This document shows, piece after piece, positions 1-64,000 of a DNA stretch of 64,000 nucleotides. This stretch comes from Candidatus Sumerlaeota bacterium (GTDB taxonomy: Bacteria; Sumerlaeota; Sumerlaeia; JADFCW01): the NCBI GenBank assembly GCA_017161705.1, contig JADFCW010000001.1, forward strand, positions 4,521 to 68,520, written 5' to 3'. The notes under the pieces are model-generated. The model was not told the DNA's origin and did no database searches. It worked only from the letters and a program-made list of their open reading frames with translations. The position numbers and the translations under genes are program-made. Numbering within the stretch: the stretch's first letter is position 1; each line of letters opens with the position of its first letter.

Positions 1-231
1 TTGCCCGCGCGGCGCTCGATGTGGGAGCGGCCGCAGTTCGATAACGACTGGTATCGCACGTGGCGACAGGCCGCCGAGCGCGGCCGGCCGATGCCTCCGA
101 CGCCGCACTTCAACCATCTGGCCGACTCGGTTGCCGTGGCGTTGCAGGAAATCGTGTTGAAACAGGCCGATCCGGCCCAGACGCTCCAGCGCTATCAGGA
201 CGAGTTCAATCGGCGTTATGCGAAACCCTAA
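1..231 (+). CDS. Partial CDS, C-terminal end of a probable ABC transporter substrate-binding protein
   Basis: The open frame runs from the window edge. It overlaps the start of the downstream permease gene, which is typical of SBP-permease-permease operons. No diagnostic motif is present in this fragment. Confidence 0.4.
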   Translation: MPARRSMWERPQFDNDWYRTWRQAAERGRPMPPTPHFNHLADSVAVALQEIVLKQADPAQTLQRYQDEFNRRYAKP

Positions 232-1114
232 GCGCTCGCTTCCCGCCCGCGTTGTCGCCTCGCCGCAGTGGCTGTTTCTGCCGGCGCTGCTCTTTTTGGC
301 TTTGTTCTGGGTGGCGCCGATCGGCCCGGGCATCCTGATCAGCTGTCAGGAACCGGTAGCCGGGACCGCAATGCTGGAATGGGCGGGCCTCGCCAATTAT
401 CGCCTGCTTCTGACCGAGAAAACCTTTCGCACCAATGCCGCGTTGACACTTTGGTATTTGTTGGGTGTTGTAGGGTTTTCAACGCCGGTTGCCTATCTTG
501 CCGCGCTGGCCATTGCAGGGCGGAAACGAGGAACGGGGGCGATTCGTGCACTGTTTCTGCTGCCGTGGGTTGTGCCGCCGGTGGTCAGCGCGCTGATTTT
601 TCGCGGGCTGGCCGATCCGCAGGTCGGGCCGCTGGCCGCGTTCTATCAATGGCTTTCGGGCAATCCGGACCTGATCCCTCTCCATCATCCGTTCTGGGCC
701 ATGGTTCATGTGATCGTGCACAGTGTGTGGCGGTCGGTGCCCGTGCTGACGTTGTTTCTGGCGGCCGGACTGACAACCGTTCCCGACGAGCTGTACGAGG
801 CGGCGGAAGTGGATGGCGCGGGCGCCTGGCAGCGATTCCGCCTGATCACGCTGCCGCTGACGCGCTCGCACCTGGCCACCGGCCTATTGCTAATCAGCGC
901 TTTTACGCTGCAGGATGCGGAGACGATCTATGCGATGACCGGCGGGGGGCCGGGCCACGACACCGAGGTGCTGGCGGTGCGGCTGTTCCGCGAGGCTTTT
1001 GCGCAGGGCCAGCTCCACGTTGCGGCGGCCATCGGGACGCTCCTTCTTGCCGCGGGTGTTGCCCTCATGGCGTTTTATCTGATTCTGTTCCGACGCGCGG
1101 AATCTGCCTCATGA
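218..1114 (+). CDS. Sugar ABC transporter permease (MalF/UgpA-like inner-membrane component)
   Basis: Multiple TM segments. It carries the EAA-like loop typical of binding-protein-dependent permeases (TLPLTRSHLATGLLLISAFTLQDAETIYAMTGGGPG). Confidence 0.8.
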   Translation: MRNPKRSLPARVVASPQWLFLPALLFLALFWVAPIGPGILISCQEPVAGTAMLEWAGLANYRLLLTEKTFRTNAALTLWYLLGVVGFSTPVAYLAALAIAGRKRGTGAIRALFLLPWVVPPVVSALIFRGLADPQVGPLAAFYQWLSGNPDLIPLHHPFWAMVHVIVHSVWRSVPVLTLFLAAGLTTVPDELYEAAEVDGAGAWQRFRLITLPLTRSHLATGLLLISAFTLQDAETIYAMTGGGPGHDTEVLAVRLFREAFAQGQLHVAAAIGTLLLAAGVALMAFYLILFRRAESAS

Positions 1115-1905
1115 AACGGTTTGCGCAGGCAGCGGTGCTGACGGCTCTGGCGGCCTTTTGTTTGTTTCCCATTCTCTGGGGCGTGCGGACGAGTCTGTCG
1201 CCGCCGCTGGAAAAGTCTCTGTGGCCGGCTCGGCTGACCGTCGAGCACTACGAGAAAATCCTGTCTCGTGCGGATTTCTATCGTTACGCCCTCAACAGCC
1301 TGGTTTTGACCGCTGGCACGCTTCTGGTGGTCATCCCGCTGGCGCTGATGGCCGGTTATGCGCTGGCGCGCCACCGCTTCTGGGGCCGGCAAGCGGCCCC
1401 GGTGCTTCTGGCGCTGCCGCTACTGCCGACGGTTTCGTTTCTGGTGCCGATCGCCGGCTACCTGCACGTGATGGGCTTGTATGATACGCGCTGGGCGCTG
1501 GTTTTGGCCAACGCCGCGTTCGCGCTGCCGTTTGCCATCTGGATGGTGTGGAATTTTGTCCATGCTATCCCGCTGTCGCTCGAGGAGGCGGCCTTTCTGG
1601 ACGGCTGTTCGAGGCTGCAGGCGCTGGTGCGCGTGGTGCTGCCGGCCATGGCCCCCGGCGCCGCGGCCGCGGCGGTCTTTGTGGCCGTGCAGAGCTGGAG
1701 CAACTACCTGTTCGCCTTTGCGTTGACCAGCGACTCGCGCATCCGCGTTCTGCCGCATGCTATTGTCGAATACATCGGGCAATTCTCGACCGATCTGGGC
1801 GGCCTGACCGCCATTGGCACCCTCACACTGATCCCGCCGCTGGTCCTGTATCAACTTTTGCAAAAGTGGTTCATCGCCGGCATGTATGGCTCCAGCCGGC
1901 CGTAG
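1111..1905 (+). CDS. Sugar ABC transporter permease (MalG/UgpE-like)
   Basis: The ATG at 1111 overlaps the upstream stop as ATGA. The 264-aa multi-TM protein carries a permease signature (LEEAAFLDGCSRLQALVRVVLP). The long ORF 268..1905 is a read-through artefact. Confidence 0.8.
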   Translation: MKRFAQAAVLTALAAFCLFPILWGVRTSLSPPLEKSLWPARLTVEHYEKILSRADFYRYALNSLVLTAGTLLVVIPLALMAGYALARHRFWGRQAAPVLLALPLLPTVSFLVPIAGYLHVMGLYDTRWALVLANAAFALPFAIWMVWNFVHAIPLSLEEAAFLDGCSRLQALVRVVLPAMAPGAAAAAVFVAVQSWSNYLFAFALTSDSRIRVLPHAIVEYIGQFSTDLGGLTAIGTLTLIPPLVLYQLLQKWFIAGMYGSSRP

Positions 1906-1917
1906 CAGCGCGACAGC

Positions 1918-3207
1918 CTACGGGCGTTTTGCAATGGCCGCGTCAATCACGTTGCGCATGGAGGCCACGACGGTTTCCCAAGACCTTTCGGCGGCCAGCC
2001 GAACTCCGCGGTCGCGGCGTTCGGGCGGAAAGTCGCGCAGGGCGCGCTCGCACTGGGCGAGAAACTGTTCGGGCGTGTCGGCAAAATAGATGACGTCGCT
2101 GTAATGTTTCACCATGTCGGGGATGGGCGTGGAGACGACGGGCTTGCCCGAGGCGAAGTATTCCAGCGCCTTGGTGGGATTGATGTGAGCGGTCAGTTCG
2201 TTGAGTTTGAACGGCATCAAACATACATCGAAGCACGACAAATAACGCGGCAGGAGTTCGTAGCGGCGCGCGCCGGTGAATACCACATTGGGCGCGGAGA
2301 ACAGACGAAAGACGTTCGGGAAAATCGGTCCGATCATCACCAGATTCCAGTCCGGGCGCTCGCGGGCGATGAACTGGAGAAGATCGCTGTCGATGCGGTC
2401 GTCAATAGCGCCGAAGTAGCCGAGGGTGGCGGAGCCGCGCAGGTGGCGGAGGTCGTGAGGGCGGTCGCGGTGATAGAGGTTGCCGAAGTGCTCGACGTCC
2501 ACGCCGCAGGCGAAGAAATGGATGTTGCGTCCGGGAGCGCGTTTGCGCTCGAAGAGGGCATCGGTGCCGGCAAAAATGACATCGGCCTTGTCGAGCAGGA
2601 ACCGCTCTTTTTCGGCGGTATCGCGCGGCGCCCAGCAGAAATGGCTGTATTCGTCCTGAATGTCATAGACCACAGCGCGCTCGCCGAGACAGCCGGCCAG
2701 CCAGGCCTGCGAGGGGAAGTAGAACCACAGAACAATGGGGCCAAAGCCGAGACGCTGCATCCAATACCGGATGCGCGTTTCCAGCAGGAAACGGTTCAAT
2801 TGCTGGAAAAGCCGCGACTGGGTTTCGAACGGCAGCACAAACCATTCGGCGTGCCAGAGATTGGGCCGAACGCGTCGGAAGGAAAGCCGCCGCAGCGGCG
2901 CGTGTTTGAGGTGCGCGTCGAGCCGGACCGGATTGATATAGAGGACTTTCGACCGGCGCGATAGCCCCGACATCGTGTGATGATTCCGCTGCCAGATATG
3001 CTCCCAGTTCACGTGGCTGAGGCAGACCACATCCCACTGCGAGGGACCATCGGGTGCGGCGGGCGGCTGCGCGCGGCGTTCGCGGCGTTTCAGCAGGAGC
3101 CGCAGAAAACAGGTCTTGATCAACAGATAGAGGGCGATCGGCGGCATCAGAAACAGGAGCCGGATCGCCTGGAAGACGGAGATTTGGAATCGCAGATCGC
3201 GGGCCAT
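1918..3207 (-). CDS. Glycosyltransferase, GT1/GT4 (GT-B) family, with N-terminal membrane anchor
   Basis: The C-terminal half matches the GT4 pattern (PTKALEYFASGKPVV...). There is a hydrophobic N-terminus. Confidence 0.65.
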   Translation of the reverse strand: MARDLRFQISVFQAIRLLFLMPPIALYLLIKTCFLRLLLKRRERRAQPPAAPDGPSQWDVVCLSHVNWEHIWQRNHHTMSGLSRRSKVLYINPVRLDAHLKHAPLRRLSFRRVRPNLWHAEWFVLPFETQSRLFQQLNRFLLETRIRYWMQRLGFGPIVLWFYFPSQAWLAGCLGERAVVYDIQDEYSHFCWAPRDTAEKERFLLDKADVIFAGTDALFERKRAPGRNIHFFACGVDVEHFGNLYHRDRPHDLRHLRGSATLGYFGAIDDRIDSDLLQFIARERPDWNLVMIGPIFPNVFRLFSAPNVVFTGARRYELLPRYLSCFDVCLMPFKLNELTAHINPTKALEYFASGKPVVSTPIPDMVKHYSDVIYFADTPEQFLAQCERALRDFPPERRDRGVRLAAERSWETVVASMRNVIDAAIAKRP

Positions 3208-3216
3208 GATTTCACC

Positions 3217-4125
3217 TTACAGCACGACGGTGCCGTGGCGGAGCGAGCCGGCTATGCGGCCGGCGGTAAAGCAGGCAAAGCGCAATACGTCGAAGCCGTA
3301 GAATTTTCGCTCCCAGTCGTCATTGCCCGGCGGCAGCGGCCCTAGGAAGCGAACCACGGCCTTCCACCAGAGGCGATAGTGTTCACGGTCCAGAAACACA
3401 GGGCCAATTCCAAACCGCCGCCGGTGCTTTTGCAGCAGAAGCACGGAACCTTTTCCATAGCGATACATCCAGCGGCAAAAAGCGTTCATGGTCGGGCGAT
3501 GATGATGATAGACCACGGCCTCAGGCGCAAATGCAAAGCGGTATCCGCGATCGGCGATGCGCCAGCACAGGTCGGCATCCTCGCCGGAGACGGCAAAGCG
3601 GGGGTCGAAACCCCCGACGGCCTGGATCAGCTGTTTCGGGATCAATGCATTGGCTGTGATCAGAAACGGCGGCGACGTAGGGCGGTCGTCGAGAGCCACT
3701 TCCTGCGCCAGCAGCTCGCGCTCGCTGATATAGTATTGGATGGGCGTTTGCAGCCGGTAGGCGGCTAGATAGCCGCCGACGCCGCCGAGGTCGGGCTGGC
3801 GGTCGAACCGGGCCGTCAGGGCGGCGAGCCATGCGCGGTCGGCCACACAGTCGGCGTCGGTGAATACGGTCAATTCGCCGCGCGAGGACTCGACCCCCGC
3901 CTGACGGGCCGCCGCAACACCGCGGCGGGGTTCTTCGACCAGCCGGACCTCGAAGCTCTCGGCAATTTCTGCGGTTCGATCTGTCGAGCCGTTGTTGACC
4001 ACAATCACTTCATAGCCGTCGCGCGGGAGCGTTTGATCGAGAACCGACCGCAGGCAATCGGCGAGGCAGGATTCCGCTTGATAGGCCGGAATGATCACCG
4101 ACACACGAGGGGCAGGCGTTTGCAT
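3217..4125 (-). CDS. Glycosyltransferase family 2
   Basis: VSVIIPAYQ...DQTL...EVIVVNNGSTD...DADC motifs (GT-A fold, DxD). The start is probably Met31 of the track ORF. The upstream 30 codons overlap a DNA repeat array. Confidence 0.8.
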   Translation of the reverse strand: MQTPAPRVSVIIPAYQAESCLADCLRSVLDQTLPRDGYEVIVVNNGSTDRTAEIAESFEVRLVEEPRRGVAAARQAGVESSRGELTVFTDADCVADRAWLAALTARFDRQPDLGGVGGYLAAYRLQTPIQYYISERELLAQEVALDDRPTSPPFLITANALIPKQLIQAVGGFDPRFAVSGEDADLCWRIADRGYRFAFAPEAVVYHHHRPTMNAFCRWMYRYGKGSVLLLQKHRRRFGIGPVFLDREHYRLWWKAVVRFLGPLPPGNDDWERKFYGFDVLRFACFTAGRIAGSLRHGTVVL

Positions 4126-4148
4126 TGGCAGGAGGGCGGCGGGATGGG

Positions 4149-4191
4149 TGGACGACATGGACGGAGTGGACGCAATGGACAGAGTATGGAC
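4149..4191. repeat. 9-bp-periodic pentamer repeat array A (5 units of TGGAC)
   Basis: gTGGACgacaTGGACggagTGGACgcaaTGGACagagtaTGGACa, with spacings 9, 9, 9, 11. Confidence 0.55.
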
Positions 4192-4236
4192 ACGCCTGCG
4201 GATGACCACCGGCAACTAATCCGTTTTAATGCCGCA

Positions 4237-4851
4237 TTACAGTTCGCTGCCGGCAGCGGGCGGTTTACGGCCAGCAGCGATTTCGGGGCGGGGAGCCGAC
4301 TCGCGCGTCGGCGGCTCCGGCGGCGGCCGCCGCTCGACCGCCGGCCGCGGCGCGCCGGAGTTATCGGATGTTTTTTCCCGCACACCCATGAGGCAGCGAC
4401 CCTCGATCTTGGCGCCGCCTTCGATGATCAGGCCGCCCGATGCGGTCTGAAAATCGCCGTGAATTTCGCCCGTGGCCTGGATTTCGAGCCGCTCATGGGC
4501 AACGACGCTGCCAAAGACCTTGCCGCTGACAGCCACCGTGCGCGCGGTGATCGGGCCTTTGACGGAGCCCGTTTGGCCGACGACGACGGCATCTTCGGCA
4601 AGGATTTCGCCTTCGACCCTGCCGTCAATGCGCAGGGTGCCTTTGGAAATAATCTTGCCGCCGATGAAGCTGGTGTCTTCCCCGATGATGGACTCGACGG
4701 CGCCGGCATTGAGGCGCCGGGCGGGCGATTCCGCACGGGCGGGCGAAGGCGTCGGCTCGCTCATAGTTTTTTTCTCCATTCGCGCAGGTTCGGCGCCGGC
4801 CGACGGTCCGGTAGGCGCCATGATCTTGTCGGGAATTTTTCGTCCAAACAT
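4237..4851 (-). CDS. Bactofilin (CcmA-like polymer-forming cytoskeletal protein)
   Basis: Beta-helical repeat pattern (IGGKIISKGTLRIDGRVEGEI...VVVGQTGSVKGPITARTVAVSGKVFGSVVAHERLEIQATGEIHGD) with Pro/Ala-rich tails. Start chosen at MFGRK. Confidence 0.75.
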   Translation of the reverse strand: MFGRKIPDKIMAPTGPSAGAEPARMEKKTMSEPTPSPARAESPARRLNAGAVESIIGEDTSFIGGKIISKGTLRIDGRVEGEILAEDAVVVGQTGSVKGPITARTVAVSGKVFGSVVAHERLEIQATGEIHGDFQTASGGLIIEGGAKIEGRCLMGVREKTSDNSGAPRPAVERRPPPEPPTRESAPRPEIAAGRKPPAAGSEL

Positions 4852-5114
4852 TTGTGTCACTCCCTCTTGCCGTGATACTGGGCACACCGCCTAGGAATAA
4901 CCGCGCGAGGGCTTTTCCGACGCGCATTCTGCGAGCACTTCTGCTGGCAATTCACACCCGGCCACGGTGCGCGCCAAAGGGGCTGCGTGTCAACAGATTC
5001 CTGTCTTTCGATCGAAGAATTCCGTTCGCAGAATTTTGAGTTTTGGAGTGAAAACCGTGCCGCATCGTCCTTCTTTTGCTCCGCGGCACCGGGAAAATTT
5101 CCAAAACCTTAATC

Positions 5115-5732
5115 CTATCGTCCTTCTTCTACAGTCGGCAGTTTCGGGCGCATCTCTTTGCGTTTGGCGGTCCAGATCGTGCGTCCGGCGGCATCCCGGC
5201 TTTGCCGAACCTCGATTTCATCTGGCGGCTGCGGCTTGAGAGCCGGACGTTCGCCCTCGGCAAAGCTGAGTTCTCCGCCGGTGTCTGAATCCGTTTCTAT
5301 CAGCGCGGGCCGATAGCGAATGGCCTTGCCCCGCAGGAAGTAAAGGTCCGTCCAGCCCTGACGATAGGAGCGGAACGGCGTTTGGGGGTCGAGAACAAAG
5401 TTGCGGTCGGGCGCAATCAGCATGGACACATGGATGACGGCATCGGCGCCGATGCGGCGCGCGCGCTCGCGCAGATCGTTCACGAGCGTTTTTTGCGTCT
5501 CCGAGGTCAGCGCCTCCACCTTGATGGAGTCAAGGATCGCAATTTCTTCGTAGGGCGTGAGGACATCGCCTTGATACAGTTCGATCTGCTGGAAAGGCGG
5601 CGTGGGCGGATAGGTGCGGTCGGTGAGCATTTTCATGCGGGGCTGGCAGCCGGAGGAAAACAGTATGACCAGAAGCGCGGCCGACGCCGCCAGGTTAAAG
5701 CGGGCGATGCAAGAGTTACGGATGACGCTCAT
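5115..5732 (-). CDS. Hypothetical lipoprotein
   Basis: Signal peptide with a lipobox-like LFSSGC. No recognisable domain. Confidence 0.45.
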   Translation of the reverse strand: MSVIRNSCIARFNLAASAALLVILFSSGCQPRMKMLTDRTYPPTPPFQQIELYQGDVLTPYEEIAILDSIKVEALTSETQKTLVNDLRERARRIGADAVIHVSMLIAPDRNFVLDPQTPFRSYRQGWTDLYFLRGKAIRYRPALIETDSDTGGELSFAEGERPALKPQPPDEIEVRQSRDAAGRTIWTAKRKEMRPKLPTVEEGR

Positions 5733-6028
5733 GCTGAGTTGCCTCGATTCCCAAAAGTACGCCCGATGGAGAAAATACACTTCCGACCCAACCAATTTGA
5801 TTTCATAAGGGCAGAGACAGTCTCCTGTCAATCGCCTTTATCGAAGCAGAAGTGTCGGTTGGATCTATTGGGATGGAATTGCCCGCGTTGGGGGAGTTTC
5901 TATTGACATACAGTCGGAAGCCGACACAAAACTTTCGGATGTGGCCGGCGGGAAAATGAACTCGACACAGCAAACCCGCTCACTGCTATTTTGCGCGACC
6001 ACACCCCCGGCACGGTGCGGTACTTTCG

Positions 6029-7837
6029 ATGTATGAGAAGTTCTACGGTCTGAAAGAGCCTCCCTTCAGTCTGACACCTGACCCGCGTCTGCTGTATCTG
6101 AGCAGCCATCATCGCGAGGCGCGCGAAGTGTTGCTCTATGGCATCCGCGAGCGAAGGGGCTTCATCCTCCTGACCGGCGAGATTGGCTCGGGCAAGACCA
6201 CGCTGAGCCGCGCACTGGTCAACGACCTCGAAGACGCCCAAACCGACGTGGCCCTCATTCTTAATCCCTATCTGAACGAGATCGAGATTCTTCAGGCCAT
6301 CAATGAGGAATTGGAGATAGAGGCGGCTTCGACCAGCCGAAAGACCCTCATAGATTCGCTGAATCGCTATTTGCTCGACCGCTACCAGCGCGGGCGCAAT
6401 GTGGCGCTTATTCTCGACGAAGCCCAAAACCTTGCCGAGTCGGTCCTCGAGCAAATCCGCCTATTGGGCAATCTGGAAACCGACCAGCAGAAACTCATCC
6501 AGGTCGTGTTGATCGGACAGCCGGAGCTGCAGGTCACGCTGCAGGGGCCGCGTCTGGAACAGCTCAATCAGCGCATCGCCGTGCGCTATCATTTGCGTCC
6601 GCTGGAACCCGATGAGATCGAGCCGTATATTCATCATCGGCTGCGCGCGGCGGGATTGTCCGTCGTGTTGGAATTCACCCCGCGCGCGGTGCGGATGATC
6701 TATGAGTTAACCGGCGGCGTGCCGCGCAAGATCAATCTCCTGTGCGACCGAGCCCTTATGGCCGGTTACGTGGCCAGCACGCGCACCATAGATGACGCAA
6801 TCATTCGGACGGCGGCCATGGACATCGGTGCGCCGCAGACGGCCGCGGCCGCGGCGAGTCCGGCCGGGCGCGCACGTCGGCGACCGCCCCGATGGGTCTA
6901 TGCGGCGGCGATCTTCGGGGTTCTGGCGGCAGGCCTTTTCTCCCTGGCCCCGCGCGATGAGGGGCCTGCGCTTTGGGCACGATGGATAGGACATTTTTCC
7001 CGCAATCCGGCCGATTCCGGGCGGCCGGTCGAACCGCCGGCCTCGCCGCAACGAATGGTCTCCGCGTCGCCGGCCCCGCCGCCTGGAACCGTCGAGGTGC
7101 GCGTGGTGCCCGGCGCGGACGGCTCAACGGTGCCCGTTTTTCGCCTTGCAACGCCGCGGCCTGCCGAGCCGTGGACCTATGACGCCGACCGGGTAGTGCG
7201 AATTGCGCAGCCGGAATTCAACCGCACCGCGACGGTGCTAACGCTTTTGGGTGCATGGGGAATCGAGGTGCGGCTGGAGGATTTCCGCGCGCTGTCGCCG
7301 GCCGATGCGCCGCGTCTGGACATTGTTGCCGCCAACCGCGACATGGGGCTGCGAGAGGTCGAGATCCATGGCGGTCTGGCGCGCGCCCTGGTTTACGACC
7401 TACCGCTGACGGTCGAGGTCGCCGATCCGGAAAAACGGCTTTCCCGTTATGTCGCGCTGTTGCGGGTGACGTCGGATACCTGCACAGTGGCGGATCCGCG
7501 GGCCGGAATCCAGCAGGTGCCGCGCGTGTGGATGGAGTCGTTTTGGCGCCGCGCCTGGGTAGTCTATTTCGATCCGGACGGTCTTGACATTCTCACGCAG
7601 GGGGCACGCTCCGAGGCCGTTCGTGTTCTCCAGCAGGCCCTCCGGGATCTGGGACACTACACGGCGGCACCCAACGGTGAATTCGACGAGGCCACCGGCA
7701 AGGCAATCGGCGCCCTGCAAACGCGTTTCGGCCTGCCCGCTACCGGCCGCTTGGACCCCCTGACGGTTATGCTGATCGCTTCGCATCGCCATAGCGACCG
7801 GCCGCGTCTGACAGCCGGCGGGGAGGCGCCGAAATGA
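6029..7837 (+). CDS. gspA: ExeA/GspA-like AAA+ ATPase with C-terminal peptidoglycan-binding domain
   Basis: N-terminal AAA_22-type P-loop (LTGEIGSGKTTL), a central TM segment, and a C-terminal PG_binding_1-like motif (LQQALRDLGHYTAAPNGEFDEATGKAIGALQTRFGLPATGRLD). Confidence 0.75.
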   Translation: MYEKFYGLKEPPFSLTPDPRLLYLSSHHREAREVLLYGIRERRGFILLTGEIGSGKTTLSRALVNDLEDAQTDVALILNPYLNEIEILQAINEELEIEAASTSRKTLIDSLNRYLLDRYQRGRNVALILDEAQNLAESVLEQIRLLGNLETDQQKLIQVVLIGQPELQVTLQGPRLEQLNQRIAVRYHLRPLEPDEIEPYIHHRLRAAGLSVVLEFTPRAVRMIYELTGGVPRKINLLCDRALMAGYVASTRTIDDAIIRTAAMDIGAPQTAAAAASPAGRARRRPPRWVYAAAIFGVLAAGLFSLAPRDEGPALWARWIGHFSRNPADSGRPVEPPASPQRMVSASPAPPPGTVEVRVVPGADGSTVPVFRLATPRPAEPWTYDADRVVRIAQPEFNRTATVLTLLGAWGIEVRLEDFRALSPADAPRLDIVAANRDMGLREVEIHGGLARALVYDLPLTVEVADPEKRLSRYVALLRVTSDTCTVADPRAGIQQVPRVWMESFWRRAWVVYFDPDGLDILTQGARSEAVRVLQQALRDLGHYTAAPNGEFDEATGKAIGALQTRFGLPATGRLDPLTVMLIASHRHSDRPRLTAGGEAPK

Positions 7838-8511
7838 GCCTGATCCTCAAGGCGCTTCGCAAGCAGCGACGCGAGCACTTGGCCGAAACCGACCCGGATT
7901 TTTTGGCGGAGGTCCGCTCAGAGGACGGCGCCCCGCGTCCCGCGCGGCTCGTTCGCCGATGGCAATTCATTCCTCTTGCGGGAATTGTTTTGCTGCTTGC
8001 CGCGGGGGGAACCACCATGATCGCGCTGTTTTTATTGAACCGCGCCGGCCGTCAGGGGGAGGGCGAAAGCGCGGCGCTGCCCGCTGCGATTCCTGTCACT
8101 ACGCCGATTCCGAGCGCCACGCCGCTGGCGCCGGTGCGTGAATCGGTTCGTCTCCGCGCGCAACCGCTTCTTCGAACCCCCGCCCCGATCGAACTGCCGG
8201 CGACGTCGCTTCCGGCGGTTGCTGCGGCAACCCCAAAAGCGGCCGCAAGAAAAAGTCCAACCGTTTCCGCCAAGGCTGTAGCGAAAAAGACTGCAGACGC
8301 CGGTGCCGCGGAAACACCGGAACGCGATATCCGCGAGATTCTTACCCTCTCCGGTGTGATGCTAACGCCGCCGCCGGCCGCCGCCCTGATCAATGACGAG
8401 CTGGTTCATGTCGGCGACGTCATTGAAGGAGCCAGGGTCTTGGCCATTGACAGCGCGGATAGCGTGCGAGTGGAATACAAGGGTCGGGTGTATGTGATCG
8501 GAATCAAGTAG
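7834..8511 (+). CDS. gspB: GspB/ExeB-like secretion-system assembly protein
   Basis: The N-terminus MSLILKALRKQRRE resembles the T2SSB family start MSYILDALRKAE. It has one TM and a Pro/Ala-rich periplasmic linker. Its start overlaps the gspA stop. Confidence 0.55.
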   Translation: MSLILKALRKQRREHLAETDPDFLAEVRSEDGAPRPARLVRRWQFIPLAGIVLLLAAGGTTMIALFLLNRAGRQGEGESAALPAAIPVTTPIPSATPLAPVRESVRLRAQPLLRTPAPIELPATSLPAVAAATPKAAARKSPTVSAKAVAKKTADAGAAETPERDIREILTLSGVMLTPPPAAALINDELVHVGDVIEGARVLAIDSADSVRVEYKGRVYVIGIK

Positions 8512-8522
8512 CCGCCTCGTTT

Positions 8523-9530
8523 TTGTCGCCTATGAAGGAAGCCCTTCGCAACATTTCCGCATTTTTCCGCTGGATCGCCGAGTTTTACCGCACATGGTTT
8601 TTGCCCTATCACTACGACGGCGACGATGAAGACGTGGAGGAGGAGAAAACCGACGTGGCTGCGGCGGCCACCGACGTAGCCCCGGATCGCTCGCCCAAAC
8701 CCAGCCCCCCGGAGCCTGCGCCGACGGCAGAGCAGACATCTGCTCCGGAAACGCCTCCTGCGGAAACCCAACCCGCCGCCGAAAGTTCGACCGAGGCCGA
8801 AAACGATTGCGATCGGCTTGTCCAGGCTATGGCGCTTCGCGGCAATGTCTCCAAGCGAGCGCTGGCGGCTGTTTTGGGCGAGCCGCCGGAAAAAATTGCG
8901 GATATTCTCAAACGGTTGATCGAGACCCAGAAAGTCGCCGACCTTGGCGGCGACCGCTATGTCCTTGCGGGCAGCGAGCGAAAATCCGTGCTGCGCGCCG
9001 ATGCCAAAATCGCCGAATGGCTGGCGCGTTTTCAGAATGCCGACCTGGAGAATCGGGTGCTCGATGCAATCGGCCGTCTCTGTCCCGAACTGCCCCTGCG
9101 GCTTCATATGGGGAAGGACCTGTTTTTCCAATTGCGGCATCGCCCATGGATGGTCTGGCAGAGCACCCGCAAAGGCTGTCGGGTTCGCTTGTATGGCACA
9201 CTGAACCCGGATCAATGGCGTGCCGTCCAACAGGCCGACCGTCGTGCGCGGCAGATTCGACAAGCAGGCTTCCATCCCTACAGGGAACGGGACTGCACGT
9301 TGTTTCTCTGGCGCTCGGAGGAACAGTTCGGCAAGATCGCGGCATTTCTGCCGGAAGCGGGCCGTGAATTTCTCCGGCAGACCAAACAGCGCCGCGCCGC
9401 GAAATCCGATGCCCAAGACGTGGAAGAGTCCGCGGAGCCCGCAAAGACGGAGGCCAGCAGCGCCGAGACGCCCGAGGCGCCGCCGCTGTCCAATCCGGCG
9501 GATGAGGCGCTCGATCGCGCGGAAGGTTAG
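8523..9530 (+). CDS. Hypothetical protein with acidic low-complexity linker
   Basis: Coherent 335-aa ORF directly downstream of gspB. No identifiable domain. The antisense 901-aa ORF is spurious. Confidence 0.4.
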   Translation: MSPMKEALRNISAFFRWIAEFYRTWFLPYHYDGDDEDVEEEKTDVAAAATDVAPDRSPKPSPPEPAPTAEQTSAPETPPAETQPAAESSTEAENDCDRLVQAMALRGNVSKRALAAVLGEPPEKIADILKRLIETQKVADLGGDRYVLAGSERKSVLRADAKIAEWLARFQNADLENRVLDAIGRLCPELPLRLHMGKDLFFQLRHRPWMVWQSTRKGCRVRLYGTLNPDQWRAVQQADRRARQIRQAGFHPYRERDCTLFLWRSEEQFGKIAAFLPEAGREFLRQTKQRRAAKSDAQDVEESAEPAKTEASSAETPEAPPLSNPADEALDRAEG

Positions 9531-9572
9531 CCGCGCATCCAGGGTCGGGGCCGTCTGACGAGAAAGCGTTTC

Positions 9573-11063
9573 ATGAGCGATTGCCTCCTGGAAATGTACA
9601 ATATCTCGAAGCGGTTTCCGGGCGTATGGGCGCTGCGCGATGTCCAGTTCAGCGTGACGCGCGGGGAGATCGTCTGTCTGCTCGGGGAAAACGGCGCGGG
9701 CAAGTCTACCCTGATGAAAATCCTTACCGGCGTTCTGCCGGATTTCGAGGGAGCGATCCGCTTCGAGGGTCGGCCGGTGCGATTCCGCAACACCCGCGAG
9801 GCATTCGAGGCAGGGATCAGCATTGTCTTTCAGGAGTTCAATCTTTGTCCCAACCTTTCGGCGATGGAAAACCTCTTCCTCGGCAATGAGGTGCGGGCGC
9901 GATGGGGGTTTATTTCGCGGCGGCGGATGCGGGAGAAGGCCCGCGAAGCCTTTCAGAATCTTGGCACGGCCATAGACCCCGATGCCCTTGTAAAAGACCT
10001 CGGCGTGGCCCAGCAGCAGATGGTCGAAGTGGCCAAAGCGCTGGCTCATCAGACGAAAATCCTTATTATGGATGAACCCACGTCGGCCCTTGCCGACGCG
10101 GAAATCCAGAACCTGTTTGCTATCATGCGCGAGTTGAAATCGCGGGGCATCTCGATTGTTTTCATTTCGCACAAGCTGCGCGAGGTGCTGGAGATTTCCG
10201 ATCGCATTGTCTGTCTCAAGGACGGCCGGAACTCCGGCGAAATATCCTCGCGCGAGGCGACCGAAGACCGTTTGATCGCCTTGATGGTCGGCCGCGAACT
10301 GGATCAACTCTATTCGCAGCGGCGCGGCGGGCCGTCCGCCGAGGTTGCCCTCGAAGTGCGCAATCTTTCCGGGCCGCCGATGATTCGCGATGTTTCGTTT
10401 TCCATTCGCCGCGGCGAGATACTCGGCCTCGCCGGTTTGATCGGCGCGGGGCGAACCGAGCTGGCGCGGCTGCTGATTGGCGCGGAGAAAAAAACGGCCG
10501 GTCAGATTTTTCTCAAAGGCCGCCCCGCCAGCATTCGCCATCCCGCCGACGCCGTTGCATTCGGCATTGCCTATGCCTCCGAGGATCGGAAAAGGGAGGG
10601 ACTGGTTCTTGGTATGACGGTGCGGGAGAATGCCACGATGAGCATTCACGGACGAATTAGCACGCGGGCAGGGTTCATTCGCCGCACCGGAGAAAACGAC
10701 ATTGCCGACGCCCAGATTGCCAAACTTCAGATCAAAGTATCCGATCGCGAGCAAATCGCCCGCAATCTGTCGGGCGGCAATCAGCAGAAAGTGGTCCTTG
10801 CCAGATGTCTGGCCATTCAGCCGCGCGTTCTGATTCTCGACGAGCCGACGCGCGGCATTGACGTCGGCGCAAAAGCCGAGGTGCACAAGATCATCGGCGA
10901 CCTGGCCGACCAGGGCGTGGCGGTGCTGGTGATCTCGTCGGAATTGCCTGAACTGCTTCACCTGTGCGATCGCATCCTTGTAATGCACGAGGGACGTCTG
11001 ACGGCCGACCTGCCGCGCGAGCGCGCCAGCGAGGAGAGCATCATGAAGGCCGCTGTGGCCTAA
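9573..11063 (+). CDS. Sugar ABC transporter ATP-binding protein with two ABC domains (RbsA/MglA/XylG type)
   Basis: Two Walker A sites (GENGAGKST, GLIGAGRTE), two LSGG signatures (LSGGNQQK) and two Walker B sites. The 496-aa length is typical of monosaccharide importer ATPases. Confidence 0.9.
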   Translation: MSDCLLEMYNISKRFPGVWALRDVQFSVTRGEIVCLLGENGAGKSTLMKILTGVLPDFEGAIRFEGRPVRFRNTREAFEAGISIVFQEFNLCPNLSAMENLFLGNEVRARWGFISRRRMREKAREAFQNLGTAIDPDALVKDLGVAQQQMVEVAKALAHQTKILIMDEPTSALADAEIQNLFAIMRELKSRGISIVFISHKLREVLEISDRIVCLKDGRNSGEISSREATEDRLIALMVGRELDQLYSQRRGGPSAEVALEVRNLSGPPMIRDVSFSIRRGEILGLAGLIGAGRTELARLLIGAEKKTAGQIFLKGRPASIRHPADAVAFGIAYASEDRKREGLVLGMTVRENATMSIHGRISTRAGFIRRTGENDIADAQIAKLQIKVSDREQIARNLSGGNQQKVVLARCLAIQPRVLILDEPTRGIDVGAKAEVHKIIGDLADQGVAVLVISSELPELLHLCDRILVMHEGRLTADLPRERASEESIMKAAVA

Positions 11064-11214
11064 CGGCTGCCGCCTCGGTATTCTTCCGTTCCTGCGCCAT
11101 GCGGAGTTCAATTTTCTTGCAATCGCACCCGCCCCCCGAACTACACTCTATGCGAAACGATCCGCCGGCAGTGGTATTGCTCCTGCCAGCACTATTAGAG
11201 GAGGATGAAGATTC

Positions 11215-11871
11215 ATGGCCAAATGGACAAAAGAGTCGGCACTGGCCGAGATGACGAGAACAGGAATTGTCGCAGTGGTGCGGGCTCCTGATTCAAGCAA
11301 GCTGGTTCAAGTGGCGCGAGCGCTTTGCGAGGGCGGCGTAACTTGCATCGAGATTACGATGACAACGCCGAACGCGCTCGAGGTTATTGCCGCGGCCGCG
11401 CGCGAAGTCGGCGACAGCGCCTGCATCGGCGTTGGCACCGTCCTCGATGCCGAAACGGCCCGAGGGGCTATTTTGGCGGGAGCAGAGTTCATTGTCGGAC
11501 CGACGTTCAACGAAGAAGTGATTCGGCTGGCCCACCGTTACAGCAAGCCCGTAGTTCCGGGCGCTTTTACACCGACCGAGATATTGCGAGCCTGGGAAGC
11601 GGGGGCGGATGTGGTCAAGGTGTTTCCAGCATCGGTGGGCGGTCCGGCCTTTTTTCGTGCAATAAAAGGTCCCTTGCCGCACATTAAATTGTCCCCAACC
11701 GGCGGGGTGAACCTCAATACGGCTGCGGAGTTTATCAAAGCGGGGGCCGAATTTTTAGGTGTGGGAACGGAATTAGTGACGAAAGAGGACGTGGCCAAAG
11801 GCAATTTCGACGCATTGCGCGAACGGGCTGCGCAATACGTGAAGATTGTGCGGGAAGCAAGGGTAGGATAG
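11215..11871 (+). CDS. eda: KDPG/KHG aldolase (2-dehydro-3-deoxy-phosphogluconate aldolase)
   Basis: Conserved Eda motifs: IEITMTTPNALEVI, GVGTVLD and FIVGP. About 218 aa. Confidence 0.85.
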   Translation: MAKWTKESALAEMTRTGIVAVVRAPDSSKLVQVARALCEGGVTCIEITMTTPNALEVIAAAAREVGDSACIGVGTVLDAETARGAILAGAEFIVGPTFNEEVIRLAHRYSKPVVPGAFTPTEILRAWEAGADVVKVFPASVGGPAFFRAIKGPLPHIKLSPTGGVNLNTAAEFIKAGAEFLGVGTELVTKEDVAKGNFDALRERAAQYVKIVREARVG

Positions 11872-12035
11872 GCCGCTCGGTATGATTTTGGCATACAGTA
11901 TTTGCGGCGGGAGTGGGAAAGCTAAGGGGTATGGTTTAGCTTATATTATACCTACCGTTCGGTAAAGCATGACCAAACCATCGCTTTCTCCGTAACACTC
12001 TTGCCAAACATTCATAGAAACTCCGGGGGACTTCC

Positions 12036-13394
12036 GTGAAAAAGCTGTTTATCATAGTCGGAATTCTGGCCATTGGCGGCGGCAGTGCAGCCTATATCAT
12101 TCGCCGCAATGACAGAAATTCTTCAAAAGAAGACCCGCGAATTCGCTTTGTCAAAGTCGAGCGCGGGCCGGTCTCTCTAACTGTCTCGAGCACCGGCCGC
12201 GTGATTGCCAACCTAGACGTGGACATCAAGTGCAAGGCCAGCGGTCAGATAGTCAGTCTTCCTTACGACGTCAGCGATAAAGTGAGCTCCGGCACCATAC
12301 TGATGGAGTTAGATCCGGTGGACGAGGAGCGGCGCGTTCGGCAGGCCGAGGTGCGTCTGGCCGCCTCGCAGGCACGGCTGGCTCAGGCGGAAAAAGCTCT
12401 CGAAGTGGCGGAACGCAATCTGGAAACAGAGAAAAAACGGGCGGAGGCGGCGTTGAAGTCGTCGGAAGCCCGGGCGGCCGATGCGCGCGCTAAAGCCGAG
12501 CGCATGAAGCAGCTGTTTGAAAAGAAATTAGCCAGCCAGGAAGAATACGATACGGCGGAGACCGCTGCCGTTCAGGCAGCCGCCGACCTGCAGAATGCCA
12601 AAGTGAAGCTCGAAGAGCTAAAGACGCAGGAGATTTCCGTCGAAATGAAGCGTCAAGACGTCGCCCTGGCCAAAGGCGATGTCGAGTCCGACCGCATCAA
12701 CCTTTCGCTGGCCCAGCAACAGCTGAAGGATACCAAAGTGCGCGCCCCGATGGACGCCGTCGTGGCGGCGCGCAATGTCCAGATCGGACAGATCATCGCT
12801 TCGGGCGTCAGCAATGTGGGCGGCGGAACCACCATCATGACACTCAGCGATCTCAGCCATCTGTTCATCCTGGCGGCCGTGGACGAAAGCGACATCGGGC
12901 GGGTCAAGGAAGGCCAGCAAGTCTTGATTACCGCCGATGCCTATCCGGGGGTTTTGTTCCACGGGCGGGTCGTGCGGATTGCCACGCGGGGGGTGAACAC
13001 CCAAAACGTTGTGACGTTCGAGGTTAAGATTGAGGTGACTTCGGACAACAAGGACATGCTCAAGCCGGAGATGACGACCAATGTCGAGATTATCGCCGCG
13101 CAGAAAGACGACGTGCTGGTGATCCCGGCGGAGGCGATTTCGCGGCGGCGCGGGCAGCCGACCGTGCTCGTCAAAAATGACGACGGAACATCGGCCACGC
13201 GCGAGGTCGAGATCGGCGTCAATGACGGATTCCGCGCGGAAGTCATCAGCGGCCTGCAGGAAGGCGAGACCGTGGTTGTGCGCCGGGGCGAGGCGGAAAG
13301 CCGCTGGCGCGGCGGCGGCCCGGGCGGGCCGGGCGGTCCGCGCGGCATGATGATGATGGGCGGCAGCATGCGGGGAGGTCCCGGTCGGCGATGA
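12036..13394 (+). CDS. macA: Efflux periplasmic adaptor (HlyD/MacA family membrane-fusion protein)
   Basis: N-terminal TM, long coiled-coil, beta-barrel/MP domains ([17 protein letters not shown]), Gly-rich tail. Confidence 0.8.
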
Positions 13395-14065
13395 GCATCA
13401 TCGAGGCCAGAAATCTGGTTAAGGTCTATCACCTCGGCGGCAGCAAAATCAACGCGCTCAACCACGTGGACCTGACCATCGAGGAAGGCGAAATGGTGGC
13501 GGTGACCGGTGCGTCAGGCAGCGGCAAGTCCACGCTCATGAATATTCTGGGCTGCTTGGACCGCCCGGACGAGGGGACGTATATATTAGCGGGCGAGGAT
13601 GTGTCGAGACTTCATCCCGACCGTCTGGCTGCTATCCGCAACCGTCACATTGGTTTCGTCTTTCAAACCTTCAACCTTCTGCCGCGCATGACGGCTCTGG
13701 AGAACGTCGAGCTGCCCTTGCTGTATGCGGGCGTCAGCGAAGCCAAAGACCGGGCCGAGGAGGCGCTTCGGATGATGGGCCTGGCCGACCGCATGAAGCA
13801 CGAACCTAATCAGCTGTCCGGCGGCCAGCGCCAGCGCGTGGCCATCGCGCGTGCCATCGTGACCAATCCGGCCATCATTCTGGCGGACGAGCCGACGGGC
13901 AACCTCGACAGCAAAACGGGCGAGGAGATCATGATGTTGTTCAAGAAACTCAACGCCGAGGGGCGCACTCTGATTATCGTCACGCATGAACCCGACGTCG
14001 CCCGCCATTGCCGGCGGCAGGTGCACATGAAGGACGGTCAAATTGTGGACGGGAAGGGGAACTAG
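13391..14065 (+). CDS. ABC transporter ATP-binding protein (MacB/LolD family)
   Basis: GASGSGKST Walker [15 protein letters not shown] signature, [11 protein letters not shown] Walker B. Confidence 0.9.
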
Positions 14066-14096
14066 CGGAGACGAGCGCGGGAAGATTTGCATTGGA

Positions 14097-14129
14097 TCGG
14101 ACGCGTCAGACGCATCGGACAGGTCGGAC
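14097..14129. repeat. 9-bp-periodic pentamer repeat array D (4 units of TC(G/A)GAC)
   Basis: TCGGACgcgTCAGACgcaTCGGACaggTCGGAC, in the spacer between the MacB ATPase and permease genes. Confidence 0.55.
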
Positions 14130-14179
14130 GGAGAGCCTCGATCATCTTTTGCGATACCTAACTCGCAAGAGGATTAACC

Positions 14180-15388
14180 ATGCTATTTTGGACCACCATT
14201 AAAGTTGCGCTGAAAAGCCTGATGGCCAGCAAGTTGCGCTCGTTCCTTGCCATGCTGGGCATCATTATCGGCGTCGGCGCGGTCATCGCCATGCTAGCTA
14301 TGGGGGCCGGGGCCAAGAAACAAGTTCTGTCCCGCATTTATGCCATGGGCACGGACCTGCTGACCGTGCGGCCGGGCCAGCACGGTTTCCATGGCGTCGT
14401 GACGGGCAGCCAGCAAAACCTGACGCTCGAGGATGCGGAGGAAATCCTGAAAAAAGTTCCGAATGTGGAAGCCGTGGCCCCGGCAGTTCAAGGCAGCGCC
14501 CAGCTGAAGTATTTCAACAAGAATACGCGTTGCAATGTCATCGGCACAGGCGTGACGTATTTCTCCATGCGCAACTTCGAGATCGAGAAAGGCCGCGCAT
14601 TTACCGAAGGCGAGGTGGATCGCATGGCCCGTGTCTGCGTGCTGGGTCCCGTCACGGTCTCGAATCTTTTCGGCAACGACGAGCCCGTCGGCGCGCAGCT
14701 CAAGATCAAAGGAATCAATTTCCAGGTCGTGGGCGTCCTCAAGGCCAAAGGCGATATGGGATTCTACAATCCGGACGACACCGCAATCGTTCCCTACACC
14801 ACTGCCATGAAACAACTGTTCGGTCTCGAATACCTCAATGAAATTCACATTCAGGGGACACGCGGATGCGACCTCAATACCCTTCAGGAAGCCACGTCGA
14901 GCGTGCTTCGCCTCCAGCATCGGCTGCAATTCGGCCAGCCCGACGATTTCTATATCCGCAACCAGGCCCAGTATGTCGAGATGGCCTCGGACATGACGCG
15001 CACGTTCACCATTCTTCTGGGCAGCATCGCCAGCATCTCGCTTCTGGTCGGCGGCATCGGCATTATGAACATCATGCTGGTCACCGTCACGGAGCGGACG
15101 CGCGAGATCGGGGTGCGAAAAGCCATCGGCGCGCGCGACCGCGACATTCTACGGCAGTTCCTCATCGAGGCGATGTTGATGAGCGGTCTGGGCGGGCTGA
15201 TCGGAGTAGGGGTCGGCGTCGGCGCTGCCCGAATGATTGGAAAGATGACCTCGTTTGCGATTTCGGTTGAACTGCCCAGCATAATTATGGCATTATCATT
15301 CGCTGCGGCGGTGGGGATATTTTTCGGGTACTATCCGGCCCGCCGCGCAGCCAAACTCGATCCCATCGAGTCGCTGCGATACGAGTAG
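14180..15388 (+). CDS. ABC transporter permease, FtsX/MacB-permease family
   Basis: MacB_PCD-like periplasmic domain followed by the FtsX 3-TM bundle (TERTREIGVRKAIGA). Confidence 0.85.
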   Translation: MLFWTTIKVALKSLMASKLRSFLAMLGIIIGVGAVIAMLAMGAGAKKQVLSRIYAMGTDLLTVRPGQHGFHGVVTGSQQNLTLEDAEEILKKVPNVEAVAPAVQGSAQLKYFNKNTRCNVIGTGVTYFSMRNFEIEKGRAFTEGEVDRMARVCVLGPVTVSNLFGNDEPVGAQLKIKGINFQVVGVLKAKGDMGFYNPDDTAIVPYTTAMKQLFGLEYLNEIHIQGTRGCDLNTLQEATSSVLRLQHRLQFGQPDDFYIRNQAQYVEMASDMTRTFTILLGSIASISLLVGGIGIMNIMLVTVTERTREIGVRKAIGARDRDILRQFLIEAMLMSGLGGLIGVGVGVGAARMIGKMTSFAISVELPSIIMALSFAAAVGIFFGYYPARRAAKLDPIESLRYE

Positions 15389-15516
15389 TCCGTAAAGGAG
15401 ACGGCGAAAAGGGAATAACCCGCAAGGTGCTAGAGCCCTGACACCATATCGCGCTCATACGGCAGTTTCCATTGACGGCAGATGGAACACGTTCCCGAGG
15501 AAAGGCGGATGCAGAA

Positions 15517-17241
15517 ATGCGCGAACGACACGTTCCACAACCCCGCATCGCAACGGGCGATGCAGCGTCTGCGAACGGTGCAATCCAACAATTCCGTTCT
15601 TCGAAAGTCGGTTCCCATTTACCCTCAGCTCAACGGTTTGTGTTGCGTTTTCTCATCCTTTCCCTTGCAACGACCGGTTGCGTCCGACTGACTCCGCACA
15701 GCGAAGAAGACTATGTGGGACCCGCGATCCCGCCGGCCGTCCCCGCCGAAATCACAGCCCCAACAACCGAACCCGCAAGAGCTGCGGCTCCGACAACGGG
15801 AACCCTTCAGTTGACGGTTCCCGAGGCCATTTTGCTGGCGCTCGAAAACAACCACGGTATGCGCATCCAGCGTTTTGGCCCGCCCCTCAGCCGCCTCAAC
15901 GAAGCGATCGCGCGGGCCGCCTTCGATCCTGTCGTTACGGCCGGCGCGTCCTATTCGCGCACGCGAACCCGAAGCGAAGACCCTGTCACCGGCGACACCG
16001 TCCGCACGACCGCCGAACGCACCCAGGGAAACATCGGGATATCCACGTTCCTGCCCACAGGCACGGATGTCAGCATCGGCTTGTCCACGTCGCGCTCGGA
16101 CACCGATCCTGGGCCGGCCAACAATACCAGCCGCGGCCAGATGTCGGTCACCCAGTCGCTCTTGCGCGGATTCGGCCTCGATGTCAATCTGGCCAGTCTG
16201 CGGCAAGCCCGGTTGGACACGCAGCGGTCGCAATATGAGTTGCGCGGCTATGCTGAGTCGCTGATTGCGCAGGTCGAGGAAACCTATTGGGACTATGCGC
16301 TGGCGCAGGAACAGATCCGGATTGTGACGGATTCGCTCAATCTGGCGCTGGATCAACTTCGAGAGACGCAGGAGCGCGTCCAAGTCGGCAAACTGGCGCC
16401 GACCGAGCTGGCCGCCGCCGAGGCCGAGGTCGCTTCACGCCGCGAAAGCCTCATCAACGCCCGCAGCGCACTGGCCACCACGCGGCTGCGTCTTCTGCGC
16501 CTGATCAATCCGGCCACCCCCAGCCTTTGGGATCGCCCGATCGAACTGCTCGACCGCCCCGAGCCCGTCGAGGCCGAACTGGACGCCGTCGAAGAGCATG
16601 TCAAGGTGGCCATGCTCCTGCGGCCCGATCTCAATCAGGCGCGGCTGGCCATTCAGAGCAGCGACTTGACACTGGTGCAAACGCGCAACGGCTTGCTGCC
16701 CCGTCTCGACCTGTTCATCACCCTTGGCGGAACCGGGTATGCCGACTCGTTCAGCGGGTCGGTCCGGGGCGAGGACTCCCGCAGCTATGATGGGACCGTG
16801 GGATTCAGTTTCGATTATCCGATCGGCAACCGCGCCCCCCAGGCCCGCCACCAGCGCGCCTTGCTCAGCCGTGATCAGCTCGAGGAAGCGTTGGAGAACA
16901 CCCGCCAGCTGGTCGAGGTGGACGTTCGCTCGGCCTATATCGAAGTCACGCGGGCCAAGGAGCAGGTGGCGGCGACATCGGCGACGCGGCGGGCGCAGGA
17001 AGAGAAATTACGCTCGGAGACGGAAAAGTTTCGCGTCGGCAAATCCACATCGCTGCAAGTGGCGCAAGCCCAGCGCGACCTGCTGTCGGCCCAGATTGAC
17101 GAGGTCCGTTCGCGGGCCGCCTACCTGAAAGCGCTGGTCGAATTGTATCGCCTCGAAGGTTCGCTTCTGGAACGCCGCGGCATCCAGGCCCCTGGCCGCC
17201 AGCCCGTGGCCGACCTGCCGCCCCGCCGCAGCGCCTGGTAA
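15517..17241 (+). CDS. TolC-like outer-membrane efflux protein
   Basis: Two OEP repeats. Putative lipoprotein signal (...LILSLATTGC). The start is ambiguous: the track begins with TTG at 15472, an ATG lies at 15517, and TTG/GTG candidates lie near 15640. Confidence 0.7.
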   Translation: MRERHVPQPRIATGDAASANGAIQQFRSSKVGSHLPSAQRFVLRFLILSLATTGCVRLTPHSEEDYVGPAIPPAVPAEITAPTTEPARAAAPTTGTLQLTVPEAILLALENNHGMRIQRFGPPLSRLNEAIARAAFDPVVTAGASYSRTRTRSEDPVTGDTVRTTAERTQGNIGISTFLPTGTDVSIGLSTSRSDTDPGPANNTSRGQMSVTQSLLRGFGLDVNLASLRQARLDTQRSQYELRGYAESLIAQVEETYWDYALAQEQIRIVTDSLNLALDQLRETQERVQVGKLAPTELAAAEAEVASRRESLINARSALATTRLRLLRLINPATPSLWDRPIELLDRPEPVEAELDAVEEHVKVAMLLRPDLNQARLAIQSSDLTLVQTRNGLLPRLDLFITLGGTGYADSFSGSVRGEDSRSYDGTVGFSFDYPIGNRAPQARHQRALLSRDQLEEALENTRQLVEVDVRSAYIEVTRAKEQVAATSATRRAQEEKLRSETEKFRVGKSTSLQVAQAQRDLLSAQIDEVRSRAAYLKALVELYRLEGSLLERRGIQAPGRQPVADLPPRRSAW

Positions 17242-17375
17242 AAAGCCCAGTGAATTGCGATAGAGAGCGGCATGGTCGTCTTGTTCAGGGTTCTTGCAGC
17301 GAGGCAATGCAACAATACGCGTGTTTCGTCGGCCAGATTCCCTGCTGTGCCGGAAAAGCGGCATTCCGCCTGTTG

Positions 17376-18671
17376 TTACAGCCGCCACCCTTTGCGGTAG
17401 GTCTTGCGAATAAACTTTTCGGCTTCGGGGGCGTTGACGGCGCGCAGCCGCCGGGCGTCCCACTGAAGTTTTTTCCCTGTTCGATACGCCACCACGCCCA
17501 GCAGCACCGCCTCGGTCAGCGCGCCCGAGTAATCAAAATTACAGGTGGTCGGCTTGCCTGTTTTGCACGCCTCGATCCATTCGGCATGGTGGCCGATCGA
17601 ATCGGGAATGTAAGGAGCGGGCGGCTGATAGCCGGCAAAGTCCTTTTCAGGGAGCAAGACGCGGCGGTTGTAGTCGCATAGGAGCATCCCTTTTTCGCCG
17701 ACAAACAACACGCCGTCGCCCCACTTGGGCAGTTTGCCCTCGGCAAAATGCGGCGGCCGTTTCCCGCCGTCATACCAGGTGAGCGTGACCGGCGGCATCG
17801 AGCCGCGCGCGGGAAACTCATAGCGCACGATCAGCCACTCGGCCGCGCTTTCCGGATGCACAGGCGGCCCCTGAGCCTCGACCGTCAGCGGATGACGCAA
17901 CTCGAGCGCCCAGAACGGCAGGTCCATATAGTGGCACGCCATGTCGCCCAGAGTGCCGCTGCCGAAATCCCACCACCCGCGCCAGTTGGCAGGCAGATAG
18001 CAGGGGTGATAGGGGCGGAAGGGGGCGGGCCCCAGCCAGGCCTCCCAATCGAGGCCCTTGGGAATGGGAGGAGTTTCGGCGGGCCGGTTCATCCTGGATG
18101 CCCACGTCTTGCCGCACCAGACGTGGACTTCGCGCACCGGGCCGATGGCGTTTTTCTGGATGAGCTCGACGGAACGGCGATAGTTTTGTTCCGCGTGGAT
18201 TTGCGTGCCCATCTGCGTGGCCAGGCGATTGCGCGTGGCCATTTCGGCCAGCGCGCGCGCTTCATGCACTGTGTGGGTCAGTGGTTTTTCGCAGTAAGCA
18301 TGCAAGCCGCGCCGCAGTGCCATCATCGTGGCGGGTGCGTGGTTGTGGTCGGGCGTCGAAACCACGACGGCGTCGAGGTCCTTCTGGTCGAAAAGCCGGC
18401 GATAGTCGGTGTAGAATTTCGCCTTGGGGAATTGCTCGCGGGCCTTGACGGCGCGCGTTTCGTCGGCATCGCACAAAGCGACGATGTTCTCCTCCTCGAC
18501 GCCTTTGAGGTTGGCTGCCCCGCGGCCGGAAACTCCAATCACCGCGATGTTGAGTTTTTCGTTGGGCGAAAGGCGACGGCGAGGCGGAATGGTCTGGCAG
18601 GCGGTGCCCAGTGCCGCGGCAGCCAAGGCCGTCTGCCGCAAAAATTCCCGACGGGATGACTTGATCAACAC
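17376..18671 (-). CDS. Gfo/Idh/MocA family oxidoreductase with TAT signal peptide
   Basis: Twin-arginine motif SRREFLRQTALAAAAL. NAD-binding Rossmann fold (LNIAVIGVSGRG). GFO_IDH_MocA C-terminal domain. Confidence 0.85.
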   Translation of the reverse strand: MLIKSSRREFLRQTALAAAALGTACQTIPPRRRLSPNEKLNIAVIGVSGRGAANLKGVEEENIVALCDADETRAVKAREQFPKAKFYTDYRRLFDQKDLDAVVVSTPDHNHAPATMMALRRGLHAYCEKPLTHTVHEARALAEMATRNRLATQMGTQIHAEQNYRRSVELIQKNAIGPVREVHVWCGKTWASRMNRPAETPPIPKGLDWEAWLGPAPFRPYHPCYLPANWRGWWDFGSGTLGDMACHYMDLPFWALELRHPLTVEAQGPPVHPESAAEWLIVRYEFPARGSMPPVTLTWYDGGKRPPHFAEGKLPKWGDGVLFVGEKGMLLCDYNRRVLLPEKDFAGYQPPAPYIPDSIGHHAEWIEACKTGKPTTCNFDYSGALTEAVLLGVVAYRTGKKLQWDARRLRAVNAPEAEKFIRKTYRKGWRL

Positions 18672-18693
18672 GGAAGACCTCCTGACATGTTTT

Positions 18694-18726
18694 TGGAATC
18701 CTTCGGATCCGGCCGATCCGTTGGAT
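18694..18726. repeat. 9-bp-periodic pentamer repeat array F (4 units)
   Basis: TGGAAtcctTCGGATccgGCCGATccgTTGGATcag, between the MocA start and the phosphoesterase stop. Confidence 0.45.
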
Positions 18727-19985
18727 CAGTTTTGCTCCAGCCAGCGGCGCCACCACGGCGCGCGGCGCACGATCTCGAACTCATGTCTCACTGTGCCGTC
18801 GTCCTCGGTTACAGTTAGTTTCAGCCGGTTGCGCGCCACATCGCCGCGTAGGACCGTATTGGGCGCGCCAATGACGATAGGATAGTTCCATTTTCCCTTT
18901 TCCGGCCGGTGAACCGACAGACGGTGCGTATGGGCGGAGATCATCAGGTCAATCCCGGCTCGATTGAACAGGGGGGCCCAATGGTCGCGGATATACTCGC
19001 GCCCGTAGCTTTGCGCCCTGTCTTTTTCGATCACATGGAACGGCATGTGGATGAGAAGCACTCGGAAAGCGGCGTGGCGGAACGCTCGGCTTTGGATTTC
19101 CGATTTCAGCCACTCCGTTTGTTCGGCACGATAGCGGTCGAAGTCCACGAGGCCGCTGTACTCGGGGCTGGTGTCGGGTTTGTCCTCGCCGCTGTCCAGC
19201 ACAAGGAAGCGCACATTGCCGTGGGTGAAGGCATAGTAGTAGCGGCCGGTCGGGGTGGGAAAGTAATCCATGAGTTTGCGCGCCAGCATACCGCGCGCTT
19301 CGTGGTTGCCGCGAACGTAGACGAAGGGGATGCTTTTAGCAAACGATTCGACACACGGAGCGATAATTGCGTTGAACGCCTGCGGTTCGCTTTCGAAATA
19401 GTTCAGCATGTCGCCGTTGAGCACGACGAGGTCCACACCGTCCCAGCGGATGTTTTTGAGAGCGGCGCGCAGCGGTGCAGCCTTCTCATGGCGGTCATTG
19501 AGAGCGACAAAGGAAAATGCGCCTTTTTGGGAATTCAACGTTGTAAAGGAATACTCCCCGCTGCGCACTTCCGCACCAAAGGTTACCGAGTATGGCTTAT
19601 ACTCGCGGATCTCCTGCGAGACGAGGCGATAGCGATAGGTCGTGCCCGGCGTCAGGCCTTCGAGGCGAACCGCATGGAGATGGCCGATGTCGCGCAGGCC
19701 GTGAGAGGCGCTGAATGCGTGCGACCACGACTCCGTTTCGCCGACGCGATACTCGACCTCCGACACGCAGGGCAGGTTAGTGCGCCAGACGATCGCGACC
19801 GAAGTCTCCGACGGCGCTTGCAGCCAGGGGCCGTCGGCAATCCGAAGCGGTTCCACGGCGCTGGCTGCTGGCGGAGCGGTTGCCTTGCCGGAGGGCGATG
19901 CGTTGCTCCCCGCCTCTGCCATCGCCGCCGAACCAATCAGAACGAAGCTCAGGATTGCGGTCAAAAACTTTTTGGTGCCAGACAT
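18726..19985 (-). CDS. Secreted metallophosphoesterase, purple-acid-phosphatase-like
   Basis: Signal peptide, FN3-like N-domain, and calcineurin-like metal-ligand motifs (GDMLNY, GNHE, ISAHTHR). Confidence 0.8.
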   Translation of the reverse strand: MSGTKKFLTAILSFVLIGSAAMAEAGSNASPSGKATAPPAASAVEPLRIADGPWLQAPSETSVAIVWRTNLPCVSEVEYRVGETESWSHAFSASHGLRDIGHLHAVRLEGLTPGTTYRYRLVSQEIREYKPYSVTFGAEVRSGEYSFTTLNSQKGAFSFVALNDRHEKAAPLRAALKNIRWDGVDLVVLNGDMLNYFESEPQAFNAIIAPCVESFAKSIPFVYVRGNHEARGMLARKLMDYFPTPTGRYYYAFTHGNVRFLVLDSGEDKPDTSPEYSGLVDFDRYRAEQTEWLKSEIQSRAFRHAAFRVLLIHMPFHVIEKDRAQSYGREYIRDHWAPLFNRAGIDLMISAHTHRLSVHRPEKGKWNYPIVIGAPNTVLRGDVARNRLKLTVTEDDGTVRHEFEIVRRAPWWRRWLEQN

Positions 19986-20016
19986 AGTGGTGGGACCTCC
20001 GTTGCGGTTGTAACGG

Positions 20017-20928
20017 CTACTTGAGGAAGCCGAAATTTTTCAGCGGCCAGTAGCGCAGGATGGCCTTGCCTTTCAGATTGGCCTCGGGCACAGCGCCCCA
20101 GTCGCGGCTGTCGCGGCTGCTCTTGCTATTGTCGCCAAGCATGAAATAGTGACGGTCGGGCACCTGGGCGCCGTCGAATACGTCCCACGCGTGAAAGCCC
20201 TGTTTTTCCACATGCCATTCGATATAGCTCGGGCGTTTTTCCGACTCACCCGGGTGGTATTCGCCAAATCGCGCCACATACTCATTCAGGCGGAAAATTT
20301 CCGGTTCCTCCAGCCGTTCTCCGTTGATGTACACATGGGGCGGACGAATCTCGACCCGCTCGCCGGGAAGGCCGACCAGCCGTTTGATGTAGATAGGCTT
20401 GTCGCGCTGATAGATAAGCGGCGGCACGCGGAAGACCACGATCTCGCCCCGCCGCGGCGCGCGAAACCAGTAGATGAACTTGTTGACGATGATCCGATCG
20501 TCGCGCACTTCCCTTTGCCGGAGGGCCTCGAGCGGCAGCGCCAGCTCGTGGCGCTCCTCGTTGCGGACGTATTTCCCACCCTCGCGGTAGAAAATATGGT
20601 AACGGGGAAAGCGGTATCGCCCGCGGTCGAGGATCAATTCCTTCTCGCCGTCGGGCGGCACGCTGAGGTCCCATTCGATCACATACTCTTCCGGCTGATT
20701 CCACTCGTTGAATCCCGTGCCGACCAGCGTGGGGGTCATCGAGCCAGAGGGGATTTTGAACAACTCGACGGTGAAGGTGCGGATGAACATCGCCAAGAGA
20801 AATGCGATGACCAGAGCGTCGCTCCATTCGCGCAGGACGGCCAGCGGCGGCTTGCGGGACGCCCGAGTGTGCGGCGGTTTTTCGACCGCCGCTTTTGTCG
20901 GGGCGGATTTGGCTTTTGCGCGCGCCAT
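20017..20928 (-). CDS. lepB: Signal peptidase I
   Basis: S26 boxes: IPSGSMTPTL (catalytic Ser), KRLVGLPGE, and GDNSKSSRDSRDWG. Confidence 0.85.
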   Translation of the reverse strand: MARAKAKSAPTKAAVEKPPHTRASRKPPLAVLREWSDALVIAFLLAMFIRTFTVELFKIPSGSMTPTLVGTGFNEWNQPEEYVIEWDLSVPPDGEKELILDRGRYRFPRYHIFYREGGKYVRNEERHELALPLEALRQREVRDDRIIVNKFIYWFRAPRRGEIVVFRVPPLIYQRDKPIYIKRLVGLPGERVEIRPPHVYINGERLEEPEIFRLNEYVARFGEYHPGESEKRPSYIEWHVEKQGFHAWDVFDGAQVPDRHYFMLGDNSKSSRDSRDWGAVPEANLKGKAILRYWPLKNFGFLK

Positions 20929-21126
20929 ATCTGGATTGCAAGCATTCCTTGTGCGATGGAACCCAACGGCAAGCTGCTCCTGCGGCTTTTGCCATGAATT
21001 GTCAATGCCGGAGTGCAGGCCTGCGCGCGCAGGTCGTTGATTTCACACTTGACGGCGTGGAGACTTCGGTGCGCGAGATAGCTTTGCTGCGAAGGCGGCG
21101 CCTATTCTATCCGATGGAGGGCAGTC

Positions 21127-22038
21127 ATGTCTGTGGTTCAAAAACTTGCGCCGGCGTTGGTGGCAGCCGGCTTGTGGACCGGTCTTTGCGCATACGCTGC
21201 GGAGCCTGTGCGTTTGCCAACCGACGAAGAGGTCCGGAAGATCGAAGCAGCGGTTCCTGCAAAAGCCACAGCCCAGCCGAAGCGCCCGCGCAAGGTGCTC
21301 GTTTGCGGGGTCAATGAGGCGCATCTGCCCGTGCCTTTCTGCGCCAAGGCCATCGAGATCATGGCCCGAAAAACCGGCGCTTTCGAGGCTGTGTTCAGCA
21401 ACGATCCTGCGATGTTCGACGCCGAAAACCTGAAGCAGTTCGATGCGGTCATACTCAACAACTCCCATACGTTCAGTCCGCTGCTGCCGCCGAACTTCAA
21501 GAAAATGCCCAAAGAAGAGCAGGCTCGTGCGCGCGAGCGCGCGAAAACGCTTCAGAAGAACCTCGAAGAATTTGTCGCCGGCGGCAAGGGACTGGTTGGT
21601 ATTCACGGCGCCACGGTAGGTCTGCCGGAAATCGGCAACCTCCTCGGCGGCAATTTCGCCGACTGGCCGTGGAAGGGCAAAGAGCCGTTCCCGGTCAAAC
21701 TGGACGAGCCCGATCATCCACTGAATGCCGCCTTTGGCGGACAGGGGTTTTCCGTTCTCGATGAGGGCTATCAGTTCAAAGAGCCTTATTCGCGCGAGCA
21801 CGTGCGTGTGCTCATGAGCATTGATCTGAGCAAGACACCAGACCTCGGCAAGCGCCCCGACGGCGACTATGCAATGGGTTGGGTGAAGCCATACGGCCAG
21901 GGGCGAATTTTCTACAGCGCGCTCGGCCATTTTCCGGAACTCTACTGGAATCCGCAGTTGCTCCGCCACTGGCTCGACGGCATCCAGTTTGCTCTCGGCG
22001 ACCTCGAGGCGGATGCCACGCCGCGTGCGAAAAAATAG
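21127..22038 (+). CDS. ThuA-like (trehalose-utilisation) class-I glutamine-amidotransferase-like domain protein, secreted
   Basis: Signal peptide. ThuA-like pattern (VLVCG...FDAVILNN...GKGLVGIHGA...FYSALGH). The antisense ORF 21043..21969 is judged spurious. Confidence 0.7.
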   Translation: MSVVQKLAPALVAAGLWTGLCAYAAEPVRLPTDEEVRKIEAAVPAKATAQPKRPRKVLVCGVNEAHLPVPFCAKAIEIMARKTGAFEAVFSNDPAMFDAENLKQFDAVILNNSHTFSPLLPPNFKKMPKEEQARARERAKTLQKNLEEFVAGGKGLVGIHGATVGLPEIGNLLGGNFADWPWKGKEPFPVKLDEPDHPLNAAFGGQGFSVLDEGYQFKEPYSREHVRVLMSIDLSKTPDLGKRPDGDYAMGWVKPYGQGRIFYSALGHFPELYWNPQLLRHWLDGIQFALGDLEADATPRAKK

Positions 22039-22160
22039 ACCGTCACCCCCAGAGCAGGGCGGGGTGTCGTGGAAAATTGTCTTGCATTCCCAAGTTGGGC
22101 GCAGTTCTTATCGGAAACAAGCGGGAAATCCGCACTGATTTTTGGGCAAGGAGGTCGGGG

Positions 22161-23462
22161 ATGGGGAACAAATTGGAACTTTCGCGGCGGAGATTTCTCA
22201 AGAGCGCAGGCGGCGCGCTGGCGGCTGGAACAGCCTTGCGCGGCACGCCGGCCATTGGCGCGGTCGGGGCCAACAACAAAATCCGTCTTGGCTTCATCGG
22301 TGTTGGCGGACGCGGTACGGCGCATCTGAATGCGTTCTCGAAAATGGACGATGTGGCGATTGTGGCCATCGCCGATGTCAACGAGGCCAAGCGGAATGCA
22401 GCCGCCAAACGGCTGCAGCGGTCCGACGTACGGCTGTTCGAGGATTATCGCCAGCTGCTCGATCTCAAGGACGTGGATGCCGTAGTCATCGCCACGCCCG
22501 ACCACTGGCATGCGATCTGCGGGATTCATGCATGTCAGGCGGGCAAGGATGTGTATGTCGAGAAGCCGATCGGGCAGAATTACCGGGAGGGTCGTGCGTT
22601 TGTCAATGCCGCCCGAAAATACAACCGGATTGTTCAGCACGGCACGCAGCATCGCAGCGGCCCGACGTGGATCGAGGCGGTGAATATGGTGCAATCGGGC
22701 AAACTCGGCCAGATCAGCCTCGTGCGCGCGTGGAACTGCTGGGACCTCAAGAGCATCCACGCTGATATGGGCAATCCGCCGGACAGTGAACCGCCCGACG
22801 GCGTGAACTACGACATGTGGCTGGGGCCGGCGAAGAAACGCCCGTTCAATCCGCGGCACTTTGATTTTTACTTCTACTATTTCTGGGAATATTCGGGCGG
22901 CATGCTGTCGGCCTGGGGCGTGCATCTGTTCGACGTCGTGATATGGGCGCTGGGGCCGGCGATCAAGAGCGTCACCACGGTCGGCGGTAAGCTGGTTCTC
23001 AAGGATATGCGCGACATGCCCGACACGGCAGCCTGTGTCTTCGATTGCCCGGGTTATGTCATGACGTATGAGTTGCGCCATGCCAACGGCAAGGATCCAT
23101 GGGGCGAAAAGGACCACGGGCTGGAGTTTTACGGGACTGAAGGAACGATCTGGATCAACCGCGGCGGCTACACGTATTTCCCCGAGGCCGACCGCAAGAA
23201 TCCCAAATTTGTCAAGGACGAGGGGCAGGATCAACAGCATCGGCTCAACTGGCTCGAATGCATCCGGACGCGCAACCGCCCCCACGCCGACATTGAGTTG
23301 GGCTTGCAGGGATGTCTGCCGGGTTTTCTGGGCAACATCTCCTGGCGCGTGGGGCGAACGGTCAAGTGGGACGCCGAAACGGAAACAATTCCGGGCGACC
23401 CCGAAGCCGACCGTCTGCTGGGCCGCGACTATCGGGCGCCTTATCTGCTCCCGCAGGTGTGA
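22161..23462 (+). CDS. Gfo/Idh/MocA family oxidoreductase with TAT signal peptide
   Basis: AAGGAGG ribosome-binding site 7 nt upstream of the ATG. SRRRFLKSAGGALAA twin-arginine motif. Rossmann GFIGVGGRG. Confidence 0.85.
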   Translation: MGNKLELSRRRFLKSAGGALAAGTALRGTPAIGAVGANNKIRLGFIGVGGRGTAHLNAFSKMDDVAIVAIADVNEAKRNAAAKRLQRSDVRLFEDYRQLLDLKDVDAVVIATPDHWHAICGIHACQAGKDVYVEKPIGQNYREGRAFVNAARKYNRIVQHGTQHRSGPTWIEAVNMVQSGKLGQISLVRAWNCWDLKSIHADMGNPPDSEPPDGVNYDMWLGPAKKRPFNPRHFDFYFYYFWEYSGGMLSAWGVHLFDVVIWALGPAIKSVTTVGGKLVLKDMRDMPDTAACVFDCPGYVMTYELRHANGKDPWGEKDHGLEFYGTEGTIWINRGGYTYFPEADRKNPKFVKDEGQDQQHRLNWLECIRTRNRPHADIELGLQGCLPGFLGNISWRVGRTVKWDAETETIPGDPEADRLLGRDYRAPYLLPQV

Positions 23463-23629
23463 GCGACCGGGGCTGATGGAGCGGCGGGAAGTCAAGATTT
23501 CCATTGCGATCCCGCAGCTGATTTATCAAAACTTTCCCGTAGGAAGCCGGCAGAAGAGATGTTCTTGCTGCCGTTGCAAATGCTGAAGATTGCGAATAAG
23601 CTCATCCAGCAGGAAAGGGCCGGCAAATC

Positions 23630-25051
23630 ATGGGAAAAAAGCAAACGGTATGGAGCGCGGGAACAGTCGTATTATGTTGCGTACTAAGCACGAGCTGTTT
23701 GTGGAAACACGCTGCGGAACCTCTGGTTGCCTCGCGCGACGGGGTATCTTTCCTCGAGATATTCCTTGCCAGTCAAAAAGCGCAGCGCGAACTGAACGCG
23801 CTGCCCAGGCAGGATGCTGAAGCGCGGGCCATCAAGCCGGAGGCCTTCCAATCGAGCGAATATCCGCTCGGCCCCGGCGACGAAATCGAGCTGGTGTATC
23901 GCTTCGCCAACGAGCAGCCGACCGACCAGTATCGGCTTCGGCTGAAAGATCAGATCGGGCTGACGTTTGTCGGAGCGCCGACCTATAACCGCACCGTGCA
24001 GGTTCGCTCGGACGGCCGGATTGATCTGCCGATGGCCGGAGAACTTCAGGCCGCCGGCCGCACCCTCCCGGAACTCGAGGCGGAAATCCGCAAACGGTAT
24101 GCAACGCTCCTGGCGGAGCCGGAAATTCATGCGCATGTAGTTTCGTATGTGACGCCGGCCGATGAACTGAAAGAGGCGGTCTGGTCGTCGTTCAACGGAT
24201 ACACGCGCACGATGGTGGTGCGGCCCGACGGCTGCATTGCCGTTCCGCTCTTGAACGACGTGCAGGCAGCGGGGCGGACGCCATCCGAGCTCCAAAAGGA
24301 CATCGAAACCGGCTATGCCAAAGCGGGTATTCTCAATGTGAACGTGACAGTTGTAGTGCGGGCGGCACGCTCGGCCATTGCCTATGTGCTCGGCGAGGTG
24401 CCGCGCCAAGGTCCGCTTCCGCTGCGCGGACCGATTGATGTGTGGCGCGCGGTGGCCGAAGCCGGCGGGTTCGGCAAGGACGCCGATCGGCGGCGAGTCC
24501 ATGTCGTGAAGTCCACGCCCGAGGGCGAAAAGCGGCTGGTGCTAAACTTTGACGCCTGGCGAATCCGGCTGGACGACAAAGAAAACGCCACAATCGGGCC
24601 GGGCGACATCATCTATGTGCCCAAAGCCACCAACCGCTATGTCTATATTGCCGGCGAGGTGGAATCGCCCGGCCGCGTCGAACTGGACGCCGATTCCGAA
24701 CTGACCGTCTCGCAGGCGGTGTGGATAGGCGGCGGGATCACCTCCCGCGGCCAGCAGGACCAGGTTCTCCTGCTGCGTTCCACACCGGACAATCAGCCGC
24801 TCGTTGTTCCGGTGAGCCTAAAGGCCATCTATGCGCGCAACCGCGCAAAGACGGCGGAGGAAGAACAGAAAGATGTGCTGACCACCGACCCGTTAGTGCA
24901 ACCGGGCGACATTGTCTATGTGCCGCGCAGCGGCGTAGGCGACTTCAACCGCTTTGCCGAGCAGTGGTTCCGCAACGGCATCTGGACGGTGCTGCCGTTC
25001 ACGGCGTATGCGGGTTATCAAAAAGGCTCGTTCAACACTAACGCCCCGTAG
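23630..25051 (+). CDS. Polysaccharide export outer-membrane protein (Wza/GumB/KpsD family)
   Basis: Lipoprotein-type signal. Poly_export domain (GPGDEIELVY...GELQAAGRTLPELEAEIRKRY) followed by SLBB repeats. Confidence 0.8.
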   Translation: MGKKQTVWSAGTVVLCCVLSTSCLWKHAAEPLVASRDGVSFLEIFLASQKAQRELNALPRQDAEARAIKPEAFQSSEYPLGPGDEIELVYRFANEQPTDQYRLRLKDQIGLTFVGAPTYNRTVQVRSDGRIDLPMAGELQAAGRTLPELEAEIRKRYATLLAEPEIHAHVVSYVTPADELKEAVWSSFNGYTRTMVVRPDGCIAVPLLNDVQAAGRTPSELQKDIETGYAKAGILNVNVTVVVRAARSAIAYVLGEVPRQGPLPLRGPIDVWRAVAEAGGFGKDADRRRVHVVKSTPEGEKRLVLNFDAWRIRLDDKENATIGPGDIIYVPKATNRYVYIAGEVESPGRVELDADSELTVSQAVWIGGGITSRGQQDQVLLLRSTPDNQPLVVPVSLKAIYARNRAKTAEEEQKDVLTTDPLVQPGDIVYVPRSGVGDFNRFAEQWFRNGIWTVLPFTAYAGYQKGSFNTNAP

Positions 25052-25075
25052 CGGGGGACGAAGGAATTCGGCTTT

Positions 25076-26083
25076 TTGCTTCATCGCAGTGCCATTGCCG
25101 TCCTTTTCCTGTGCGCGATCGCGGGATTGGTTCATTGCAGGAAAAGCGCACAATCGAACCGTTCCATTTCGCTTACCGTCTTCTATGCCGGCAGTCTGGA
25201 AAGCGCGCTCGAACGCTGGGCGGCGCTGTTCCGCCTGCGCGAAGGCATAGCCTTGCGCAGCGAGGCGAGCGGCAGCCAGGATGCCGCCCGCAAGATCAGC
25301 GAACTGGGCCGCGCCGCCGACCTGCTTCTCGTCGCCGACTATCAAATCATTGATTGGCTGCTGGTTCCCGACCACGCACAGTGGCAGATTCTCTTTGCGG
25401 GCAACGAGATCGTGATCGCCCACTCGGAACAAAGCCGCCATGCGGGCGAGCTGACCGCTGAGACGTGGCGCGAGATTCTTCTGCGGCCGGATGTGCGCGT
25501 GGGCCGGTGCGATGAAAACCTCGCCCCTATCGGCTATCAGACGCTTCTGGTCGGTATGCTGTCGGACGTCGAGGCGGGTGTGGCAACGACGGACACCGCG
25601 CGCAGCATGTTCGTGCGGCTGCACGATCAAATCCCGCCGTCCCTGATCCGTCCCGACGTCGCCAAGCTGATCCCGCTTGTGGGAACGCAGGCGGACTACG
25701 TGTTTTTATTTCGGAACATGGCGCATCAGCACAATTTGAAGTACTTGCGATTGCCGCCGGAAATCAATCTGTCCGACCCGGCCCATGCAAAAAGCTACGC
25801 CCGTGCCAGCGTGACCATCCGCAAATCCACGCGCGGCACTGAATCGGAAAGGATCACCGTGCGCGGAGGTCCTATTCTCTATGGTCTGACCATTCCGCGG
25901 TCTGCGCAACATCCGGAAGCGGCTGCGCGGCTTGTCGAATTGATTCTCAGCGACGAGGGGCGGGCCGTGCTCGAAGACCTCGGCTTCACCACCCTCCGGC
26001 CGGTTTTAGGTCGCGGGCTCGAGGCCATGCCGCCAGCGCTGAGAGCGCGCGTGAGCGAGTGGGATGACGATTCGGCGAATTGA
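25076..26083 (+). CDS. Molybdate/tungstate-type ABC transporter substrate-binding protein (ModA/WtpA-like)
   Basis: Signal peptide. LTVFYAGSL start typical of ModA/WtpA-family SBPs. Adjacent to a ModB-like permease and ModC-like ATPase. Confidence 0.65.
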   Translation: MLHRSAIAVLFLCAIAGLVHCRKSAQSNRSISLTVFYAGSLESALERWAALFRLREGIALRSEASGSQDAARKISELGRAADLLLVADYQIIDWLLVPDHAQWQILFAGNEIVIAHSEQSRHAGELTAETWREILLRPDVRVGRCDENLAPIGYQTLLVGMLSDVEAGVATTDTARSMFVRLHDQIPPSLIRPDVAKLIPLVGTQADYVFLFRNMAHQHNLKYLRLPPEINLSDPAHAKSYARASVTIRKSTRGTESERITVRGGPILYGLTIPRSAQHPEAAARLVELILSDEGRAVLEDLGFTTLRPVLGRGLEAMPPALRARVSEWDDDSAN

Positions 26084-27272
26084 CATTGCGGCGTGGGCAG
26101 CCTTGATCGTTCTGGCGCATGGGGTGTTGATCTCGCGCTGGGTCGAGCCATTTGTGAACGCAGCTTTCTGCGTCGTGAATTTGTATTTCGTTTTCTTCGG
26201 GGCGCTGCTGCTGCAATGGCGACGCGCGGCCGGCCGTGCGGTCGGCCTGTATGCCCTGGGCTATGTGGCCGGATATGCGGCACTGATCTGGCTTTGCTTT
26301 GTATATAACCGGCAATGGCAACCGCGTTTTTTTCTCTACGCTGTCCCGTACATTACCCTGTTTCGCCTGCCTCTGGGATTGATCTTGCTGGCGTTGTTCA
26401 TAGGCTCGTCGCTGATCGGGCAAGCCTTTGCATTGCAGATGTTCGCGGCGCTCGCGGCTATTGCCGTGATGCTGCACCAGGTGTGGCGGATGCAGCGCGA
26501 TTGGTTTGTCACGGCACTGCTGGGTCTCGGGGCGCTCGCTTTTGGGTTGTTTCTATTTCCGGTGTTCTGTCTAGCGACGACCGACACACCTCAGACCTTG
26601 CTGGATGTATTTCGCCGGCCGGAAGTGCGGCAGGCCATCGCGGTCAGCCTGCTGAGCGCAACGGCCGCGTCGGCCGTCACGGTGCTTTTCGGGGTGCCGT
26701 TTGCGTGGGCGCTGGCACGGTCGCAGTTTCGCGGCAAGTCGCTGGTCGAAACCCTTGTTGACGTACCGATCCTCATCCCGCACTCGGCGGTCGGTGTAGC
26801 ATATCTGCTGCTGTTCGGCGACAAAGCGGTTTGGGGCGAGTCGCTTCGCCTTTCGGGCACTTTTTGGGGGATTGTAGCCGTGCAGGTGTTTGTCAGCGCT
26901 CCATTTTTGATCAAGACGGTCTATCAGGCCTTCGACGCGATGGGCGCGGGCTACGAGACAACGGCGCGGACATTGGGGGCGTCGGCGGCGGGCGCCTTTG
27001 TACGAGTGGCCCTGCCATTGGGAGCACGCGCAATTGCGATCGGGGCCATTTTGTCGTGGGCGCGGGCGGTCAGCGAAGTCGGCTCGGTCGAATTGTTTGC
27101 CTATTACCCGATGACGGCGCCCATTCTGATTGCCAACCGGGCGAGCCAGATGGGACTGGCGCAAGCGCGGCCTGTGGCCGTGCTTTTGGTGCTGACGTGT
27201 TTGTTCATTTTTCTGACGTTGCAGCTGGGACGGTCGGTGGCGGCGAAACCTTTGTTGCGGAAAACGGAATGA
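26064..27272 (+). CDS. ABC transporter permease (ModB/CysTW-like) with extra N-terminal ~130-aa multi-TM extension
   Basis: C-terminal two-thirds is a MetI-like permease (EAA-like loop ...YETTARTLGASAAGAFVRVALPLG). The N-terminal region has four or more extra hydrophobic helices and may be a fusion or a separate small ORF. Confidence 0.65.
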   Translation: MTIRRIDIAAWAALIVLAHGVLISRWVEPFVNAAFCVVNLYFVFFGALLLQWRRAAGRAVGLYALGYVAGYAALIWLCFVYNRQWQPRFFLYAVPYITLFRLPLGLILLALFIGSSLIGQAFALQMFAALAAIAVMLHQVWRMQRDWFVTALLGLGALAFGLFLFPVFCLATTDTPQTLLDVFRRPEVRQAIAVSLLSATAASAVTVLFGVPFAWALARSQFRGKSLVETLVDVPILIPHSAVGVAYLLLFGDKAVWGESLRLSGTFWGIVAVQVFVSAPFLIKTVYQAFDAMGAGYETTARTLGASAAGAFVRVALPLGARAIAIGAILSWARAVSEVGSVELFAYYPMTAPILIANRASQMGLAQARPVAVLLVLTCLFIFLTLQLGRSVAAKPLLRKTE

Positions 27273-28090
27273 TCCGAATCGAACAATTGCGAAAAGCATG
27301 GCCGGGGTTCACGCTGGAGATAGAGAGTTTAGAGATCGCGGACGGCGGGTATTTTGTCGTACTGGGGCCCAGCGGGGCGGGCAAGAGTGTGTTGCTTTCG
27401 TGCCTCTGCGGCATTGTCAGGCCCGACGAAGGACACATTTACTTTGGAACGACCGACGTGACCGATCTGCCGCCCGAACGGCGCCGGCTTGGCTGGGTTT
27501 CGCAAAGCAATACACTGTTCCCCCATCTGACTGTCGCGCAGAACATCCGCTTTGCGCGACGCTACTGCACGTCAGATACCTGCTCCAGGGCATTCGAGGA
27601 CTTTGACCGTCGCGCCGAGCGTCTGATTGAACTGCTCGATCTGCGCCCCCTTTTAGGCCGCCTGCCGGGCGATCTCAGCGGCGGTGAGGTGCAGCGCGCC
27701 ATGCTGGCGCGGGCGCTGGCTCGCGGACCGCGTGTCCTGCTGCTCGACGAGCCGCTGCGCGGCCTCGATCCCATGACACAAGACCGTCTTCGTGACGAAC
27801 TGGCGCAGATTCACCGCGAACTGGGAACCACGACGGTTCACATCACGCACGACCACGTCGAGGCACGGTCGCTGGCGGATTATATCGCTGTTCTACGCGC
27901 CGGCCGAATCGAGCAAATCGGCCCGCCCGATGAGATGTTCACTCATCCGGCGACCGAATTCGTTGCGCGCTTCCTCGGCGCCGGCGGGGCAAACAATGCC
28001 GCAGAGCGGCGACGCGATCCGGACGGGTCAACTGCTCGCGGCCTTTTCCGTCAAGGCGGCAACACAGCACTTGACGGGGCGGGCCGCTGA
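27269..28090 (+). CDS. ABC transporter ATP-binding protein (ModC-like)
   Basis: GPSGAGKS Walker A, LSGGEVQRAMLARAL signature, LLLDEP Walker B. ATGA overlap with the permease stop. Confidence 0.85.
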   Translation: MIRIEQLRKAWPGFTLEIESLEIADGGYFVVLGPSGAGKSVLLSCLCGIVRPDEGHIYFGTTDVTDLPPERRRLGWVSQSNTLFPHLTVAQNIRFARRYCTSDTCSRAFEDFDRRAERLIELLDLRPLLGRLPGDLSGGEVQRAMLARALARGPRVLLLDEPLRGLDPMTQDRLRDELAQIHRELGTTTVHITHDHVEARSLADYIAVLRAGRIEQIGPPDEMFTHPATEFVARFLGAGGANNAAERRRDPDGSTARGLFRQGGNTALDGAGR

Positions 28091-28148
28091 ATTTTTCAAT
28101 TTCGCACCGAGGCAATCGGTTTTCGATATTGCTTTGGAAGAGGATAAA

Positions 28149-29126
28149 ATGAAAAAGAATCATCCCTGTCTCTCGAGGCGGCAATGGCTCGCGGCAGGCA
28201 TTGCAGGAAGCGCGCTCGCAGGGGTGCGTCGTCCGGCCGCACTGTCGGCATCATCCTATCCTGCACCGACCCCGGGGCGCAAGCCCGCTCCCTTCCGGTT
28301 CTGCCTGAATACCGGCACGGTTCGCGGCCTCAAACTCGGCATCGAGAAGGAAATCGAGATCACCGCCCAGGCTGGTTATGATGCGATCGAGCCGTGGCTT
28401 GACGGCATCAACAACTATGTCAAAGGCGGCGGCTCGCTCAGCGACCTTCGCAAGAAAATCGCCGACAGCAGCCTGGCCGTCGAAAATGTCATTGGCTTTC
28501 CCGCCTGGGGTGTAGACGACGATGCCAAGCGCGCCGCCGCGCTTGAACAAATGAAACGCGATATGGAAACGGCCGCGGCCCTTGGCGCCAAACGAATCGC
28601 CGCCCCGCCCGCCGGCATCAACAACGCACCGCCCATCGCGCTCCGCACACTGGCCGAACGCTATCGGGCGGTCTGCGAACTTGGCGATGCCGTCGGCATC
28701 GTGGCCATTCTCGAGTTGTGGGGCGCGGCGAAAAACCTCAGTCGTCTCAGCGACGGCCGCACGGTGGTTGTGGAGAGCGGCCATCCCAAAGCGTGTTTAC
28801 TGCCCGACGTATTCCACATTTACAAGAGCGGAGGGGACTTCGACGAGCTCAAGCAATTCGAGCCGTCCATGATCCCGGTCTTTCACATGAACGACTATCC
28901 GGCCTCGCCGCCGCGCGAGCAGGTCCGCGACAGCGACCGTGTCTATCCGGGCGACGGCGTCGCTCCGCTGACGCAAATCCTGCGCGATCTGGCCGCCAGC
29001 GGGGGCGGCCATGTTCTGTCGCTCGAACTGTTCAATCCAAATTATTGGAAGAACGATCCGCTCGAGATTGCAAAAACGGGTCTCGAAAAAATGAAAAGTG
29101 CCGCGGCCAAAGCCCTTGCTGGATAG
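28149..29126 (+). CDS. Sugar phosphate isomerase/epimerase (xylose-isomerase-like TIM barrel) with TAT signal
   Basis: SRRQWLAAGIAGSALAG twin-arginine motif. AP_endonuc_2-like TIM barrel (IEPW...LELWG...). Confidence 0.7.
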   Translation: MKKNHPCLSRRQWLAAGIAGSALAGVRRPAALSASSYPAPTPGRKPAPFRFCLNTGTVRGLKLGIEKEIEITAQAGYDAIEPWLDGINNYVKGGGSLSDLRKKIADSSLAVENVIGFPAWGVDDDAKRAAALEQMKRDMETAAALGAKRIAAPPAGINNAPPIALRTLAERYRAVCELGDAVGIVAILELWGAAKNLSRLSDGRTVVVESGHPKACLLPDVFHIYKSGGDFDELKQFEPSMIPVFHMNDYPASPPREQVRDSDRVYPGDGVAPLTQILRDLAASGGGHVLSLELFNPNYWKNDPLEIAKTGLEKMKSAAAKALAG

Positions 29127-29160
29127 GCGGGACAGGGAAAACGCGTCCCGCCGCCGCTTT
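29126..29160 (+). terminator. Putative intrinsic terminator for the isomerase gene
   Basis: Perfect 8-bp stem GGCGGGAC/GTCCCGCC with an 11-nt loop, directly after the stop and followed by a T-containing tract. Also sits between convergent genes. Confidence 0.45.
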
Positions 29161-29199
29161 GTCCGTGCCGCGCTTTCTGTCCGCCTTGTCTGCGCCGCC

Positions 29200-30438
29200 T
29201 CAGAACGGCCGTTTCAACGGGGACAGAAGCCGTTCCAGATTTCTCTCCGCAGCAGGCAGAATTTCGCCCTCCAATGCTGCAGCGATCTTCGCTTGCACGG
29301 CTGCTCGTTCTTTCCAGAGCCTCACAATCTTCTCCGACAAAGCATTCGGCTCCAGCCGCGCGGCCTCCAGCACATAGTCGTCCAATCCAAAGCGGTGCAT
29401 GAGCGATCCGAGTTTGGGACTGTAAGACAAGCCGAGTGTTGGAACGCGACTGGCCAGAGCGCTGATTACGGCGTGCATGCGCATTCCTACGAACGCATCG
29501 CAACCGCTGATCACCGTTCGGAGTTCCTGCGGCTTCAGCGGCTCGCGAATTTGCAGACAACCGACCGACGCCGGCAGTTGCGCCGCCACGGCAACGGCCG
29601 CCCGCCGGTCATCATAGACGGCGCCTGGTCCAAAAACATGCGGCACAAGGAGCAATTGCGCACCCAGCTGATTCGCCGCCGCAGCGCATCCTTCCGCCAG
29701 GGTGCGCAAGACGGCTTCCGCATTGCCCGCTGCCGCAACATTGTGCAAATTTGAGGGCGTCACGCCGAGCAACGGCCTGGCGCAGTTGTATCCTGGGAGA
29801 GAGGCCAATATCTCCGCCGCGGTGCGTGTGGAGTCTGGTTCGAGAAGAAACGCAACATCGGCGGTCAGCTCAACCGGGCAGGGCAGACTCCACGCGCGAA
29901 GATAGCCAAGGGTCTCGGCATCGCGCACAGTAAGAAACGCCGCCCGACGGAAAATCCATCGCAGCCATGCGCGCAGCAGGCCGCCAAAAGGTCCAATGGT
30001 CTGTCCCAAAAGACAAAACGGCCGCTTCATCAGATTAGCAAGCAGCAACGGCACGGAGTGGGAGACCGGACACTTCCAGCCAAAGGTCGGCGTAAAACCG
30101 TCGCCGGCAAGGTCCACCACCCATTCCGCGTCGCGGTAGCTCGCCAGCTCCGCAGACAGCGGCCATCGGCCTGCGGTCAGCCGCCAAAGCACCACCCTGC
30201 CAATCGCCTTGAGCGCGTCGAGCGGCCGCCGCCGCGAGCAGCTCACCACCTCGAATCCCTCATAGAGCACCCGGTCTTCTTCGGCGTATGGGGCGTGAAT
30301 AGCAATGCGGGCGCCGGCAATGCGCTTGCGCAACGCCGCGGCCACAGCCAGTTGCATGCCGCTGTCGCCGCGGTTGAGAGCATGGAAGGTGCCGGTGAGG
30401 ACAAAGCGCGGGCCGGAATTTTGGGGCGACTCTCTCAT
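29200..30438 (-). CDS. Polysaccharide pyruvyl transferase (CsaB/WcaK family)
   Basis: PS_pyruv_trans pattern (N-terminal GTFHALNRGD, C-terminal ...CDAFVGMRMHAVISAL...). The start ATG shares one nucleotide with the upstream stop. Confidence 0.75.
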   Translation of the reverse strand: MRESPQNSGPRFVLTGTFHALNRGDSGMQLAVAAALRKRIAGARIAIHAPYAEEDRVLYEGFEVVSCSRRRPLDALKAIGRVVLWRLTAGRWPLSAELASYRDAEWVVDLAGDGFTPTFGWKCPVSHSVPLLLANLMKRPFCLLGQTIGPFGGLLRAWLRWIFRRAAFLTVRDAETLGYLRAWSLPCPVELTADVAFLLEPDSTRTAAEILASLPGYNCARPLLGVTPSNLHNVAAAGNAEAVLRTLAEGCAAAANQLGAQLLLVPHVFGPGAVYDDRRAAVAVAAQLPASVGCLQIREPLKPQELRTVISGCDAFVGMRMHAVISALASRVPTLGLSYSPKLGSLMHRFGLDDYVLEAARLEPNALSEKIVRLWKERAAVQAKIAAALEGEILPAAERNLERLLSPLKRPF

Positions 30439-31574
30439 CACATTGCCAGGGCGCGAAGCGTTTCGGCCAGACTCGACCATGAGTAGCGGTCGAGCTGCGC
30501 TGCCAGATTGGCCCGAAAGCGCTCGCTGAGGTTTTCATTGAAATAGCGTGCAATTGCCGCCGCCAGCGCTTCGGGCGATTCCGCTGGAACCAGCAGGCCT
30601 GTCTCGCCGTCCTGAACCAAATCCGGTATTCCGCCGACCCGCGTTGCCACAATCGGAAGGCCGAAACCCCGCGCCGTTTGAACCGCACCGCTGTGGCTGG
30701 CCTCGCGGTAGGGGGCAAGAAGAACATCGGCGGCTCGAAAGTAGGCCGCTACGTCCTCGTTGGGAATATACCGGTCGTGGAGCAGCACCTTTCCCGCAAG
30801 CCCCAAACGCTCGATCTGTTGCTGGTAGGGCGCGCGCGGCTCGTAGAACTCTCCGGCCACGACTAGATAGAGATCCCTCTGGTGGCGCAACCGGCCCAGG
30901 GCCTCGATGGCAAGGTCCACGCCCTTGTATCGGCGGACCAATCCGAACATCAGGCACACGCGCGCATTGCGCGCCAGACCGAGCCTCTCCCGCGCAGCCT
31001 CTCGCGTGATGGACGACCGGCTGAACACGTCGTAGGTCGGATGAGGAAAGCAGACAATGCGGGCGCGGGGATTTCGGGCGCGAATCCGCTCCGGGTCTCC
31101 GGATGCGTGAACCAGATGGACATGGGGAAGGCGGCAAAGAATGCGCCACGCCAGCCCGTCCACCAGTTTCCGATCATGGCTGCCGACGTTGTGGCAGAGC
31201 AGAACGGTTCGCCGCTGCTGAATCCAGCGCAGCCAAGCCAGTAGAAAAGTAGTCACCGGCAGAAACCAGGAATGCCACCACGCGATTACCACCAAATCGG
31301 GGTGGAAGCGCTTGACGGCCTGAAGCGCCGCAATCCACCGAAAGGGGTTCAGCGGCGTCAGGATTCGCTCGGACGAAAAGGTGACCGCCTCGCGGCTGAC
31401 ATCGAATTCGCTTTGGCCGGGAAAAAGAAAACGCGGATACAACCGCAGGAAAGAGACAACTTGAACGGCACAACCCGATTTTTCCAGCGCCTCCGCCAGA
31501 CATGCCGTGTAATGCGCAATCCCGCCCCGGTGGGGATAAACCGGACCGACAAGGGTTGCACGCGGGTTGGCCAT
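30438..31574 (-). CDS. Glycosyltransferase family 4 (GT-B, RfaB-like)
   Basis: N-terminal GGIAHYT; C-terminal EASHSGAVQTARGFGLPIVATRVGGIPDLV (GT1/4 E-x7-E-type motif). Confidence 0.8.
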   Translation of the reverse strand: MANPRATLVGPVYPHRGGIAHYTACLAEALEKSGCAVQVVSFLRLYPRFLFPGQSEFDVSREAVTFSSERILTPLNPFRWIAALQAVKRFHPDLVVIAWWHSWFLPVTTFLLAWLRWIQQRRTVLLCHNVGSHDRKLVDGLAWRILCRLPHVHLVHASGDPERIRARNPRARIVCFPHPTYDVFSRSSITREAARERLGLARNARVCLMFGLVRRYKGVDLAIEALGRLRHQRDLYLVVAGEFYEPRAPYQQQIERLGLAGKVLLHDRYIPNEDVAAYFRAADVLLAPYREASHSGAVQTARGFGLPIVATRVGGIPDLVQDGETGLLVPAESPEALAAAIARYFNENLSERFRANLAAQLDRYSWSSLAETLRALAM

Positions 31575-31590
31575 GGAGAAGATCGCGCGC

Positions 31591-31926
31591 CTACCAGGCG
31601 AGGTATTCGATTACCGCGGCGCGCTCCTGATCGTTCAACTTCGCCCCATGTTTGATCATTCGATCCACCAGCGGCGCGGCACGATTAGGAAGAAATCGAA
31701 CGACGGCGATCCGAAATGTTCCGTGACACTGCACGCAACGTTCCTTGATCAAGGCTTTTGCGTCCAGGGCTTGTTCCGCTTTGGCCGTTTTTTCGGCACC
31801 TGAGGCGGACGCCGTCTTCGCACGCGCACACGCGGCTGAGTAAAGCACGGCAGCGCCGAAAACGAAGACGACCAGCAAAAGAAGCCTCGCGATTTGGTAT
31901 TGCTGCGTGGAGCGGTTCTTTTTCAT
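31591..31926 (-). CDS. Small membrane-anchored mono-haem c-type cytochrome-like protein
   Basis: One N-terminal TM. Single CVQCH haem-binding motif with a downstream Met (DRMIKHG) as candidate distal ligand. 111 aa. Confidence 0.5.
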   Translation of the reverse strand: MKKNRSTQQYQIARLLLLVVFVFGAAVLYSAACARAKTASASGAEKTAKAEQALDAKALIKERCVQCHGTFRIAVVRFLPNRAAPLVDRMIKHGAKLNDQERAAVIEYLAW

Positions 31927-31984
31927 GGATGTTCCCTCTCCAGAATGTTTGATTTCCCCAATGGAATGACGCAAACGCCGACGG

Positions 31985-32443
31985 TTAGTTGCCGCTTTGC
32001 TCGGGAGCTGCGTCGGCTGCAGTTGGGGCCGTTTCCGCCGGCGACTCCGCCGCGCCTTCCGGTGAAGCCGCGGACTCGCTCTTGCCATAGGCCGCTTCGC
32101 GGTCCTCGGTAATGCGCGCTTTCTTACCGCGCAACTCGCGGAGATAGTAGAGCCGCGCGCGGCGCACCTTGCCCCGCCGGACAATCGTTATCTTCTCGAT
32201 GACGGGCGAGTGGAGCGGAAATGTGCGTTCCATGCCCACGCCATAGGAGACCCGCCGCACGGTGAACGTCTGGCTCAGACCGCTGCCGCGCTTCCGGATG
32301 CACGTTCCCTCGAAGTCCTGAATTCGTTCTTTGTCGCCTTCGACAATTCTCACCGATACCCGCACGGTGTCGCCCGGGCGGAAATCCGGCAGATCGCGCC
32401 GTAAATGTTTCACCTCATACTCTCGCACCGCTTTGGTTCCCAC
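31985..32443 (-). CDS. rplS: 50S ribosomal protein L19 (bL19) with Ala/Glu/Pro-rich C-terminal tail
   Basis: The conserved bL19 core ([20 protein letters not shown]...[19 protein letters not shown]) is recognisable. Confidence 0.9.
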
Positions 32444-32502
32444 TGCTCTCCTCCATTGTTTCCCCTCGAATGGGTTCTATTGAAACATCGGAATTTTGCG
32501 CG

Positions 32503-33069
32503 CTATAGACTCGTGCGCCCTCGCAAACGATCCAAAATCACTGCCACTGCCGCACGAACAGACAGATGGTTATAATCGCTCGGACCTTTGACGGGTTCAA
32601 GCACGAAATCCATCTGCGAAAACAAATCCGCGTGCAACCCCCAACCGGTTCCGAACACCAGACAATAGCCGGTCGCTTCGTCCTCGTCGAGTATCGTGCG
32701 AAACGCTGCGTAACTGATCGCCTCCGGCCGCTGTTTGGCCGTTGTGGCGACAAAGCGCGGTTCGCGGCCGGTTTCCTGGCGCAACGTCTCGCGCACCGCC
32801 TCCAAATCGTTGACCAGCCGCGCCAGTTCGAGTGCCTCTTTCCGCGTCGGATTGTACACCGCACCGACGCCTTTCGACCAGTGCGCAATAATCCGCCGCG
32901 CAAACCATTGCTGGCTGGGAACCGGTGTGACGAAGAAGACCCCAGCGGCCCCGAATGTCTTCGCCGACCGCGCCAGATCATGAATATCCAGATTGGTGAT
33001 CGAAGTCGAGACCACCTCGCCGTTCTTGTTGCTGACCGGATAATGAACTAAAGCCAAGTAAAGCGCCAT
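32503..33069 (-). CDS. Conserved hypothetical, SPOUT-class RNA methyltransferase-like (TrmL/TrmH-like fold)
   Basis: Pattern resembles SPOUT MTases: N-terminal LALVHYP...N.G..V and C-terminal CLVFGTGWGL...NHLSVRAAVAVILDRL. Family assignment is uncertain. Confidence 0.4.
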   Translation of the reverse strand: MALYLALVHYPVSNKNGEVVSTSITNLDIHDLARSAKTFGAAGVFFVTPVPSQQWFARRIIAHWSKGVGAVYNPTRKEALELARLVNDLEAVRETLRQETGREPRFVATTAKQRPEAISYAAFRTILDEDEATGYCLVFGTGWGLHADLFSQMDFVLEPVKGPSDYNHLSVRAAVAVILDRLRGRTSL

Positions 33070-33086
33070 GAGGGTCGGGCAGACAG

Positions 33087-33851
33087 TCAGCCTGCCGCTT
33101 TTTCCTTCCGGATTTCATCCAGCAGCAGACGGTCCTCCGGCGTAAGTGCCGCGCGCTCGAGCAAATCCGGCCGCCGCTCGGCCGTCCGCTTCAGGGCCAT
33201 CTTCCGCCGCCAACGCTGAATCTGCGCATGATGGCCCGAAAGCAGGACCGCCGGAACCCGCACGCCCCGAAATTCCTCCGGCCGGGTATATACCGGATAG
33301 TCGAGTATGTGATCCATAAACGACTCTTGACGGGCCGAATCGGGGTTGCCCAGCACGCCGGGAAGGAGGCGCACCACGGCGTCCGTCACGACCATCGCGG
33401 GCAGCTCGCCGCCCGTCAGAACATAGTCGCCGATCGAGACCTCTTCGTCAATCGCCAGATCCCTTACCCGCTCGTCTATTCCTTCATAATGCCCGCAGAT
33501 TAGAATCAGGTGGTCCAGCTGCGCAAACCGCCGCGCGACTGCCTGGTTGAACAGTTCCCCTGCGGGCGTAAGATAGACCACCTTTGACCGGCTGTTGCCG
33601 GCCCCTCCTTCCCGGCGAACCGTCTCGATGGCCTCGACCAACGGCTCCGGCTTCATGACCATTCCCGCGCCGCCGCCGTACGGCGTATCATCGGCGACGC
33701 GATGGCGGTCATGTGTCCAGTCGCGGATGTTGCGGATCCGGATGTCCACCTGGCCTGCGGCGCGCGCCCGCCCGATCATGCTCGACGAGAGCGGCCCCGG
33801 CCCCTCGAACATTTCCGGAAAGAGTGTGAGAATGTCTATGCGAAGCGCCAT
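33087..33851 (-). CDS. trmD: tRNA (guanine37-N1)-methyltransferase
   Basis: [18 protein letters not shown] start, [12 protein letters not shown], and the SPOUT knot motif [10 protein letters not shown]. Confidence 0.9.
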
Positions 33852-33886
33852 GGTTTTGCCGAAAGAAAATTCGCCCGCCGCCCTTC

Positions 33887-34447
33887 TTAGGGGTTCAAAG
33901 TAGTCAGCCCTTCCGGTAGATCAACGCGGATTGTGCGGGAAGATAATTCCACTCTGCAAATCATCGCTCGGACGAGCGGAATCAGAAATCGTTTGCCGGT
34001 CGGCCTTTTCACCTCGAGCAAATCGGCGGCCGCCTGAGGTTGAACGCCGACGACTTCTCCCAGCACTTCGCCCGTCTTGTCATCCACCACCGCCAGGCCA
34101 ACCAACTGGTCCTGGTAATACTCATCGGCGCCAAGAGCCGGCCGCTCCTCTTGGAGAAGACCGACTTCCCAGCCCACCCGCTCTTCCGCCTCGTTGCGCG
34201 ACTGACAGGCGGCAAACTCGGCGATCCATACGCTGCGGTGCCAGCGCGAAGAATCCAGAACGGTTTCTTCCGCCAGCGTTCCTGGTTTTGGCGGCCGCAG
34301 CCACACCCGCTTGCCTACCAGCGCTTCGGCAATATCTGGAGTGATCCCATAGGGCGCAATCCGTACGGCTCCCCGAAGTCCCTGGGCACGGACTATTCGC
34401 CCCAGCGATACCCAGTCGTTTTCGTCTGGACGTTCGAGCATGGACAT
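33887..34447 (-). CDS. rimM: 16S rRNA processing protein RimM
   Basis: N-terminal [15 protein letters not shown] and a PRC barrel C-domain. Position between KH/rpsP and trmD. Confidence 0.8.
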
Positions 34448-34556
34448 ACCCTCCGCGCGCAACGGTTCGAGAGACAGGTTCTTGAATACACAAACGCTGA
34501 GCCTCTTTCCGTGCCGCAGAAAAGGCGTGCCCGATCTGGTCGGTTCAGAAAGCGCC

Positions 34557-34796
34557 TTACTCGACGATTTGCAGGAGCGATTTCTTTTTCAGCTTTGTGG
34601 CGGCCGCACTGAGGATTTTGCGCATGGCTTTGGCCGTCTGGCCCCCCTTCCCGATGACCTTGCCGACGTCATCCGGTGCAACTTTCAGCTCGAGGATCAC
34701 GCTGTTTTCGCCCTCGACTACGTTGACGCTGACCTGTTCGGGATGGTCCACCAGAGCTTCGGCCATGAACTGCACGAGGTTCTTCATCTCGCTCAC
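34557..34796 (-). CDS. KH-domain RNA-binding protein (UPF0109/YlqC-like)
   Basis: VGKVIGKGGQTAKAMRKI KH motif. Canonical position between rpsP and rimM. Confidence 0.8.
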   Translation of the reverse strand: MSEMKNLVQFMAEALVDHPEQVSVNVVEGENSVILELKVAPDDVGKVIGKGGQTAKAMRKILSAAATKLKKKSLLQIVE

Positions 34797-34966
34797 GACA
34801 GCTTCCTCCTTCGCAGAGCTATGCCTTATTCGGCTTCAGACGCCCACTGCGAACGAACGATCTATGGCTCTGCCCCCTCAGCTTATCCCCTTGTCCGAGG
34901 CCCCCTCCTCGGCGGCCCGGACTGCGCATCTCAAGCGGTCGGCTGGGTTGCTGGGGCTTGCGCGGC

Positions 34967-35257
34967 CTACTTGGCCGCCAGCCGACGCGCCTGATTCATC
35001 TCGTGGAACTTGCGCATGATACCGAGCTTTCGAAAAATGGAACGAACCGTATCCGAGGGCAACGCACCGTCCTTCAACCACTTCAGCGCGCGTTCCTCGT
35101 TGACATAGATCTGCTTGTCTTCTTTCTGCAGCGGCTGATAGCGGCCGAGGATTTCGATGAATCGCCCGTCGCGGGCTCGACGCGAATCCGCAACAACGAT
35201 CCGGAAATAGGCGGCTTTCCGCCGCCCCACCCGGGCCATTCGTATCTTGACCGACAT
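34967..35257 (-). CDS. rpsP: 30S ribosomal protein S16 (bS16)
   Basis: MSVKIRMARVGRRKAAYFRIVVADSRRARDGRFIE matches bS16. Confidence 0.9.
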   Translation of the reverse strand: MSVKIRMARVGRRKAAYFRIVVADSRRARDGRFIEILGRYQPLQKEDKQIYVNEERALKWLKDGALPSDTVRSIFRKLGIMRKFHEMNQARRLAAK

Positions 35258-35416
35258 CCCTGTTTCACCCCCTTTCCGGCCGGCAACTGGGCGTCAGGCA
35301 CCCGCTGCGGATACTAACAGCAAACCCTACAACGCTCTTTGCCTGCACGCAACGAAATTCCATCGCCGGTTTCTGGTTTTTCCACGATAAATCTTCTTTG
35401 CTTTACCCAACACTTG

Positions 35417-36793
35417 CTATCTGCGCTTCTTCTTCTTTCGCTTGCCGGAGCCGTGTCCCATCCCGTGCCCCATGGCCGGGTGCCGCGCCGCACCGCCGAA
35501 GCCCCCCGCCCCCATGAACTTCTTGAGCATTTTTTTGGTTTCCTCGAACTGCTTGATGAGGGCGTTGACGTCGGCAACGGTGGTTCCGCTGCCGGCGGCC
35601 ACACGCCGCTTGCGGCTGGCGTCCATGATTTGCGGCATTTCGCGCTCCATCGGGGTCATCGAACAAATGATAGCCTCGATATGCGCCAGTTCTTTTTCGT
35701 CCACGGCTTCGGCGGGAATCTGGCTGCCCAGTCCGGGAATATACTTCAGCAAATCCGCAAAAGAGCCCATCTTCTTGACCTGGCGCAGCTGATTGAGAAA
35801 ATCCCCAAGCGTGAACGATGCCTTCCGCATCTTCCGCTGCATTTCGAGCGCTTGCTCGGCGTCGAAGGCTTCCTGCGCTTTCTCCACCAGCGTCAACACG
35901 TCGCCCATGCCGAGAATGCGCTGCGCCATCCGGTCGGGGTGAAACAGCTCGAGGTCGTCGGCCTTTTCGCCAATGCCGACAAATACAATCGGCCTGCCCG
36001 TGACCTGACTGACCGACAGAGCGGCTCCGCCGCGCGCATCGCCGTCGAGCTTGGTCAGGCAGACCCCGTCAATGCCGACGGCTTCGTGGAATCGCGCGGC
36101 AGACTGGACGGCATCCTGGCCGGTCATGGCGTCGGCGACAAGGAAACAGTAAGACGGTTGGATGGCTTGCTTTATTTCCGTCAGCTCATCCATCTTGACT
36201 TCGTCAATATGCAAGCGCCCGGCGGTATCAAAAATGACAAGGTTAAGCGCTTGTCGTTCGGCTTCTTCGAGCCCTTTCAAGGCAATCGCGCGAGCGTCCG
36301 TCGAACCGGGAACGGAAAAAACGGGAACGCCAATCTGCTTGCCGACCACTTCGAGCTGGCGGACTGCGGCTGCACGGTGGACATCGCAAGCGACCAGCAT
36401 GGGTTTGAAGCCCTGCTTGAGCATGCGGCGCGCTAACTTGCCGGCAAATGTGGTCTTGCCGGATCCCTGCAATCCCAGGAGGAGAACTTTATTCAATCTG
36501 TTCGGGTCAAACTGGGGCGGCCTGGCCTCTCCACCCATCGCCTTGACCAATTCATCAAAAACGATTTTGATGAATTGCTGGCCGGGCGTAATGCTGCGAA
36601 GCACCTCCTGCCCGACGGCCCGCTCGGTGACCTGCTGGGTGAAGGATTTTACGACTTTGAAGTTGACATCGGCTTCGAGAAGCGCCAGGCGGACATCCTT
36701 GACAGCCTCGCGGACGTTTGCCTCGTTGATTGTCCCTAGGCCCCGGATTTTCCGAATTACGCCTTCGAGCCGTTTGCCGAGATTTTCAAACAT
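35417..36793 (-). CDS. ffh: Signal recognition particle protein Ffh
   Basis: N domain, SRP54 G domain (GLQGSGKTT, DTAGR, TKLDG), M domain and a Met-rich basic C-terminus. Confidence 0.95.
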   Translation of the reverse strand: MFENLGKRLEGVIRKIRGLGTINEANVREAVKDVRLALLEADVNFKVVKSFTQQVTERAVGQEVLRSITPGQQFIKIVFDELVKAMGGEARPPQFDPNRLNKVLLLGLQGSGKTTFAGKLARRMLKQGFKPMLVACDVHRAAAVRQLEVVGKQIGVPVFSVPGSTDARAIALKGLEEAERQALNLVIFDTAGRLHIDEVKMDELTEIKQAIQPSYCFLVADAMTGQDAVQSAARFHEAVGIDGVCLTKLDGDARGGAALSVSQVTGRPIVFVGIGEKADDLELFHPDRMAQRILGMGDVLTLVEKAQEAFDAEQALEMQRKMRKASFTLGDFLNQLRQVKKMGSFADLLKYIPGLGSQIPAEAVDEKELAHIEAIICSMTPMEREMPQIMDASRKRRVAAGSGTTVADVNALIKQFEETKKMLKKFMGAGGFGGAARHPAMGHGMGHGSGKRKKKKRR

Positions 36794-36865
36794 GAATCAC
36801 CCAGCCGGTGTGTAAATTCCAAACAGGTTAAACTGAAAGCAAAAAACCACTATCCGCAAGCGCTG

Positions 36866-37291
36866 CTATTCCTGTGTTTCCAAAAGGCGCAAGACCTCGT
36901 CTATCGCTCGAACAAGAGAGCCGGTATCGTAGATAACACCCTGGGAGGCCAGCTGTTTGCGCACCTGGCGAAGTTGCGCGAGGGCGGGCTCGAGAGCGAT
37001 TGGCTGCCGGGCGGGGACGGCTTGTGCGCGACCCGCCGACTTCCCCAAAAGGCCCAATCCCGACTCGTAGCGTTCCATCGCTGCTTCGGCTTGTTTGACG
37101 GCGTCGTGGACCGCCTGGCGACTGATCTTGAACTCAGAGGCAATTTCGCCAAACGAGAGGTCTTCCTCATGATGCAGCCGCACAAACTCTCTCTGCCGCT
37201 CGGTAAGAAGAGTGCCGTAGACCTGAAGGAGTTGTGCAATTCTAACCCTGCGGGCCAGTTTTGCTTCGTCTTTTTTGTCCTGCATTTCCAC
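36866..37291 (-). CDS. ylxM: YlxM/UPF0122 putative DNA-binding protein upstream of ffh
   Basis: Sigma-70 region-4-like HTH (LSFGEIASEFKISRQAVHDAVKQA). Canonical ylxM-ffh pairing. Confidence 0.7.
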   Translation of the reverse strand: MEMQDKKDEAKLARRVRIAQLLQVYGTLLTERQREFVRLHHEEDLSFGEIASEFKISRQAVHDAVKQAEAAMERYESGLGLLGKSAGRAQAVPARQPIALEPALAQLRQVRKQLASQGVIYDTGSLVRAIDEVLRLLETQE

Positions 37292-37416
37292 AACTATTAC
37301 CCGAAAAAAGCGTCAAACAAAGTCCCTTCACACGAAATGACGTAATTCCCTTCTGTTATTACAAAGGGCGTGTCAAGCATATTTGCATGAAAGGGAAAGG
37401 ATTTTTTTGGAGGGAT

Positions 37417-37457
37417 TAGACGGGATAGATAAAGTGGACGGGGTGGATGCGATGGAC
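37417..37457. repeat. 9-bp-periodic pentamer repeat array B (5 units)
   Basis: TAGACgggaTAGATaaagTGGACggggTGGATgcgaTGGACgaaaac, with strict 9-bp spacing. Confidence 0.55.
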
Positions 37458-37533
37458 GAAAACAAAAGACCGAAGTGCAGCCTTTCGCTGCACTTCGGTC
37501 TTGACCCGGATAGCGAGTGCTATGCGCTTCCGC

Positions 37534-39300
37534 CTACGGGGCGACCGGCTGCGGTACCTGCATCGGCTGCATCACGACATCGCGAATCTTGACGATCGGG
37601 TCCGTCGGCACAAACAGCGTGGCCTGCAGTTTCCCCTGCGAGGAGCCGGCAAAAAAGGTGATCGGTTCGGTTTCGAGGGTTTTCAATTTGGTGGCAATCT
37701 GCGCGAACTGCGGGCCGGCGCCTTGACCCGGAGGCGCAAACGCCTGGACAAGCTGCATCCCCCACGCACCAAGCCGGGCTGGGAACAGGTCCACATAGAG
37801 CATGCCGCCGGCCTGCGCCTGGCTGTGAAGAGGCGTGGAAACGGCTGGCTTCTTCGCCTTCAAAGCATCAATGAGCGAGTCCATGCGTTTGGCATTCAGG
37901 TCGTGAATGACAAAGTTGTCTACAGCGGCGATTTCCTGTTCCTGAAAGGTGAACATCTTCATCATGGCGGCGCCGGGTCCCGGCATGGCTTCCATGCCTG
38001 CCATGTTGACGCTCGTGGTCATTTTGTGGATGGGTGTGCCCTTATACTCGCGAACCTTGTCCTGGAACGTGATGGACATGTCCACGCCCATGCTTTTGTA
38101 AAGGGCGGTTAGGCCGAGGTCATCCATGGTTTTTTTGACGGTGCGCAGTTCTTTCAGATAGTCGCCGGCATTGGTTGTCTCATAGATGACCGCGCCGTTG
38201 AGGAGATTGTCGGCGCCTGGGGTGAGGAAATCAAGGGCTGCGGATTTTTTCATCGCCGTTGTGCGGCGGACAAATTGAGCCAGCTGGTCGGTCTTCAGCT
38301 GCGCGCTGGCGGTGGTCTTCGGCGCGGCAGCCATGACTTCATTGACTTTCGCCGCAATGAAATCAGCCCATGCCGCGCTGTCAAAACCGGCAAAGCCGAC
38401 GACCGACCCCGTGCGGGGCAGATAATTCAGCAGTGACGGATCGGAGGCGGCTGGGGAATCGAGCACCTTGGCCAGAGCCGTGTTGGGTTTCGCGCGGAGA
38501 ATCATGCCAAGCTCCGCGCCTTCTTTTTTGAGGGAAAGGTCCACACCGAGGTCTTTCATTTCTTTGATAATCCCGAGAGCGGTCTGCAGCTGCAGGCTCA
38601 ACAGTGCGGTTCCGGCGCCTGGCTGGCCCATCATTTTCTGCATTTGCTCCATGTTGCGCATCATTTCGGCCAACCCGCTCTCGATGGTCTTTTCATAACG
38701 CGCCATCAGGAGTTCGACGTTGACATAGACACTGACGTCGGAGGGAACAGGCTGGGCAAGGATGGCTTCGAGTTTGTCGAAATTGGCACGCCCCGCCGTC
38801 ATCCCCTTCTCGTTGTTGACATCGGCAACCAGGAGCGTCTTGCCTCCTTCTTTTTGATAAACGAGGCTGCCGCGCGCTTCGAGCGTGGTTTTCAGCTGGG
38901 CGGAGGCCACCGGCAACAGGGCAACGGTCGGCATTTCGCCGCCCCCTTCAGGCGCAAAAACGCAGATCATGGCCGCGCGCGTCTGGTCCACTCCCGCCAG
39001 AGTCGGGTCGCCCAGCGCGTTGCCGAGCTGCATCTTCAGCATTTCGACCCCCATGCCGGGAAGAATCGGGGCGATCATTGCATCAAGGCGCGGAAACAAC
39101 TGATCCAGCCGGTTGATCCGCACCGTGAGGGCGACGTCGGGCACGCCAGCGATAGACTGCGGGTCGCGGATCGAAAGCGCCATCGGGGCTGCGGAAACCT
39201 TAGCGGGCTGCGCGGCGCCGATTGCCGCCGCGACCACGCCTGCCGCCGCTGCCGCCAGAATCCATGCTGCGAACCGTGTTGTTCTTAGTAAACTGTACAT
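37534..39300 (-). CDS. Secreted hypothetical protein (~590 aa)
   Basis: Signal peptide (AAWILAAAAAGVVAAAIGA). Met/Gln-rich protein with no recognisable domain. Confidence 0.5.
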   Translation of the reverse strand: MYSLLRTTRFAAWILAAAAAGVVAAAIGAAQPAKVSAAPMALSIRDPQSIAGVPDVALTVRINRLDQLFPRLDAMIAPILPGMGVEMLKMQLGNALGDPTLAGVDQTRAAMICVFAPEGGGEMPTVALLPVASAQLKTTLEARGSLVYQKEGGKTLLVADVNNEKGMTAGRANFDKLEAILAQPVPSDVSVYVNVELLMARYEKTIESGLAEMMRNMEQMQKMMGQPGAGTALLSLQLQTALGIIKEMKDLGVDLSLKKEGAELGMILRAKPNTALAKVLDSPAASDPSLLNYLPRTGSVVGFAGFDSAAWADFIAAKVNEVMAAAPKTTASAQLKTDQLAQFVRRTTAMKKSAALDFLTPGADNLLNGAVIYETTNAGDYLKELRTVKKTMDDLGLTALYKSMGVDMSITFQDKVREYKGTPIHKMTTSVNMAGMEAMPGPGAAMMKMFTFQEQEIAAVDNFVIHDLNAKRMDSLIDALKAKKPAVSTPLHSQAQAGGMLYVDLFPARLGAWGMQLVQAFAPPGQGAGPQFAQIATKLKTLETEPITFFAGSSQGKLQATLFVPTDPIVKIRDVVMQPMQVPQPVAP

Positions 39301-39546
39301 ACCTTGCCTCCTTCTGATGCTTCGCTTCATCTGAGCTGGGGACTCGCACGCAGGGCGTGGAAGCGCATTCCCCCTTTGTCTGATCGAGTCAGCCGTTGGA
39401 GCACGCGACCGGTTCTACCCTTCTATGCGGCAGAGATTATCGCAGGCGAACTGGTTGAGCGGAAGGCCGCAAAAGACCTCTCACAGACAACAGAACCGTA
39501 GTCGAACGATAAAGAGGCGGTCAACTCTTTTTCTGATTTTTATTTG

Positions 39547-39580
39547 TTTGACAAAGGCGAAGGATCAGCAAATAGTGTCC
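39547..39580 (+). promoter_or_regulatory. Candidate sigma-70 promoter for the PFOR gene
   Basis: TTGACA, a 17-nt spacer, then AATAGT, preceded by an AT-rich tract (tgatttttatttg). It lies ~310 nt upstream of the PFOR ATG. Confidence 0.3.
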
Positions 39581-39890
39581 TACGGTGTTGCGCGCGAATC
39601 CAAGAGAGAATTATTGCGCGCAGCAGTTTTTCTCGCCCAAGGCGGCAGCGCGAAGCCGCCGTCAAGCCGCAACGCCAGCAGGCTGGACAAGGCGTACTCC
39701 GCAGCACAAATTCGGGCGCAGGGTGCGAGCGTGATTGTCTTGTCCCCGGCCGTCAAGCAATGGACGAGGGAGGGAATCCGGTTTCCGATCTGCCGGCGGA
39801 GATCAGATTAGGAAACCGGGACGAAATAAGATGGGGCGCGAGGTTTTTCCGTCCCAATACACCCGGAGCAATGGACGTGGAGGTCCAACG

Positions 39891-42800
39891 ATGAATCAAC
39901 AAAATGTACAAATGGTTACAATTGACGGCAACGAAGCAGCTGCTTATGTTGCCCACAAGGTCAGCGAGGTCTGCGCGATTTACCCGATTACGCCCTCGTC
40001 GAACATGGGCGAATGGGCCGATCAGTGGTCCTCGGAAGGCAAAACGAACATATGGGGAACGGTCCCGCTGGTTGTCGAGATGCAAAGCGAGGGCGGGGCG
40101 TCGGGAGCGATTCATGGCGCGGCTCAGACCGGGGCGTTGACGGCGACGTTTACCGCCGCCCAGGGTCTCTTGCTTATGATCCCCAACATGTATAAGATCG
40201 CCGGCGAGCTGACGCCGACCGTTTTCCATGTTTCGGCGCGCACGGTGGCCACGCATGCGCTTTCGATTTTCGGCGACCACAGCGACGTCATGGCCGTGCG
40301 CCAGACGGGCTTTGCGCTTTTGGCCGCCAGCTCCGTCCAGGAAGTCATGGACATGGCGATGATTGCCCACGCGGCGACGCTGCAATCGCGGGTGCCATTT
40401 CTGCATTTCTTCGACGGATTCCGCTCGTCGCACGAGGTGAACAAAATTGTCCAGCTCAGCGATGACCAGATTCGGGCAATGATTGACGAGGAGTTGGTGC
40501 GGGCTCATCGGGCGCGGGCGCTGTCGCCCGAGAACCCTGTTTTGCGGGGGTCGGCCCAGAACCCGGACGTCTTTTTCCAGTGCCGCGAAACGTGCAATCC
40601 TTTTTACAAGGCCTGTCCGGGCATTGTCCAGGAAGTCATGGACAAGTTCGCCCGCGTGACCGGCCGGCAGTATCATCTGTTTGATTACCTCGGCGCTCCC
40701 GACGCCGAGCGGGTGATTGTGCTCATGGGCAGCGGCGCCGAAACGTCGCATGAGACCGTCGAGTATCTGAACCAGCAGGGCGAGAAGGTGGGCGTTGTCA
40801 AAGTTCGCCTGTATCGGCCGTTTGCCTCCGAGGCGTTTGTCAAAGCGCTCCCGCCGACGGTCAAGGCCATTGCCGTGCTCGATCGTACTAAAGAGCCCGG
40901 CTCGGAAGGCGAGCCGTTGTATAAAGACTGCGTGACAGCGATTGCCGAGGCGGTCTCTGCCGGCACCGCCCCGTTTGCGGCCATGCCGAAGATCATCGGC
41001 GGGCGCTACGGTTTGTCGTCCAAAGAATTTACCCCCGCGATGATCAAAGCAGTGTTCGATGAATTGAAAAAAAGCACGCCGAAAAACCGCTTTACCGTCG
41101 GCATCAAGGATGATGTCACTCACACCAGTCTCGACTATGATCCATCATTCAGCATCGAGGCCAGCGATGTTTTTCGCGGTCTGTTCTACGGCCTCGGCGC
41201 AGACGGCACGGTCGGTGCCAACAAGAACTCAATCAAGATTATCGGCGAAGAAACCGACATGTATGCCCAGGGCTACTTTGTCTATGATTCGAGAAAGGCC
41301 GGAACGGTTACCATCTCGCATCTGCGCTTCGGGCCGCGCCCCATCCGCTCGATCTACCTGGTGACCCAGGCCAATTTTGTCGCCTGCCACCAGTTTGTTT
41401 TTCTCGAGCGCTACGACATGCTCCAGTATGCGTTGCCGGGAGGAGTGTTCCTGCTCAACGCGCCGTTCGAGGCCCACGAGGTATGGGACAAACTCCCGCG
41501 CAAAGTGCAGCAGCAGATCATTGACAAAAAACTGAAGTTCTATGCCATCAACGCCTACAAAGTGGCGCGAGAGACCGGCATGGGCGAACGCATCAACACC
41601 ATCATGCAGACCTGCTTCTTCGCTATCTCCGGCGTCCTGCCGCGCGACGAGGCCATTGCGGCAATCAAAAACGCCATCAAGAAGACCTACGGCGGCAAGG
41701 GGGAAGAGGTGGTGAAAAAGAACTTCCAGGCCGTGGATCAAACGCTTGCCAATCTCCATGAAATCCCCGTTCCCGACAGGGCCACAAGCACGATCGAGTT
41801 GCCGGCGTCGGTCGTTTCGCCCAAAGCCCCCGAATTCGTTCAGAAGGTTACGGCGACGATCATCGCCGGCCGCGGCGACGAACTGCCCGTCAGCGCCTTC
41901 CCGGTGGACGGCACTTTCCCGACCGGCACGACGCAGTGGGAAAAACGCAGCATCGCTCTGGAAATCCCCGTCTGGGAGCCCGACCTCTGCATCCAGTGCG
42001 GCAAGTGCTCGATTGTCTGTCCCCATGCGGCGATCCGGATGAAAATCTACGATCCGAAGTATCTACAAGGCGCGCCGCCCACGTTCAAGTCCACCGACGC
42101 CAAAGGCAAAGAGTTCGCGGGCATGAAATGCACCGTTCAGAACGCCCCCGAAGACTGCACCGGCTGCGGCGCGTGTGTCTTTGCCTGTCCGGCTACCGAC
42201 AAGCAGAATCCTAAGCGCAAGGCGATCAATCTCGCGCCCCAGATTCCGCTGAGGGCTTCCGAGCGCGAAAACTACGAGTTCTTTCTCAACATCCCCGACT
42301 TCGACCGCACCAAGGTCAAGGTCAACACGGTCAAAGGCTCGCAGCTGCTGGTGCCGTTGTTTGAGTATAGCGGCGCGTGCAGCGGCTGCGGAGAAACCCC
42401 TTACGTTAAACTGCTGACTCAGTTGTTTGGCGATCGCGCCCTTATTGCCAACGCCACCGGCTGCTCCTCGATCTACGGCGGCAACCTCCCGACAACCCCA
42501 TATGCGAAGAACCGGGACGGGCGCGGGCCGGCCTGGAGCAACTCGCTCTTCGAGGACAACGCCGAATTCGGCTATGGTTTCCGCCTCACGCTCGACAAAC
42601 AGCGCGAATATGCCGCCGACCTGATGAAGAAAATGGCCGAGCAGATCGGCCCCAACCTCGTCGAGGAGATTCTCAAGGCCGACCAGTCGAGCGAGACAGG
42701 AATTGCCGCGCAGCGGGAGCGAGTGAGTGCGCTGGTCAAAAAACTCCAGAGCATCAACTCTGCCGACGCCAAAAACCTTATTAGCGTGTCCGACGCCTTG

Positions 42801-43493
42801 ATCAAGAAAAGCGTCTGGATCGTCGGCGGCGACGGCTGGGCTTACGACATCGGCTACGGCGGTCTCGACCACGTGCTGGCATCGGGTCGCGATGTCAACA
42901 TGCTGGTGCTCGACACCGAAGTCTATTCCAACACCGGCGGCCAGATGTCCAAAGCGACCCCGCGCGGCGCCGTCGCCCGCTTTGCCGCCGGCGGCAAGCC
43001 CCAGGCGAAAAAAGACCTCGGCCTTCTGGCCATGACCTATCGCAGCATCTATGTGGCGGCGGTCTCCATGGGCGCCAATGACGGGCAAACCGTCCGCGCT
43101 TTTGTCGAAGCCGAGGCCTACAACGGCCCATCGCTGATCATTGCCTATTGCCACTGCATTGCGCACGGCATCACGATGCGCGAAGGCATGGAAACCGGCA
43201 AACAGGCCGTCGAATCCGGCCACTTCCCGCTCTATCGTTTCAACCCCGACCTGATCGCGCAGGGCAAGAACCCGCTGCAGCTGGATTCGAAGGCGCCGAA
43301 GATTTCTTACGAGCAATACGCCTACAACCAGACGCGGTTCAAGATGCTGACGCGCAGCAAACCCGTCGAGGCCAAACGGCTGCTCGAGCTGGCACAGGAC
43401 GACGCGATCTCGCGCTGGCACCTCTACGAGGCGCTGTCGAAGATCGAGGTGAAGCCGTCGGTGGCAGCCGAAACCGCCGCGGCGTCGGCATAA
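39891..43493 (+). CDS. nifJ: Pyruvate:ferredoxin (flavodoxin) oxidoreductase, single-polypeptide PFOR
   Basis: GGAGG ribosome-binding site. Domain I (MVTIDGNEAAAYVAH...), two 4Fe-4S ferredoxin motifs (CIQCGKCSIVCP, CTGCGACVFACP), TPP-binding domain GDGW. ~1200 aa. Confidence 0.95.
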   Translation: MNQQNVQMVTIDGNEAAAYVAHKVSEVCAIYPITPSSNMGEWADQWSSEGKTNIWGTVPLVVEMQSEGGASGAIHGAAQTGALTATFTAAQGLLLMIPNMYKIAGELTPTVFHVSARTVATHALSIFGDHSDVMAVRQTGFALLAASSVQEVMDMAMIAHAATLQSRVPFLHFFDGFRSSHEVNKIVQLSDDQIRAMIDEELVRAHRARALSPENPVLRGSAQNPDVFFQCRETCNPFYKACPGIVQEVMDKFARVTGRQYHLFDYLGAPDAERVIVLMGSGAETSHETVEYLNQQGEKVGVVKVRLYRPFASEAFVKALPPTVKAIAVLDRTKEPGSEGEPLYKDCVTAIAEAVSAGTAPFAAMPKIIGGRYGLSSKEFTPAMIKAVFDELKKSTPKNRFTVGIKDDVTHTSLDYDPSFSIEASDVFRGLFYGLGADGTVGANKNSIKIIGEETDMYAQGYFVYDSRKAGTVTISHLRFGPRPIRSIYLVTQANFVACHQFVFLERYDMLQYALPGGVFLLNAPFEAHEVWDKLPRKVQQQIIDKKLKFYAINAYKVARETGMGERINTIMQTCFFAISGVLPRDEAIAAIKNAIKKTYGGKGEEVVKKNFQAVDQTLANLHEIPVPDRATSTIELPASVVSPKAPEFVQKVTATIIAGRGDELPVSAFPVDGTFPTGTTQWEKRSIALEIPVWEPDLCIQCGKCSIVCPHAAIRMKIYDPKYLQGAPPTFKSTDAKGKEFAGMKCTVQNAPEDCTGCGACVFACPATDKQNPKRKAINLAPQIPLRASERENYEFFLNIPDFDRTKVKVNTVKGSQLLVPLFEYSGACSGCGETPYVKLLTQLFGDRALIANATGCSSIYGGNLPTTPYAKNRDGRGPAWSNSLFEDNAEFGYGFRLTLDKQREYAADLMKKMAEQIGPNLVEEILKADQSSETGIAAQRERVSALVKKLQSINSADAKNLISVSDALIKKSVWIVGGDGWAYDIGYGGLDHVLASGRDVNMLVLDTEVYSNTGGQMSKATPRGAVARFAAGGKPQAKKDLGLLAMTYRSIYVAAVSMGANDGQTVRAFVEAEAYNGPSLIIAYCHCIAHGITMREGMETGKQAVESGHFPLYRFNPDLIAQGKNPLQLDSKAPKISYEQYAYNQTRFKMLTRSKPVEAKRLLELAQDDAISRWHLYEALSKIEVKPSVAAETAAASA

Positions 43494-43608
43494 GAAAGCC
43501 GCAGCCCGGACGCTCGGCGGAAGAGAAACTCTGTTGGAGAAAGAGTAAGACAACCGGAAAAACGCTTTACCGACGAGCGGGTGCGCATTTCACCAGATCC
43601 ATGAAACG

Positions 43609-43644
43609 AGAGGCGCGGATCTCTTCCTCCGCGCCTCTTTTTTT
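43609..43644 (+). terminator. Rho-independent terminator downstream of PFOR
   Basis: Stem GAGGCGCGGA/TCCGCGCCTC with an 8-nt loop, followed by TTTTTTT. Confidence 0.6.
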
Positions 43645-43903
43645 AGATAAAATTATGCACAAAGGACTCCCACAAACCTTCCGGCATTTAGCCGCTTTTG
43701 CCCCAAAAACCTTGCACCTTGCCAGGGGTATAAAGAAGACAAGAGCTCAAGCGAAAGGCGAAATCAGAGAGTTGTAGCAGAGTCTTCTTGCTCACGCCTT
43801 TATGGTAAGAATGCCGAATCATAGTGCATCTTGATGGGCGAAGTGTCCCTGCCACATGGAATTATTGGTTTTTTGCGCTCTCTTGCCGGAAGAGGTGAAT
43901 GAA

Positions 43904-45319
43904 TTACTCCTTCTTTGCTGCTCCTTCCTTGCCCTTTGCTTTCTTATTCGCTTGCGGGCTCTGGAAACGTGGTGGGATAAGTTGGGCGTTCCAGCGGTCG
44001 AAGGCCTGGCGGAGTCGTGCGGCATCGGCGGGTCGTTTGGCGGCGAGATCGGTTTGTTCGCCGATGTCGGCGTCGAGGTCGTAGAGTTCGGGTGCGGCCG
44101 ACTCGGCTGGTTTGACCAGTTTCAGGCGGCCTTCGCGCACGGCCCATGCGGTGCCACCGCCCATGCGCCAGAACAATCGTTCGTGCGGCGGGCCGGAGCG
44201 CTCGCCTGTCAGATAGGGTAACAGATTGACGCCGTCTATGGGGCGGTCGGCGGGCAGCGGAGCACCGCCGACGGCCGCAGCGGTCGGCAGGATGTCGAGC
44301 GACGAGATGGGATGCACGAAAACCGAGCCGGCGGGTATCCAGCCGCGCCACTGGGCGGCGAAGGCCACGCGGATGCCGCCTTCATAGACCGAGCTTTTAC
44401 CGGCGCGCAGCGGGTCGTTGCGCGAGCCGTTGCTGGCAATGGTGAGGGGCCCGCCGTTGTCGCTGAGGAAGAAGATCAGCGTGTCGTTTTCGAGACCGAC
44501 GTCTCGCAGGGTGGAAAGGAGCAGACCGACGCCATCGTCCACGGCGCTGAGCATCGCCGCATAGTTCTGGCGCTTCGGGTCGGCGATGTGGCGAAAGCGG
44601 TCGGCGTATTTGTCAATGACCTGCTGGGGCGTGTGGGGCGCGTTGTAGGCGAGGTAGAGGAAGAAAGGATCGTTGCGGTGGCGGCGGACAAAGGCGGCGG
44701 CTTCGCGCGAAAGAGCATCGGTGAGGTAGTCGGTCAGGGGCGTGGGCTGGCCGTCTTTTTCGATGGGGATCAGATACTCGCGCGTTTCGCCCGGCTCTCC
44801 TGCCTTGAGATAGTCGTGGCCGCCGCCGATGAAGCCGAACTGCTCGTCGAAGCCGCGCCGCAGCGGGTGGTGAGCGGGCGTTGCGCCGAGGTGCCACTTG
44901 CCGACGATGCCCGAGACGTAGCCGGCGGGTTTGAGAACTTGCGGCAGCGTGATTTCGTCGAGCGGCAGACCGGCTGTCGGGTCGTTGGGCAAATAAGCGG
45001 GATTGTTTTCATGGCCGAACCGTTGCTGGTATCGGCCCGTCAGCAGGCCGGCGCGCGTGGGGCTGCAAAAGGGATGGGAGACATAGCCGCACTGGAAGCG
45101 GACGCCGTTGGCGGCGATCGAGTCAATGTGGGGCATGGGGATGTCCTTGCAGCCGTTCCAGCGGACGTCGGCGAAGCCGTGGTCATCGGTGAGAATGACG
45201 ATGATGTTGGGATTTCGCGTGGGGGCAGCGGCGGCCGAGGCGGCCGCGGGAAGGACAGCGGCGGCCGATGCAGCAGCAGCGCGATGGAGAAACTGGCGGC
45301 GGTTGGCTTTACAAGACAT
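43904..45319 (-). CDS. Arylsulfatase, Cys-type, with TAT signal
   Basis: RRQFLHRAAAASAAAV twin-arginine signal. Formylglycine motif CSPTRAGLLTGR. Sulfatase metal-site motifs (ILTDDHG, GKWHLG). Confidence 0.9.
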   Translation of the reverse strand: MSCKANRRQFLHRAAAASAAAVLPAAASAAAAPTRNPNIIVILTDDHGFADVRWNGCKDIPMPHIDSIAANGVRFQCGYVSHPFCSPTRAGLLTGRYQQRFGHENNPAYLPNDPTAGLPLDEITLPQVLKPAGYVSGIVGKWHLGATPAHHPLRRGFDEQFGFIGGGHDYLKAGEPGETREYLIPIEKDGQPTPLTDYLTDALSREAAAFVRRHRNDPFFLYLAYNAPHTPQQVIDKYADRFRHIADPKRQNYAAMLSAVDDGVGLLLSTLRDVGLENDTLIFFLSDNGGPLTIASNGSRNDPLRAGKSSVYEGGIRVAFAAQWRGWIPAGSVFVHPISSLDILPTAAAVGGAPLPADRPIDGVNLLPYLTGERSGPPHERLFWRMGGGTAWAVREGRLKLVKPAESAAPELYDLDADIGEQTDLAAKRPADAARLRQAFDRWNAQLIPPRFQSPQANKKAKGKEGAAKKE

Positions 45320-45713
45320 GGCAGGGCTCCCTGGGGGTGGAAAGAGTGGCGAAGTGCACAAGCGTTTTGGCGCACGAGACGCCGCCGCGCGCAGCACCTC
45401 GTTCTTTGTCCTGAGCTAAAACACAACGCTCTTGCGCGAAGAGGTGCAAGCAAAAACAAGATGCGCTCTATGCGAGGGTGCAAGCGCGATTTTCATTTTC
45501 ATTGATATTTGAATGCGGAATTTTGATGTGGGCTCGCCATCCTATGGCGATCCCCAACGACGCGCCGGGCCCCTATCACGCGGCGCGTAGGGCGGAGCCT
45601 TTGCACGGGGAGAGGGCGAGGCTTACGGTCCTGGGCTGCAAATTTGCTTGCTTGCAAGGCTGCTTTGGCGTATGCCTTTTTTCGAGATGAGCGACCGGGC
45701 GGAAAAAGACGGA

Positions 45714-46844
45714 ATGACCTTCGGACGGGCGTTTTGGCGCACCGCGCGCTATCATGCGGCCGACGCGCTGGGCTTTCGTGTGCGGCCGCGCAAGTTGCGC
45801 ATCGCAGTCACCAAGCGGTGCAATTCGCGTTGCGCGATGTGCAGCGCATGGCAAACGCCGCCGTCGGAGGAGCCCGAGATCGCCCCTGTGGAGATTTCCA
45901 CGATCGCGCGCTCCAACCGCTGGTATCTGCGGCGGGTTACCCACGTCAGCCTGACAGGCGGCGAGCCGACGCTGCGGCGCGATCTGACTGAACTGGTCCG
46001 CGCTGTCTGCGATTCATTCCCTCGCGCAACGATCAATATCAACAGCAACGGTTTCCAGATGCTGCCGCTTCTCTCGGTGATCAACGAAACTCTGGCGTAC
46101 CAGCGCCGGCGGCTTCAAATCATGTTGTCGCTCGACGGTTTGGGCGAGGTGCACAATCGCGTGCGGGGCGTGCCAGGCGCGTTCTCGTTAGTGCTACGCA
46201 CGATCAACCGCCTGTTGGCGTTGCGCGAAGCGGGGCAGAAGATTTCGATTGAGGTCAACTTTGTTCTGACCAATCAGAATGCCGATCAGATGCTGCCGGT
46301 GTTTCATTTTTGCCGCGAGCGCGACATCGAATTCAATCCGATCTACCCCGTGCACGGCGAGTTGTATGCCAACGAAATCATGGATATTGGGCTGGAGCGC
46401 GAGGCGGTGCAAAAATTCCTCGAAGCCGTTGCGGAGATTCGGAAGAGCGATCGGTCGCTGGCGCTGCGCGAACTCGAACACCAGTTGCGCGGCTATCCGC
46501 GCGATTTCGACTGCTGGGCCGGCCGCACGCAATTTCTCATCGAGGCCGACTGCCGTGTGTATCCCAACGGCGGCTGCCCGCCGGCATTTTGCCTCGGCTC
46601 GCTGCGTGAATGCAACTATAGCTTCCGCGCGCTTCTGCGCTCGCAACAGGCGCGACAGGTGCTTTGCGGCCTGCGCCAATGCCGCCTTTGCCGCATCCCA
46701 TGCGAGACCATGACCACGCTGCACGGGCCCGAGGCTCTGGCCGGCTATTGCAAGATGTGCACGCCGGCAATTGCCCCGCCGCCGCCAGGGCTGGGACTGT
46801 CGGCCGCTCTCCAACCGCGGCCGCCGCGCCAACGCGCCCGGTAG
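45714..46844 (+). CDS. Radical SAM enzyme with C-terminal Cys-rich SPASM/twitch-like domain, possibly an anaerobic sulfatase-maturating enzyme
   Basis: CNSRCAMC (CX3CX2C), LTGGEPTL, INSNG and LSLDG motifs, plus 11 C-terminal Cys including CX4CX2CX3C. The start is ambiguous (candidates at 45648, 45672, 45687, 45714). Confidence 0.7.
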   Translation: MTFGRAFWRTARYHAADALGFRVRPRKLRIAVTKRCNSRCAMCSAWQTPPSEEPEIAPVEISTIARSNRWYLRRVTHVSLTGGEPTLRRDLTELVRAVCDSFPRATININSNGFQMLPLLSVINETLAYQRRRLQIMLSLDGLGEVHNRVRGVPGAFSLVLRTINRLLALREAGQKISIEVNFVLTNQNADQMLPVFHFCRERDIEFNPIYPVHGELYANEIMDIGLEREAVQKFLEAVAEIRKSDRSLALRELEHQLRGYPRDFDCWAGRTQFLIEADCRVYPNGGCPPAFCLGSLRECNYSFRALLRSQQARQVLCGLRQCRLCRIPCETMTTLHGPEALAGYCKMCTPAIAPPPPGLGLSAALQPRPPRQRAR

Positions 46845-46967
46845 TTTTGAACTATCGGCTTCAAGCCCAAACCGCATTTGTCTCCCACTTTTCGCTTGAC
46901 CCTTGCCGTCCAAGTCAACGAGCTAGCGCGTGCGTGGAAAGTCGGATCGGAAAGGAGCACAACGACC

Positions 46968-48500
46968 ATGTCTTACCTGCTGGGCATTGATATTGGCACT
47001 TCGGGCACCAAGACCTTATTGATTGACGAAAACGGCAAAACGCGGGCGAGCAAGACCGTCGAGTATCCGCTGCTGACGCCGCATCCGGGCTGGGCCGAAC
47101 AGCGCCCGGAGGATTGGTGGCGCGCGACGTGCGAAGGCATTGCGGCGGTGCTGAGAAAAAGCCGCGTGAAGCCGGACGAGATCAAAGGCGTCGGCCTCAG
47201 CGGCCAGATGCACGGGTCGGTTTTTCTTGACGAAAAAGGCAAGGTTATCCGGCCGGCGATTCTATGGTGCGATGGCCGCACGGCCGCCGAGTGCGACGAG
47301 ATTATGGCCGCGGTCGGCCCGCAGCGCATGCACGAGCTGGTAAGCAACCCCGCACTGGCCGGATTCACCGCGCCCAAGGTGGTGTGGCTGCGCAATCACG
47401 AGCCGGAAAAATTCGCCAAAGTTCGCCAGGTGCTTTTGCCGAAGGACTATATTCGCTATCGGCTGACGGGCGAATATGCGGCGGAAGTTTCGGACGCCGC
47501 CGGCACTGTGATGTTCGACGTGAAGAACCGGCGATGGAGCGACGAGGTGCTGGAGGCGCTGCGCATTCCGCGCGAGTGGCTGCCGAAGGTCTATGAGTCG
47601 TACGAGGTTTGCGGTCATGTGACAGCGGCAGCGGCGCGGGCGACAGGTCTGGCCCAAGGAACGCCGTGCGTCGGCGGCGGGGCGGACAACACGTGCGGCG
47701 CGGTCGGCAGCGGCATTGTCGTCGAGGGCCGTGTGATGACCAGCCTCGGCACATCGGGCGTCGTTTTCGCACCGACCGACACGCCGCAGGTGGATCCGCA
47801 GGAGCGGCTGCACACGTTTTGCCACAGTACACGCCGGCAGTGGTATCTGATGGGCTGCATGTTGTCGGCAGGCATGTCGCTGCAATGGTATCGCAACCAG
47901 TTGGCAGAGGTCGAGCGGGCGGCGGCGAAAAAGAGAAAAGCCGACGTGTACGATTTGCTGATGAAACAGGCCGCCGAGACGCCGCCGGGCGCCGAGGGCC
48001 TTTTTTTCCTGCCCTATCTGATGGGCGAGCGGTCGCCGCACAAAGACCCGTTTGCGCGCGGGGCGTTCATCGGCTTGTCGTTTCGCCACACCAAGGGACA
48101 TCTTATTCGCGCGATTGTCGAGGGCGTGACCTTTGCGCTGCGCGATTCGCTAGAGATCATGAAGGGACTGGGTGCGAAAATGGAACAGGTGCGCCTGATT
48201 GCCGGCGGGGCGAAAAGCCCCTTCTGGCGCCAGGTTGTGGCGGACATTTTCGGACTGCAGATCGCCATTCCCGCCAACACCGAGGGGCCGGCGATGGGTG
48301 CGGCGATTCTGGCCGGCATCGGCACGGGGGTGTTCGGCGATTTTCTCGAAACCACCGAACGCATTCTTCCGGTTGCGTCGTATGTGGACCCCGACGCTAG
48401 GCGCCACGAGCAATACAACGAAATCTATTCGCACTTCGTCGGGCTATATCCTGCGCTGAAAGGGCACTTCGGAGAGATGGGGAAAGTGCTGAAGCTGTAG
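46968..48500 (+). CDS. xylB: Xylulokinase
   Basis: AAAGGAG ribosome-binding site. FGGY N- and C-domains (LLGIDIGTSGTK, GLSGQMHG, IRLIAGGAKS). Confidence 0.9.
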   Translation: MSYLLGIDIGTSGTKTLLIDENGKTRASKTVEYPLLTPHPGWAEQRPEDWWRATCEGIAAVLRKSRVKPDEIKGVGLSGQMHGSVFLDEKGKVIRPAILWCDGRTAAECDEIMAAVGPQRMHELVSNPALAGFTAPKVVWLRNHEPEKFAKVRQVLLPKDYIRYRLTGEYAAEVSDAAGTVMFDVKNRRWSDEVLEALRIPREWLPKVYESYEVCGHVTAAAARATGLAQGTPCVGGGADNTCGAVGSGIVVEGRVMTSLGTSGVVFAPTDTPQVDPQERLHTFCHSTRRQWYLMGCMLSAGMSLQWYRNQLAEVERAAAKKRKADVYDLLMKQAAETPPGAEGLFFLPYLMGERSPHKDPFARGAFIGLSFRHTKGHLIRAIVEGVTFALRDSLEIMKGLGAKMEQVRLIAGGAKSPFWRQVVADIFGLQIAIPANTEGPAMGAAILAGIGTGVFGDFLETTERILPVASYVDPDARRHEQYNEIYSHFVGLYPALKGHFGEMGKVLKL

Positions 48501-48503
48501 AGA

Positions 48504-49568
48504 ATGAATCACCCTCCTGAAATCTGCTACCTCCGTGCGATGCAGGAGATTATCCAGCGCACGGTGACGGAAAGCCTTCGCGCCAGCGGAGCGACCGCGC
48601 GCGCCCAGGTGGCCAAAGACGCGGGCGGCGACATTATCTACGCCATGGACGCCGACGTCGAAAAAGAGCTGGTAAGCTTCTGTAAAATGTGGGGCGCCCA
48701 TCAGCGCTTCATCCTTATCGCCGAAGGCGTCGGCGAAACCGGCCGCGCGGCATTCCCGCCCGACACCACGCCCGATAACGCCGAGTTCTATCTCCTCGTG
48801 GACCCGATAGACGGCACCCGCCCGCTGATGTATGACAAACGCAGTGCATGGTCGCTGGCGGCAATCGTCCCCACTCCGGACGCAAGAAGCAAGAGGTTAG
48901 ACGCCGGAGGAGAGGGAAGAAAAGACCACGAAAGGAAAGCGTGTCCCACTTTGCGCGATGCGAGTGTCGCGTGCATGACTGAGCTGCCGACGTCCAAACA
49001 ACTTTACGCCGACTGCTTGTTCACTTTGCGCGGCGAACGGCCGCGACTCGTGCGCCGGCGCCTGGACACCGGCGCGGAGGTCGAGCATCCTTATTCGCCC
49101 AGCCGCGCCGACACCATCGAGCACGGCTTCGCCATGCTCACCAATTTCTTCCCTGGCGGAAAAGAAATGGTCTCGGCCATCGAGGAAGAACTCGTACGCG
49201 AGCTGGGCGGTTTGCGCAGCGGCCGCGCGATTGTTTTCACCGATCAATATCTTTCGACCGCCGGCCAGTGGTACGAGCTGATCGTCGGCCACGATCGTTT
49301 TAACGGCGATCTGCGCGGGCGGATGATCGAGCGGGGCATTCCGGCCGGCGCGGTTCCTGCTCTTGCTGCTCATCCTTACGACTGCTGTGTTGAACTGCTT
49401 GCGCGCGAGGCCGGCGTCATCATCACGGATCTCGAAGGCCGTCCTTTTGACGCTCCGCTCGACACGGAGTCGCCCGTCTCATGGCTGGCGTATGCCAACG
49501 AGGCGCTGCGGCAAAAGATCGAGCCTGTTCTGCAGCGTCTGCTGCGAAAGCACGGGCTGATTTCTTGA
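48504..49568 (+). CDS. Inositol monophosphatase/FBPase-like family protein
   Basis: IMPase metal-binding motif LLVDPIDGT, within a divergent, long (354 aa) protein. Confidence 0.7.
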   Translation: MNHPPEICYLRAMQEIIQRTVTESLRASGATARAQVAKDAGGDIIYAMDADVEKELVSFCKMWGAHQRFILIAEGVGETGRAAFPPDTTPDNAEFYLLVDPIDGTRPLMYDKRSAWSLAAIVPTPDARSKRLDAGGEGRKDHERKACPTLRDASVACMTELPTSKQLYADCLFTLRGERPRLVRRRLDTGAEVEHPYSPSRADTIEHGFAMLTNFFPGGKEMVSAIEEELVRELGGLRSGRAIVFTDQYLSTAGQWYELIVGHDRFNGDLRGRMIERGIPAGAVPALAAHPYDCCVELLAREAGVIITDLEGRPFDAPLDTESPVSWLAYANEALRQKIEPVLQRLLRKHGLIS

Positions 49569-49612
49569 GCCGAACCAACAGGGTTTCGACCAATTCCACC
49601 ATAAAAACAAAT

Positions 49613-49641
49613 GGAGGAGAGAATATCGTATTCTCTCCTCC
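49613..49641 (-). terminator. Perfect 13-bp palindrome acting as a minus-strand intrinsic terminator
   Basis: GGAGGAGAGAATA-tcg-TATTCTCTCCTCC. On the minus strand it is followed by TTTGTTTTTAT; on the plus strand no U-tract follows. Confidence 0.5.
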
Positions 49642-49801
49642 ACAGGGGTCATGGTAAGTGATGCCTTGCAGGCGTTCCTGCCCTTCCGTTTCCGCGGTTC
49701 GCCTTGGCCGACGCCCACGCCTTGTGCGGTGGGCTGCAGAAGCCGCGGGACGTTTTGGAATCATCCTGCAGGAAACCCGCATGCCGAAGCGGGCGGCTCA
49801 C

Positions 49802-49876
49802 CTACTTTTTGCATTTCTTAGCCGCTTTCTTCGCCGGTTTTTTCGCGGCGGGTTTCTTGACGGCCTTTTTTGCCAT
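49802..49876 (-). CDS. Tiny ORF, 24 aa, Lys/Ala-rich (MAKKAVKKPAAKKPAKKAAKKCKK)
   Basis: ATG preceded by a G-rich ribosome-binding-like site (GGGAGAAAGGGG). Too short for the ORF track. Paralogous to the ORF at 49995..50042. Confidence 0.25.
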   Translation of the reverse strand: MAKKAVKKPAAKKPAKKAAKKCKK

Positions 49877-49994
49877 TTGTGTCACCCCTTTCTCCCTGGC
49901 TGACCCGGGATTTCCATCTCCGTCTTAGAAGGTTTGCATGGACGGAACCCCGTTCGCAAGCCTTCCGGAGACAGAAAGACAAAGTGTGGTGCTG

Positions 49995-50042
49995 TTACTT
50001 CTTGCCCTTCTTGGCGGGCTTCTTCGCCTTCGCCTTTGCCAT
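49995..50042 (-). CDS. Tiny ORF, 15 aa, Lys/Ala-rich (MAKAKAKKPAKKGKK)
   Basis: ATG preceded by AAGGGAAAGGGGG. Shares the CCCCTTTC(T)CCC upstream motif with the ORF at 49802..49876. Confidence 0.25.
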   Translation of the reverse strand: MAKAKAKKPAKKGKK

Positions 50043-50547
50043 GGGTTATTCCCCCTTTCCCTTATGGTCGGACCGCATGGGCAGCGGCCGGCTGGTTTTG
50101 CGAGGGACCCGCTTGTTTCCTCACGAATCGGCCAATTTCGTGTCGTTCGCCCGGTAACGGGAGCACGGCGGAAACAGGTGGCCGCCTGCAAAACTCAGTG
50201 GAATCCAACTAAAAGACTGTGCAGCGCGTCAAGAAAAATAACATAGTTTAGCAAAAAAACTTTATGGCACAAGAGGGGTGTTTGAAATTGCGGCGGAACC
50301 GGACACAATTTCGTGCGGTTGAAAAAACTGCTGGTAAAAACATGGGATCAATAATTGGCCGCTTTTTCTCCATTCCCGCGAAAACCGGATAATTATAAAA
50401 GATCGGATTGCACCTGTCTTGCGCGGCATTTCGTTTTCCAATTTCTCCTGCTCGCAGGGCTGGAAAAACGGTTGCGTTTCCGCGACGCACTGTTTTAGGG
50501 TTTGCTGGGTTTTCGCCAGGATGACGGCGTGAGGAGTTTTCTGCGAA

Positions 50548-50904
50548 ATGGCCAAAGGCAAAACCACCGCCAGTCGAACCATTCGCGTCGAGAATCCCCT
50601 CGGCCTGCATGCCCGTCCGTGCAGCCTGCTGGTTCAGACTGCCAGCCATTTTCCCGACACGGAGGTCTGGGTAACCAACGGCCGCCAGCGGGTGAATGGC
50701 AAAAGCATCATGGGGGTTTTAGGCCTGGCGGCTGCCGCGGGCACGGAACTGCTCATCGAGACCAAGGGGCGCAATGCCGAACAGGCGCTCGAAGCCATCT
50801 GCCGCGTGATCGCCGCGCTGGAAACGTTCGAGCAATATCAGACGCGCGAGGAAACGCTGGATGCATGGCGCAAGCTGCTTGCCGAAGTCACATCCAGGGA
50901 GTAG
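50548..50904 (+). CDS. ptsH: Phosphocarrier protein HPr with ~30-aa C-terminal extension
   Basis: Active-site His15 context NPLGLHARP and a regulatory Ser46-like context (VNGKSIMGVLGL). 118 aa versus the usual ~88. Confidence 0.85.
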   Translation: MAKGKTTASRTIRVENPLGLHARPCSLLVQTASHFPDTEVWVTNGRQRVNGKSIMGVLGLAAAAGTELLIETKGRNAEQALEAICRVIAALETFEQYQTREETLDAWRKLLAEVTSRE

Positions 50905-50911
50905 GGTCTTT

Positions 50912-52774
50912 ATGCCGTCCGCCGTACGCTCCGCTTCGTCCTCGCGCCAGATCGTGCTGAAGGGTATCCCGGCCTCGCCGGGGATCGCGATTGGGCGCGC
51001 GTATGTGTTCGACCCGCGCCAGCCGGCGGTAGCCGCGCTGGAGATTGCCGAGCGAAATGTCGAGCGCGAGGTCGAGCGGTTTCTCAAGGCGATCGAACGG
51101 ACGCGGCGGCAGATTCAGAAACTCCGCCAGCAGGTGGCGCGCCAGATCAACGAGCGGCAGGCGGCCATTTTCGACACTCACCTGATGATGCTGGATGATC
51201 CTTCGTTTCAGGAGGAAACCGTCCGGCGGATTCGCGCCGAGCGACTGAACGCCGAATATCTGCTTCAGTCGCAGGTGCAGAAGCAGGCTTCGCGTTTCGA
51301 GAAAATCCAGGACGAGATGTTTGCCGCCCGCGCCGCTGATCTGACGGATGTGGCTCAGCGCGTGCTCGCCAACCTCATGACGCACGAGCGTCCCGCCCTG
51401 TCCGCGTTGACCAAGCCGGCCATTGTTGTCGCACGCGACCTGGGGCCTTCCGACACCGCGCAGATGAACAAGGAGACCGTCATCGGATTTGCGACCGACC
51501 GCGGGGGGCCCACCTCGCACACGGCCATCATGGCCAAGGCTTTGGAAATTCCTGCTGTCGTCGCTACGGGCGAACTGACGCAACATGTCCGGTCGGGCGA
51601 TTTGCTGATTCTCGACGGCGTCAACGGCTACGTCATTCTGCGCCCAACGCACGACACACTGCGGGACTATGAAAAGTCGCAGGCGGCGATCGAGAAGTTC
51701 GAGCAGGAACTGGCAAAGAATCGCCACCTGCCGGTGGAAACGCTCGACGGCCACGCGGTTGAAGTCGGGGCCAACATCGAATTGCCGGAGGAGGTTCCGC
51801 ACGTCATCGAGCACGGCGCCCAGAGCGTCGGGTTGTTTCGGACGGAGTTTCTGTTTCTGAACCGCGACCGTCTGCCGCGCGAGGACGAACTGTTCGAGAT
51901 GTATCGGTCGGTGATAGCGGCACTGCATCCCCGCACGGTGATCTTCCGCACGCTGGACCTGGGGGGCGACAAGTTCGCCAAGACGGTTCCCCTGTCGAAA
52001 GAGCTGAATCCCTTTTTGGGGCTGCGCGCCATTCGCCTGTGTCTGCATTATCCGGAATTATTTCGGCGGCAGTTGCGGGCCATCTTTCGCGCCAGCATCT
52101 ATGGCCACATCAAGATCATGTTCCCCATGGTTTCGAGTCTCGAAGAAGTGAGAGCCGCGAAAACCATTTGCGAGGAAATCCAGCGCGAGCTTCGCCAACA
52201 TCGCATTGCATATGATCGCGACATCGAGATCGGCATCATGATAGAAACGCCGTCGGCGGCTGTGGCGGCCGATCTGCTGGCCCGAGAGGTGGACTTTTTT
52301 TCGATTGGCACGAACGACTTGATCCAATACACGCTGGCCGTGGACCGCGTCAACGAAACCGTTGCCCATCTCTATGAACCGCTTCATCCGTCGGTCTTGC
52401 GCCTGATTCATAATGTGATCGAGTCGGGGCACAAACAGGGCATTTGGGTGGGCGTCTGCGGCGAGTTGGCCGGCGATCCCACGATGGCCGCGATTTTGGT
52501 GGGCATGGGCATTGATGAATTGAGCATGGGCCCGGTGCGCATTCCCGAAATCAAGCAGGTGATTCGCGGCCTGCGGCTGAGCGATGTCCAGGCGATGGCG
52601 CGCGACTTGCTGAAACAAGCCTCCGCCCGGGAGGTCCGCGAAGTCGTGCGCCGCTATACCGAGCGGCTGCCGATTCGCCCCAAATGGCCGACACCGCCGC
52701 TGTTGAAACCGATTCGTGCGAGGGGAAGCGCGGCGGGCATTGTCCGCCGCCTGGGCGAACCGGTAGAGGTGTGA
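50912..52774 (+). CDS. ptsI: Phosphoenolpyruvate-protein phosphotransferase (PTS Enzyme I)
   Basis: GGPTSHTAIMAKALEIPAVV (phospho-His site), PEP-utilising TIM barrel (RTLDLGGDK, IGTNDLIQYT). Confidence 0.95.
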   Translation: MPSAVRSASSSRQIVLKGIPASPGIAIGRAYVFDPRQPAVAALEIAERNVEREVERFLKAIERTRRQIQKLRQQVARQINERQAAIFDTHLMMLDDPSFQEETVRRIRAERLNAEYLLQSQVQKQASRFEKIQDEMFAARAADLTDVAQRVLANLMTHERPALSALTKPAIVVARDLGPSDTAQMNKETVIGFATDRGGPTSHTAIMAKALEIPAVVATGELTQHVRSGDLLILDGVNGYVILRPTHDTLRDYEKSQAAIEKFEQELAKNRHLPVETLDGHAVEVGANIELPEEVPHVIEHGAQSVGLFRTEFLFLNRDRLPREDELFEMYRSVIAALHPRTVIFRTLDLGGDKFAKTVPLSKELNPFLGLRAIRLCLHYPELFRRQLRAIFRASIYGHIKIMFPMVSSLEEVRAAKTICEEIQRELRQHRIAYDRDIEIGIMIETPSAAVAADLLAREVDFFSIGTNDLIQYTLAVDRVNETVAHLYEPLHPSVLRLIHNVIESGHKQGIWVGVCGELAGDPTMAAILVGMGIDELSMGPVRIPEIKQVIRGLRLSDVQAMARDLLKQASAREVREVVRRYTERLPIRPKWPTPPLLKPIRARGSAAGIVRRLGEPVEV

Positions 52775-52797
52775 GAGGAAAGACCAGATGAAGGGAG

Positions 52798-52846
52798 TGG
52801 AAGAATGAACCGGGTGGACAGCCCGGACAGAATGGACAAGTGGGAC
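52798..52846. repeat. 9-bp-periodic pentamer repeat array C (6 units)
   Basis: TGGAAgaaTGAACcggGTGGACagcccGGACagaaTGGACaagTGGGACgaaaac, in the ptsI-yitJ spacer. Confidence 0.55.
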
Positions 52847-52940
52847 GAAAACGCTGCCGCCCGTCTTGCACACAAACCATTCTATGAACTTCCTGTTGTT
52901 CATGTCGTCCATTTTGTATACTTCGTGCACGGCTTGAGCC

Positions 52941-54803
52941 ATGTCAAATTCCGACGTTCGTCAAAAGCGACTGGGCCGGTTACTCGACCGCCTCGCAGCG
53001 CGTGTGTTGATTTGCGACGGCGCTGTCGGCACCATGCTTTACAACAAGGGCGTCTATATTAACCAGAACTTCGAGGCGCTCAATCTCTCCAAACCTAGCC
53101 TCGTTCAGGAAGTCCATGCGGAATACGTCAAAGCGGGCGCCGACATCATCGAGACCAACACATTTGGCGCTAACCGCCTGAAACTCGAAGCGGCAGGATT
53201 GGCCGACAAAGCCGCCGACATCAATCGCGCGGGCGCGCGCCTGGCACGCGAAGCGGCGGGCGACTGCGCTTTTGTCGCCGGTTCGATCGGCCCGTCGGGC
53301 GAATCGCGCTGGCGAGGCACACCCGTGGACCGAAAACATTTGGGCGCCGTGTTCGGCGAGCAGGCGGCCGCGTTAGCTGAAGGCGGTGTGGACTTGTTTA
53401 TTCTCGAAACGTTTGCCGACCTTGCCGAACTGCTTGCTGCTATCGAAGCCGTGCGCGCCGTAAGCGGTTTGCCCATCATCGCCCAGGCTCGGTTCGCCGA
53501 CGCCGAGCGCACTGATCTTGGCTATACGGTCGAAGAGGTGACAAAGGCGCTCGACCGCGCACCGGCCGAGGTTGTGGGATTCAACTGCGGGATCGGTCCG
53601 GCTACCGCGCTGGAGGTGCTCGAGCGAATGCGCGCGCTGACGACCAAGCCGATTTGCGTTCAGCCCAACGCGGGTCTGCCCCAGGAGTTCGACAACCGTT
53701 CGATCTATCTCAGCACGCCGGAATATATGGCCGTCTATGCAGGGCGGATGATTCAAAAAGGCGCGGCGATAGTCGGCGGTTGCTGCGGAACAACGCCGGC
53801 ACACATTCGCCAGATTCGTGCGCAGGCCAAGGCGCTTCAGCCGGCCTCGACGATACAAGCCGCTTTGTTGGATGAAATGAAAACGGGCGAGGTTGCGCGG
53901 CCCGCACCGGCCGAGACGCAGTCGCGCTTTGCAGCGAAATTGCGCGCCGGCACATTTGTCGTCAGCGTCGAGATGGACCCGCCCATCGGGAGCGATCCGA
54001 CGAAAACGCTGGCCTCGGCCAAAGCCCTGGTGGGAACGCGCGTGGACGCGATCAATATCGCCGACGGCCCGCGCGCCATGGCGCGCATGAGTCCTTTGGC
54101 GCTGGCCCTTCGCGTGCGCGACGAACTCGGCATCGAGCCGATCGTCCATTATTGCTGTCGCGACCGAAACATTCTCGCCATACAGGCCGATCTGCTGGGC
54201 GCCCATTCGCTCGGCATCCACAACATGCTGGCCATCACGGGCGATCCGCCGCGGCTGGGCAACTATCCGGAAGCGGCGGCGGTTTTCGACGTGGATTCGA
54301 TCGGTCTGGTGCGGATCGTGCGGAAGCTGAATGCGGGGATGGATCTGGCGGGAAGCCCGATCGGTCCGCCGACGAAGTTTTTCGTAGGCGTTGGGGCCAA
54401 CCCGGGCGCCATTGACCTGGACAGGGAGATTTTCCGCCTCGAACAAAAAGTCGCCGCCGGCGCGGAATACGTCCTGACGCAGCCGGTGTATGACGTGCGG
54501 CTGTTCGAACAATTCATCCGGCGGACGGCTCACTTGCGCGTGCCGGTGCTGGTGGGGATTCTGCCGCTGGTCAGTTCGCGCAACGCGGAATTTTTGCACA
54601 AGGAAATTCCCGGCATGCAGATTCCCGACCCCATCCGCGAACGCATGCGAAAGGCGGGGTCTGGGCCCGACGCGCGAAAAGAGGGGCTGGCGATTGCGCG
54701 CGAGGCCCTGCGCGAATGCGCGCCGATGGCCCAGGGCGTCTATATCATGCCGCCGTTCAATCGCGCCGACCTTGCACTCGAAGTGCTGGACGTTTTGGGT
54801 TGA
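52941..54803 (+). CDS. yitJ: Bifunctional homocysteine S-methyltransferase / 5,10-methylene-THF reductase (YitJ type)
   Basis: N-terminal Hcy-binding (S-methyl_trans) domain with Zn-ligand Cys (CGIGP, GGCCGTTP). C-terminal MTHFR domain. Confidence 0.85.
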   Translation: MSNSDVRQKRLGRLLDRLAARVLICDGAVGTMLYNKGVYINQNFEALNLSKPSLVQEVHAEYVKAGADIIETNTFGANRLKLEAAGLADKAADINRAGARLAREAAGDCAFVAGSIGPSGESRWRGTPVDRKHLGAVFGEQAAALAEGGVDLFILETFADLAELLAAIEAVRAVSGLPIIAQARFADAERTDLGYTVEEVTKALDRAPAEVVGFNCGIGPATALEVLERMRALTTKPICVQPNAGLPQEFDNRSIYLSTPEYMAVYAGRMIQKGAAIVGGCCGTTPAHIRQIRAQAKALQPASTIQAALLDEMKTGEVARPAPAETQSRFAAKLRAGTFVVSVEMDPPIGSDPTKTLASAKALVGTRVDAINIADGPRAMARMSPLALALRVRDELGIEPIVHYCCRDRNILAIQADLLGAHSLGIHNMLAITGDPPRLGNYPEAAAVFDVDSIGLVRIVRKLNAGMDLAGSPIGPPTKFFVGVGANPGAIDLDREIFRLEQKVAAGAEYVLTQPVYDVRLFEQFIRRTAHLRVPVLVGILPLVSSRNAEFLHKEIPGMQIPDPIRERMRKAGSGPDARKEGLAIAREALRECAPMAQGVYIMPPFNRADLALEVLDVLG

Positions 54804-55189
54804 CGCGAAACGTCGCAGGAGTCAGCTTTCTTGGGGTGTGAGGGGAGGGCGGTTGAGAAAGAGAAGCTCAAATGGGGGAGCGAGAGAGTATCGTCGGCAG
54901 ATGGAAAGTCTTCCGAAAGACCTTCGACCGGGAAATCCCTGGCGAGAAAAGGATTCTTTTTGGGTTGCGCATAGCGAAAAGCGTTCGATGCGAGGGGGAT
55001 AGTAGGGGTTTGCTTTTTGTGCCCGACTCCTTAGACGGGGAAACGCTGCAACCGCACCCGGGGTTTTCAGTGCTTATGGCATGTGGACTGCCCCGTTGAT
55101 TTCTCCTGTTGCACACTCGACGAGTGTGAAAGACTCAGCAAGCAGGTCTCCCTTGATCGGGAAGCCCTTGACACCGGCATCGGAATCCC

Positions 55190-56926
55190 GTGAGCGTTGT
55201 AAGTGGAGAGCAGACGATGGACACGCTATTGGACAGCCAGGTTGAAGATAGGGCAGCGACGGAATCTTCGCAGCAGGCCGATGAGCCGTACGTCGGTCTT
55301 GCGCTCAAGTGGCGGCCGAAGACCTTCGAGGAGATCGTCGGCCAGCGGCAGGTGAGCGAGACGCTGAAGAACGCCATGGCGCAGGGGCGGATTGCGCAAG
55401 CGTATCTTTTCTGCGGACCGCGTGGAGTGGGCAAGACCTCGACCGCCCGGATTCTCGCGCGCGCGATCAATTGCGAGAAAGGCCCGACGCCGGAGCCGTG
55501 CGGCAAGTGCATGTTCTGCCGCGCGATTTCCGCCGGCAGCGACATGGATGTGGTCGAGATTGACGGCGCCTCGAATAACAAGGTGGACGACGTGCGCGAG
55601 CTGCGCGAGGCGGTTAACTTCACGCCGTTCGCCGCCCGCTACAAGGTCTATATCATTGACGAAGTGCACATGCTCTCGACCGGCGCGTTCAACGCTCTTC
55701 TCAAGACGCTGGAAGAGCCGCCCGAGCGCGTGAAGTTTATTTTCGCCACCACCGAGCCGCACCGCGTGCCGGCCACCATCCGGTCGCGCTGCCAGGTTTG
55801 CAATTTCTCCCAGATCACCGAGGCGGACATTGTCGGACGGCTCGAGACCATTCTCGCGCGCGAGCCCTCGATTACCGTCGCCCCCGAGGAAAAGCGCGCC
55901 GTGCTCGAAACCATCGCCCACTATGCCGAAGGCTCGATGCGCGACGCCCTGGTGGCGTTCGATCAAGTGGCCGCGCTGGGATTGGGCACCATCACGCTGA
56001 AGGATGTTCAGGATTTGCTGGGCCTGGTGGACAGCGATGCCTGTCTCGCTCTGCTCGCCGGTCTGTGCACGGGCAGGACGGGCGAGTTGCTGCAGAAGGT
56101 GGATGAGCTGGTGAATGCGGGGCGCGACCTCGAACGCGTGACACGCCAGTTGGTGAAACTGGTGCGCGATGGACTGATCCTCAAAGCCGGAGGCGCGGCC
56201 GACTTAGTGCGGCGTCCTGAGAGCGAGCGGCGGCGCCTGGCGGACATCGTCGCGGGGGTCTCTCTGGCACAAATGGTCAATATCAGCCAGGTGCTGGTCG
56301 CGCTCGAAGAACAAATGCGAAGCGGCGTGCCGGTTCGCTTTGCACTTGAATTGGCCTTTATCAAACTGACCGCTTTAGGCGGAGCGACCGACCTTGGCGA
56401 GTTGATCAAAAAAATCGAGGCGATGAGCCGAGGCGGCGCTGCGGAAACAGCGGGCGGGAGTCCCTTGTCCCGCCCGGCAGCGGCTCCCGCGACACCGCCG
56501 GCGATGCGGGTGGCAGAGCACCCGACCCCCGCGCCGGCGCGGGCGGCCGTGCTGGCGGAAAGGTCGGGAGCATCCGTTGCCCCGCCGCGTGTCGTGCCCT
56601 CTGCCGTCCACATTCCGCCGACGCCCGCTGCAACGGTCCACGCCGACAAAACGTTGGATGGGAACGGCGGGAGCGCGGCGGCGGGCTCGATGCGCGTGGG
56701 CGAATCGGTCGCCGAGTTCGAGACCGACGCGGTGCTATCCAACGGAATCGGACTGGACGACGAGCCCGGTGCGTCCAACGGCAGAGCGGGTCTGGGGGCG
56801 CCGGCCGACCCGCGCGCGTGGCTGCGCGAGGCGTTCAGCCGCGATCCGTCATTGGCGGAGGCAGTCGAGGCGATCAAACAAATGTTTTCGGCGCGCGAAG
56901 TCGCGCTGGATGGAATTCCGTTGTAA
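55190..56926 (+). CDS. dnaX: DNA polymerase III subunit gamma/tau
   Basis: AAA+ clamp-loader motifs (GPRGVGKTSTARILA, zinc module CGKCMFC, DEVHML, SRC). The track start is GTG; the first ATG lies 27 nt downstream. Ala/Pro-rich tau linker. Confidence 0.9.
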   Translation: MSVVSGEQTMDTLLDSQVEDRAATESSQQADEPYVGLALKWRPKTFEEIVGQRQVSETLKNAMAQGRIAQAYLFCGPRGVGKTSTARILARAINCEKGPTPEPCGKCMFCRAISAGSDMDVVEIDGASNNKVDDVRELREAVNFTPFAARYKVYIIDEVHMLSTGAFNALLKTLEEPPERVKFIFATTEPHRVPATIRSRCQVCNFSQITEADIVGRLETILAREPSITVAPEEKRAVLETIAHYAEGSMRDALVAFDQVAALGLGTITLKDVQDLLGLVDSDACLALLAGLCTGRTGELLQKVDELVNAGRDLERVTRQLVKLVRDGLILKAGGAADLVRRPESERRRLADIVAGVSLAQMVNISQVLVALEEQMRSGVPVRFALELAFIKLTALGGATDLGELIKKIEAMSRGGAAETAGGSPLSRPAAAPATPPAMRVAEHPTPAPARAAVLAERSGASVAPPRVVPSAVHIPPTPAATVHADKTLDGNGGSAAAGSMRVGESVAEFETDAVLSNGIGLDDEPGASNGRAGLGAPADPRAWLREAFSRDPSLAEAVEAIKQMFSAREVALDGIPL

Positions 56927-56985
56927 AATCAGGCGCCGGAATTCGAACAGGAGTCGCGCGATATCAATGGAAAGGCAATCAAACC

Positions 56986-57297
56986 ATGTTTGACCTCAAG
57001 CAACTTCAGAAAATGCAAAAAGACTTGCAGGAACAGCTCGAGGCGATGCAGCGGGAGGCGGAACGCCAGACGGTGGAGGCGTCGTCGGGCGGCGGGGCTG
57101 TGCGGGTTGTGGCCAACGGCGCGCAGCAAATCGTCGAGATCAAAATCCGCCCCGATGCGGTGGACCCCGACGATATCGAGATGCTCGAGGACCTTGTCAT
57201 CGCCGCCGTCAACAGCGCCATGGAAAAGTCCAAGGAACTCACGCAGAAAGAAATGGGCAAGCTGACCGGCGGTATCAAACTGCCGATGATGTTTTGA
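56986..57297 (+). CDS. ybaB: Nucleoid-associated protein YbaB/EbfC
   Basis: MFDLKQLQKMQKDLQEQLEAMQ...GGGAVRV...IKI start. Canonical position after dnaX. Confidence 0.9.
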   Translation: MFDLKQLQKMQKDLQEQLEAMQREAERQTVEASSGGGAVRVVANGAQQIVEIKIRPDAVDPDDIEMLEDLVIAAVNSAMEKSKELTQKEMGKLTGGIKLPMMF

Positions 57298-57354
57298 GCG
57301 CGGAACGATTTTGCATCCCCGGATTATGCGCGATTGTGCAATTAGCAAGGCTTC

Positions 57355-57987
57355 ATGAGCGAGCAGCGGATATGGTTTCCGGTGTGGCTGGAGTTGTGCG
57401 GGCTGCCGGAGTGGCTCAACACCAAGGTTCGGCAGGGGGCATGGGGCGTGTTCAAGAAGCTGGTCGAGCTCGACTGCGAGGCAAATTTTCAGCCGGGGCA
57501 CTTCGAGATCCCGCTCAGCGATCTGGCGCGGCGCACCGGTCTGCCGCCCGCCACCGTGGCCCGCATTCTCCACGGTTTGCGCCGCAAGCGCCTGATCTCG
57601 TGCTTTGTCCCTGAGCACCCCGACGAAAACATCCTATGCAAAATCGCTGTCCCGCTTCCCCTGCCGGAACCGCGCGATGTCGTGCTGGGCCGGCTGCCGC
57701 GCGCCCTCCAGCGCGAGGAACTTCGCTACCTCGACCAGATGGCCCTGTCCGAGGAACAGGAAGCCCAATTACGAGAAATTGTGGACGAGTATCTAAATAA
57801 AGTGAGCCAGAAAATGAACGCGATAATCCTCGATGAGTTGCGTCTGATCGCCGCACGGTATCCGCGCGAACGAATCCGCCGGCATTTTGCCCGCGCGCGC
57901 GCGGCCGGCTTCGACAGCCTCTCCTGGATCTCGCGCGAAATGGCCCGGGAAGAACTCCATGAGCAAAAAACCGTCAAACCCAAATGA
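57355..57987 (+). CDS. DnaD-like / winged-helix replication-initiation-type protein (tentative)
   Basis: Central wHTH (LSDLARRTGLPPATVARILHGLRRKRLI). C-terminal region resembles the DnaD/DnaB(Bs) DDBH2 pattern (NAIILDELRLIAARYPRERIRRHFARARAAGFDSLSWISREM). Confidence 0.4.
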   Translation: MSEQRIWFPVWLELCGLPEWLNTKVRQGAWGVFKKLVELDCEANFQPGHFEIPLSDLARRTGLPPATVARILHGLRRKRLISCFVPEHPDENILCKIAVPLPLPEPRDVVLGRLPRALQREELRYLDQMALSEEQEAQLREIVDEYLNKVSQKMNAIILDELRLIAARYPRERIRRHFARARAAGFDSLSWISREMAREELHEQKTVKPK

Positions 57988-58672
57988 GCCGTTGCCGGAC
58001 CTCGGCACAGCCCTCGGCGACAAGCTGCAGTTTTCCGACGACCTGCAGGCCCGCATGGTCGCCCAGCTGCGGCTGCGCGAATCGGGCATCCCGCCCAAGT
58101 ATCTCGGCAAGGATTTTGAGAATTTTCTTGCCCGCGACAAAGTGCGGAGGGACCTTCTGGCCGCCGCCCAAGGGTACGTCGAAAGTTTCAACCTCACAGA
58201 CAAGACCAAATATTTCGGCCTTTTTTTCCAGGCCCCAACCGGCGCCGGGAAAACGCATCTGGCCACGGCGATCCTGAAAAACGTGATTTTGAAAGGCTAT
58301 TCCGGCGTGTATTGCAACGTCCCGCGCCTTCTCGAACTTCTCCGCGAACTCATGTACGACCGCGCCCATTACGACGAGCGCGGTTTTCTCGCCCGATGCG
58401 AAACTGCCGATCTCGTTGTTCTCGACGATATCGGCACGGAAACGGTCAGCGGCTGGGTCCAGGACCGCCTCTATCTGCTGGTCAATCGGCGCTATGAGGA
58501 CATGGGGCGCACGATTGTGACGACCAACTGCGACGAGGCCACGCTGCGCGAGCGCGTGGGCGAGCGTGTGGAATCGCGACTGATCGAAATGTGCAACAAC
58601 CGGTGGGTATTTCCGCAGGAGGACTATCGAATGAAAATGTGGGGCGCCCCGCCGACGGCCTCGCGAAAATAG
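57959..58672 (+). CDS. DnaC/DnaI/IstB-family AAA+ ATPase (helicase-loader-like)
   Basis: Walker A QAPTGAGKTHLATAI, Walker B LVVLDDIGTE, sensor TIVTTN. Overall DnaC architecture. Confidence 0.8.
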   Translation: MSKKPSNPNEPLPDLGTALGDKLQFSDDLQARMVAQLRLRESGIPPKYLGKDFENFLARDKVRRDLLAAAQGYVESFNLTDKTKYFGLFFQAPTGAGKTHLATAILKNVILKGYSGVYCNVPRLLELLRELMYDRAHYDERGFLARCETADLVVLDDIGTETVSGWVQDRLYLLVNRRYEDMGRTIVTTNCDEATLRERVGERVESRLIEMCNNRWVFPQEDYRMKMWGAPPTASRK

Positions 58673-58752
58673 ATTTGTTCTTTTGGCGAAAGCGGAGCAG
58701 GAAGGATGCGAGCTGCTTCCTGCGCGGAAAACAAGGTCGGGCACACCAGCCG

Positions 58753-60150
58753 TCAGCCGCCTTTGGTCCGCGGTTTGTCTATTCCGTATTCTTCCATTTT
58801 TCGATAAAGGGTCTTGCGGCTCAAGCCAAGGAGGCGGGCCGTTCTGGCGCGATTGTCGCCGGTTTGCTGCAGCGTGGCCAGAATGATCTCGCGCTGGGCG
58901 TCGTCGAGGCTGGTGCCGATGCGCAGGCGGATTTCCGGCGCCGGGGCATTTAGAGCCGCCGAGGGAGAAGCCGCCCGCACGTCGGCCGGCAGATGCTCCG
59001 GGCCGATCTCGGTCTCCGAGGGTCCGGCCATGATCACCGCTCCCTCGATGGCGTTGCGCAGCTGGCGCACATTTCCCGGCCAGGGATAATTCTGCAGGAT
59101 CGCCATGGCCGCCGGGTGGATTCGGACAAGGTTCTTGCCGTTGGCCTGGGAGAATTCGGCCAGAAAGGCTTGGGCGAGCAGAGGAATATCCTCGCGGCGC
59201 TCGCGCAGGGGCGGCAATACAATGCTGATCACTTTCAAGCGGTAGTAGAGGTCGGAGCGGAACGAGCCGGCGGCAACCATTTGTTCGAGGTCGCGGTTGC
59301 TGGCGGCGATAATGCGCACATCCGAGTGGATGATCTCGGTTCCGCCGACGCGCTCGAAGCGCCCGGTTTCGATGACGCGGAGAAGTTTGACCTGAAATTC
59401 GAGAGAGGTTTCGCTGATCTCGTCGAGAAACAGTGTTCCGCCATCGGCCAGCTCGAACCGCCCCGGTTTCTGTTTCACCGCCGAGGTGAACGCGCCGCGT
59501 TCATGGCCGAACAATTCGCTTTCGAGCAAGGTGGGGGCCAGCGCGCCGCAATTGACGGGGACAAACGGTCCCCGGCCCACGCGGTCGGAATGTTGGTGAA
59601 TGGCCCGCGCGATCAACTCCTTACCCGTTCCGCTTTCGCCCGTCAGAAGAACGGTCGCCCGTGTCGGGGCGACCTGGCGGACCTGCTGAAAAATCCGTTG
59701 CATGGCCGGCGACTGGCCGATGATGCTCTCGAAACCATAGCGGGCGCTCAGGGCCTGCCGCAGAGCGAGGTTCTCTTCGCGCAGACTCTTTTCCGTCAGC
59801 ACGCGGTCCACAAGGGCCGACAGTTCGTCAATGTCTATGGGCTTGGTCAGGTAGTCATAGGCGCCCTGTTTGAGCGCATCGCGCGCACTGGCGATGGTGC
59901 CGTGGCCCGTGAGGATCACGACTTCGGTGCCGGGCGATTCCTGTTTGACGCGCTTGAGAAGTTCCAGCCCGTCGAGACGGGGCATTTTCAGATCGGCGAG
60001 CACCAGATCAATGGGTTCGGCGCGAGTGATCTGAAGCGCTTCCTCGCCGTCAGCCGCCATACGAATGTCCAACGACCGGTTCTGCAGGGCCAGCCGCAGG
60101 CCCTCGCGCGTGTTTTTTTCATCGTCCACAATCAAGATTCGCCGTCGCAC
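58753..60150 (-). CDS. Sigma-54-dependent response regulator (NtrC family)
   Basis: REC domain (phospho-Asp in LVLADLKMP). Sigma-54 AAA+ domain with GESGTGKE and GAFTSA motifs. C-terminal Fis-type HTH. Confidence 0.9.
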   Translation of the reverse strand: MRRRILIVDDEKNTREGLRLALQNRSLDIRMAADGEEALQITRAEPIDLVLADLKMPRLDGLELLKRVKQESPGTEVVILTGHGTIASARDALKQGAYDYLTKPIDIDELSALVDRVLTEKSLREENLALRQALSARYGFESIIGQSPAMQRIFQQVRQVAPTRATVLLTGESGTGKELIARAIHQHSDRVGRGPFVPVNCGALAPTLLESELFGHERGAFTSAVKQKPGRFELADGGTLFLDEISETSLEFQVKLLRVIETGRFERVGGTEIIHSDVRIIAASNRDLEQMVAAGSFRSDLYYRLKVISIVLPPLRERREDIPLLAQAFLAEFSQANGKNLVRIHPAAMAILQNYPWPGNVRQLRNAIEGAVIMAGPSETEIGPEHLPADVRAASPSAALNAPAPEIRLRIGTSLDDAQREIILATLQQTGDNRARTARLLGLSRKTLYRKMEEYGIDKPRTKGG

Positions 60151-60182
60151 GGCAGAACCCCTTTGCTTTTGAGGGAATTTGT

Positions 60183-60214
60183 CGGGCGCGTCGGACGTAC
60201 CGGACGGGTCCGAC
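60183..60214. repeat. 9-bp-periodic pentamer repeat array E (4 units)
   Basis: CGGGCgcgTCGGACgtaCCGGACgggTCCGAC, in the HK-RR spacer. Confidence 0.5.
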
Positions 60215-60237
60215 GTGCACAGTCGTTTGGGGGTGCA

Positions 60238-61482
60238 TTACGCTTTGGGCAATAAGCGCACCGGCCGCTGGCTCAGCGGCAACCGCATGCGCACGCGCGT
60301 TCCTCGCCCGACCTCGCTTTCGATTTCCACTTTGCCGTCATGTTCGCGCAGGATTCGATAGACATTCATCAGGCCCAGACCTGTTCCCGAGAACTTTGTG
60401 GTATAATAGGGCTCGAACACCTTGCCCAGGTTCTCCTGAGCAATCCCGCAACCCGTGTCCACGACCTCGATCAATGCATCGTCGCCGTCTATGCGGCAGG
60501 TGACCGCGATGGAGTCCTTTTTTGCCGGTTCTGTTCCGTCTCCGGCTTTGCGCTTCTCCAGAATGGCCTCGATGGCGTTGCGAATCACATTGACGAGGGC
60601 GCGCTCGATTTGGTCGCTGTCCAGAAGGATCGGCGGCAAGTCGGCATCGCAAACGACCTCGAGAGCGATGTCGGCCTGCCGGCATTCGGGGAGGAACATC
60701 CTAGCAACTTTTTCCACCAATTCGCGCAACGCCACTTCTGCTTTTTCCGGGTCGGTGGGCCGCACGGCGCCGAGAAACTCATCCACGATCCGTGTCATCC
60801 GACGCGTTTCTTCGAGAATCACCCGCAGCGAGGCTTCGAGCCGGTCCAGTTCGACGGTCTGGCCGCCATTGCGGACGCCGGCGATCATCCGATTGGTCAG
60901 CTGGGCATGGATTTGAAGCGAGTTCAGCGGGTTCTTCAATTCATGGGCGATGCCGGCGGTCAACGTGGCCAGCGAAGCGATGCGTTCGGCCTGGCGCTCG
61001 CGCAGTTCCGCGCGGCGGGTTTCCGTCACATCGCGCAGGACAAACACCCGCGAGAACAGCGAGCCGTCCTGACTCTCGACCGGATAGCTGGTCAGCTGCA
61101 GCGTGATGCCCGCAAAACAGGCCGGCCGGAAATCCTGTTCGACCCGCTGGGGTTTGGAAAAATCTGTTCTGGCGACAAATTGAAAGATTTCCGGCACCGA
61201 AATATGCGCGAGAAGCGACTCGCCGGTCATGCGACGCCGCGGGGGAATACCCAGCCAGCGTCGCGCCCGCGCATTGCAGGTCAGAATCCGCAGCTGCGAA
61301 TCGGTGACGACCAGGCCTTCCTGCAAATTCTCGAAAATGACCTCGAGCAATTGCTTTTGGGCGAGGTACTGCTGGAGGGCCGCTTCGATCAGGCGCGGGT
61401 CGGCCCGCCCGATACGTTCGAGCACGCGGCCGGCAAATCCGCTTTGTTTTTTGGTTTCCGGCGACATAAAATTCATTCCCAC
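60238..61482 (-). CDS. Cytoplasmic PAS-domain sensor histidine kinase
   Basis: PAS fold, HisKA H-box (GIAHELKNPL), HATPase_c N/G boxes (NAIEA, DTGCGI, GTGLGL). No TM segments. Confidence 0.85.
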   Translation of the reverse strand: MGMNFMSPETKKQSGFAGRVLERIGRADPRLIEAALQQYLAQKQLLEVIFENLQEGLVVTDSQLRILTCNARARRWLGIPPRRRMTGESLLAHISVPEIFQFVARTDFSKPQRVEQDFRPACFAGITLQLTSYPVESQDGSLFSRVFVLRDVTETRRAELRERQAERIASLATLTAGIAHELKNPLNSLQIHAQLTNRMIAGVRNGGQTVELDRLEASLRVILEETRRMTRIVDEFLGAVRPTDPEKAEVALRELVEKVARMFLPECRQADIALEVVCDADLPPILLDSDQIERALVNVIRNAIEAILEKRKAGDGTEPAKKDSIAVTCRIDGDDALIEVVDTGCGIAQENLGKVFEPYYTTKFSGTGLGLMNVYRILREHDGKVEIESEVGRGTRVRMRLPLSQRPVRLLPKA

Positions 61483-61703
61483 ACAAGCAATGGAAATGCA
61501 TACCTTGAGACAAACGGTGTGTCAAAGGGAAACACATTTGGCGCGGGCGATGTTTTACACCATTGAATTTATTTGTCTTATAAGATACTTCTTACCTTTT
61601 CTTTTTCTTGACGCAAGACGTCGTTCTGCCTACCTTTTTTATCATAATAGATAGACCGCTGCGGCGGTTATCCCGATTTTTGGCGGTTGCGGAGGTGTTG
61701 ACC

Positions 61704-62021
61704 ATGCCTGTTTATGAATATCAGCATACGGGCGAGGGCTGCGGCCGCGGCAAATGCTTCGATTACTTTCAACATATTGACGACGCGCGTCTGACGCAAT
61801 GCCCCGATTGCGGCGGGCCGGTCGAGCGCATTATTCCGCGCGGCATCGGCATCAACACGCCCACCACCGATAGCGAGCTGAAGAGCATGGGTTTTGCCAA
61901 GCTCGTACGGCGCGACGACGGTGTTTATGAGAACGTCACCGCGCTGGACGGTGAAAGCAAAGTCATGGAACGCGGCAAGCCCGAGACCATGCCCGATATC
62001 AAACGACGGATTCGCGACTGA
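61704..62021 (+). CDS. FmdB-family zinc-ribbon putative regulatory protein
   Basis: MPVYEYQH...C...C...CPDCG matches the FmdB zinc-ribbon consensus (MPxYEYxC...CPxCG). Confidence 0.7.
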   Translation: MPVYEYQHTGEGCGRGKCFDYFQHIDDARLTQCPDCGGPVERIIPRGIGINTPTTDSELKSMGFAKLVRRDDGVYENVTALDGESKVMERGKPETMPDIKRRIRD

Positions 62022-62035
62022 GATCACACCATTGG

Positions 62036-62086
62036 CAGGGGAGAGGGCGCGGTGGGTCCGCTCCTTCCCCTGTTCGACCCTTTTTA
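62036..62086 (+). terminator. Putative intrinsic terminator after the FmdB-like gene
   Basis: Imperfect long hairpin (CAGGGGA...TCCCCTG with an inner GCGG/CCGC) followed by CCCTTTTTA. Confidence 0.35.
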
Positions 62087-62214
62087 CCAGACCTTGTCTC
62101 GGGAAAAGATAACAATCATCCGCTTTACCCCTTTCCGGCCAAAATTCTATTTGCAGCCGCCGCCATCGCAGCATAAACTCTTCTTACGATTTCTTACGGA
62201 AAGCGGACACGGCT

Positions 62215-63039
62215 ATGCTTCCGCCCAAAATCCGCACGCGCCACCTTGCCGAGATGAAATCGCGCGGCGAGAAGATCGTGATGATCACCGCGTATGACTA
62301 TCCTACCGCACGCCTGGCCGACCAGGCCGGCGTGGATGTGATTCTCGTTGGCGACTCCGTCGGCAGTGTTGTCCTTGGCCTTCGCAATACGATTGGCGTG
62401 ACGCTCGATGACATGATCCACCACAGCGCGGCGGTCGTGCGCGGCGTCGAACGCGCGCTCGTCGTTGCCGATATGCCGTTCATGACTTACAAGATCGCTA
62501 TGGAGCAGACGCTGGCCAATGCCGCGCGCCTGATGCAGGAGGGCTCCGTCGAGGCGGTCAAGCTCGAAGGCGGCGAAGAGATCGCTCCGACGGCGGCCCG
62601 GCTGGTCGCCGCCGGCATTCCCGTCATGGGCCATATCGGTCTGACGCCGCAGTCGCTGCATCAGCTGGGCGGCTATCGGGTTCAGGGGAGGAGCGAGACC
62701 CAGGTTGCACGGCTTGTGGCCAACGCCCGCGCTCTTGCCGATGCCGGCGTGTTTGCCATTGTTGTCGAGCTGGTGCCCTCGGCCGTCGGCCGCAAGGTCA
62801 CGCGGGAAGTGAGCGTTCCCACCATCGGCATCGGCGCCGGACCCCATTGCGACGGCCAGGTGCTCGTGCTGCACGACCTGCTGGGGCTTGGCACAATGCC
62901 CAAGCGCTTTGTCAAAACCTATGCCCGACTGGACCGTGTGATTGCGGATGCGGTCAGGCGCTACGCTGCGGATGTCCGGGCGGGGCGGTTTCCCACGGCG
63001 CGGCACAGCTTTGCCCTGGCGGCAAAGAAAGGGGCCTGA
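62215..63039 (+). CDS. panB: 3-methyl-2-oxobutanoate hydroxymethyltransferase
   Basis: ITAYDYPTA, VILVGDS and GHIGLTPQS motifs. Confidence 0.9.
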   Translation: MLPPKIRTRHLAEMKSRGEKIVMITAYDYPTARLADQAGVDVILVGDSVGSVVLGLRNTIGVTLDDMIHHSAAVVRGVERALVVADMPFMTYKIAMEQTLANAARLMQEGSVEAVKLEGGEEIAPTAARLVAAGIPVMGHIGLTPQSLHQLGGYRVQGRSETQVARLVANARALADAGVFAIVVELVPSAVGRKVTREVSVPTIGIGAGPHCDGQVLVLHDLLGLGTMPKRFVKTYARLDRVIADAVRRYAADVRAGRFPTARHSFALAAKKGA

Positions 63040-63043
63040 GTCC

Positions 63044-63916
63044 GTGGCTGCTCCGGTCGTTGTCCCGCTGAAAATCACCGCCGATTTGCGCCGGCGCATT
63101 GCGGCTGCTCTGGCCGAGGACGTCGGCACGGGCGACGTGACGACGCAGGCTGTTGTGGGGCCGCACGAACGTGGCCGCGCGGTAATCCTTGCGCGCGAGC
63201 GCGGGATTCTCTGCGGGCTGCCGGTTGCGGCCGAGGTGTTTTGGGCCGCCGACCGCCGTCTGCACATGCGACACCTCCGGCAGGAAGGCGATGCCGTCTG
63301 CGACGGCGACGAAGTGTTCGAGGTGGCCGGAAATCTTGGGGCCATTCTCAAGGCCGAGCGTTTGGCGCTCAATTTCCTCCAGCGCCTGTCCGGCATAGCG
63401 ACGCTGACACGCTGCTATGTCGAGGCGCTTTCGAGCAGCAAGACGCGCATATTTGACACGCGAAAGACCACGCCGCTGTGGCGCGACCTCGAAAAATATG
63501 CGGTGCGGGTCGGCGGCGGCTGCAATCATCGGTTTGGCCTCTACGATATGGTGCTGATCAAGAACAATCACGCCGACGCCGCCGGAAGCCTGAGCGAAGC
63601 GATCCGCCGCGTGCGCCGTTGGCTGGAGCGCCAACGCCGCCGTCTTCCCGTCATGGCCGAGGTTCGCAATCTGCGCGAGGTACGCGAAGCCGTGGCCGGC
63701 CGCGTGGATATGATCATGCTCGACAACCTGTCGCCTAAGCAGATGCGGCGGGCGCTGCGCGAAATTCCCTCCGGCATTCAATCCGAGGCGTCGGGCGGCA
63801 TGACCATCCGCCGCGTGCGTGCGCTCGCCCGGTTGGGACTGGATCGCGTCTCCGTCGGAGCGCTCACCCACTCGGCTCCTGCCATGGATTTTTCCCTACG
63901 TTATCGCAAAGCCTAA
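63044..63916 (+). CDS. nadC: Nicotinate-nucleotide pyrophosphorylase (quinolinate phosphoribosyltransferase)
   Basis: GTG start 5 nt after the panB stop. ERLALNFLQRLSGIAT, DTRKTTP and IMLDN motifs. Confidence 0.85.
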   Translation: MAAPVVVPLKITADLRRRIAAALAEDVGTGDVTTQAVVGPHERGRAVILARERGILCGLPVAAEVFWAADRRLHMRHLRQEGDAVCDGDEVFEVAGNLGAILKAERLALNFLQRLSGIATLTRCYVEALSSSKTRIFDTRKTTPLWRDLEKYAVRVGGGCNHRFGLYDMVLIKNNHADAAGSLSEAIRRVRRWLERQRRRLPVMAEVRNLREVREAVAGRVDMIMLDNLSPKQMRRALREIPSGIQSEASGGMTIRRVRALARLGLDRVSVGALTHSAPAMDFSLRYRKA

Positions 63917-64000
63917 GGATCGCGCCCGATGGGCCGTTCCCGCCACGCGTCCTCTGTGAGATGCGCCGAACGAGCAGGCTAAATCCGCACGGGCATAAAG

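Follow-up and report, generated by a model that had tools for sequence, protein, structure and literature searches.

A conserved minus-strand unit beside ptsH in Sumerlaeota, a candidate source of tandem polycationic micropeptides

What occupies the gap between an IMPase-like gene and ptsH in a Sumerlaeota genome? In the 64-kb stretch of DNA analysed here, which we call the window, the IMPase-like gene ends at position 49568 and ptsH starts at 50548, leaving 979 bp between them. The initial annotation described a gene-free gap of about 1 kb with a minus-strand unit carrying two tiny Lys/Ala-rich reading frames, and all of the features that it described are present, at coordinates that agree to within one or a few bases. 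Comparison with related contigs indicates that this gap is home to a real, conserved minus-strand gene unit. With moderate confidence, we favor an explanation in which one minus-strand transcription unit of roughly 600 nt, specific to this Sumerlaeota group, gives rise to an mRNA that, like hbs mRNA, is stabilised and translated heavily, and from which two tandem-paralogous, H1-tail-like polycationic peptides of 15 and 24 aa would be made. The features that enter into this explanation are as follows, with the leader and its helices taken from an RNAalifold consensus.

50227..50259, minus strand: putative promoter identified by sequence conservation, a T-rich tract and then a TTGACG box (50232..50227)
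50043..50196, minus strand: predicted structured 5' leader RNA of ~155 nt
50194-50184/50105-50095, minus strand: predicted helix P1
50177-50170/50120-50114, minus strand: predicted helix P1b, a CU-rich strand with a purine-rich strand
50166-50159/50150-50143, minus strand: predicted helix P2
50142-50137/50127-50122 (hairpin 50122..50142), minus strand: predicted helix P3 with loop AUUGGCCGA
50089-50084/50076-50071, minus strand: predicted helix P4, a separate GC hairpin followed by the unpaired Shine-Dalgarno (SD) sequence
50051..50063, minus strand: SD of ORF2, AAGGGAAAGGGGG, a diverged copy of the 15-mer below, 8 nt before the ATG
49995..50042 including the stop, minus strand: ORF2, MAKAKAKKPAKKGKK, 15 aa, net charge +8
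49877..49994, minus strand: intercistronic spacer, according to the covariance model a shortened remnant of a second leader copy
49882..49896, minus strand: extended SD of ORF1, the 15-mer GGGAGAAAGGGGTGA, which contains GGGAGAAAGGGG and ends 5 nt before the ATG
49802..49876 including the stop, minus strand: ORF1, MAKKAVKKPAAKKPAKKAAKKCKK, 24 aa, net charge +12
49776..49793, minus strand: small GC hairpin CCCGC-UUCGGCAU-GCGGG and then UUUCC, right after the ORF1 stop, as read from the sequence
49692..49748, minus strand: conserved 3'UTR element with an outer stem (CCGCGG/CCGCGG), an inner hairpin (CCCAC/GUGGG) and an unpaired block
49711..49704, minus strand: the unpaired block, with UCGGCCAA, the reverse complement of the P3 loop
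49603..49643, minus strand: predicted intrinsic terminator GGAGGAGA...UCUCCUCC, stem 49643..49611 with 15 pairs including G-U, then UUUGUUUUU

The unit and its genomic slot

Our comparison set consisted of the window and 13 further lineages, all of them metagenome or MAG contigs of Sumerlaeota type. In all of the related lineages that were examined, the unit occupies the corresponding slot in an unchanged orientation, with its ORFs, 15-mer, TTGAC box and terminator all present. It adjoins ptsH on the opposite strand, as had been described for the window, and relatives keep the order IMPase-like gene, unit, ptsH. More broadly, the synteny of FGGY kinase, IMPase-like gene, unit, HPr and PtsI is kept in nearly all contigs that cover the region, yet the identity of HPr across those contigs is only 48-74%. 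When the metagenome collection was scanned with the 15-mer plus ATGGC as the query, 14 contigs were returned, 10 of which belonged to the unit's family. Homologues are known from one narrow clade alone, the Sumerlaeota-type contigs.

At the 5' side, the TTGACG -35-like box that had been placed near 50225 was found at 50232..50227 on the minus strand. It sits a fixed 36 nt upstream of GAGTTTTG, the probable 5' end of the RNA. Both this distance and the pattern TTTT-N-TCTTGAC are kept in all 13 lineages that cover the region (contig L020 is truncated and thus lacks it, and promoter counts are over 13 lineages). Judging by the fixed spacing to the TTGAC box, the RNA probably begins near GAGUUUUG, at about position 50196 of the window. 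We did not find a convincing -10 hexamer at the putative promoter, and a consensus promoter scan did not call the TTGACG site. Two other promoters were considered and set aside. A sigma-70-like site at 50420..50392 (AAGACA-17-TATAAT) is not conserved in L001 and so was not accepted as the promoter of the unit, and a sigma-54 promoter in the conserved block upstream of ptsH was dropped because its -24 GG is not conserved in relatives, as seen by eye in the leader sequences.

At the 3' side, the alignment shows that the unit ends in a covarying, predicted intrinsic terminator. Across the 14 lineages there is a 13-bp consensus stem in which 7 pairs have double compensatory changes, the base of the stem is invariant, and the T-run is present. 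The palindrome reported in the window at this point does exist, with perfect arms of 14 nt each (49612-49625 and 49629-49642) around a 3-nt loop rather than the 13 bp given originally, and it is followed by a U-tract (TTTGTTTTT) on the minus strand alone, in line with the first description.

This layout bears on the suggestion, also made initially, that the ORFs are lysine-rich leader peptides, which would sense the charging of Lys-tRNA and attenuate transcription. Short Lys-rich ORFs followed by hairpins would suit such a role, and a GC hairpin with UUUCC does come after the ORF1 stop. Yet no gene lies downstream on the same strand. Only the terminator, strong and conserved, is found there, and beyond it the IMPase-like gene converges on the unit with its 3' end. 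In other lineages, the homologous ORF is 34-83 aa long. Moreover, the GC hairpin is kept in L001, save for one loop change, but is not seen as such in more distant lineages, and an inspection of single-sequence folds revealed no terminator/antiterminator alternatives at the ORF ends. Attenuation is disfavoured; we rejected it on gene layout and give it very little credence.

Reading frames and the peptides they encode

Each lineage has one or two ORFs that begin with MAK(K/A), are free of acidic residues, consist of about half Lys, and encode between 10 and 83 aa. The two ORFs of the window had been called paralogous, and we can confirm that they are. In lineages with two ORFs, the leader is a tandem duplicate, and in sister lineages the whole module of leader, SD and ORF has been duplicated. 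Specifically, the covariance model detects another leader copy, of full length, in the stretch between the ORFs (L002, L005, L007, L014, L016, L021 and L023), and this identifies the ORFs as real paralogues. For the window and L001, only 49914..49871 of the second copy still fits the model. A hairpin at about 49966..49928 within the spacer has a different stem sequence in L001, where pairing is apparently kept.

Sequence comparison shows that the ORFs evolve as coding sequence would. Orthologues of ORF1 encode 17-26 aa with the common motif MAKK[AT][VA]KKPAKKAAKK, and in two ungapped comparisons the variable columns fell 1/1/8 and 1/1/11 on the three codon positions. A third ungapped comparison, of an 11-aa ORF, gave 0/0/5, and substitutions between the window and L002 were distributed 2/3/14. 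When the independent comparisons were pooled, the distribution was 2/2/19 (chi-square p=3.5e-6). Orthologues of ORF2 encode 10-11 aa in L005, L007, L014, L016 and L023; those of L016 and L023 differ at 5 sites, every one of which is a third position and synonymous. This concentration of substitutions on third codon positions argues that the ORFs are translated and under purifying selection. The expectation that they would be conserved in length and frame among relatives was borne out in part. Length ranges from 10 to 83 aa, but start, frame, composition, N-terminal motif and the pattern of synonymous change are all retained.

The same data speak against chance reading frames in a purine-rich noncoding spacer or in a CsrA-type protein-sponge RNA. 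It is true that A/G-rich, low-complexity sequence readily yields Lys codons and that the unit has many purine tracts containing GGA. However, a start codon lies 5-6 nt past the exact 15-mer throughout the family, with the exception of the lost upstream ORF in L002 and L021, and the codon-phase bias (p about 3e-6) would not be expected from chance ORFs. GGA occurs 13 times versus 14.2±2.6 expected, and ANGGA 5 times versus 3.8±1.9, so that neither is enriched and the sponge idea is rejected. We regard this explanation as strongly disfavoured and hardly credible.

The composition of the peptides is extreme. Over 21 ORFs, we counted K 287, A 152, P 23, T 21, V 20, R 17 and G 14; apart from these residues, only C is present. 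Lys makes up 49%, Asp and Glu are absent from about 590 residues, and net charge runs from +5 to +44. All 21 ORFs consist of KKxx-type repeats with a period of 4, and the N-terminal motif MAKKAVKKPAKKAAKK is kept across lineages. Lengths at the locus are 10, 11, 15, 17, 18, 20, 21, 23, 24, 26, 34, 45, 65, 66 and 83 aa, and the longer H1-like forms (34 aa and above) have the same position, SD, leader and terminator as the short ones. The proposal of an H1-tail-like micropeptide unit thus appears sound: the conserved unit, the third-codon-position pattern and the Lys/Ala/Thr-rich forms of 34-83 aa in sister lineages all support it.

From their sequences, the peptides appear to belong to a Lys/Ala/Pro/Thr low-complexity family that resembles both the DNA-binding C-terminal tail of histone H1 and the H1-like proteins of bacteria, including Chlamydia Hc2 (hctB), Bordetella BpH1, and the KPAA-repeat C-terminal domains of Pseudomonas AlgP and PhaF. 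Like Hc2, BpH1 and the AlgP C-terminal domain, they have low-complexity repeats in which paired basic residues are spaced by Ala, Pro, Thr or Val; like the class in general, they lack acidic residues in the repeat region and are very strongly positive in net charge. In Hc2 and BpH1, length differences arise as Lys-rich repeat units are added or dropped (PMC2848022), and here too length changes by repeat units with the frame kept, from 10 to 83 aa at one locus. Short KPAA-repeat peptides suffice for DNA binding in vitro, and AlgP is found in association with polyphosphate granules (PMC9239181). By analogy, we infer H1-like binding as the function of the micropeptides.

The differences are also substantial. 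The repeat period is 4 (KKxx) here, whereas in Hc2 it is 5 (PMC2848022). The peptides are 10-83 aa long (15 and 24 aa in the window) and entirely repeat, in contrast to 165-237 aa for Hc2, 352 aa for AlgP, and roughly 120-350 aa for the class as a rule, which usually has an additional nonrepeat domain such as the N-terminus of Hc1 or the N-terminal domain of AlgP. Unlike H1-like genes, the unit has tandem micro-cistrons, each with its own SD, and we know of no conserved structured mRNA described for the genes of Hc2, BpH1, AlgP or PhaF. There is no detectable sequence homology between the unit's peptides and the Hc2 or linker histone families. A Pfam search with the 24-, 45-, 65-, 66- and 83-aa forms recovered no family at E<=1, Hc2 and linker histone included, and NCBIfam gave a single, spurious match (0.068) for short and long forms. 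No PDB chain matched the 24-aa form at E<=10 or the 83-aa form at E<=1. A large-database protein search with the 83-aa form yielded 8000 candidates, none of which scored, probably owing to low-complexity filtering, and an exact-sequence lookup in a collection of 15 billion proteins found none of 7 forms (30-83 aa) on record. Given this lack of homology to known families, the H1-like label refers to composition only.

Two further identities have been weighed for peptides of this kind. Ribosomes contain genetically encoded, basic RNA-binding peptides of about 24-33 aa (bL37, bS22 and bTHX), of which bL37 and bS22 are documented in ribosome structures. In size and basicity, the 10-24-aa products are reminiscent of bL37 (24 aa) and bTHX (26 aa), ribosomal-protein genes typically have a strong SD and a structured leader, and the leader of the unit could then be an autoregulatory mimic of an rRNA site. 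Against this, the known peptides have a defined, conserved sequence and a fixed length, whereas the unit encodes variable-length repeats without a sequence match to them or to any PDB chain, ribosomal proteins included. KKxx repeats with an 8-fold range in length are ill-suited to a defined rRNA pocket, and no linkage to a ribosomal operon was seen across lineages. A ribosomal protein is consequently disfavoured, and we think it quite improbable. Even less probable, in our judgment, is a role as a cationic toxin, such as one of type I, or as an antimicrobial peptide, such as one that is exported. The products are short and highly cationic, and some type I toxins are reported to carry Lys-rich tails (PMC5961336). 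Yet they have no hydrophobic or transmembrane segment, signal peptide or amphipathic hydrophobic face; the neighbourhood contains no gene for an antisense RNA, a transporter or immunity; and the position among housekeeping genes is fixed.

Structure and translation signals of the mRNA

The initial annotation had also offered a peptide-encoding sRNA as a possibility. This was only partly right, since the transcript would be an mRNA with a large covarying leader and a conserved 3'UTR, both of which had been missed. The covariation analysis shows the leader as a modelled junction of P1, P1b, P2 and P3, followed by P4. A covariance model (R1), whose seed excluded the window, matches 50196..50038 with 50.6 bits (E about 3e-14). 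For the proposed leader pairs, 84% were paired, compared with 38-52% in slid controls, and 35 of 39 had double changes; in an unfitted MAFFT alignment, the corresponding figures were 90% and 42-46%. The stem of P3 illustrates this variation, as it reads CACGAA/TTCGTG, AACGGA/TTCGTT, ATCGAAC/GTTCGAT, GAAAC/GTTTC or CTCTT/AAGAG in different lineages. Its loop carries UGGCCG (within UUGGCCGA in the window), which is intact in 12 of 14 lineages and restricted to the first leader copy. At the gathering threshold, no Rfam 15 family matched the window, whether in the leader, in the 3'UTR or over the unit as a whole, and relaxed searches (E<=10 in 49000-51000, E<=1 in the unit of L007) gave matches at chance level only. 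The roughly 155-nt leader is well supported as a new structured RNA motif that is absent from Rfam. The idea that the CU-rich strand of P1b alternately masks the SD was set aside, as only 5-6 bp of possible pairing could be found by eye.

A conserved motif at ribosome-binding distance had been reported upstream of the ORFs, and it indeed precedes both and recurs across related lineages. Our calculations show an unusually strong extended SD for each ORF, which is unpaired in most of the predicted leader folds. The sequence facing the anti-SD tail is GGGAGAAAGGGGUGA, and the canonical tail of 16S rRNA was used as the partner. Against that tail, the 15-mer of ORF1 would pair with -16.8 kcal/mol, either through 12 pairs around one bulge or through 10 contiguous pairs, and the SD of ORF2 with -15.5 kcal/mol in the long form of the tail; the tail of Sumerlaeota itself may differ in both cases. 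For comparison, the canonical tail gave -8.8 for ptsH, -5.9 for ptsI and -10.5 kcal/mol for a bare GGAGG. The 15-mer occurs once in the 64-kb window, and before the downstream or only ORF it is invariant in all lineages except L007 and L016, whose copies have 1 and 2 bases changed, respectively. The SD of ORF2 is identical in L001. In L002 and L021, which have lost the upstream ORF, the upstream 15-mer is nearly identical (one base changed in each), with no ATG within 15 nt. In B. subtilis, mRNA downstream of a strong SD is stabilised even when no start codon follows the SD (PMC5737220), and the startless 15-mer agrees with such a role as a ribosome-binding stabiliser.

These observations also fit an explanation in which the RNA is the main functional product, that is, a structured regulatory or dual-function sRNA whose ORFs load ribosomes or stabilise it, while the peptides have little function. 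The 15-mer, leader, 3'UTR element and terminator stem are at least as conserved as the peptides, which are highly variable in length. Furthermore, ORF2 is 100% identical in nucleotide sequence between the window and L001, third positions included, and the upstream 15-mer of L002 and L021 has been kept without an ATG. Nevertheless, third-position-biased substitution points to constraint on amino acids or codons, even in an 11-aa ORF, and ribosome loading alone does not explain the complete lack of acidic residues or the conserved MAKKAVKKPAKKAAKK motif. In addition, sister lineages encode proteins of 34-83 aa, and neither a trans target nor an Rfam family was found. We consider a primary role for the RNA rather unlikely.

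Downstream of the ORFs, the 3'UTR element is also supported by covariation, with double changes at 4 pairs of the outer stem. Its unpaired block contains CGGCCA, the complement of UGGCCG in the leader loop. The P3 loop and this block are predicted to form up to 9 contiguous pairs in the window. Of the 14 lineages, 12 have a 6-bp core, which in 8 of them is lengthened to 7-9 bp, and the A of the loop is matched by a U in the 3'UTR of the window, L001 and L013; in L007 and L023, the pairing is broken without compensation. Since the core is invariant, covariation cannot test this pairing.

The closest counterpart that we know for such an architecture is the hbs mRNA of B. subtilis, which encodes HBsu, an abundant DNA-binding nucleoid protein of the HU type (Braun, Durand and Condon 2017; PMC5737220). 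[quoted passage not shown] The unit has an exceptionally strong SD as well, when judged against a canonical 16S tail that may not be that of its host, together with a Rho-independent terminator and complementary segments in the 5' and 3'UTRs. Its structured leader is supported by covariation, and the placement of P1 at the 5' end would follow from the start position predicted from the 36-nt distance. In contrast, the two leaders are not homologous in sequence or structure, the complementary segments here span 6-9 nt, between a loop and an internal loop, instead of 14 nt, and the product is a low-complexity peptide instead of a folded HU dimer. Dependence on RNase Y and RNase J1 was shown for hbs, whereas the unit is known from sequence. 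A 3'UTR segment complementary to a 5'UTR segment of the same mRNA also occurs in icaR of Staphylococcus aureus, where the 3'UTR is reported to pair with the SD region, repressing translation and promoting decay (PMC3868564). Unlike in icaR, the complementary 5' site of the unit is a hairpin loop far from the SD.

A proposed mechanism and its implications

If our preferred explanation holds, the mRNA would, like that of hbs, be designed to be both stable and heavily translated. Helix P1 would tie up the 5' end of the RNA, a ribosome lodged at the very strong SD would shield the message, the 3'UTR block may pair with the P3 loop and so link both ends, and the terminator hairpin would protect the 3' end. 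The peptides would owe their effect to bulk positive charge, serving as counter-ions to nucleic acid or to polyanions such as polyphosphate, or condensing them, and ORF length and copy number would determine the dose of the peptides. A precise molecular partner is hard to reconcile with an 8-fold variation in length and the loss of the upstream ORF in two lineages.

To our knowledge, products of 10-24 aa would rank among the shortest known genetically encoded polycations, and genes this short are effectively missing from annotation. At this locus, comparative genomics alone can prove purifying selection on ORFs of 10-24 codons. The combination of leader, extended SD and possible 5'-3' pairing suggests that a distant phylum, as yet uncultivated, also evolved the hbs-type mRNA design for nucleoid proteins. 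More generally, the family would offer H1-tail-like polycations graded by nature in length, from 10 to 83 aa, at a single genomic position, so that the minimal useful length of a polycation becomes directly testable using synthetic peptides.

A more speculative extension, which we consider unlikely though worth stating, is a "mini-protamine" system, so far found only in Sumerlaeota-type contigs, in which tunable polycations of 10-24 aa are made in bulk under the control of a sensor leader. Its targets could be the nucleoid, RNA or polyphosphate. The leader might sense the balance of polyanions and cations in the cell, through feedback binding of the peptides or through Mg2+ or polyamines, and this control could be joined with the pairing of 5' and 3' ends. 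A C-terminal Cys could allow redox-dependent dimerisation and thus doubled valency, much as disulfides do in protamines. Among the peptides of this family, Cys, where present, is confined to the last three residues.

A conserved minus-strand unit beside ptsH

The minus strand of 49300-50900 was read directly and its ORFs were listed. Both approaches bear out the two tiny ORFs that the initial annotation had placed in a 1-kb gap upstream of ptsH, each preceded at ribosome-binding distance (5 nt for ORF1, 8 nt for ORF2) by a Shine-Dalgarno (SD)-type motif.

Features of the locus
48504-49568, plus strand, IMPase-like gene flanking the gap (Pfam)
49612-49625 and 49629-49642, minus strand, 14-nt perfect arms of the terminator hairpin, then TTTGTTTTT
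49876..49802, minus strand, ORF1 (downstream), MAKKAVKKPAAKKPAKKAAKKCKK
49896..49882, minus strand, ORF1 SD, the 15-mer GGGAGAAAGGGGTGA
50042..49995, minus strand, ORF2 (upstream), MAKAKAKKPAKKGKK
50063..50051, minus strand, ORF2 SD, AAGGGAAAGGGGG
50196..50038, minus strand, leader (covariance model, 50.6 bits, E about 3e-14, non-seed)
50232..50227, minus strand, TTGACG box (sequence reading)
50548-50904, plus strand, ptsH/HPr flanking the gap on its other side (Pfam), followed by ptsI

The closest match to the IMPase-like protein at a genome locus (88% identity) comes from one Candidatus Sumerlaeia MAG (L001). Metagenomic orthologues form a group at 67-74% identity, and other phyla drop to about 50%. 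The fetched contigs share the order FGGY kinase, IMPase-like gene, ~1-kb gap, HPr, and PtsI, with which tblastn agrees. Because HPr is just 48-74% identical to that of the window across lineages, these lineages are well diverged. When the relatives were checked for similar micropeptide ORFs, one or two were present in every syntenic gap, on the strand opposite ptsH. They start with MAK(K/A), once with MGK and once with MAQ, and are rich in Lys, Ala, Pro, and Thr.

Lengths (aa) of the ORFs in the window and related loci (L numbers)
Two ORFs (upstream + downstream): window and L001, 15+24; L005, 10+21; L007, 11+17; L016, 11+21; L023, 11+20; L014, 10+18
Downstream ORF only: L002, 23; L021, 26
Single longer ORF: L009, 83; L011, 66; L013, 65; L018, 45; L020, 34

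That the short forms are decayed remnants of a long gene is ruled out, since their own stops recur across many lineages; it is also opposed by the sequence past those stops, which is not Lys-rich. In the source metagenomes, automatic gene calling has covered the unit with hypothetical ORFs of 85-124 aa, which lack Pfam hits and in some cases lie on the wrong strand (L005 5389-5763, L007 4928-5266, L002 5239-5496, L013 1355-1714), and the real micro-ORFs are masked by these spurious annotations. In one 9-kb locus (L010), the FGGY kinase and IMPase-like orthologues (69% identity) are followed by YceD and ribosomal protein L32, which stand where the unit and ptsH would be. Across that locus the covariance model found no leader; the unit is relocated or lost there.

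Coding evidence and peptide character

Between the window and L001, ORF2 has zero changes and ORF1 has two synonymous third-position changes plus one replaced codon. Third-position excess is strong in protein-guided comparisons, such as those of the window with L002 (2/3/14 by codon phase) and L014 (1/1/12). Because alignment of low-complexity peptides could bias phase counts, the comparison was redone ungapped from the ATG. Variable columns then fell 1/1/8 in six sequences over 10 codons, 1/1/11 in four sequences over 16 codons, and 0/0/5 for the upstream 11-aa ORF of L016 and L023. Pooled, the independent ungapped comparisons give 2/2/19 (chi-square p=3.5e-6). Read antisense, the same substitutions are non-synonymous (Leu/Phe). 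Judged by this substitution pattern, the ORFs are coding. Codon-phase bias and positional conservation together rule out chance ORFs.

Across the roughly 590 residues of the family peptides, Asp and Glu are absent and Lys makes up 49%; net charge ranges from +5 to +44 per peptide. Neither the peptides nor the RNA match anything in Pfam, NCBIfam, PDB, or Rfam, and a large protein collection contains none of the seven forms looked up. A ribosomal-protein role is improbable, having no sequence match in PDB and being at odds with the length variation. A toxin or antimicrobial role, given no hydrophobic segments and no partner genes, is more improbable still. The initial annotation had also offered lysine-rich leader peptides, which were not borne out: the gene layout is against attenuation, and that explanation fails.

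The family has seven cysteines, each among the three C-terminal residues of a downstream or only ORF, namely ORF1 of the window (codon 49809-49807) and the corresponding ORFs of L001, L007, L016, L018, L020, and L023 (contexts KKCKK, KKCAK, APCRK, KKC, KACK, GRC, and KKC). Lineages lacking Cys have K/R runs at the peptide C-terminus. This positional bias suggests a C-terminal thiol function, which might be disulfide dimerisation, metal binding, or modification.

Ribosome binding, leader, and 3' region

The 15-mer stands 5-6 nt ahead of every downstream or only ORF, except in L007 and L016, whose copies are off by 1 and 2 bases. It occurs once in the 64-kb window. A metagenome scan for the 15-mer followed by N5-6 and ATGGC returned 14 contigs, 10 from this family and 4 with unrelated genes (L015 1683-1697, L017 349-363, L019 2087-2073, L024 1658-1644), so the motif also acts more widely, beyond this family, as a very strong SD in some organisms. 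Its predicted pairing with the canonical long 16S tail, which may not match the tail of Sumerlaeota, is -16.8 kcal/mol, compared with -8.8 for ptsH, -5.9 for ptsI, and -10.5 for bare GGAGG; SDs on neighbouring genes are weak. A CsrA sponge is ruled out by GGA counts.

Single-sequence folds of the leaders gave the same architecture time after time. The RNAalifold consensus from seven MAFFT-aligned leaders has 39 pairs, in helices P1 (GAGUUUUGCGG/CCGCAAAACUC), P1b (CU-rich strand/purine-rich strand), P2, P3 with a UGGCCG loop, and P4, a GC hairpin, after which the SD is unpaired. In the unfitted MAFFT alignment, 90% of cells pair and 11 pairs change on both sides, against 42-46% and 1-7 in controls with partner columns slid along the alignment. 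A covariance model built from the RNAalifold alignment detects all non-seed leaders, including L018 (70 bits), L009 (64), L011 (54), L001 (52), L013 (39), and L020 (30). In the model-fitted alignment, 84% of cells pair (38-52% slid), with double changes at 35 of the 39 pairs (13-21 slid) and a covariation score of 0.19 (about 0.05). Rfam gave zero hits at gathering thresholds in the window and no more than chance-level hits in the gap. These alignments identify the leader as a new structured RNA motif whose covariation is good, sampled across about 14 lineages that all belong to one narrow clade. That function centres on the RNA, with the ORFs as ribosome-loading devices, would account for the very high non-coding conservation, but it is unlikely, as it leaves amino-acid-level constraint and the 34-83-aa forms unexplained.

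Between the ORF positions in L002, L005, L007, L014, L016, L021, and L023, the model detects another full-length copy of the leader, so the two-ORF form is a tandem duplication of leader, SD, and ORF. In the window and L001 this additional copy has shrunk, only 49914..49871 still fitting the model; it includes a hairpin that has a different stem sequence in L001 yet appears to pair still. In L002 and L021, the upstream SD copy, inside the full-length first leader, is near-identical with one base changed in each (L002 5646-5632, GGGAGAAGGGGGTGA; L021 5329-5315, GGGAGAAAGGGGTAA), and no ATG lies within 15 nt downstream. By sequence comparison, the upstream micro-ORF is lost there and its ribosome-binding element retained. 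This fits B. subtilis, in which a start-less strong SD can stabilise downstream mRNA (PMC5737220).

The 3'UTR, 160-220 nt in all lineages, holds an outer stem (double changes at 4 pairs), an inner hairpin, and an unpaired ACGGCCAA-type block. The palindrome with a U-tract described in the initial annotation stands as a hairpin with TTTGTTTTT after it in the minus orientation alone, and its arms measure 14 nt rather than 13. The consensus terminator has a 13-bp stem, double compensatory changes at seven pairs, a T-run, and an invariant stem base (GGAGGAGA/UCUCCUCC). The P3 loop UGGCCG, kept by the first leader copy only, is the reverse complement of the 3' block CGGCCA. Twelve of the 14 lineages have 6 bp of this complementarity, and eight of these extend it to 7-9 bp; in the window, in L001, and in the distant L013, a loop A is met by a matching U of the 3'UTR. 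In L007 and L023 the pairing is broken, without compensation. We put forward a 5'-3' contact between leader loop and 3'UTR block as a hypothesis.

Parallels to known systems and upstream sites

Our comparisons show that the unit is conserved, that its leader is structured and its SD very strong and accessible, that its ORFs encode polycations, and that its terminator is real. Its mRNA layout would closely parallel that of B. subtilis hbs, which encodes the HU nucleoid protein. In hbs, the 5'UTR is structured and its 5' end paired, the SD forms 10 WC and 2 GU pairs, the 5'UTR and 3'UTR interact over 14 bp, and a terminator is present; the initiating ribosome determines how stable this mRNA is (PMC5737220). 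In composition, the products of the unit are like H1 tails and bacterial H1-like proteins. Among such proteins, KPAA-repeat peptides bind DNA and AlgP is found with polyphosphate granules (PMC9239181), and Hc2 and BpH1 have Lys-rich repeat units and variable length (PMC2848022). From this likeness we propose that the peptides would bind nucleic acids or other polyanions through bulk electrostatics. By analogy, they may best be regarded as a variant of the Lys-rich H1-like proteins of bacteria, miniaturised to an extreme.

The TTGACG -35-like box reported earlier is present on the minus strand, and its TTGAC lies 187-196 nt from the first ATG in every lineage measured; no clear -10 was found for this putative promoter. 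About 190 nt upstream of it is a sigma-70-like site (50420-50392, minus strand; AAGACA, 17 nt, TATAAT; 10/12), which is not conserved in L001. Some 72-83 nt ahead of the ptsH ATG, at 50465-50476 (minus-strand text CGCAACCGTTTT), lies a block CGCAAY(C/G)GTTTT that recurs upstream of HPr in 12 of 27 fetched loci (about 6 distinct lineages), with a short spacing that is similar where checked. The 64-kb window has only two occurrences, where 0.09 would be expected, and the block probably serves as a promoter or operator of ptsH. Its reading as a sigma-54 site is opposed by the lack of conservation of the GG at -24. The longest ptsI reading frame in the window begins at 50861, a 44-nt overlap with ptsH. 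In relatives, PtsI starts with MPSA(I/V)RS about 8 nt past the HPr stop, so the true start in the window (region 50861-50912) is probably the ATG near 50912.

Follow-up and report, generated by a model that had tools for sequence, protein, structure and literature searches.

Six short intergenic spacers in a 64,000-nucleotide stretch of Candidatus Sumerlaeota bacterium DNA (contig JADFCW010000001.1; hereafter the window) carry arrays of a short motif repeated at a strict period of 9 bp. That similar arrays are found at more than 60 loci of other genomes suggests that they form a widespread, undescribed family of intergenic nonamers, (RTGGAC-N3)n, together with an RTCGGAC-N2 variant. Full-text searches of the literature, whether for the motif itself or for intergenic repeats of 9 bp in the phyla concerned, returned nothing relevant. 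The arrays combine strict 9-bp phasing, a conserved core of 6-7 bp with free spacers, and indifference to the orientation of genes. They also show a preference for convergent pairs and a patchy distribution over phyla, and single units as well as entire arrays are quickly gained and lost. As the best of the explanations considered here, we tentatively propose that the arrays may be phased DNA sites for the cooperative head-to-tail binding of a small protein, by analogy with BldC on its 9-bp repeats.

All six arrays listed in an earlier note on this DNA are present, at most a few bases from where that note had placed them. Array A (4148-4191, + strand) consists of GTGGAC, ATGGAC, GTGGAC and ATGGAC at 9 bp, with a further ATGGAC after an 11-bp step, and lies between the genes of a GT2 glycosyltransferase (3217-4125, -) and a bactofilin (4237-4887, -). 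At this site, the longest open reading frame in the window and the called gene in a sister genome both extend into the array. Array B (37408-37457, +; TGGAG, TTAGAC, ATAGAT, GTGGAC, GTGGAT, ATGGAC) lies, on the gene (-) strand, 3' of the terminator hairpin of the gene at 37534-39330 and 5' of the ylxM-ffh promoter region. Array C (52797-52846, +; GTGGAA, ATGAAC, GTGGAC, CCGGAC, ATGGAC, TGGGAC) begins 23 nt past the stop codon of ptsI (50861-52774, +). Its forward units are present as the earlier note had described them under the label 'sense', but that label overlooked a degenerate inverted partner (52899-52931, -; GTTCAT, GTCCAT, GTATAC, GTGCAC at 9 bp), with which array C forms a convergent pair across a gap of 52 bp. 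The partner stops 10 nt short of the start of a homocysteine S-methyltransferase/MTHFR gene (52941-54803, +), and, on reading the sequence by eye, this reverse arm covers the sole promoter-like hexamers 5' of the methyltransferase gene in both the window and the sister genome.

Array D (14096-14129, +) belongs to the RTCGGAC class (ATCGGAC, GTCAGAC, ATCGGAC, GTCGGAC) and separates the genes of an ABC ATPase (13391-14065, +) and a MacB-type permease (14180-15388, +). Array E (60181-60214, assigned to neither strand; GTCGGGC, GTCGGAC, ACCGGAC, GTCCGAC at 9 bp) lies between the genes of a sigma-54 response regulator (58753-60150, -) and a PAS histidine kinase (60238-61482, -). Since the fourth unit reverse-complements the second, both orientations occur in one phase. 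Array F (18695-18728; GGAAT, GGATC, CGATC, GGATC at 9 bp), between the genes of a TAT-signal GFO/IDH oxidoreductase (17376-18671, -) and a purple acid phosphatase (18726-19985, -), can be read on both strands; it is an outlier with a core (GGATC) unlike the others, and its membership of the family is doubtful. The remaining arrays fall into two core classes, RTGGAC (A, B and C) and RTCGGAC/GTCCGAC (D and E). The density of the six is about one array per 10 kb, with 6 of about 40-55 spacers of the 64-kb window occupied, and their neighbours are ordinary metabolic and transport genes.

The regularity of the arrays far exceeds that of shuffled sequence. Using a strict scan, we found seven runs of at least three GGAY/[CA]GAC cores at period 9 in the window, against 0.54 in shuffles (n = 200), and three runs of at least four cores against 0.025; the same scan at periods 6-8 and 10-13 gave only 0-2 runs. 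When no motif was assumed, ten 36-nt scan windows had at least 66% identity at lag 9, among them those of A, D, F, E and the reverse partner of C, and lags 7, 8, 10, 11 and 13 returned 0-2 each. The 9-bp period that had been read directly from the sequence, including the 11-bp last step in A, is borne out by the exact extents of the units and by both scans. All six arrays are intergenic, in a window of which at most 17% is intergenic DNA, and the earlier view of them as non-random and non-coding is upheld by this placement and by the excess over shuffles. Likewise, all six lie as had been described, in short spacers (54-242 bp) between co-oriented genes, and no divergent promoter region contains one; only about 55% of the intergenic length in the window falls in co-oriented spacers.

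In other genomes, the groups rich in arrays are Planctomycetota, Verrucomicrobiota, Lentisphaerota, Chlamydiota, Hydrogenedentota, Sumerlaeota, Cloacimonadota, Chlorobi, Nitrospirota and Desulfobacterota. The 61 variable-spacer arrays collected there have the unit consensus nnnRTGGAC; 60 of them contain 4-8 units and one contains 13. A purine occupies position -1 in 94% of their units, though this position was outside the search pattern. This unsearched purine, together with the motif-free scan at lag 9 and a census with masked flanks, in which GGAC was present in 6 of 30 period-9 arrays, supports the specificity of TGGAC. The spacers of the 61 arrays are unconstrained in sequence and have no stop-codon bias; on the TGGAC strand they are purine-rich and C-poor, with C at 10-14% at positions -2 and -3. 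Where arrays occur as inverted pairs, 14 pairs are convergent, with gaps of 5-72 bp, and one is divergent. At Lentisphaeria loci, heptamer arrays adjoin the TGGAC arrays. A scan of annotated plasmids and phages gave as its sole match a perfect ATGGACGCA/GTGGACGCG tandem repeat, unannotated, on the Ralstonia GMI1000 megaplasmid, and the matches in viral contigs are nearly all collagen-like coding repeats.

The sister genome, whose third codon positions are 0.665-0.78 identical to those of the window, retains an array in five of the six orthologous spacers. At D, the four cores are unchanged (24/24 bases) and the spacer bases are 6/12 identical. Site A has two units (ATGGACGGC ATGGACGTG) in a 49-bp spacer, against five in the window, and a degenerate array (GCCCA, GTTCT, GTCCC, GTCCA) is found in the same place at B. 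Site C has six forward units at the orthologous place and a clean reverse arm of 6-7 units (GTCTAT, GTCCAT, ATTCAT, GTCCAT, GTCCAT, GTCCAC), and site E reads GTCGGAG, GTCGAAC and GTCCGAC at 9 bp; at both sites the two genomes differ by one unit. F alone among the six has a non-periodic orthologous spacer, of 63 bp. Similarly, an orthologous array in two Chlorobi genomes has kept 15/15 of its TGGAC bases and 5/9 of its other positions, and the rest of the spacer has mostly changed. Conservation in these alignments, measured at one window array (D) and one Chlorobi pair, indicates that the cores are under purifying selection while the spacers drift.

The picture is different in more distant genomes. 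No array is present at the C site in seven relatives with 72-85% identity, nor at the D site in more distant relatives, where the spacers are 9, 19 and 84 bp; relatives at 68-85% protein identity, without arrays at the C and D sites, nevertheless have arrays elsewhere. The comparison of orthologous spacers that the earlier note had suggested therefore gives a divided answer, with conservation in the sister genome and absence at C and D in the relatives. Retention in the one and loss in the others indicate that the arrays are selected elements with a fast turnover and not a compositional artefact.

The orientation of the arrays relative to genes bears on whether they are read as DNA or as RNA. 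The mRNA carries GUCCA at A and B, GGAC at D, and both at C and E. Further arrays found in the sister genome and in L253 are likewise mixed in orientation, and crude gene calls at other loci gave 7-9 co-oriented sense against 5-10 antisense arrays, counts which, as the two home-made ORF callers are noisy in GC-rich DNA, support at most the statement that there is no strong bias. The strand labels of the earlier note were right in that orientation is mixed, but 'antisense' is meaningless for E, which has both orientations, and for F, which has GGAT on both strands. Its conclusion that the arrays may be iterated protein-binding boxes at the DNA level agrees with the mixed orientation here and in other genomes, which argues for reading at the level of DNA rather than RNA. 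In the window, arrays of clear orientation always carry TGGAC on the + strand, yet an orientation by replication strand was rejected, with 29 of 55 arrays elsewhere having positive GC skew and no link to skew being found. Two other candidates were also set aside. The TTTGCAT found by eye 5' of A, B and D resembles the -12 element of a sigma-54 promoter, but there is no GG at N10; the 12 copies of this heptamer in the window, where 9.8 would be expected, amount to no enrichment, and the sister genome keeps it neither at A nor at D. At B it lies within a conserved block upstream of the ylxM promoter. MraZ sites are GTGGG-type repeats at 10 bp upstream of mraZ, and differ from the arrays in both period and location.

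Of the alternatives to protein docking on DNA, one is that the arrays act in the transcript. The GUCCAY strand could load a ring-shaped RNA-binding factor such as Rho, each subunit of which would take up about 9 nt, or the GGAC strand could bind an oligomeric RNA-binding protein like TRAP or CsrA, with convergent pairs forming long interrupted hairpins that terminate or stabilise mRNAs. That all six window arrays lie in co-oriented spacers, where transcription would cover them, and none in divergent promoter regions speaks for such a role and against the reading of duplex DNA, and array starts are mostly 0-80 nt past the upstream stop codon. The purine-rich, C-poor asymmetry of the spacers is what one would expect if the target were single-stranded, be it RNA or DNA. 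Folding predictions leave single arrays unpaired, with no stable fold (z = +0.83 for the - strand of A; B, past the terminator, fully open), and the GUCCAY strand is C-rich, G-poor and unpaired, a rut-like composition, though only about one array in two places this strand in the mRNA. However, owing to the mixed orientation relative to genes, no one strand is consistently transcribed, and on the gene strand array B is preceded by a strong intrinsic terminator. As YC dinucleotides are all that Rho needs, the invariant GUCCA is left unexplained. TRAP and CsrA targets, which are (G/U)AG or GGA repeats in leaders and sponge RNAs, do resemble the arrays in having short cores, here a GGA core, with non-conserved spacers, as for a multi-subunit binder. 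But TRAP spacing is 2-3 nt and CsrA sites are unphased and in hairpin loops, whereas the arrays have a fixed period of 9 and mixed orientation; the sense transcript does not consistently carry the core, and folding predicts no hairpins. Moreover, CsrA favours A where 57% of units carry G, and is reported to be absent from Chlamydiae and Chlorobi, both of which carry arrays. As for hairpins, single arrays are the majority and could form none, and between-arm spacer bases of convergent pairs are complementary at 50/165 positions, about the level of chance, so that the arms of a pair do not form one continuous hairpin. The predicted minimum free energies of convergent pairs, from -36 to -129 kcal/mol, are raw values without a shuffle comparison. 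The R/Y positions of mirrored units are pairable in 51/55 cases when G-T (G-U in RNA) is allowed, with A-C occurring once, which hints at pairing between arms, but may reflect genome composition and the sharing of one type by the arms of an array. Rfam 15 gave no matches in the window at gathering score and only two unrelated tRNAs on 17 array-bearing loci, and permissive scans of C and B returned only chance eukaryotic matches. Taken together, we regard action in the transcript as unlikely.

We would rate as rather improbable the proposal that the arrays are selfish or neutral, that is, minisatellites or MITE- or REP-like repeats that arise by slippage or through a core-recognising transposase or recombinase and are kept where harmless without a host function. 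Their patchy distribution, fast turnover and changing unit numbers would be so explained, and perfect tandem versions do occur in the array-bearing phyla and in Ralstonia. In some genomes, arrays lie inside multi-copy elements with shared flanks (L072, L084, L115, L013/L076/L081 and L071/L086); convergent pairs resemble paired transposon ends, and one CRISPR spacer is itself a TGGAC array. REP/BIME elements also come in many copies, are intergenic, often lie past stop codons between co-oriented genes, singly or in inverted pairs, and are lineage-specific and quickly gained and lost. But a REP unit is an imperfect palindrome of 20-40 bp with a GTAG or CGTC head, tied to RAYT transposases, whereas the array unit is a non-palindromic 9 bp of which only the core is common among copies, and this core recurs across phyla. 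The STRR heptamers of heterocystous cyanobacteria, also short tandem intergenic repeats of many copies and obscure function, are near-perfect copies of a whole 7-mer, without the pattern of core and free spacer or conservation across phyla. Against selfishness stand the conservation of cores well above neutral while spacers drift, and the recurrence of one hexamer, with its -1 purine, in unrelated phyla, which slippage alone would not produce. Arrays A, B, C and D have nothing in common outside the cores, and no target-site duplication is seen when the filled D site is compared with the empty site of L121. Lacking shared flanks and target-site duplications, the window arrays are not copies of one master element, and the end-to-end shared sequence of a MITE is likewise missing. 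When the ORFs of 59 loci were compared all against all by BLAST and clustered, no neighbour family, be it a transposase or any other, recurred by sequence similarity.

Two further readings are far less probable. That the arrays encode short repeated peptides ((M/V)-D-X or X-V-H), or are what is left of former coding repeats, might be suspected from RTG being a start codon, from the frame-preserving 9-bp period, and from the many uniform-spacer matches in collection scans that are coding repeats (e.g. collagen-like G-P-X). However, wobble positions are invariant, the third 'codon' is free, the frame varies from one array to another, and the conserved parts of flanking genes do not reach into the arrays. 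Stop codons in the spacers are at the level of chance (13 of 208 distinct spacers; 12 of 61 arrays), which rules out small ORFs and leader peptides; a coding role is thus very improbable. The resemblance to DnaA boxes that the earlier note had drawn did not withstand comparison, and with it falls the reading of the arrays as clusters of weak boxes that titrate or position DnaA. It is true that the units are 9-mers holding TCCAC/GTGGA, the centre of TTATCCACA, and that E. coli oriC carries oppositely oriented arrays of weak boxes. But TCCAC is all that a unit shares with TTATCCACA (five of nine positions); the box calls for A/T at position 3, where the units invariably have G, and for TT and A at positions 1, 2 and 9, which are free in the units, and the cores of D and E (TCGGAC) are even further away. 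The boxes of oriC stand 2 bp apart (period 11), do not occur beyond the origin and a small number of control loci, and depend on T/A-rich flank positions that are free or wrong in the arrays. Boxes matching TTATNCACA with at most one mismatch are absent from the arrays and not enriched in the window (five found, 4.1 expected). Neither dnaA nor dnaN is among the array neighbours (bactofilin, glycosyltransferase, ABC transporter, phosphatase, oxidoreductase, ylxM, ptsI, methyltransferase and two-component system), and the density, the ordinary neighbours and the loss in relatives are ill-suited to replication control. We find a role as DnaA boxes scarcely credible.

We therefore return to phased docking sites, the explanation that we tentatively prefer. 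The reader of the motif would be a protein on duplex DNA, for which each 9-bp unit could serve as one double-stranded docking site. Such a small, sequence-specific protein could polymerise head-to-tail along 4-8 phased sites, and at convergent pairs two filaments would meet head-on. The nucleoprotein stretch could occupy or distort the short spacer between two transcription units, and an effect on transcription may follow if it acts as an operator, an insulator or a roadblock for transcription that enters the spacer or begins there. For the fold of the binder, a BldC/Xis-like winged helix or a ribbon-helix-helix would be the precedents.

BldC protomers line up head-to-tail, one on each 9-bp direct repeat, and the number of repeats varies from site to site; BldC-like small proteins are reported in ~500 species, both Gram-positive and Gram-negative (PMC5859096). 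The operators of this MerR-like winged-helix protein of Streptomyces are thus like the arrays in having exact 9-bp direct repeats of variable number. BldC is directional and forms filaments on DNA, which for the arrays is a proposal by analogy. The differences are that the BldC unit is AATT-N4-C, with AT-rich specificity, whereas the arrays conserve RTGGAC/RTCGGAC and leave the AAT-equivalent positions free, and that BldC sites are in the promoters of a defined regulon whereas arrays occur at about one per 10 kb. A tblastn search of the 64 kb gave no match to BldC, although this is a weak test.

Ribbon-helix-helix proteins offer a second likeness. Their targets, such as the omega heptads of pSM19035, the ParG tetramer boxes at 8 bp and the 8-bp metboxes of MetJ, are short, asymmetric units, arranged head-to-tail at 7-8 bp and bound cooperatively by small dimers, with a step that, like the 9-bp step of the arrays, is smaller than a helical turn. 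Omega binds direct and convergent arrangements well and divergent ones poorly, a preference that matches the 14:1 convergent excess of the arrays. On the other hand, ribbon-helix-helix arrays occur at a single promoter or centromere, or at a few, within a plasmid or regulon and differ from ours in period and motif, and no ribbon-helix-helix protein is linked to the arrays here. Two properties sit uneasily with a dedicated regulator. One array in about 10 kb is more than a specific regulator would lead one to expect, and a nucleoid-associated or REP-like element fits better. Furthermore, RT adjoins GGAC in one core class and is separated from it by 1 nt in the other, and one rigid DNA-binding domain would not easily accommodate both.

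In a broader and more speculative view, which we hold to be possible but doubtful, the arrays would be the cis-element of an unrecognised system common to the ten groups listed above, in which an oligomerising factor recognises a code phased at 9 nt in hundreds of intergenic places in each genome and insulates, terminates or tunes the neighbouring units in lineages with few canonical terminators. Whatever their role, the arrays are an annotation hazard, for they yield long spurious ORFs and false start codons (RTG at every 9 bases). If they are selfish, they would be a new kind of repeat, with a conserved core and free spacers across phyla, that itself requires a mechanism. As the motif is simple, strictly phased and scannable, its binder could be found by phylogenetic profiling or by DNA pull-down in cultivable carriers such as Chlorobium and Prosthecobacter. 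If the arrays are binding platforms, they would represent a genome-wide regulatory or architectural layer in phyla for which there is almost no knowledge of transcription control, termination and chromatin.

That the window holds six arrays of short units at a 9-bp step, each lying between two genes transcribed in the same direction, came from an earlier note. Reading of the sequence confirmed all six arrays, and the co-orientation of the genes holds for six of six. Pfam matches were found for 11 of the 12 flanking ORFs; the remaining one (37534-39330) has no match but its GC3 is of coding type. Array A (4148-4191), between genes for a bactofilin and a GT2 glycosyltransferase (product names are from Pfam, except for the 598-aa protein at B), has four alternating GTGGAC/ATGGAC units at 9 bp and a fifth, ATGGAC, after an 11-bp step. 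Arrays B (37408-37457, between the gene of a 598-aa protein and ylxM) and C (52797-52846, between PtsI and a homocysteine methyltransferase/MTHFR fusion) are also of the RTGGAC type, each with five or six units more degenerate than those of A. Array D (14096-14129, between an ABC ATPase and a MacB-type permease) has four RTCGGAC units, GTCAGAC among them, and array E (60181-60214, between a histidine kinase and a sigma-54 response regulator) reads GTCGGGC, GTCGGAC, ACCGGAC and GTCCGAC, the fourth unit being the reverse complement of the second. Array F (18695-18728, between a purple acid phosphatase and a GFO/IDH oxidoreductase) is an outlier, with GGAAT, GGATC, CGATC and GGATC. Array C had been described as a single array on the sense strand; its TGGAC is indeed on the gene strand, but a partner in inverted orientation (52899-52931), separated from it by 52 bp on the downstream side, had been overlooked. 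Comparison of arrays A-D with each other found no common sequence outside the cores.

The 9-bp regularity is beyond chance, as had been proposed. A strict scan (GGAY or [CA]GAC, minimum three units) gave 7 period-9 runs of at least three units in the window against 0.54 in shuffles, and 3 of at least four units against 0.025, while control periods of 6-8 and 10-13 gave 0-2 runs each. When the motif was ignored, the ten 36-nt windows of the 64 kb with the best lag-9 identity included A, D, F, E and the reverse partner of C, and lags of 7, 8, 10, 11 and 13 gave 0-2 such windows. Tandem Repeats Finder called A and D, with 18 bp as the top-scoring period. The array-bearing spacers are 54-242 bp long. 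Since intergenic DNA makes up at most 17% of the window, the intergenic position of all six arrays is far from chance; that all six are in co-oriented spacers, which form ~55% of the intergenic DNA, is only suggestive. At D and C the gene strand carries TGGAC, and at A and B the other strand does, in agreement with the earlier reading, but the strands given for E and F are not assignable.

Several other features lie close to the arrays. An intrinsic terminator with a 16-bp stem and a U-tract (37466-37502, minus strand) is found behind the gene 37534-39330 and is kept in the sister genome (L257); array B begins directly behind its U-tract. Just past array D, a hairpin with arms CTTTTGCGA and TCGCAAGAG is predicted at 14146-14171, and the 3' arm of this hairpin partly covers the permease gene's Shine-Dalgarno-like AAGAGGA. 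The RTG of each unit creates false start codons, the window ORFs concerned being 4033-4875 (+) and 3217-4215 (-); the longest ORF of the GT2 gene extends into array A, and so does the start called for the orthologue in the sister genome (L256 9032). The 10-mer TTTGCATTGG is present just upstream of A (4119-4128) and of D (14086-14095), and is not conserved at either site in the sister genome. At B, TTTGCATG (37382-37388, 20 nt upstream of the first unit) is part of a conserved block, ATGCAAATnTGCTTGACA, ahead of ylxM. Based on enrichment counts in the window and comparison with the sister genome, TTTGCAT near A, B and D was rejected as part of the element. A weak GGAC-like period-9 match in a coding region (56001-56032), present in three relatives (L124 4478, L127 12728, L128 4301), resembles a coincidence at the level of codons more than it does an array.

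The same arrays are found in other genomes. An exact search for four TGGAC-N4 units, with one genome per species, matched at least 120 loci, where ~1 would be expected from a back-of-envelope estimate with uniform base composition. About half of the matches listed are perfect tandem or coding repeats (e.g. collagen-like in Actinobacteria and Firmicutes), and the remaining 59 have three different spacers. Among these listed loci, 21 belong to Planctomycetota, Lentisphaerota, Verrucomicrobiota and Chlamydiota together, and a further 24 to Hydrogenedentota (5), Desulfobacterota (5), Sumerlaeota (4), Cloacimonadota (4), Chlorobi (3) and Nitrospirota (3); the rest are from Acidobacteriota (3), Proteobacteria (3), one Clostridia-labelled MAG (3), Actinobacteria (1) and unclassified genomes (4). 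Their unit consensus is nnnRTGGAC, with a purine ahead of the T in 94% of units although that position was absent from the search pattern; the three spacer positions are free, yet rich in purines and poor in C. The number of units per array is 4-8, apart from one array of 13. When the flanks of these loci were searched with the arrays masked, GGAC or GTCC recurred in 6 of the 30 further period-9 arrays. In viral contigs, matches to the same pattern are almost all coding repeats. In one viral contig (IMGVR_UViG_3300034686_000251, L135 4876-4907), a 32-nt CRISPR spacer between copies of the repeat GTATTCCCCACGCACGTGGGGGTGAACCGA consists of a TGGAC nonamer array (TGGACTGAATGGACCGGATGGACGGAATGGAC), and therefore some CRISPR system has sampled such an array. 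Unannotated DNA of the Ralstonia pseudosolanacearum GMI1000 megaplasmid (1549273-1549410; L131 1500-1640) carries ~11 near-perfect tandem AATGGACGC/AATGGACAC units followed by five of GGTGGACGC, equal to the window arrays in core and period but with uniform spacers.

Conservation was examined in a sister genome, GCA_026415575.1, to which protein clusters at 90% identity had led: two of its proteins fall into one such cluster each with their window orthologues and a third is 97% identical, while third codon positions are 0.665-0.78 identical. Conservation in syntenic spacers, named in the earlier note as a check, holds in part: the sister genome keeps an array in five of six orthologous spacers, but none was found in the C spacer of seven metagenome loci from relatives in the 68-85% protein identity range, or in the D spacer of L121 (9 bp), L252 (84 bp) and L253 (19 bp). 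L253 has a six-unit array at another site. In the sister genome, the four cores of D are identical (24/24 bases, the TCAGAC variant included) and its spacers are identical at 6/12 positions; at C, six units run forward and a clean array of six or seven runs in reverse, A has two units against five in the window, E has three phased units, B is degenerate, and no periodicity was found in the spacer orthologous to that of F. The sister genome also bears arrays not present in the window. Its D spacer (L254 9541-10000) measures 460 bp against 114 bp in the window and contains, apart from the array, two copies of hairpin-like sequences that include GCCCTGAAAGGG. In two Chlorobi genomes, an array lies directly behind the same rRNA methyltransferase-like gene, with TGGAC cores identical at 15/15 positions and with altered spacers and unit number. 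These comparisons show that the cores are under purifying selection and the spacers free, with units gained and lost as if by slippage and, over longer times, whole arrays lost or relocated. Five relatives (L124-L128) have in common a promoter-like TTGAAA/TTGCAA-N18-TATGNT ~40 nt ahead of the methyltransferase start codon; in the window (52860-52925) and the sister genome the reverse array fills that region, and the promoter-like hexamers differ.

Neighbouring arrays are arranged convergently, with a TGGAC array and a GTCCA array on either side of a short gap, in 14 cases and divergently in 1. Since complementarity between the spacers of the two arms is close to chance (50/165 positions), the pair is not maintained as one long hairpin. 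The R of a unit and the Y of its mirror unit match by Watson-Crick pairing in 43/55 cases and by G-T in 8/55. That pairing between arms tolerates G-U, that the spacers are strand-asymmetric, that the arrays have no structure of their own and that they are located in transcribed spacers would suit a role at the RNA level; that orientation is mixed and the pentamer invariant speaks against it, and we consider such a role rather unlikely. A known RNA was rejected, as there is no Rfam match and folding predictions leave single arrays unpaired. In some genomes, larger multi-copy elements with common flanks contain arrays (L072, L084, L115, L071/L086), and so do those at the Lentisphaerae loci L013, L076 and L081, which share the conserved flank GGGGTTAAGCATGGTYAAGCRCCTRCGGCGCAA. 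In Lentisphaeria (L013, L041, L084), tandem heptamer arrays (CTCGCCG, GTGCGGG, GGGGCGA) adjoin TGGAC arrays, and these loci have no Rfam match. In Candidatus Sumerlaeia ACE_SUM1 (L015 4857-5400), there are about six tandem copies of a ~87-bp composite unit, each with a GTCCAC array of 4-6 units, some at 7-bp steps, and behind it three TGGAC placed 11-14 bp apart.

Such composite elements, together with perfect tandem versions, turnover and a patchy distribution, could be taken to indicate a selfish or neutral repeat. We regard this as improbable, as cores are conserved above the neutral rate and neither common flanks among the window arrays nor a linked enzyme were found. Copies of one mobile element were rejected for their lack of common flanks and of a target duplication at D, and no recurrent neighbour gene family was found when the ORFs of 59 array loci were compared with each other by all-against-all BLAST. 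GC skew shows no association of array orientation with replication. The likeness to DnaA boxes suggested earlier does not hold up: the overlap is TCCAC only, G is invariant at position 3 and near-consensus boxes are missing from all arrays, which leaves this reading a negligible chance. Peptide-coding repeats are just as implausible, the stop frequency in spacer triplets of the frame RTG-GAC being that of chance.

No prior description of the family was found in Rfam, in annotated plasmids or phages, or by full-text literature searches, which does not prove that none exists. The arrays are best placed with two known kinds of element, binding arrays of short iterated direct repeats and repeats dispersed between genes; what sets them apart is that their 9-bp code is unusually clean and their phyletic spread, though patchy, unusually wide. 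The resemblance to iterated protein-binding boxes, raised in the earlier note, has become the reading that we tentatively favour. We argue that the 9-bp units could be the sites at which a small protein docks on duplex DNA and forms head-to-tail polymers, because the asymmetric 6-7 bp core is set at a fixed 9-bp step with free spacers in 4-8 units, and because transcription direction is indifferent and convergent pairs are preferred over divergent ones. Iterated units of 7-8 bp are the targets of some ribbon-helix-helix proteins, among them omega, ParG and MetJ; for omega the units may be direct or convergent, whereas a divergent arrangement is not accepted. A documented precedent with the identical 9-bp step is BldC, which binds as one protomer per 9-bp direct repeat, head-to-tail, with a site-dependent repeat number, and forms filaments on DNA (PMC5859096). 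BldC-like proteins have been reported from ~500 species (PMC5859096). In the window and the sister genome alike, the reverse arm of C covers the sole promoter-like hexamers ahead of the methyltransferase gene. We infer the binder, its fold and an effect on transcription, and it is conceivable, if somewhat short of an even chance, that a nucleoprotein filament formed on the DNA of the spacer would act as an operator, insulator or roadblock.

Follow-up and report, generated by a model that had tools for sequence, protein, structure and literature searches.

The gene pair ORF1 and ORF2 probably represents (we would put the probability at about 0.6) a two-gene module for helicase loading that resides in the Sumerlaeota, is inherited vertically and descends from a phage replication module. 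The pair was found in the analysed window, i.e. the whole 64,000-nt stretch of Candidatus Sumerlaeota DNA, and is best read as a new case within the known phenomenon of dna[CI] domestication, in which a DnaD-like partner was retained together with the loader. Helicase loading in bacteria other than the models E. coli and B. subtilis is still being mapped, and the systems known so far include DciA, the phage-derived DnaC/DnaI, DopE and VdhL. The genes dnaC/dnaI have been domesticated from phages at least seven times, thereby replacing dciA (PMC5109545), and in Vibrionaceae a viral loader has taken the place of dciA on more than 20 occasions (PMC11087808). No mention of helicase loaders from Sumerlaeota/BRC1 was found in the literature and supplements searched; the pair is a candidate loader acquisition in an uncultured phylum outside the coverage of earlier surveys. 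Its unusual feature is that the phage initiator-like partner has seemingly been kept with the loader, as DnaD with DnaI in Firmicutes.

Gene layout and the AAA+ protein

The pair is situated behind dnaX and ybaB on the forward strand, in agreement with the slot proposed in the initial annotation. The gene dnaX for the clamp-loader protein tau/gamma (55190..56926; Pfam DNA_pol3_delta2 2.3e-46, DNA_pol3_gamma3 6e-16) is syntenic upstream of the pair in the related loci L004 and L005, and the gene of the nucleoid-associated protein YbaB/EbfC (56983..57297; YbaB_DNA_bd 6.3e-31) directly precedes ORF1 with a gap of 57 nt. ORF1 (57355..57987; ATG at 57355, TGA at 57987) encodes a divergent two-domain protein of 210 aa with DnaD-like or replisome-organiser-like features, while ORF2 (57959..58672; ATG at 57959, stop at 58672) encodes a DnaC-type AAA+ helicase-loader homologue of 237 aa. 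Both are read from the plus strand, and the 29-nt overlap claimed for them extends from 57959 to 57987. The start position of ORF2 is conserved; L005 and L004 carry a GTG there. At NCBI the two proteins are named "hypothetical protein" and "ATP-binding protein", respectively.

The dnaX-ybaB neighbourhood normally includes recR. Its absence from this slot had been noted before, and tblastn with an approximate E. coli RecR query, which is of limited sensitivity, gave no match anywhere in the window, nor in the related loci. The GC content of the pair (approximately 0.60) equals that of the surroundings. The sole terminator-like hairpin of the region is located at 57267-57285 within the 3' end of ybaB, and in the surroundings of the pair no iterons, att repeats, tRNAs, DnaA-box clusters, promoters or terminators were detected beyond chance.

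Judged from its sequence, ORF2 is an intact AAA+ protein of the DnaC/DnaI/IstB clade. It passes the gathering score of Pfam IstB_IS21 (PF01695; 45.9 vs 24.1 bits, E 6.5e-12), and in NCBIfam it matches PRK08116 (1.3e-36), DnaC (2e-22), IstB (1e-17) and DnaI (2e-15), all below the respective cut-offs. The best profile is the phage "DnaC-like helicase loader" phrog_50 with 5e-55 and 188 bits, compared to at most 126 bits for the cellular NCBIfam models. Among PDB sequences E. coli DnaC ranks first, followed by Aquifex DnaC, DnaI and IstB in falling order, and residues 33-229 of ORF2 align with residues 51-242 of E. coli DnaC. The full set of DnaC-family motifs, which had been claimed earlier, was verified on the plus strand. 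The Walker A motif or P-loop APTGAGKT (residues 92-99; 58232..58255) is aligned to the P-loop of DnaC, and the Walker B motif LVVLDD (residues 152-157; 58412..58429) is evident from the sequence, the DnaC alignment and its conservation in the family. The stretch from sensor I (TTN, residues 188-190) to R207 in VESRL (58520..58579) was assigned by alignment to "GERVMDRM" of DnaC, in which R207 is aligned with the arginine finger, the arginine of "DRM". The Walker A, Walker B, sensor I and arginine-finger residues are at least 95% conserved across 35 family members.

ORF1 as a remote relative of DnaD

ORF1 belongs to a small family that has no Pfam model and comprises 27 word-indexed homologues and 120 HMM matches in 1.84e9 representatives. 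The AF2 model (pLDDT 80, pTM 0.69) predicts a winged helix and a four-helix domain. Ahead of them lies the N-terminal motif W-L-x-x-S-G-L-P-x-x-L (residues 10-24; 57382..57426, plus strand), whose residues W11, G16, L17 and P18 are nearly invariant in the family alignments A1 and A2; it is modelled as two short helices (10-15 and 20-24) and is also kept in the N-terminal-only relatives P0214-P0238. The winged helix-turn-helix (residues 29-97; 57439..57645, plus strand) matches Pfam HTH_IclR at 1e-6 and more weakly HTH_Crp_2 and MarR_2, and its predicted elements are helix 29-43, strand 49-53, helices 54-61 and 65-77, and strands 81-84 and 92-97. The putatively DDBH2-like four-helix C-terminal domain (residues 133-207; 57751..57975, plus strand), which gave a pLDDT of 84 when modelled alone, is followed by a short basic tail.

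The C-terminus of ORF1 had been described as resembling the DnaD/DDBH2 domain, which stands as remote homology and not as a direct Pfam match. Regarding the profile models named in the initial annotation, IstB_IS21 recognised ORF2 as mentioned above, whereas neither DnaB_2 (PF07261) nor DnaD_N (PF21984) matched ORF1 or any of 19 family members at E<=1. DnaD or DnaB_2 were likewise absent from the NCBIfam and PDB-sequence profile matches of ORF1 and its family, and the hhalign comparison of the family (A2) with B. subtilis DnaD gave a probability of 4%, which is not significant. The link between ORF1 and DnaD runs via one bridging protein, P0242, which is encoded on a contig of 977 bp. This protein is reached by the family profile at E 2.7e-5 among 1.84e9 proteins and by hhalign of A2 with 97.2% probability and E 3e-11 over 176 columns; P0242 itself matches Pfam DnaB_2 (6.6e-9, 35.8 bits vs a cut-off of 22) as well as B. 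subtilis DnaD 8ojj (1.5e-8), and the C-terminal domain of ORF1 aligns in register with its DnaB_2 region. A homologue search with P0242 returned P0242 alone, hence, a profile from the DnaD side could not be built. On the structural level, the DnaD-like C-terminal domain 2zc2_A is the only PDB match found by Foldseek that superposes well on the C-terminal domain (TM 0.57/0.66, rmsd 2.6 Å, 66 columns), with a non-significant E of 5.2. The DDBH2 motif YxxxIxxxW is incomplete in ORF1, where it reads W191-x3-M195-x3-E; the exchanges at positions one and two, W191 for Y and M195 for I, are conservative, and the final W is lost. Collectively, these comparisons indirectly support a classification of ORF1 as remote DnaD homologue via P0242 and not as Pfam-level member.

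It might be argued that ORF1 is an ordinary MarR/IclR-type transcription regulator and ORF2 a non-replicative AAA+ ATPase acting, for example, in regulation or defence. The direct Pfam matches of ORF1 are solely the three helix-turn-helix models mentioned, many MarR structures occur among its PDB fold matches, and an NtrC/histidine-kinase pair adjoins in the window and in L001. However, ORF1 possesses neither an effector-binding nor a MarR dimerisation domain, it resembles DnaD-like and replisome-organiser proteins both in its C-terminal domain and in its overall architecture, and the alignment of ORF2 with DnaC and with phage loaders runs from end to end, which makes a regulatory pair quite improbable. 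A role of the pair in defence was rejected; the PADLOC matches were only marginal, confined to the P-loop and had E values of 6e-4 or weaker.

Inheritance in Sumerlaeota and affinity to phages

The genome had been regarded as Planctomycete/Verrucomicrobia-like, which needs correction, as the closest genomes all belong to Candidatus Sumerlaeota/Sumerlaeia (formerly BRC1). Relatives of ORF1 were found in 16 species-level loci with identities down to about 31%, 14 of them labelled as Sumerlaeota/BRC1 MAGs and two as "uncultured bacterium". ORF2 is encoded directly downstream of ORF1 in 9-10 of the 16 species loci (tblastn E<=1e-5); it also follows ORF1 in L002-L004, L024 and L026. In six of the 16 it was not found in the sequence examined 3' of ORF1, and one member of the AAA+ family stands alone, hence, each of the two proteins may also act without the other. 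ORF2 usually overlaps ORF1, and this overlap of 26-44 nt is conserved, therefore, translational coupling and a stoichiometric complex are suggested. The neighbours of the pair vary and are of the housekeeping type, namely dnaX-ybaB, pheA/recA (recA in L002), rnpA-yidD or HK-NtrC. Both genes are under strong purifying selection with dN/dS values of 0.09-0.15 for ORF1 and 0.06-0.14 for ORF2, and their pairwise identities are correlated (r=0.80; Mantel 0/2000).

A phylogeny of the AAA+ protein with phage loaders, as had been proposed, was calculated as neighbour-joining tree without support values, in which the ORF2 sequences from all ORF1-carrying loci form one clade that is sister to phage-module sequences. 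The nearest relatives of ORF2 outside Sumerlaeota are situated in phage replication modules, one of which includes RecT, Dam and a cI-like repressor, while in the other an HTH_36 gene overlaps the AAA+ gene and the DnaB helicase gene comes next. The overlap between an initiator-like winged-helix gene and the loader gene amounts to 41 nt in the phage locus L029 and to 11 nt in L031, there followed by dnaB. Similar affinities were observed for ORF1. Its best viral fold matches (BFVD) are annotated as "Replisome organizer" (E 2.8e-5, probability 1.0), "Replication initiator" and lambda GpO N-terminal domain, members of its family match phrog_186, 270 and 678, and its orthologue P0025 matches phrog_186, the "DnaD-like helicase loader", at 3e-5. 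Hence, ORF1 combines fold and profile similarity to phage replisome organisers and O-like initiators with a downstream overlapping loader gene. Distant ORF1 relatives are located beside an integrase or on a phage-like contig. A scan of IMG/VR with the ORF1 alignment found no close relatives, and hhalign of the ORF1 family with the phage partners gave nothing for L029 and a weak 27.6% for L031 that is confined to the HTH region.

The initial annotation considered the pair either as a phage-derived loader recruited to the host or as a remnant of an integrated element. If the latter applied, the pair would be the decaying rest of a prophage, an integrative element or an IS21-like transposon that by chance came to lie after ybaB. 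The membership of ORF2 in Pfam IstB_IS21, the phage origin of its nearest outside relatives and the integrase or phage-like contig beside distant ORF1 relatives could be taken in its favour. However, no integrase, transposase, IstA, phage or IS gene, tRNA or att repeat is present within +/-20 kb of the pair, as already claimed for the integrase, the transposase and the repeats, and transposases are missing from the window flanks and from every related locus. Moreover, ORF1 occurs in 16 species loci with differing housekeeping neighbourhoods, dN/dS values are 0.06-0.15 with every ATPase motif intact, the IstB equivalog score of ORF2 is 64.4 bits vs a cut-off of 200, and the GC content does not deviate. 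The context, conservation, co-divergence and selection thus contradict both the prophage and the IS21 variant, and decay of a mobile element is hardly conceivable as explanation. Recruitment of a phage-derived loader, on the other hand, fits the phrog_50 match, the phage-module relatives, the phage-like fold of ORF1 and the conserved housekeeping contexts, with a use in chromosomal initiation or restart as the presumed outcome. The single clade in the tree, the position outside mobile elements and the 16 ORF1 loci, 9-10 of them with ORF2, agree with what is expected of a resident dna[CI] in the sense of Brezellec et al. 2016, i.e. one that is spread through a clade in congruence with its species.

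Proposed function and comparison with known loaders

The ancestor of the pair may have been a phage module of the type that combines an initiator or replisome organiser with a DnaC-like loader. In the proposed mechanism, ORF2 would use its short N-terminal segment to bind the hexamer of the replicative helicase DnaB, which it would place onto single-stranded DNA in an ATP-dependent manner. ORF1 would act as a DnaD-like adaptor, whose winged helix with the WLxxSGLPxxL extension, C-terminal domain and basic tail might contact DNA, DnaA or both, or else a restart protein, and which could in this way bring the helicase with its bound ORF2 to stalled forks or the unwound origin. The loading activity is postulated from homology; the binding of ORF2 to DnaB, a role at oriC or in restart, and the replacement of DciA are likewise inferred.

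It is rather unlikely that the pair is resident but accessory, i.e. a second loader for restart, repair or a co-resident replicon, with the ancestral DciA still serving oriC. Such a role would agree with the repair-flavoured neighbourhoods of dnaX-ybaB, normally including recR, and of recA in L002. DnaD, DnaB and DnaI of B. subtilis also serve the PriA restart primosome, an established role that is also cited in PMC11087808, and a prophage dnaC can coexist with dciA in Vibrionaceae genomes (PMC11087808). However, dciA and a resident dna[CI] were co-maintained in none of 1,426 genomes (Brezellec et al., PMC5109545), and core functions typically show such vertical conservation across a phylum and such strong constraint. 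Beyond the preferred reading as a helicase-loading module of phage descent, it might be possible, as a more tentative proposal, that Sumerlaeota exchanged the ancestral DciA for a co-domesticated two-gene phage module, with loader and DnaD-like adaptor being essential for initiation. If this were true, a DnaD-dependent helicase-loading pathway would have had an independent, non-Firmicute origin, and ORF1 would found a new family of DnaD-like proteins with the N-terminal WLxxSGLPxxL motif as its defining feature. Confirmation of the module would provide a second, independent case in which to ask what makes a DnaD-type adaptor necessary for some loaders, as well as names for the two Sumerlaeota genes.

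Among the known systems, DnaC of E. coli and Aquifex aeolicus belongs to the same AAA+ clade as ORF2, with a near full-length alignment, kept Walker A/B, sensor I and arginine-finger positions and a likewise short, non-zinc N-terminal segment before the ATPase. DnaC is itself thought to be phage-derived (PMC5109545). In contrast to DnaC, the N-terminal 32 residues of ORF2 have no detectable similarity to the helicase-binding domain, and no DnaD-like gene accompanies dnaC in E. coli. Moreover, ORF2 does not reach the DnaC equivalog NF005931 (79.9 bits vs 357) and is therefore regarded as homologue and not as orthologue. IstB of IS21 is in the same Pfam family PF01695, but its match in PDB is much weaker than that of DnaC (1e-4 against 1.8e-17), IstA is missing here, the equivalog cut-off is missed as stated above, and the ORF2 gene, present in one copy, is conserved amid housekeeping genes. 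The RepA_N initiators of staphylococcal multiresistance plasmids (4pql, 5kbj, 4pt7, 4pta), whose N-domains are described as DnaD-N-like, are the top PDB fold matches of the ORF1 winged-helix region, with probabilities of 0.75-0.99, TM of approximately 0.43-0.49 on the target and weak E values of 0.04-0.3; sequence similarity was not detected, and ORF1 is chromosomal without iterons nearby.

The B. subtilis DnaD-DnaB-DnaI system also combines an AAA+ loader with an adaptor in which a winged-helix N-domain is joined to a helical DDBH2-type C-domain and a basic tail, an architecture that ORF1 may reproduce in its predicted structure. A second DDBH2 protein equivalent to DnaB(Bs) was not seen here, the zinc-binding N-domain of DnaI is missing, as the N-terminal 60 residues of ORF2 are devoid of a Cys/His cluster, the DnaI equivalog NF006505 is not reached (57 bits vs 228), and the Firmicutes are unrelated to Sumerlaeota. 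Finally, phage modules of the type PHROG 186/270/678 plus PHROG 50 differ from the Sumerlaeota pair by their context, as phage genes, a helicase gene and iterons are absent near the pair, but they share with it the same order of an initiator-like winged-helix gene overlapping the following loader gene. SPP1 G38P-G39P and lambda O-P are functional analogues of such modules of organiser and loader.

Gene organisation at the locus

The DnaD-like ORF1 (57355-57987, +, 210 aa) and the DnaC-type AAA+ gene ORF2 (57959-58672, +, 237 aa counted from its ATG) follow dnaX (55190-56926, +) and ybaB (about 56983-57297, +), and the stop of ORF1 and the start of ORF2 overlap by exactly 29 nt. Gene order, overlap, coordinates and general description of the pair agree with the initial annotation. 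Further upstream lie ptsI (50861-52774, +) and a fused S-methyltransferase/MTHFR gene (52941-54803, +), which encodes a 620-aa homocysteine methyltransferase-MTHFR fusion also found at this position in the metagenomic locus L004. Convergent with the pair, an NtrC-type sigma-54 response regulator and a PAS histidine kinase are encoded at 58753-61482 (-), followed by a zinc-ribbon gene, panB and nadC. At about 0.60, the pair has the GC content of its surroundings. The 57-nt gap between ybaB and ORF1 yielded no sigma-70-like promoter, and a hairpin resembling an intrinsic terminator (57267-57285, +), the sole one in 54.7-58.9 kb, lies within the last ybaB codons just 5' of ORF1.

Some other features of the window were recorded. 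The C-terminal third of DnaX (56300-56926, +) is a long Pro/Ala-rich low-complexity region unlike typical tau domains IV-V. Three long ORFs had no Pfam match at 1e-5: those of 598 aa (37534-39330, -) and 354 aa (48504-49568, +) may be real genes, and the third, of 397 aa (44312-45505, +), overlapped from the other strand by a sulfatase gene, may be spurious.

Family membership of the two proteins

ORF2 matched Pfam IstB_IS21 above threshold (45.9 bits) and also touched Bac_DnaA, while its NCBIfam scores (PRK08116 126, PRK06835 90, DnaC 80, IstB 64 and DnaI 57 bits) were all under the curated cut-offs. Hence, its sequence places ORF2 within the DnaC/DnaI/IstB clade, but as an orthologue of none of the named proteins. 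Among solved structures E. coli DnaC ranked first (1.8e-17, nearly full length), followed by Aquifex DnaC, DnaI and IstB, and the best profile anywhere was PHROG 50, 'DnaC-like helicase loader' (5e-55, 188 bits). Among 35 relatives with identities down to 41%, conservation is at least 95% for Walker A, Walker B, sensor I and the arginine aligning to the DnaC arginine finger.

ORF1 is a member of a tiny family, with 27 word-indexed homologues among 5.8e9 proteins and 120 matches when 1.84e9 cluster representatives were searched exhaustively with a profile. Its direct match was a generic winged helix alone (HTH_IclR, 1e-6); direct profile searches gave no DnaD or DnaB_2 signal for ORF1 by itself or across 19 relatives, there was no PDB sequence match, and the direct comparison of B. 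subtilis DnaD with the family was not significant. A bridge is provided by P0242, one of the 120 matches (E 2.7e-5, alignment spanning both domains). Judging from its scores against Pfam DnaB_2 (6.6e-9, over threshold) and B. subtilis DnaD (8ojj; 1.5e-8 with phmmer), P0242 is a genuine DnaD-type protein; the 69-sequence ORF1-family profile aligned to it with 97.2% probability in hhalign (E 3e-11, 176 columns), and its DnaB_2 domain is in register with the C-terminal helices of ORF1. PHROG 186, 'DnaD-like helicase loader', was matched by the orthologue P0025 and the distant relatives P0218 and P0238, of which the latter two also matched the replication initiators PHROG 270 and 678.

In the AlphaFold model of ORF1 (pLDDT 80, pTM 0.69), a pair of short helices at the N-terminus is followed by a winged helix (29-97) and by a C-terminal domain of four helices (133-207). 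Its best PDB matches were N-domains of RepA_N plasmid initiators with weak E-values, and its best viral-model matches were 'Replisome organizer', 'Replication initiator protein' and lambda GpO N-terminal proteins (top matches E from 2.8e-5, probability 1.0). The C-domain modelled alone (pLDDT 84) had three PDB matches in all, of which only the DnaD-like C-terminal domain 2zc2 superposed well (TM 0.57/0.66, rmsd 2.6 A); its E-value was not significant. Taken together, the profile, fold and PHROG matches indicate that ORF1 is a very divergent DnaD-like or replisome-organiser-like protein outside Pfam-level DnaD. The resemblance to DnaD suggested at first therefore holds as remote homology, but not as a direct match to Pfam DnaD or DnaB_2.

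Distribution and maintenance in Sumerlaeota

A scan with the ORF1 alignment, one genome per GTDB species, returned 16 loci, 14 with titles naming Candidatus Sumerlaeota/Sumerlaeia (formerly BRC1) and two labelled 'uncultured bacterium'. L005, the closest locus (90% identity), shares the order dnaX-ybaB-ORF1-ORF2-ntrC, the two products of its pair being named 'hypothetical protein' and 'ATP-binding protein' by NCBI. Judging from these titles, the affiliation with Planctomycetes/Verrucomicrobia initially assumed was mistaken. ORF2 lies directly 3' of ORF1 in nine of the 16 species loci; the metagenomic loci L002-L004, L024 and L026 share this arrangement, and the genes overlap by 26-44 nt. The genes are apart in L017, with ORF2 on the opposite strand 1.3 kb upstream, and P0062, another member of the AAA+ family, stands alone amid metabolic genes. 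In L016 (Sumerlaeia MAG ACE_SUM1, 5267-6666) ORF1 comes directly after rnpA-yidD, and a protein with a prepilin-type N-terminus (GFTLIELL...) is encoded where the AAA+ gene would follow; the rpmH-rnpA-yidD-yidC cluster is usually near oriC. In L001/L012 a histidine-kinase/NtrC pair precedes ORF1. Flanking genes vary by lineage and are housekeeping genes in every case.

Sumerlaeota that are only distantly related have an NtrC-type regulator gene next to ORF1 (the window; L001, 4290-7771; L015, 9677-10030, a partial match downstream), with a PAS histidine kinase alongside in the window and L001. The NtrC of L001/L012 (44% identical) is co-directional and just upstream of ORF1, whereas that of the window is convergent with the pair. 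This adjacency may be a conserved neighbourhood or chance.

The gene recR commonly sits after ybaB, and the pair indeed occupies this position, but the position varies in other Sumerlaeota loci. Since it is not kept across the phylum, the 'slot' is thus a lineage-specific arrangement, not a functional recR replacement. A search of limited sensitivity with an E. coli RecR query detected no RecR-like sequence in the window or any fetched locus.

The 20 kb on each side of the pair encode PFOR, a sulfatase, a radical-SAM enzyme, an FGGY kinase, PtsI, PanB and NadC. The initial impression that integrase, transposase and att-like repeats are missing beside the pair was borne out: these flanks contain no phage or IS genes, and around the pair in the window there are no tRNA and no flanking or iteron-like repeats, with DnaA boxes at chance level only. 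Purifying selection on both genes is strong (dN/dS 0.09-0.15 for ORF1, 0.06-0.14 for ORF2). An NJ tree, built without bootstrapping, groups every ORF2 copy that comes from an ORF1-bearing locus into one clade adjoining clades with phage-module sequences, and pairwise identities of ORF1 and ORF2 co-vary over 15 loci (Pearson 0.80, Mantel 0 of 2000). The alternative that the pair is a remnant of an integrated element is therefore excluded by the housekeeping flanks, the selection, the single clade and the co-variation.

Phage affinity and proposed role

The nearest ORF2 relatives outside Sumerlaeota (37-38% identity) are located in clear phage replication regions. L029 encodes RecT, Dam, a cI-like repressor and a phage metallopeptidase, and its AAA+ gene is overlapped by 41 nt by an unannotated 316-aa gene; in L031, with cI/Cro-like genes, 11 nt are shared by the AAA+ gene and an HTH_36 protein gene that overlaps it, and a DnaB helicase gene follows along with many small ORFs. 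The ORF1 family member P0213 is encoded on a phage-like contig with an endolysin-like PG_binding_1 gene upstream and genes matching PHROG 1368/1748 downstream (L027, 840-2814; L028, 128-2212); the available short contig sequence has no DnaC-like gene beside it. P0213 is possibly a living phage relative of the Sumerlaeota gene. Given these contexts, and the integrase neighbourhood of more distant ORF1 relatives, architecture and ancestry of the pair are probably those of a phage initiator-plus-loader module. The phage-derived origin proposed for the loader is thereby supported, as also by the viral fold matches of ORF1.

The distant relatives P0214-P0238 (210-295 aa; L021, 2643-4980; L022) share the N-terminal domain of ORF1 alone, including a PRWLxxSGLPxxLN motif, and have unrelated, lysine/glutamate-rich C-termini. 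The set matches PHROG 270, 678 and 186, and P0238 neighbours a tyrosine integrase gene and an excisionase-like HTH_17 gene. The set resembles an as yet undescribed family of initiators or regulators belonging to integrative elements.

Most likely, ORF2 would bind and deliver DnaB in an ATP-dependent, DnaC-like manner, and ORF1, like DnaD or a phage replisome organiser, might tether the loader-helicase complex to DNA and/or to DnaA or a restart factor. Matched amounts of both proteins would be secured by translational coupling. Collectively, the initial finding is real and was largely read correctly: ORF2 is a putative resident phage-derived DnaC-type loader of a kind already known, and the added interest lies in its co-retained partner from a highly divergent DnaD-like family specific to Sumerlaeota.

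Unlike DnaI, ORF2 has no zinc domain of the DnaI type. Our literature search found no paper joining Sumerlaeota with DnaC, and the phylum is outside the coverage of two loader studies (PMC5109545, PMC11087808). Of 26 phyla surveyed, five have domesticated phage dnaC/dnaI-type genes, on at least seven occasions and with dciA replaced each time (PMC5109545), and in Vibrionaceae dciA was repeatedly replaced by other viral loaders (PMC11087808). The Sumerlaeota pair fits this published pattern of phage dnaC/dnaI domestication.
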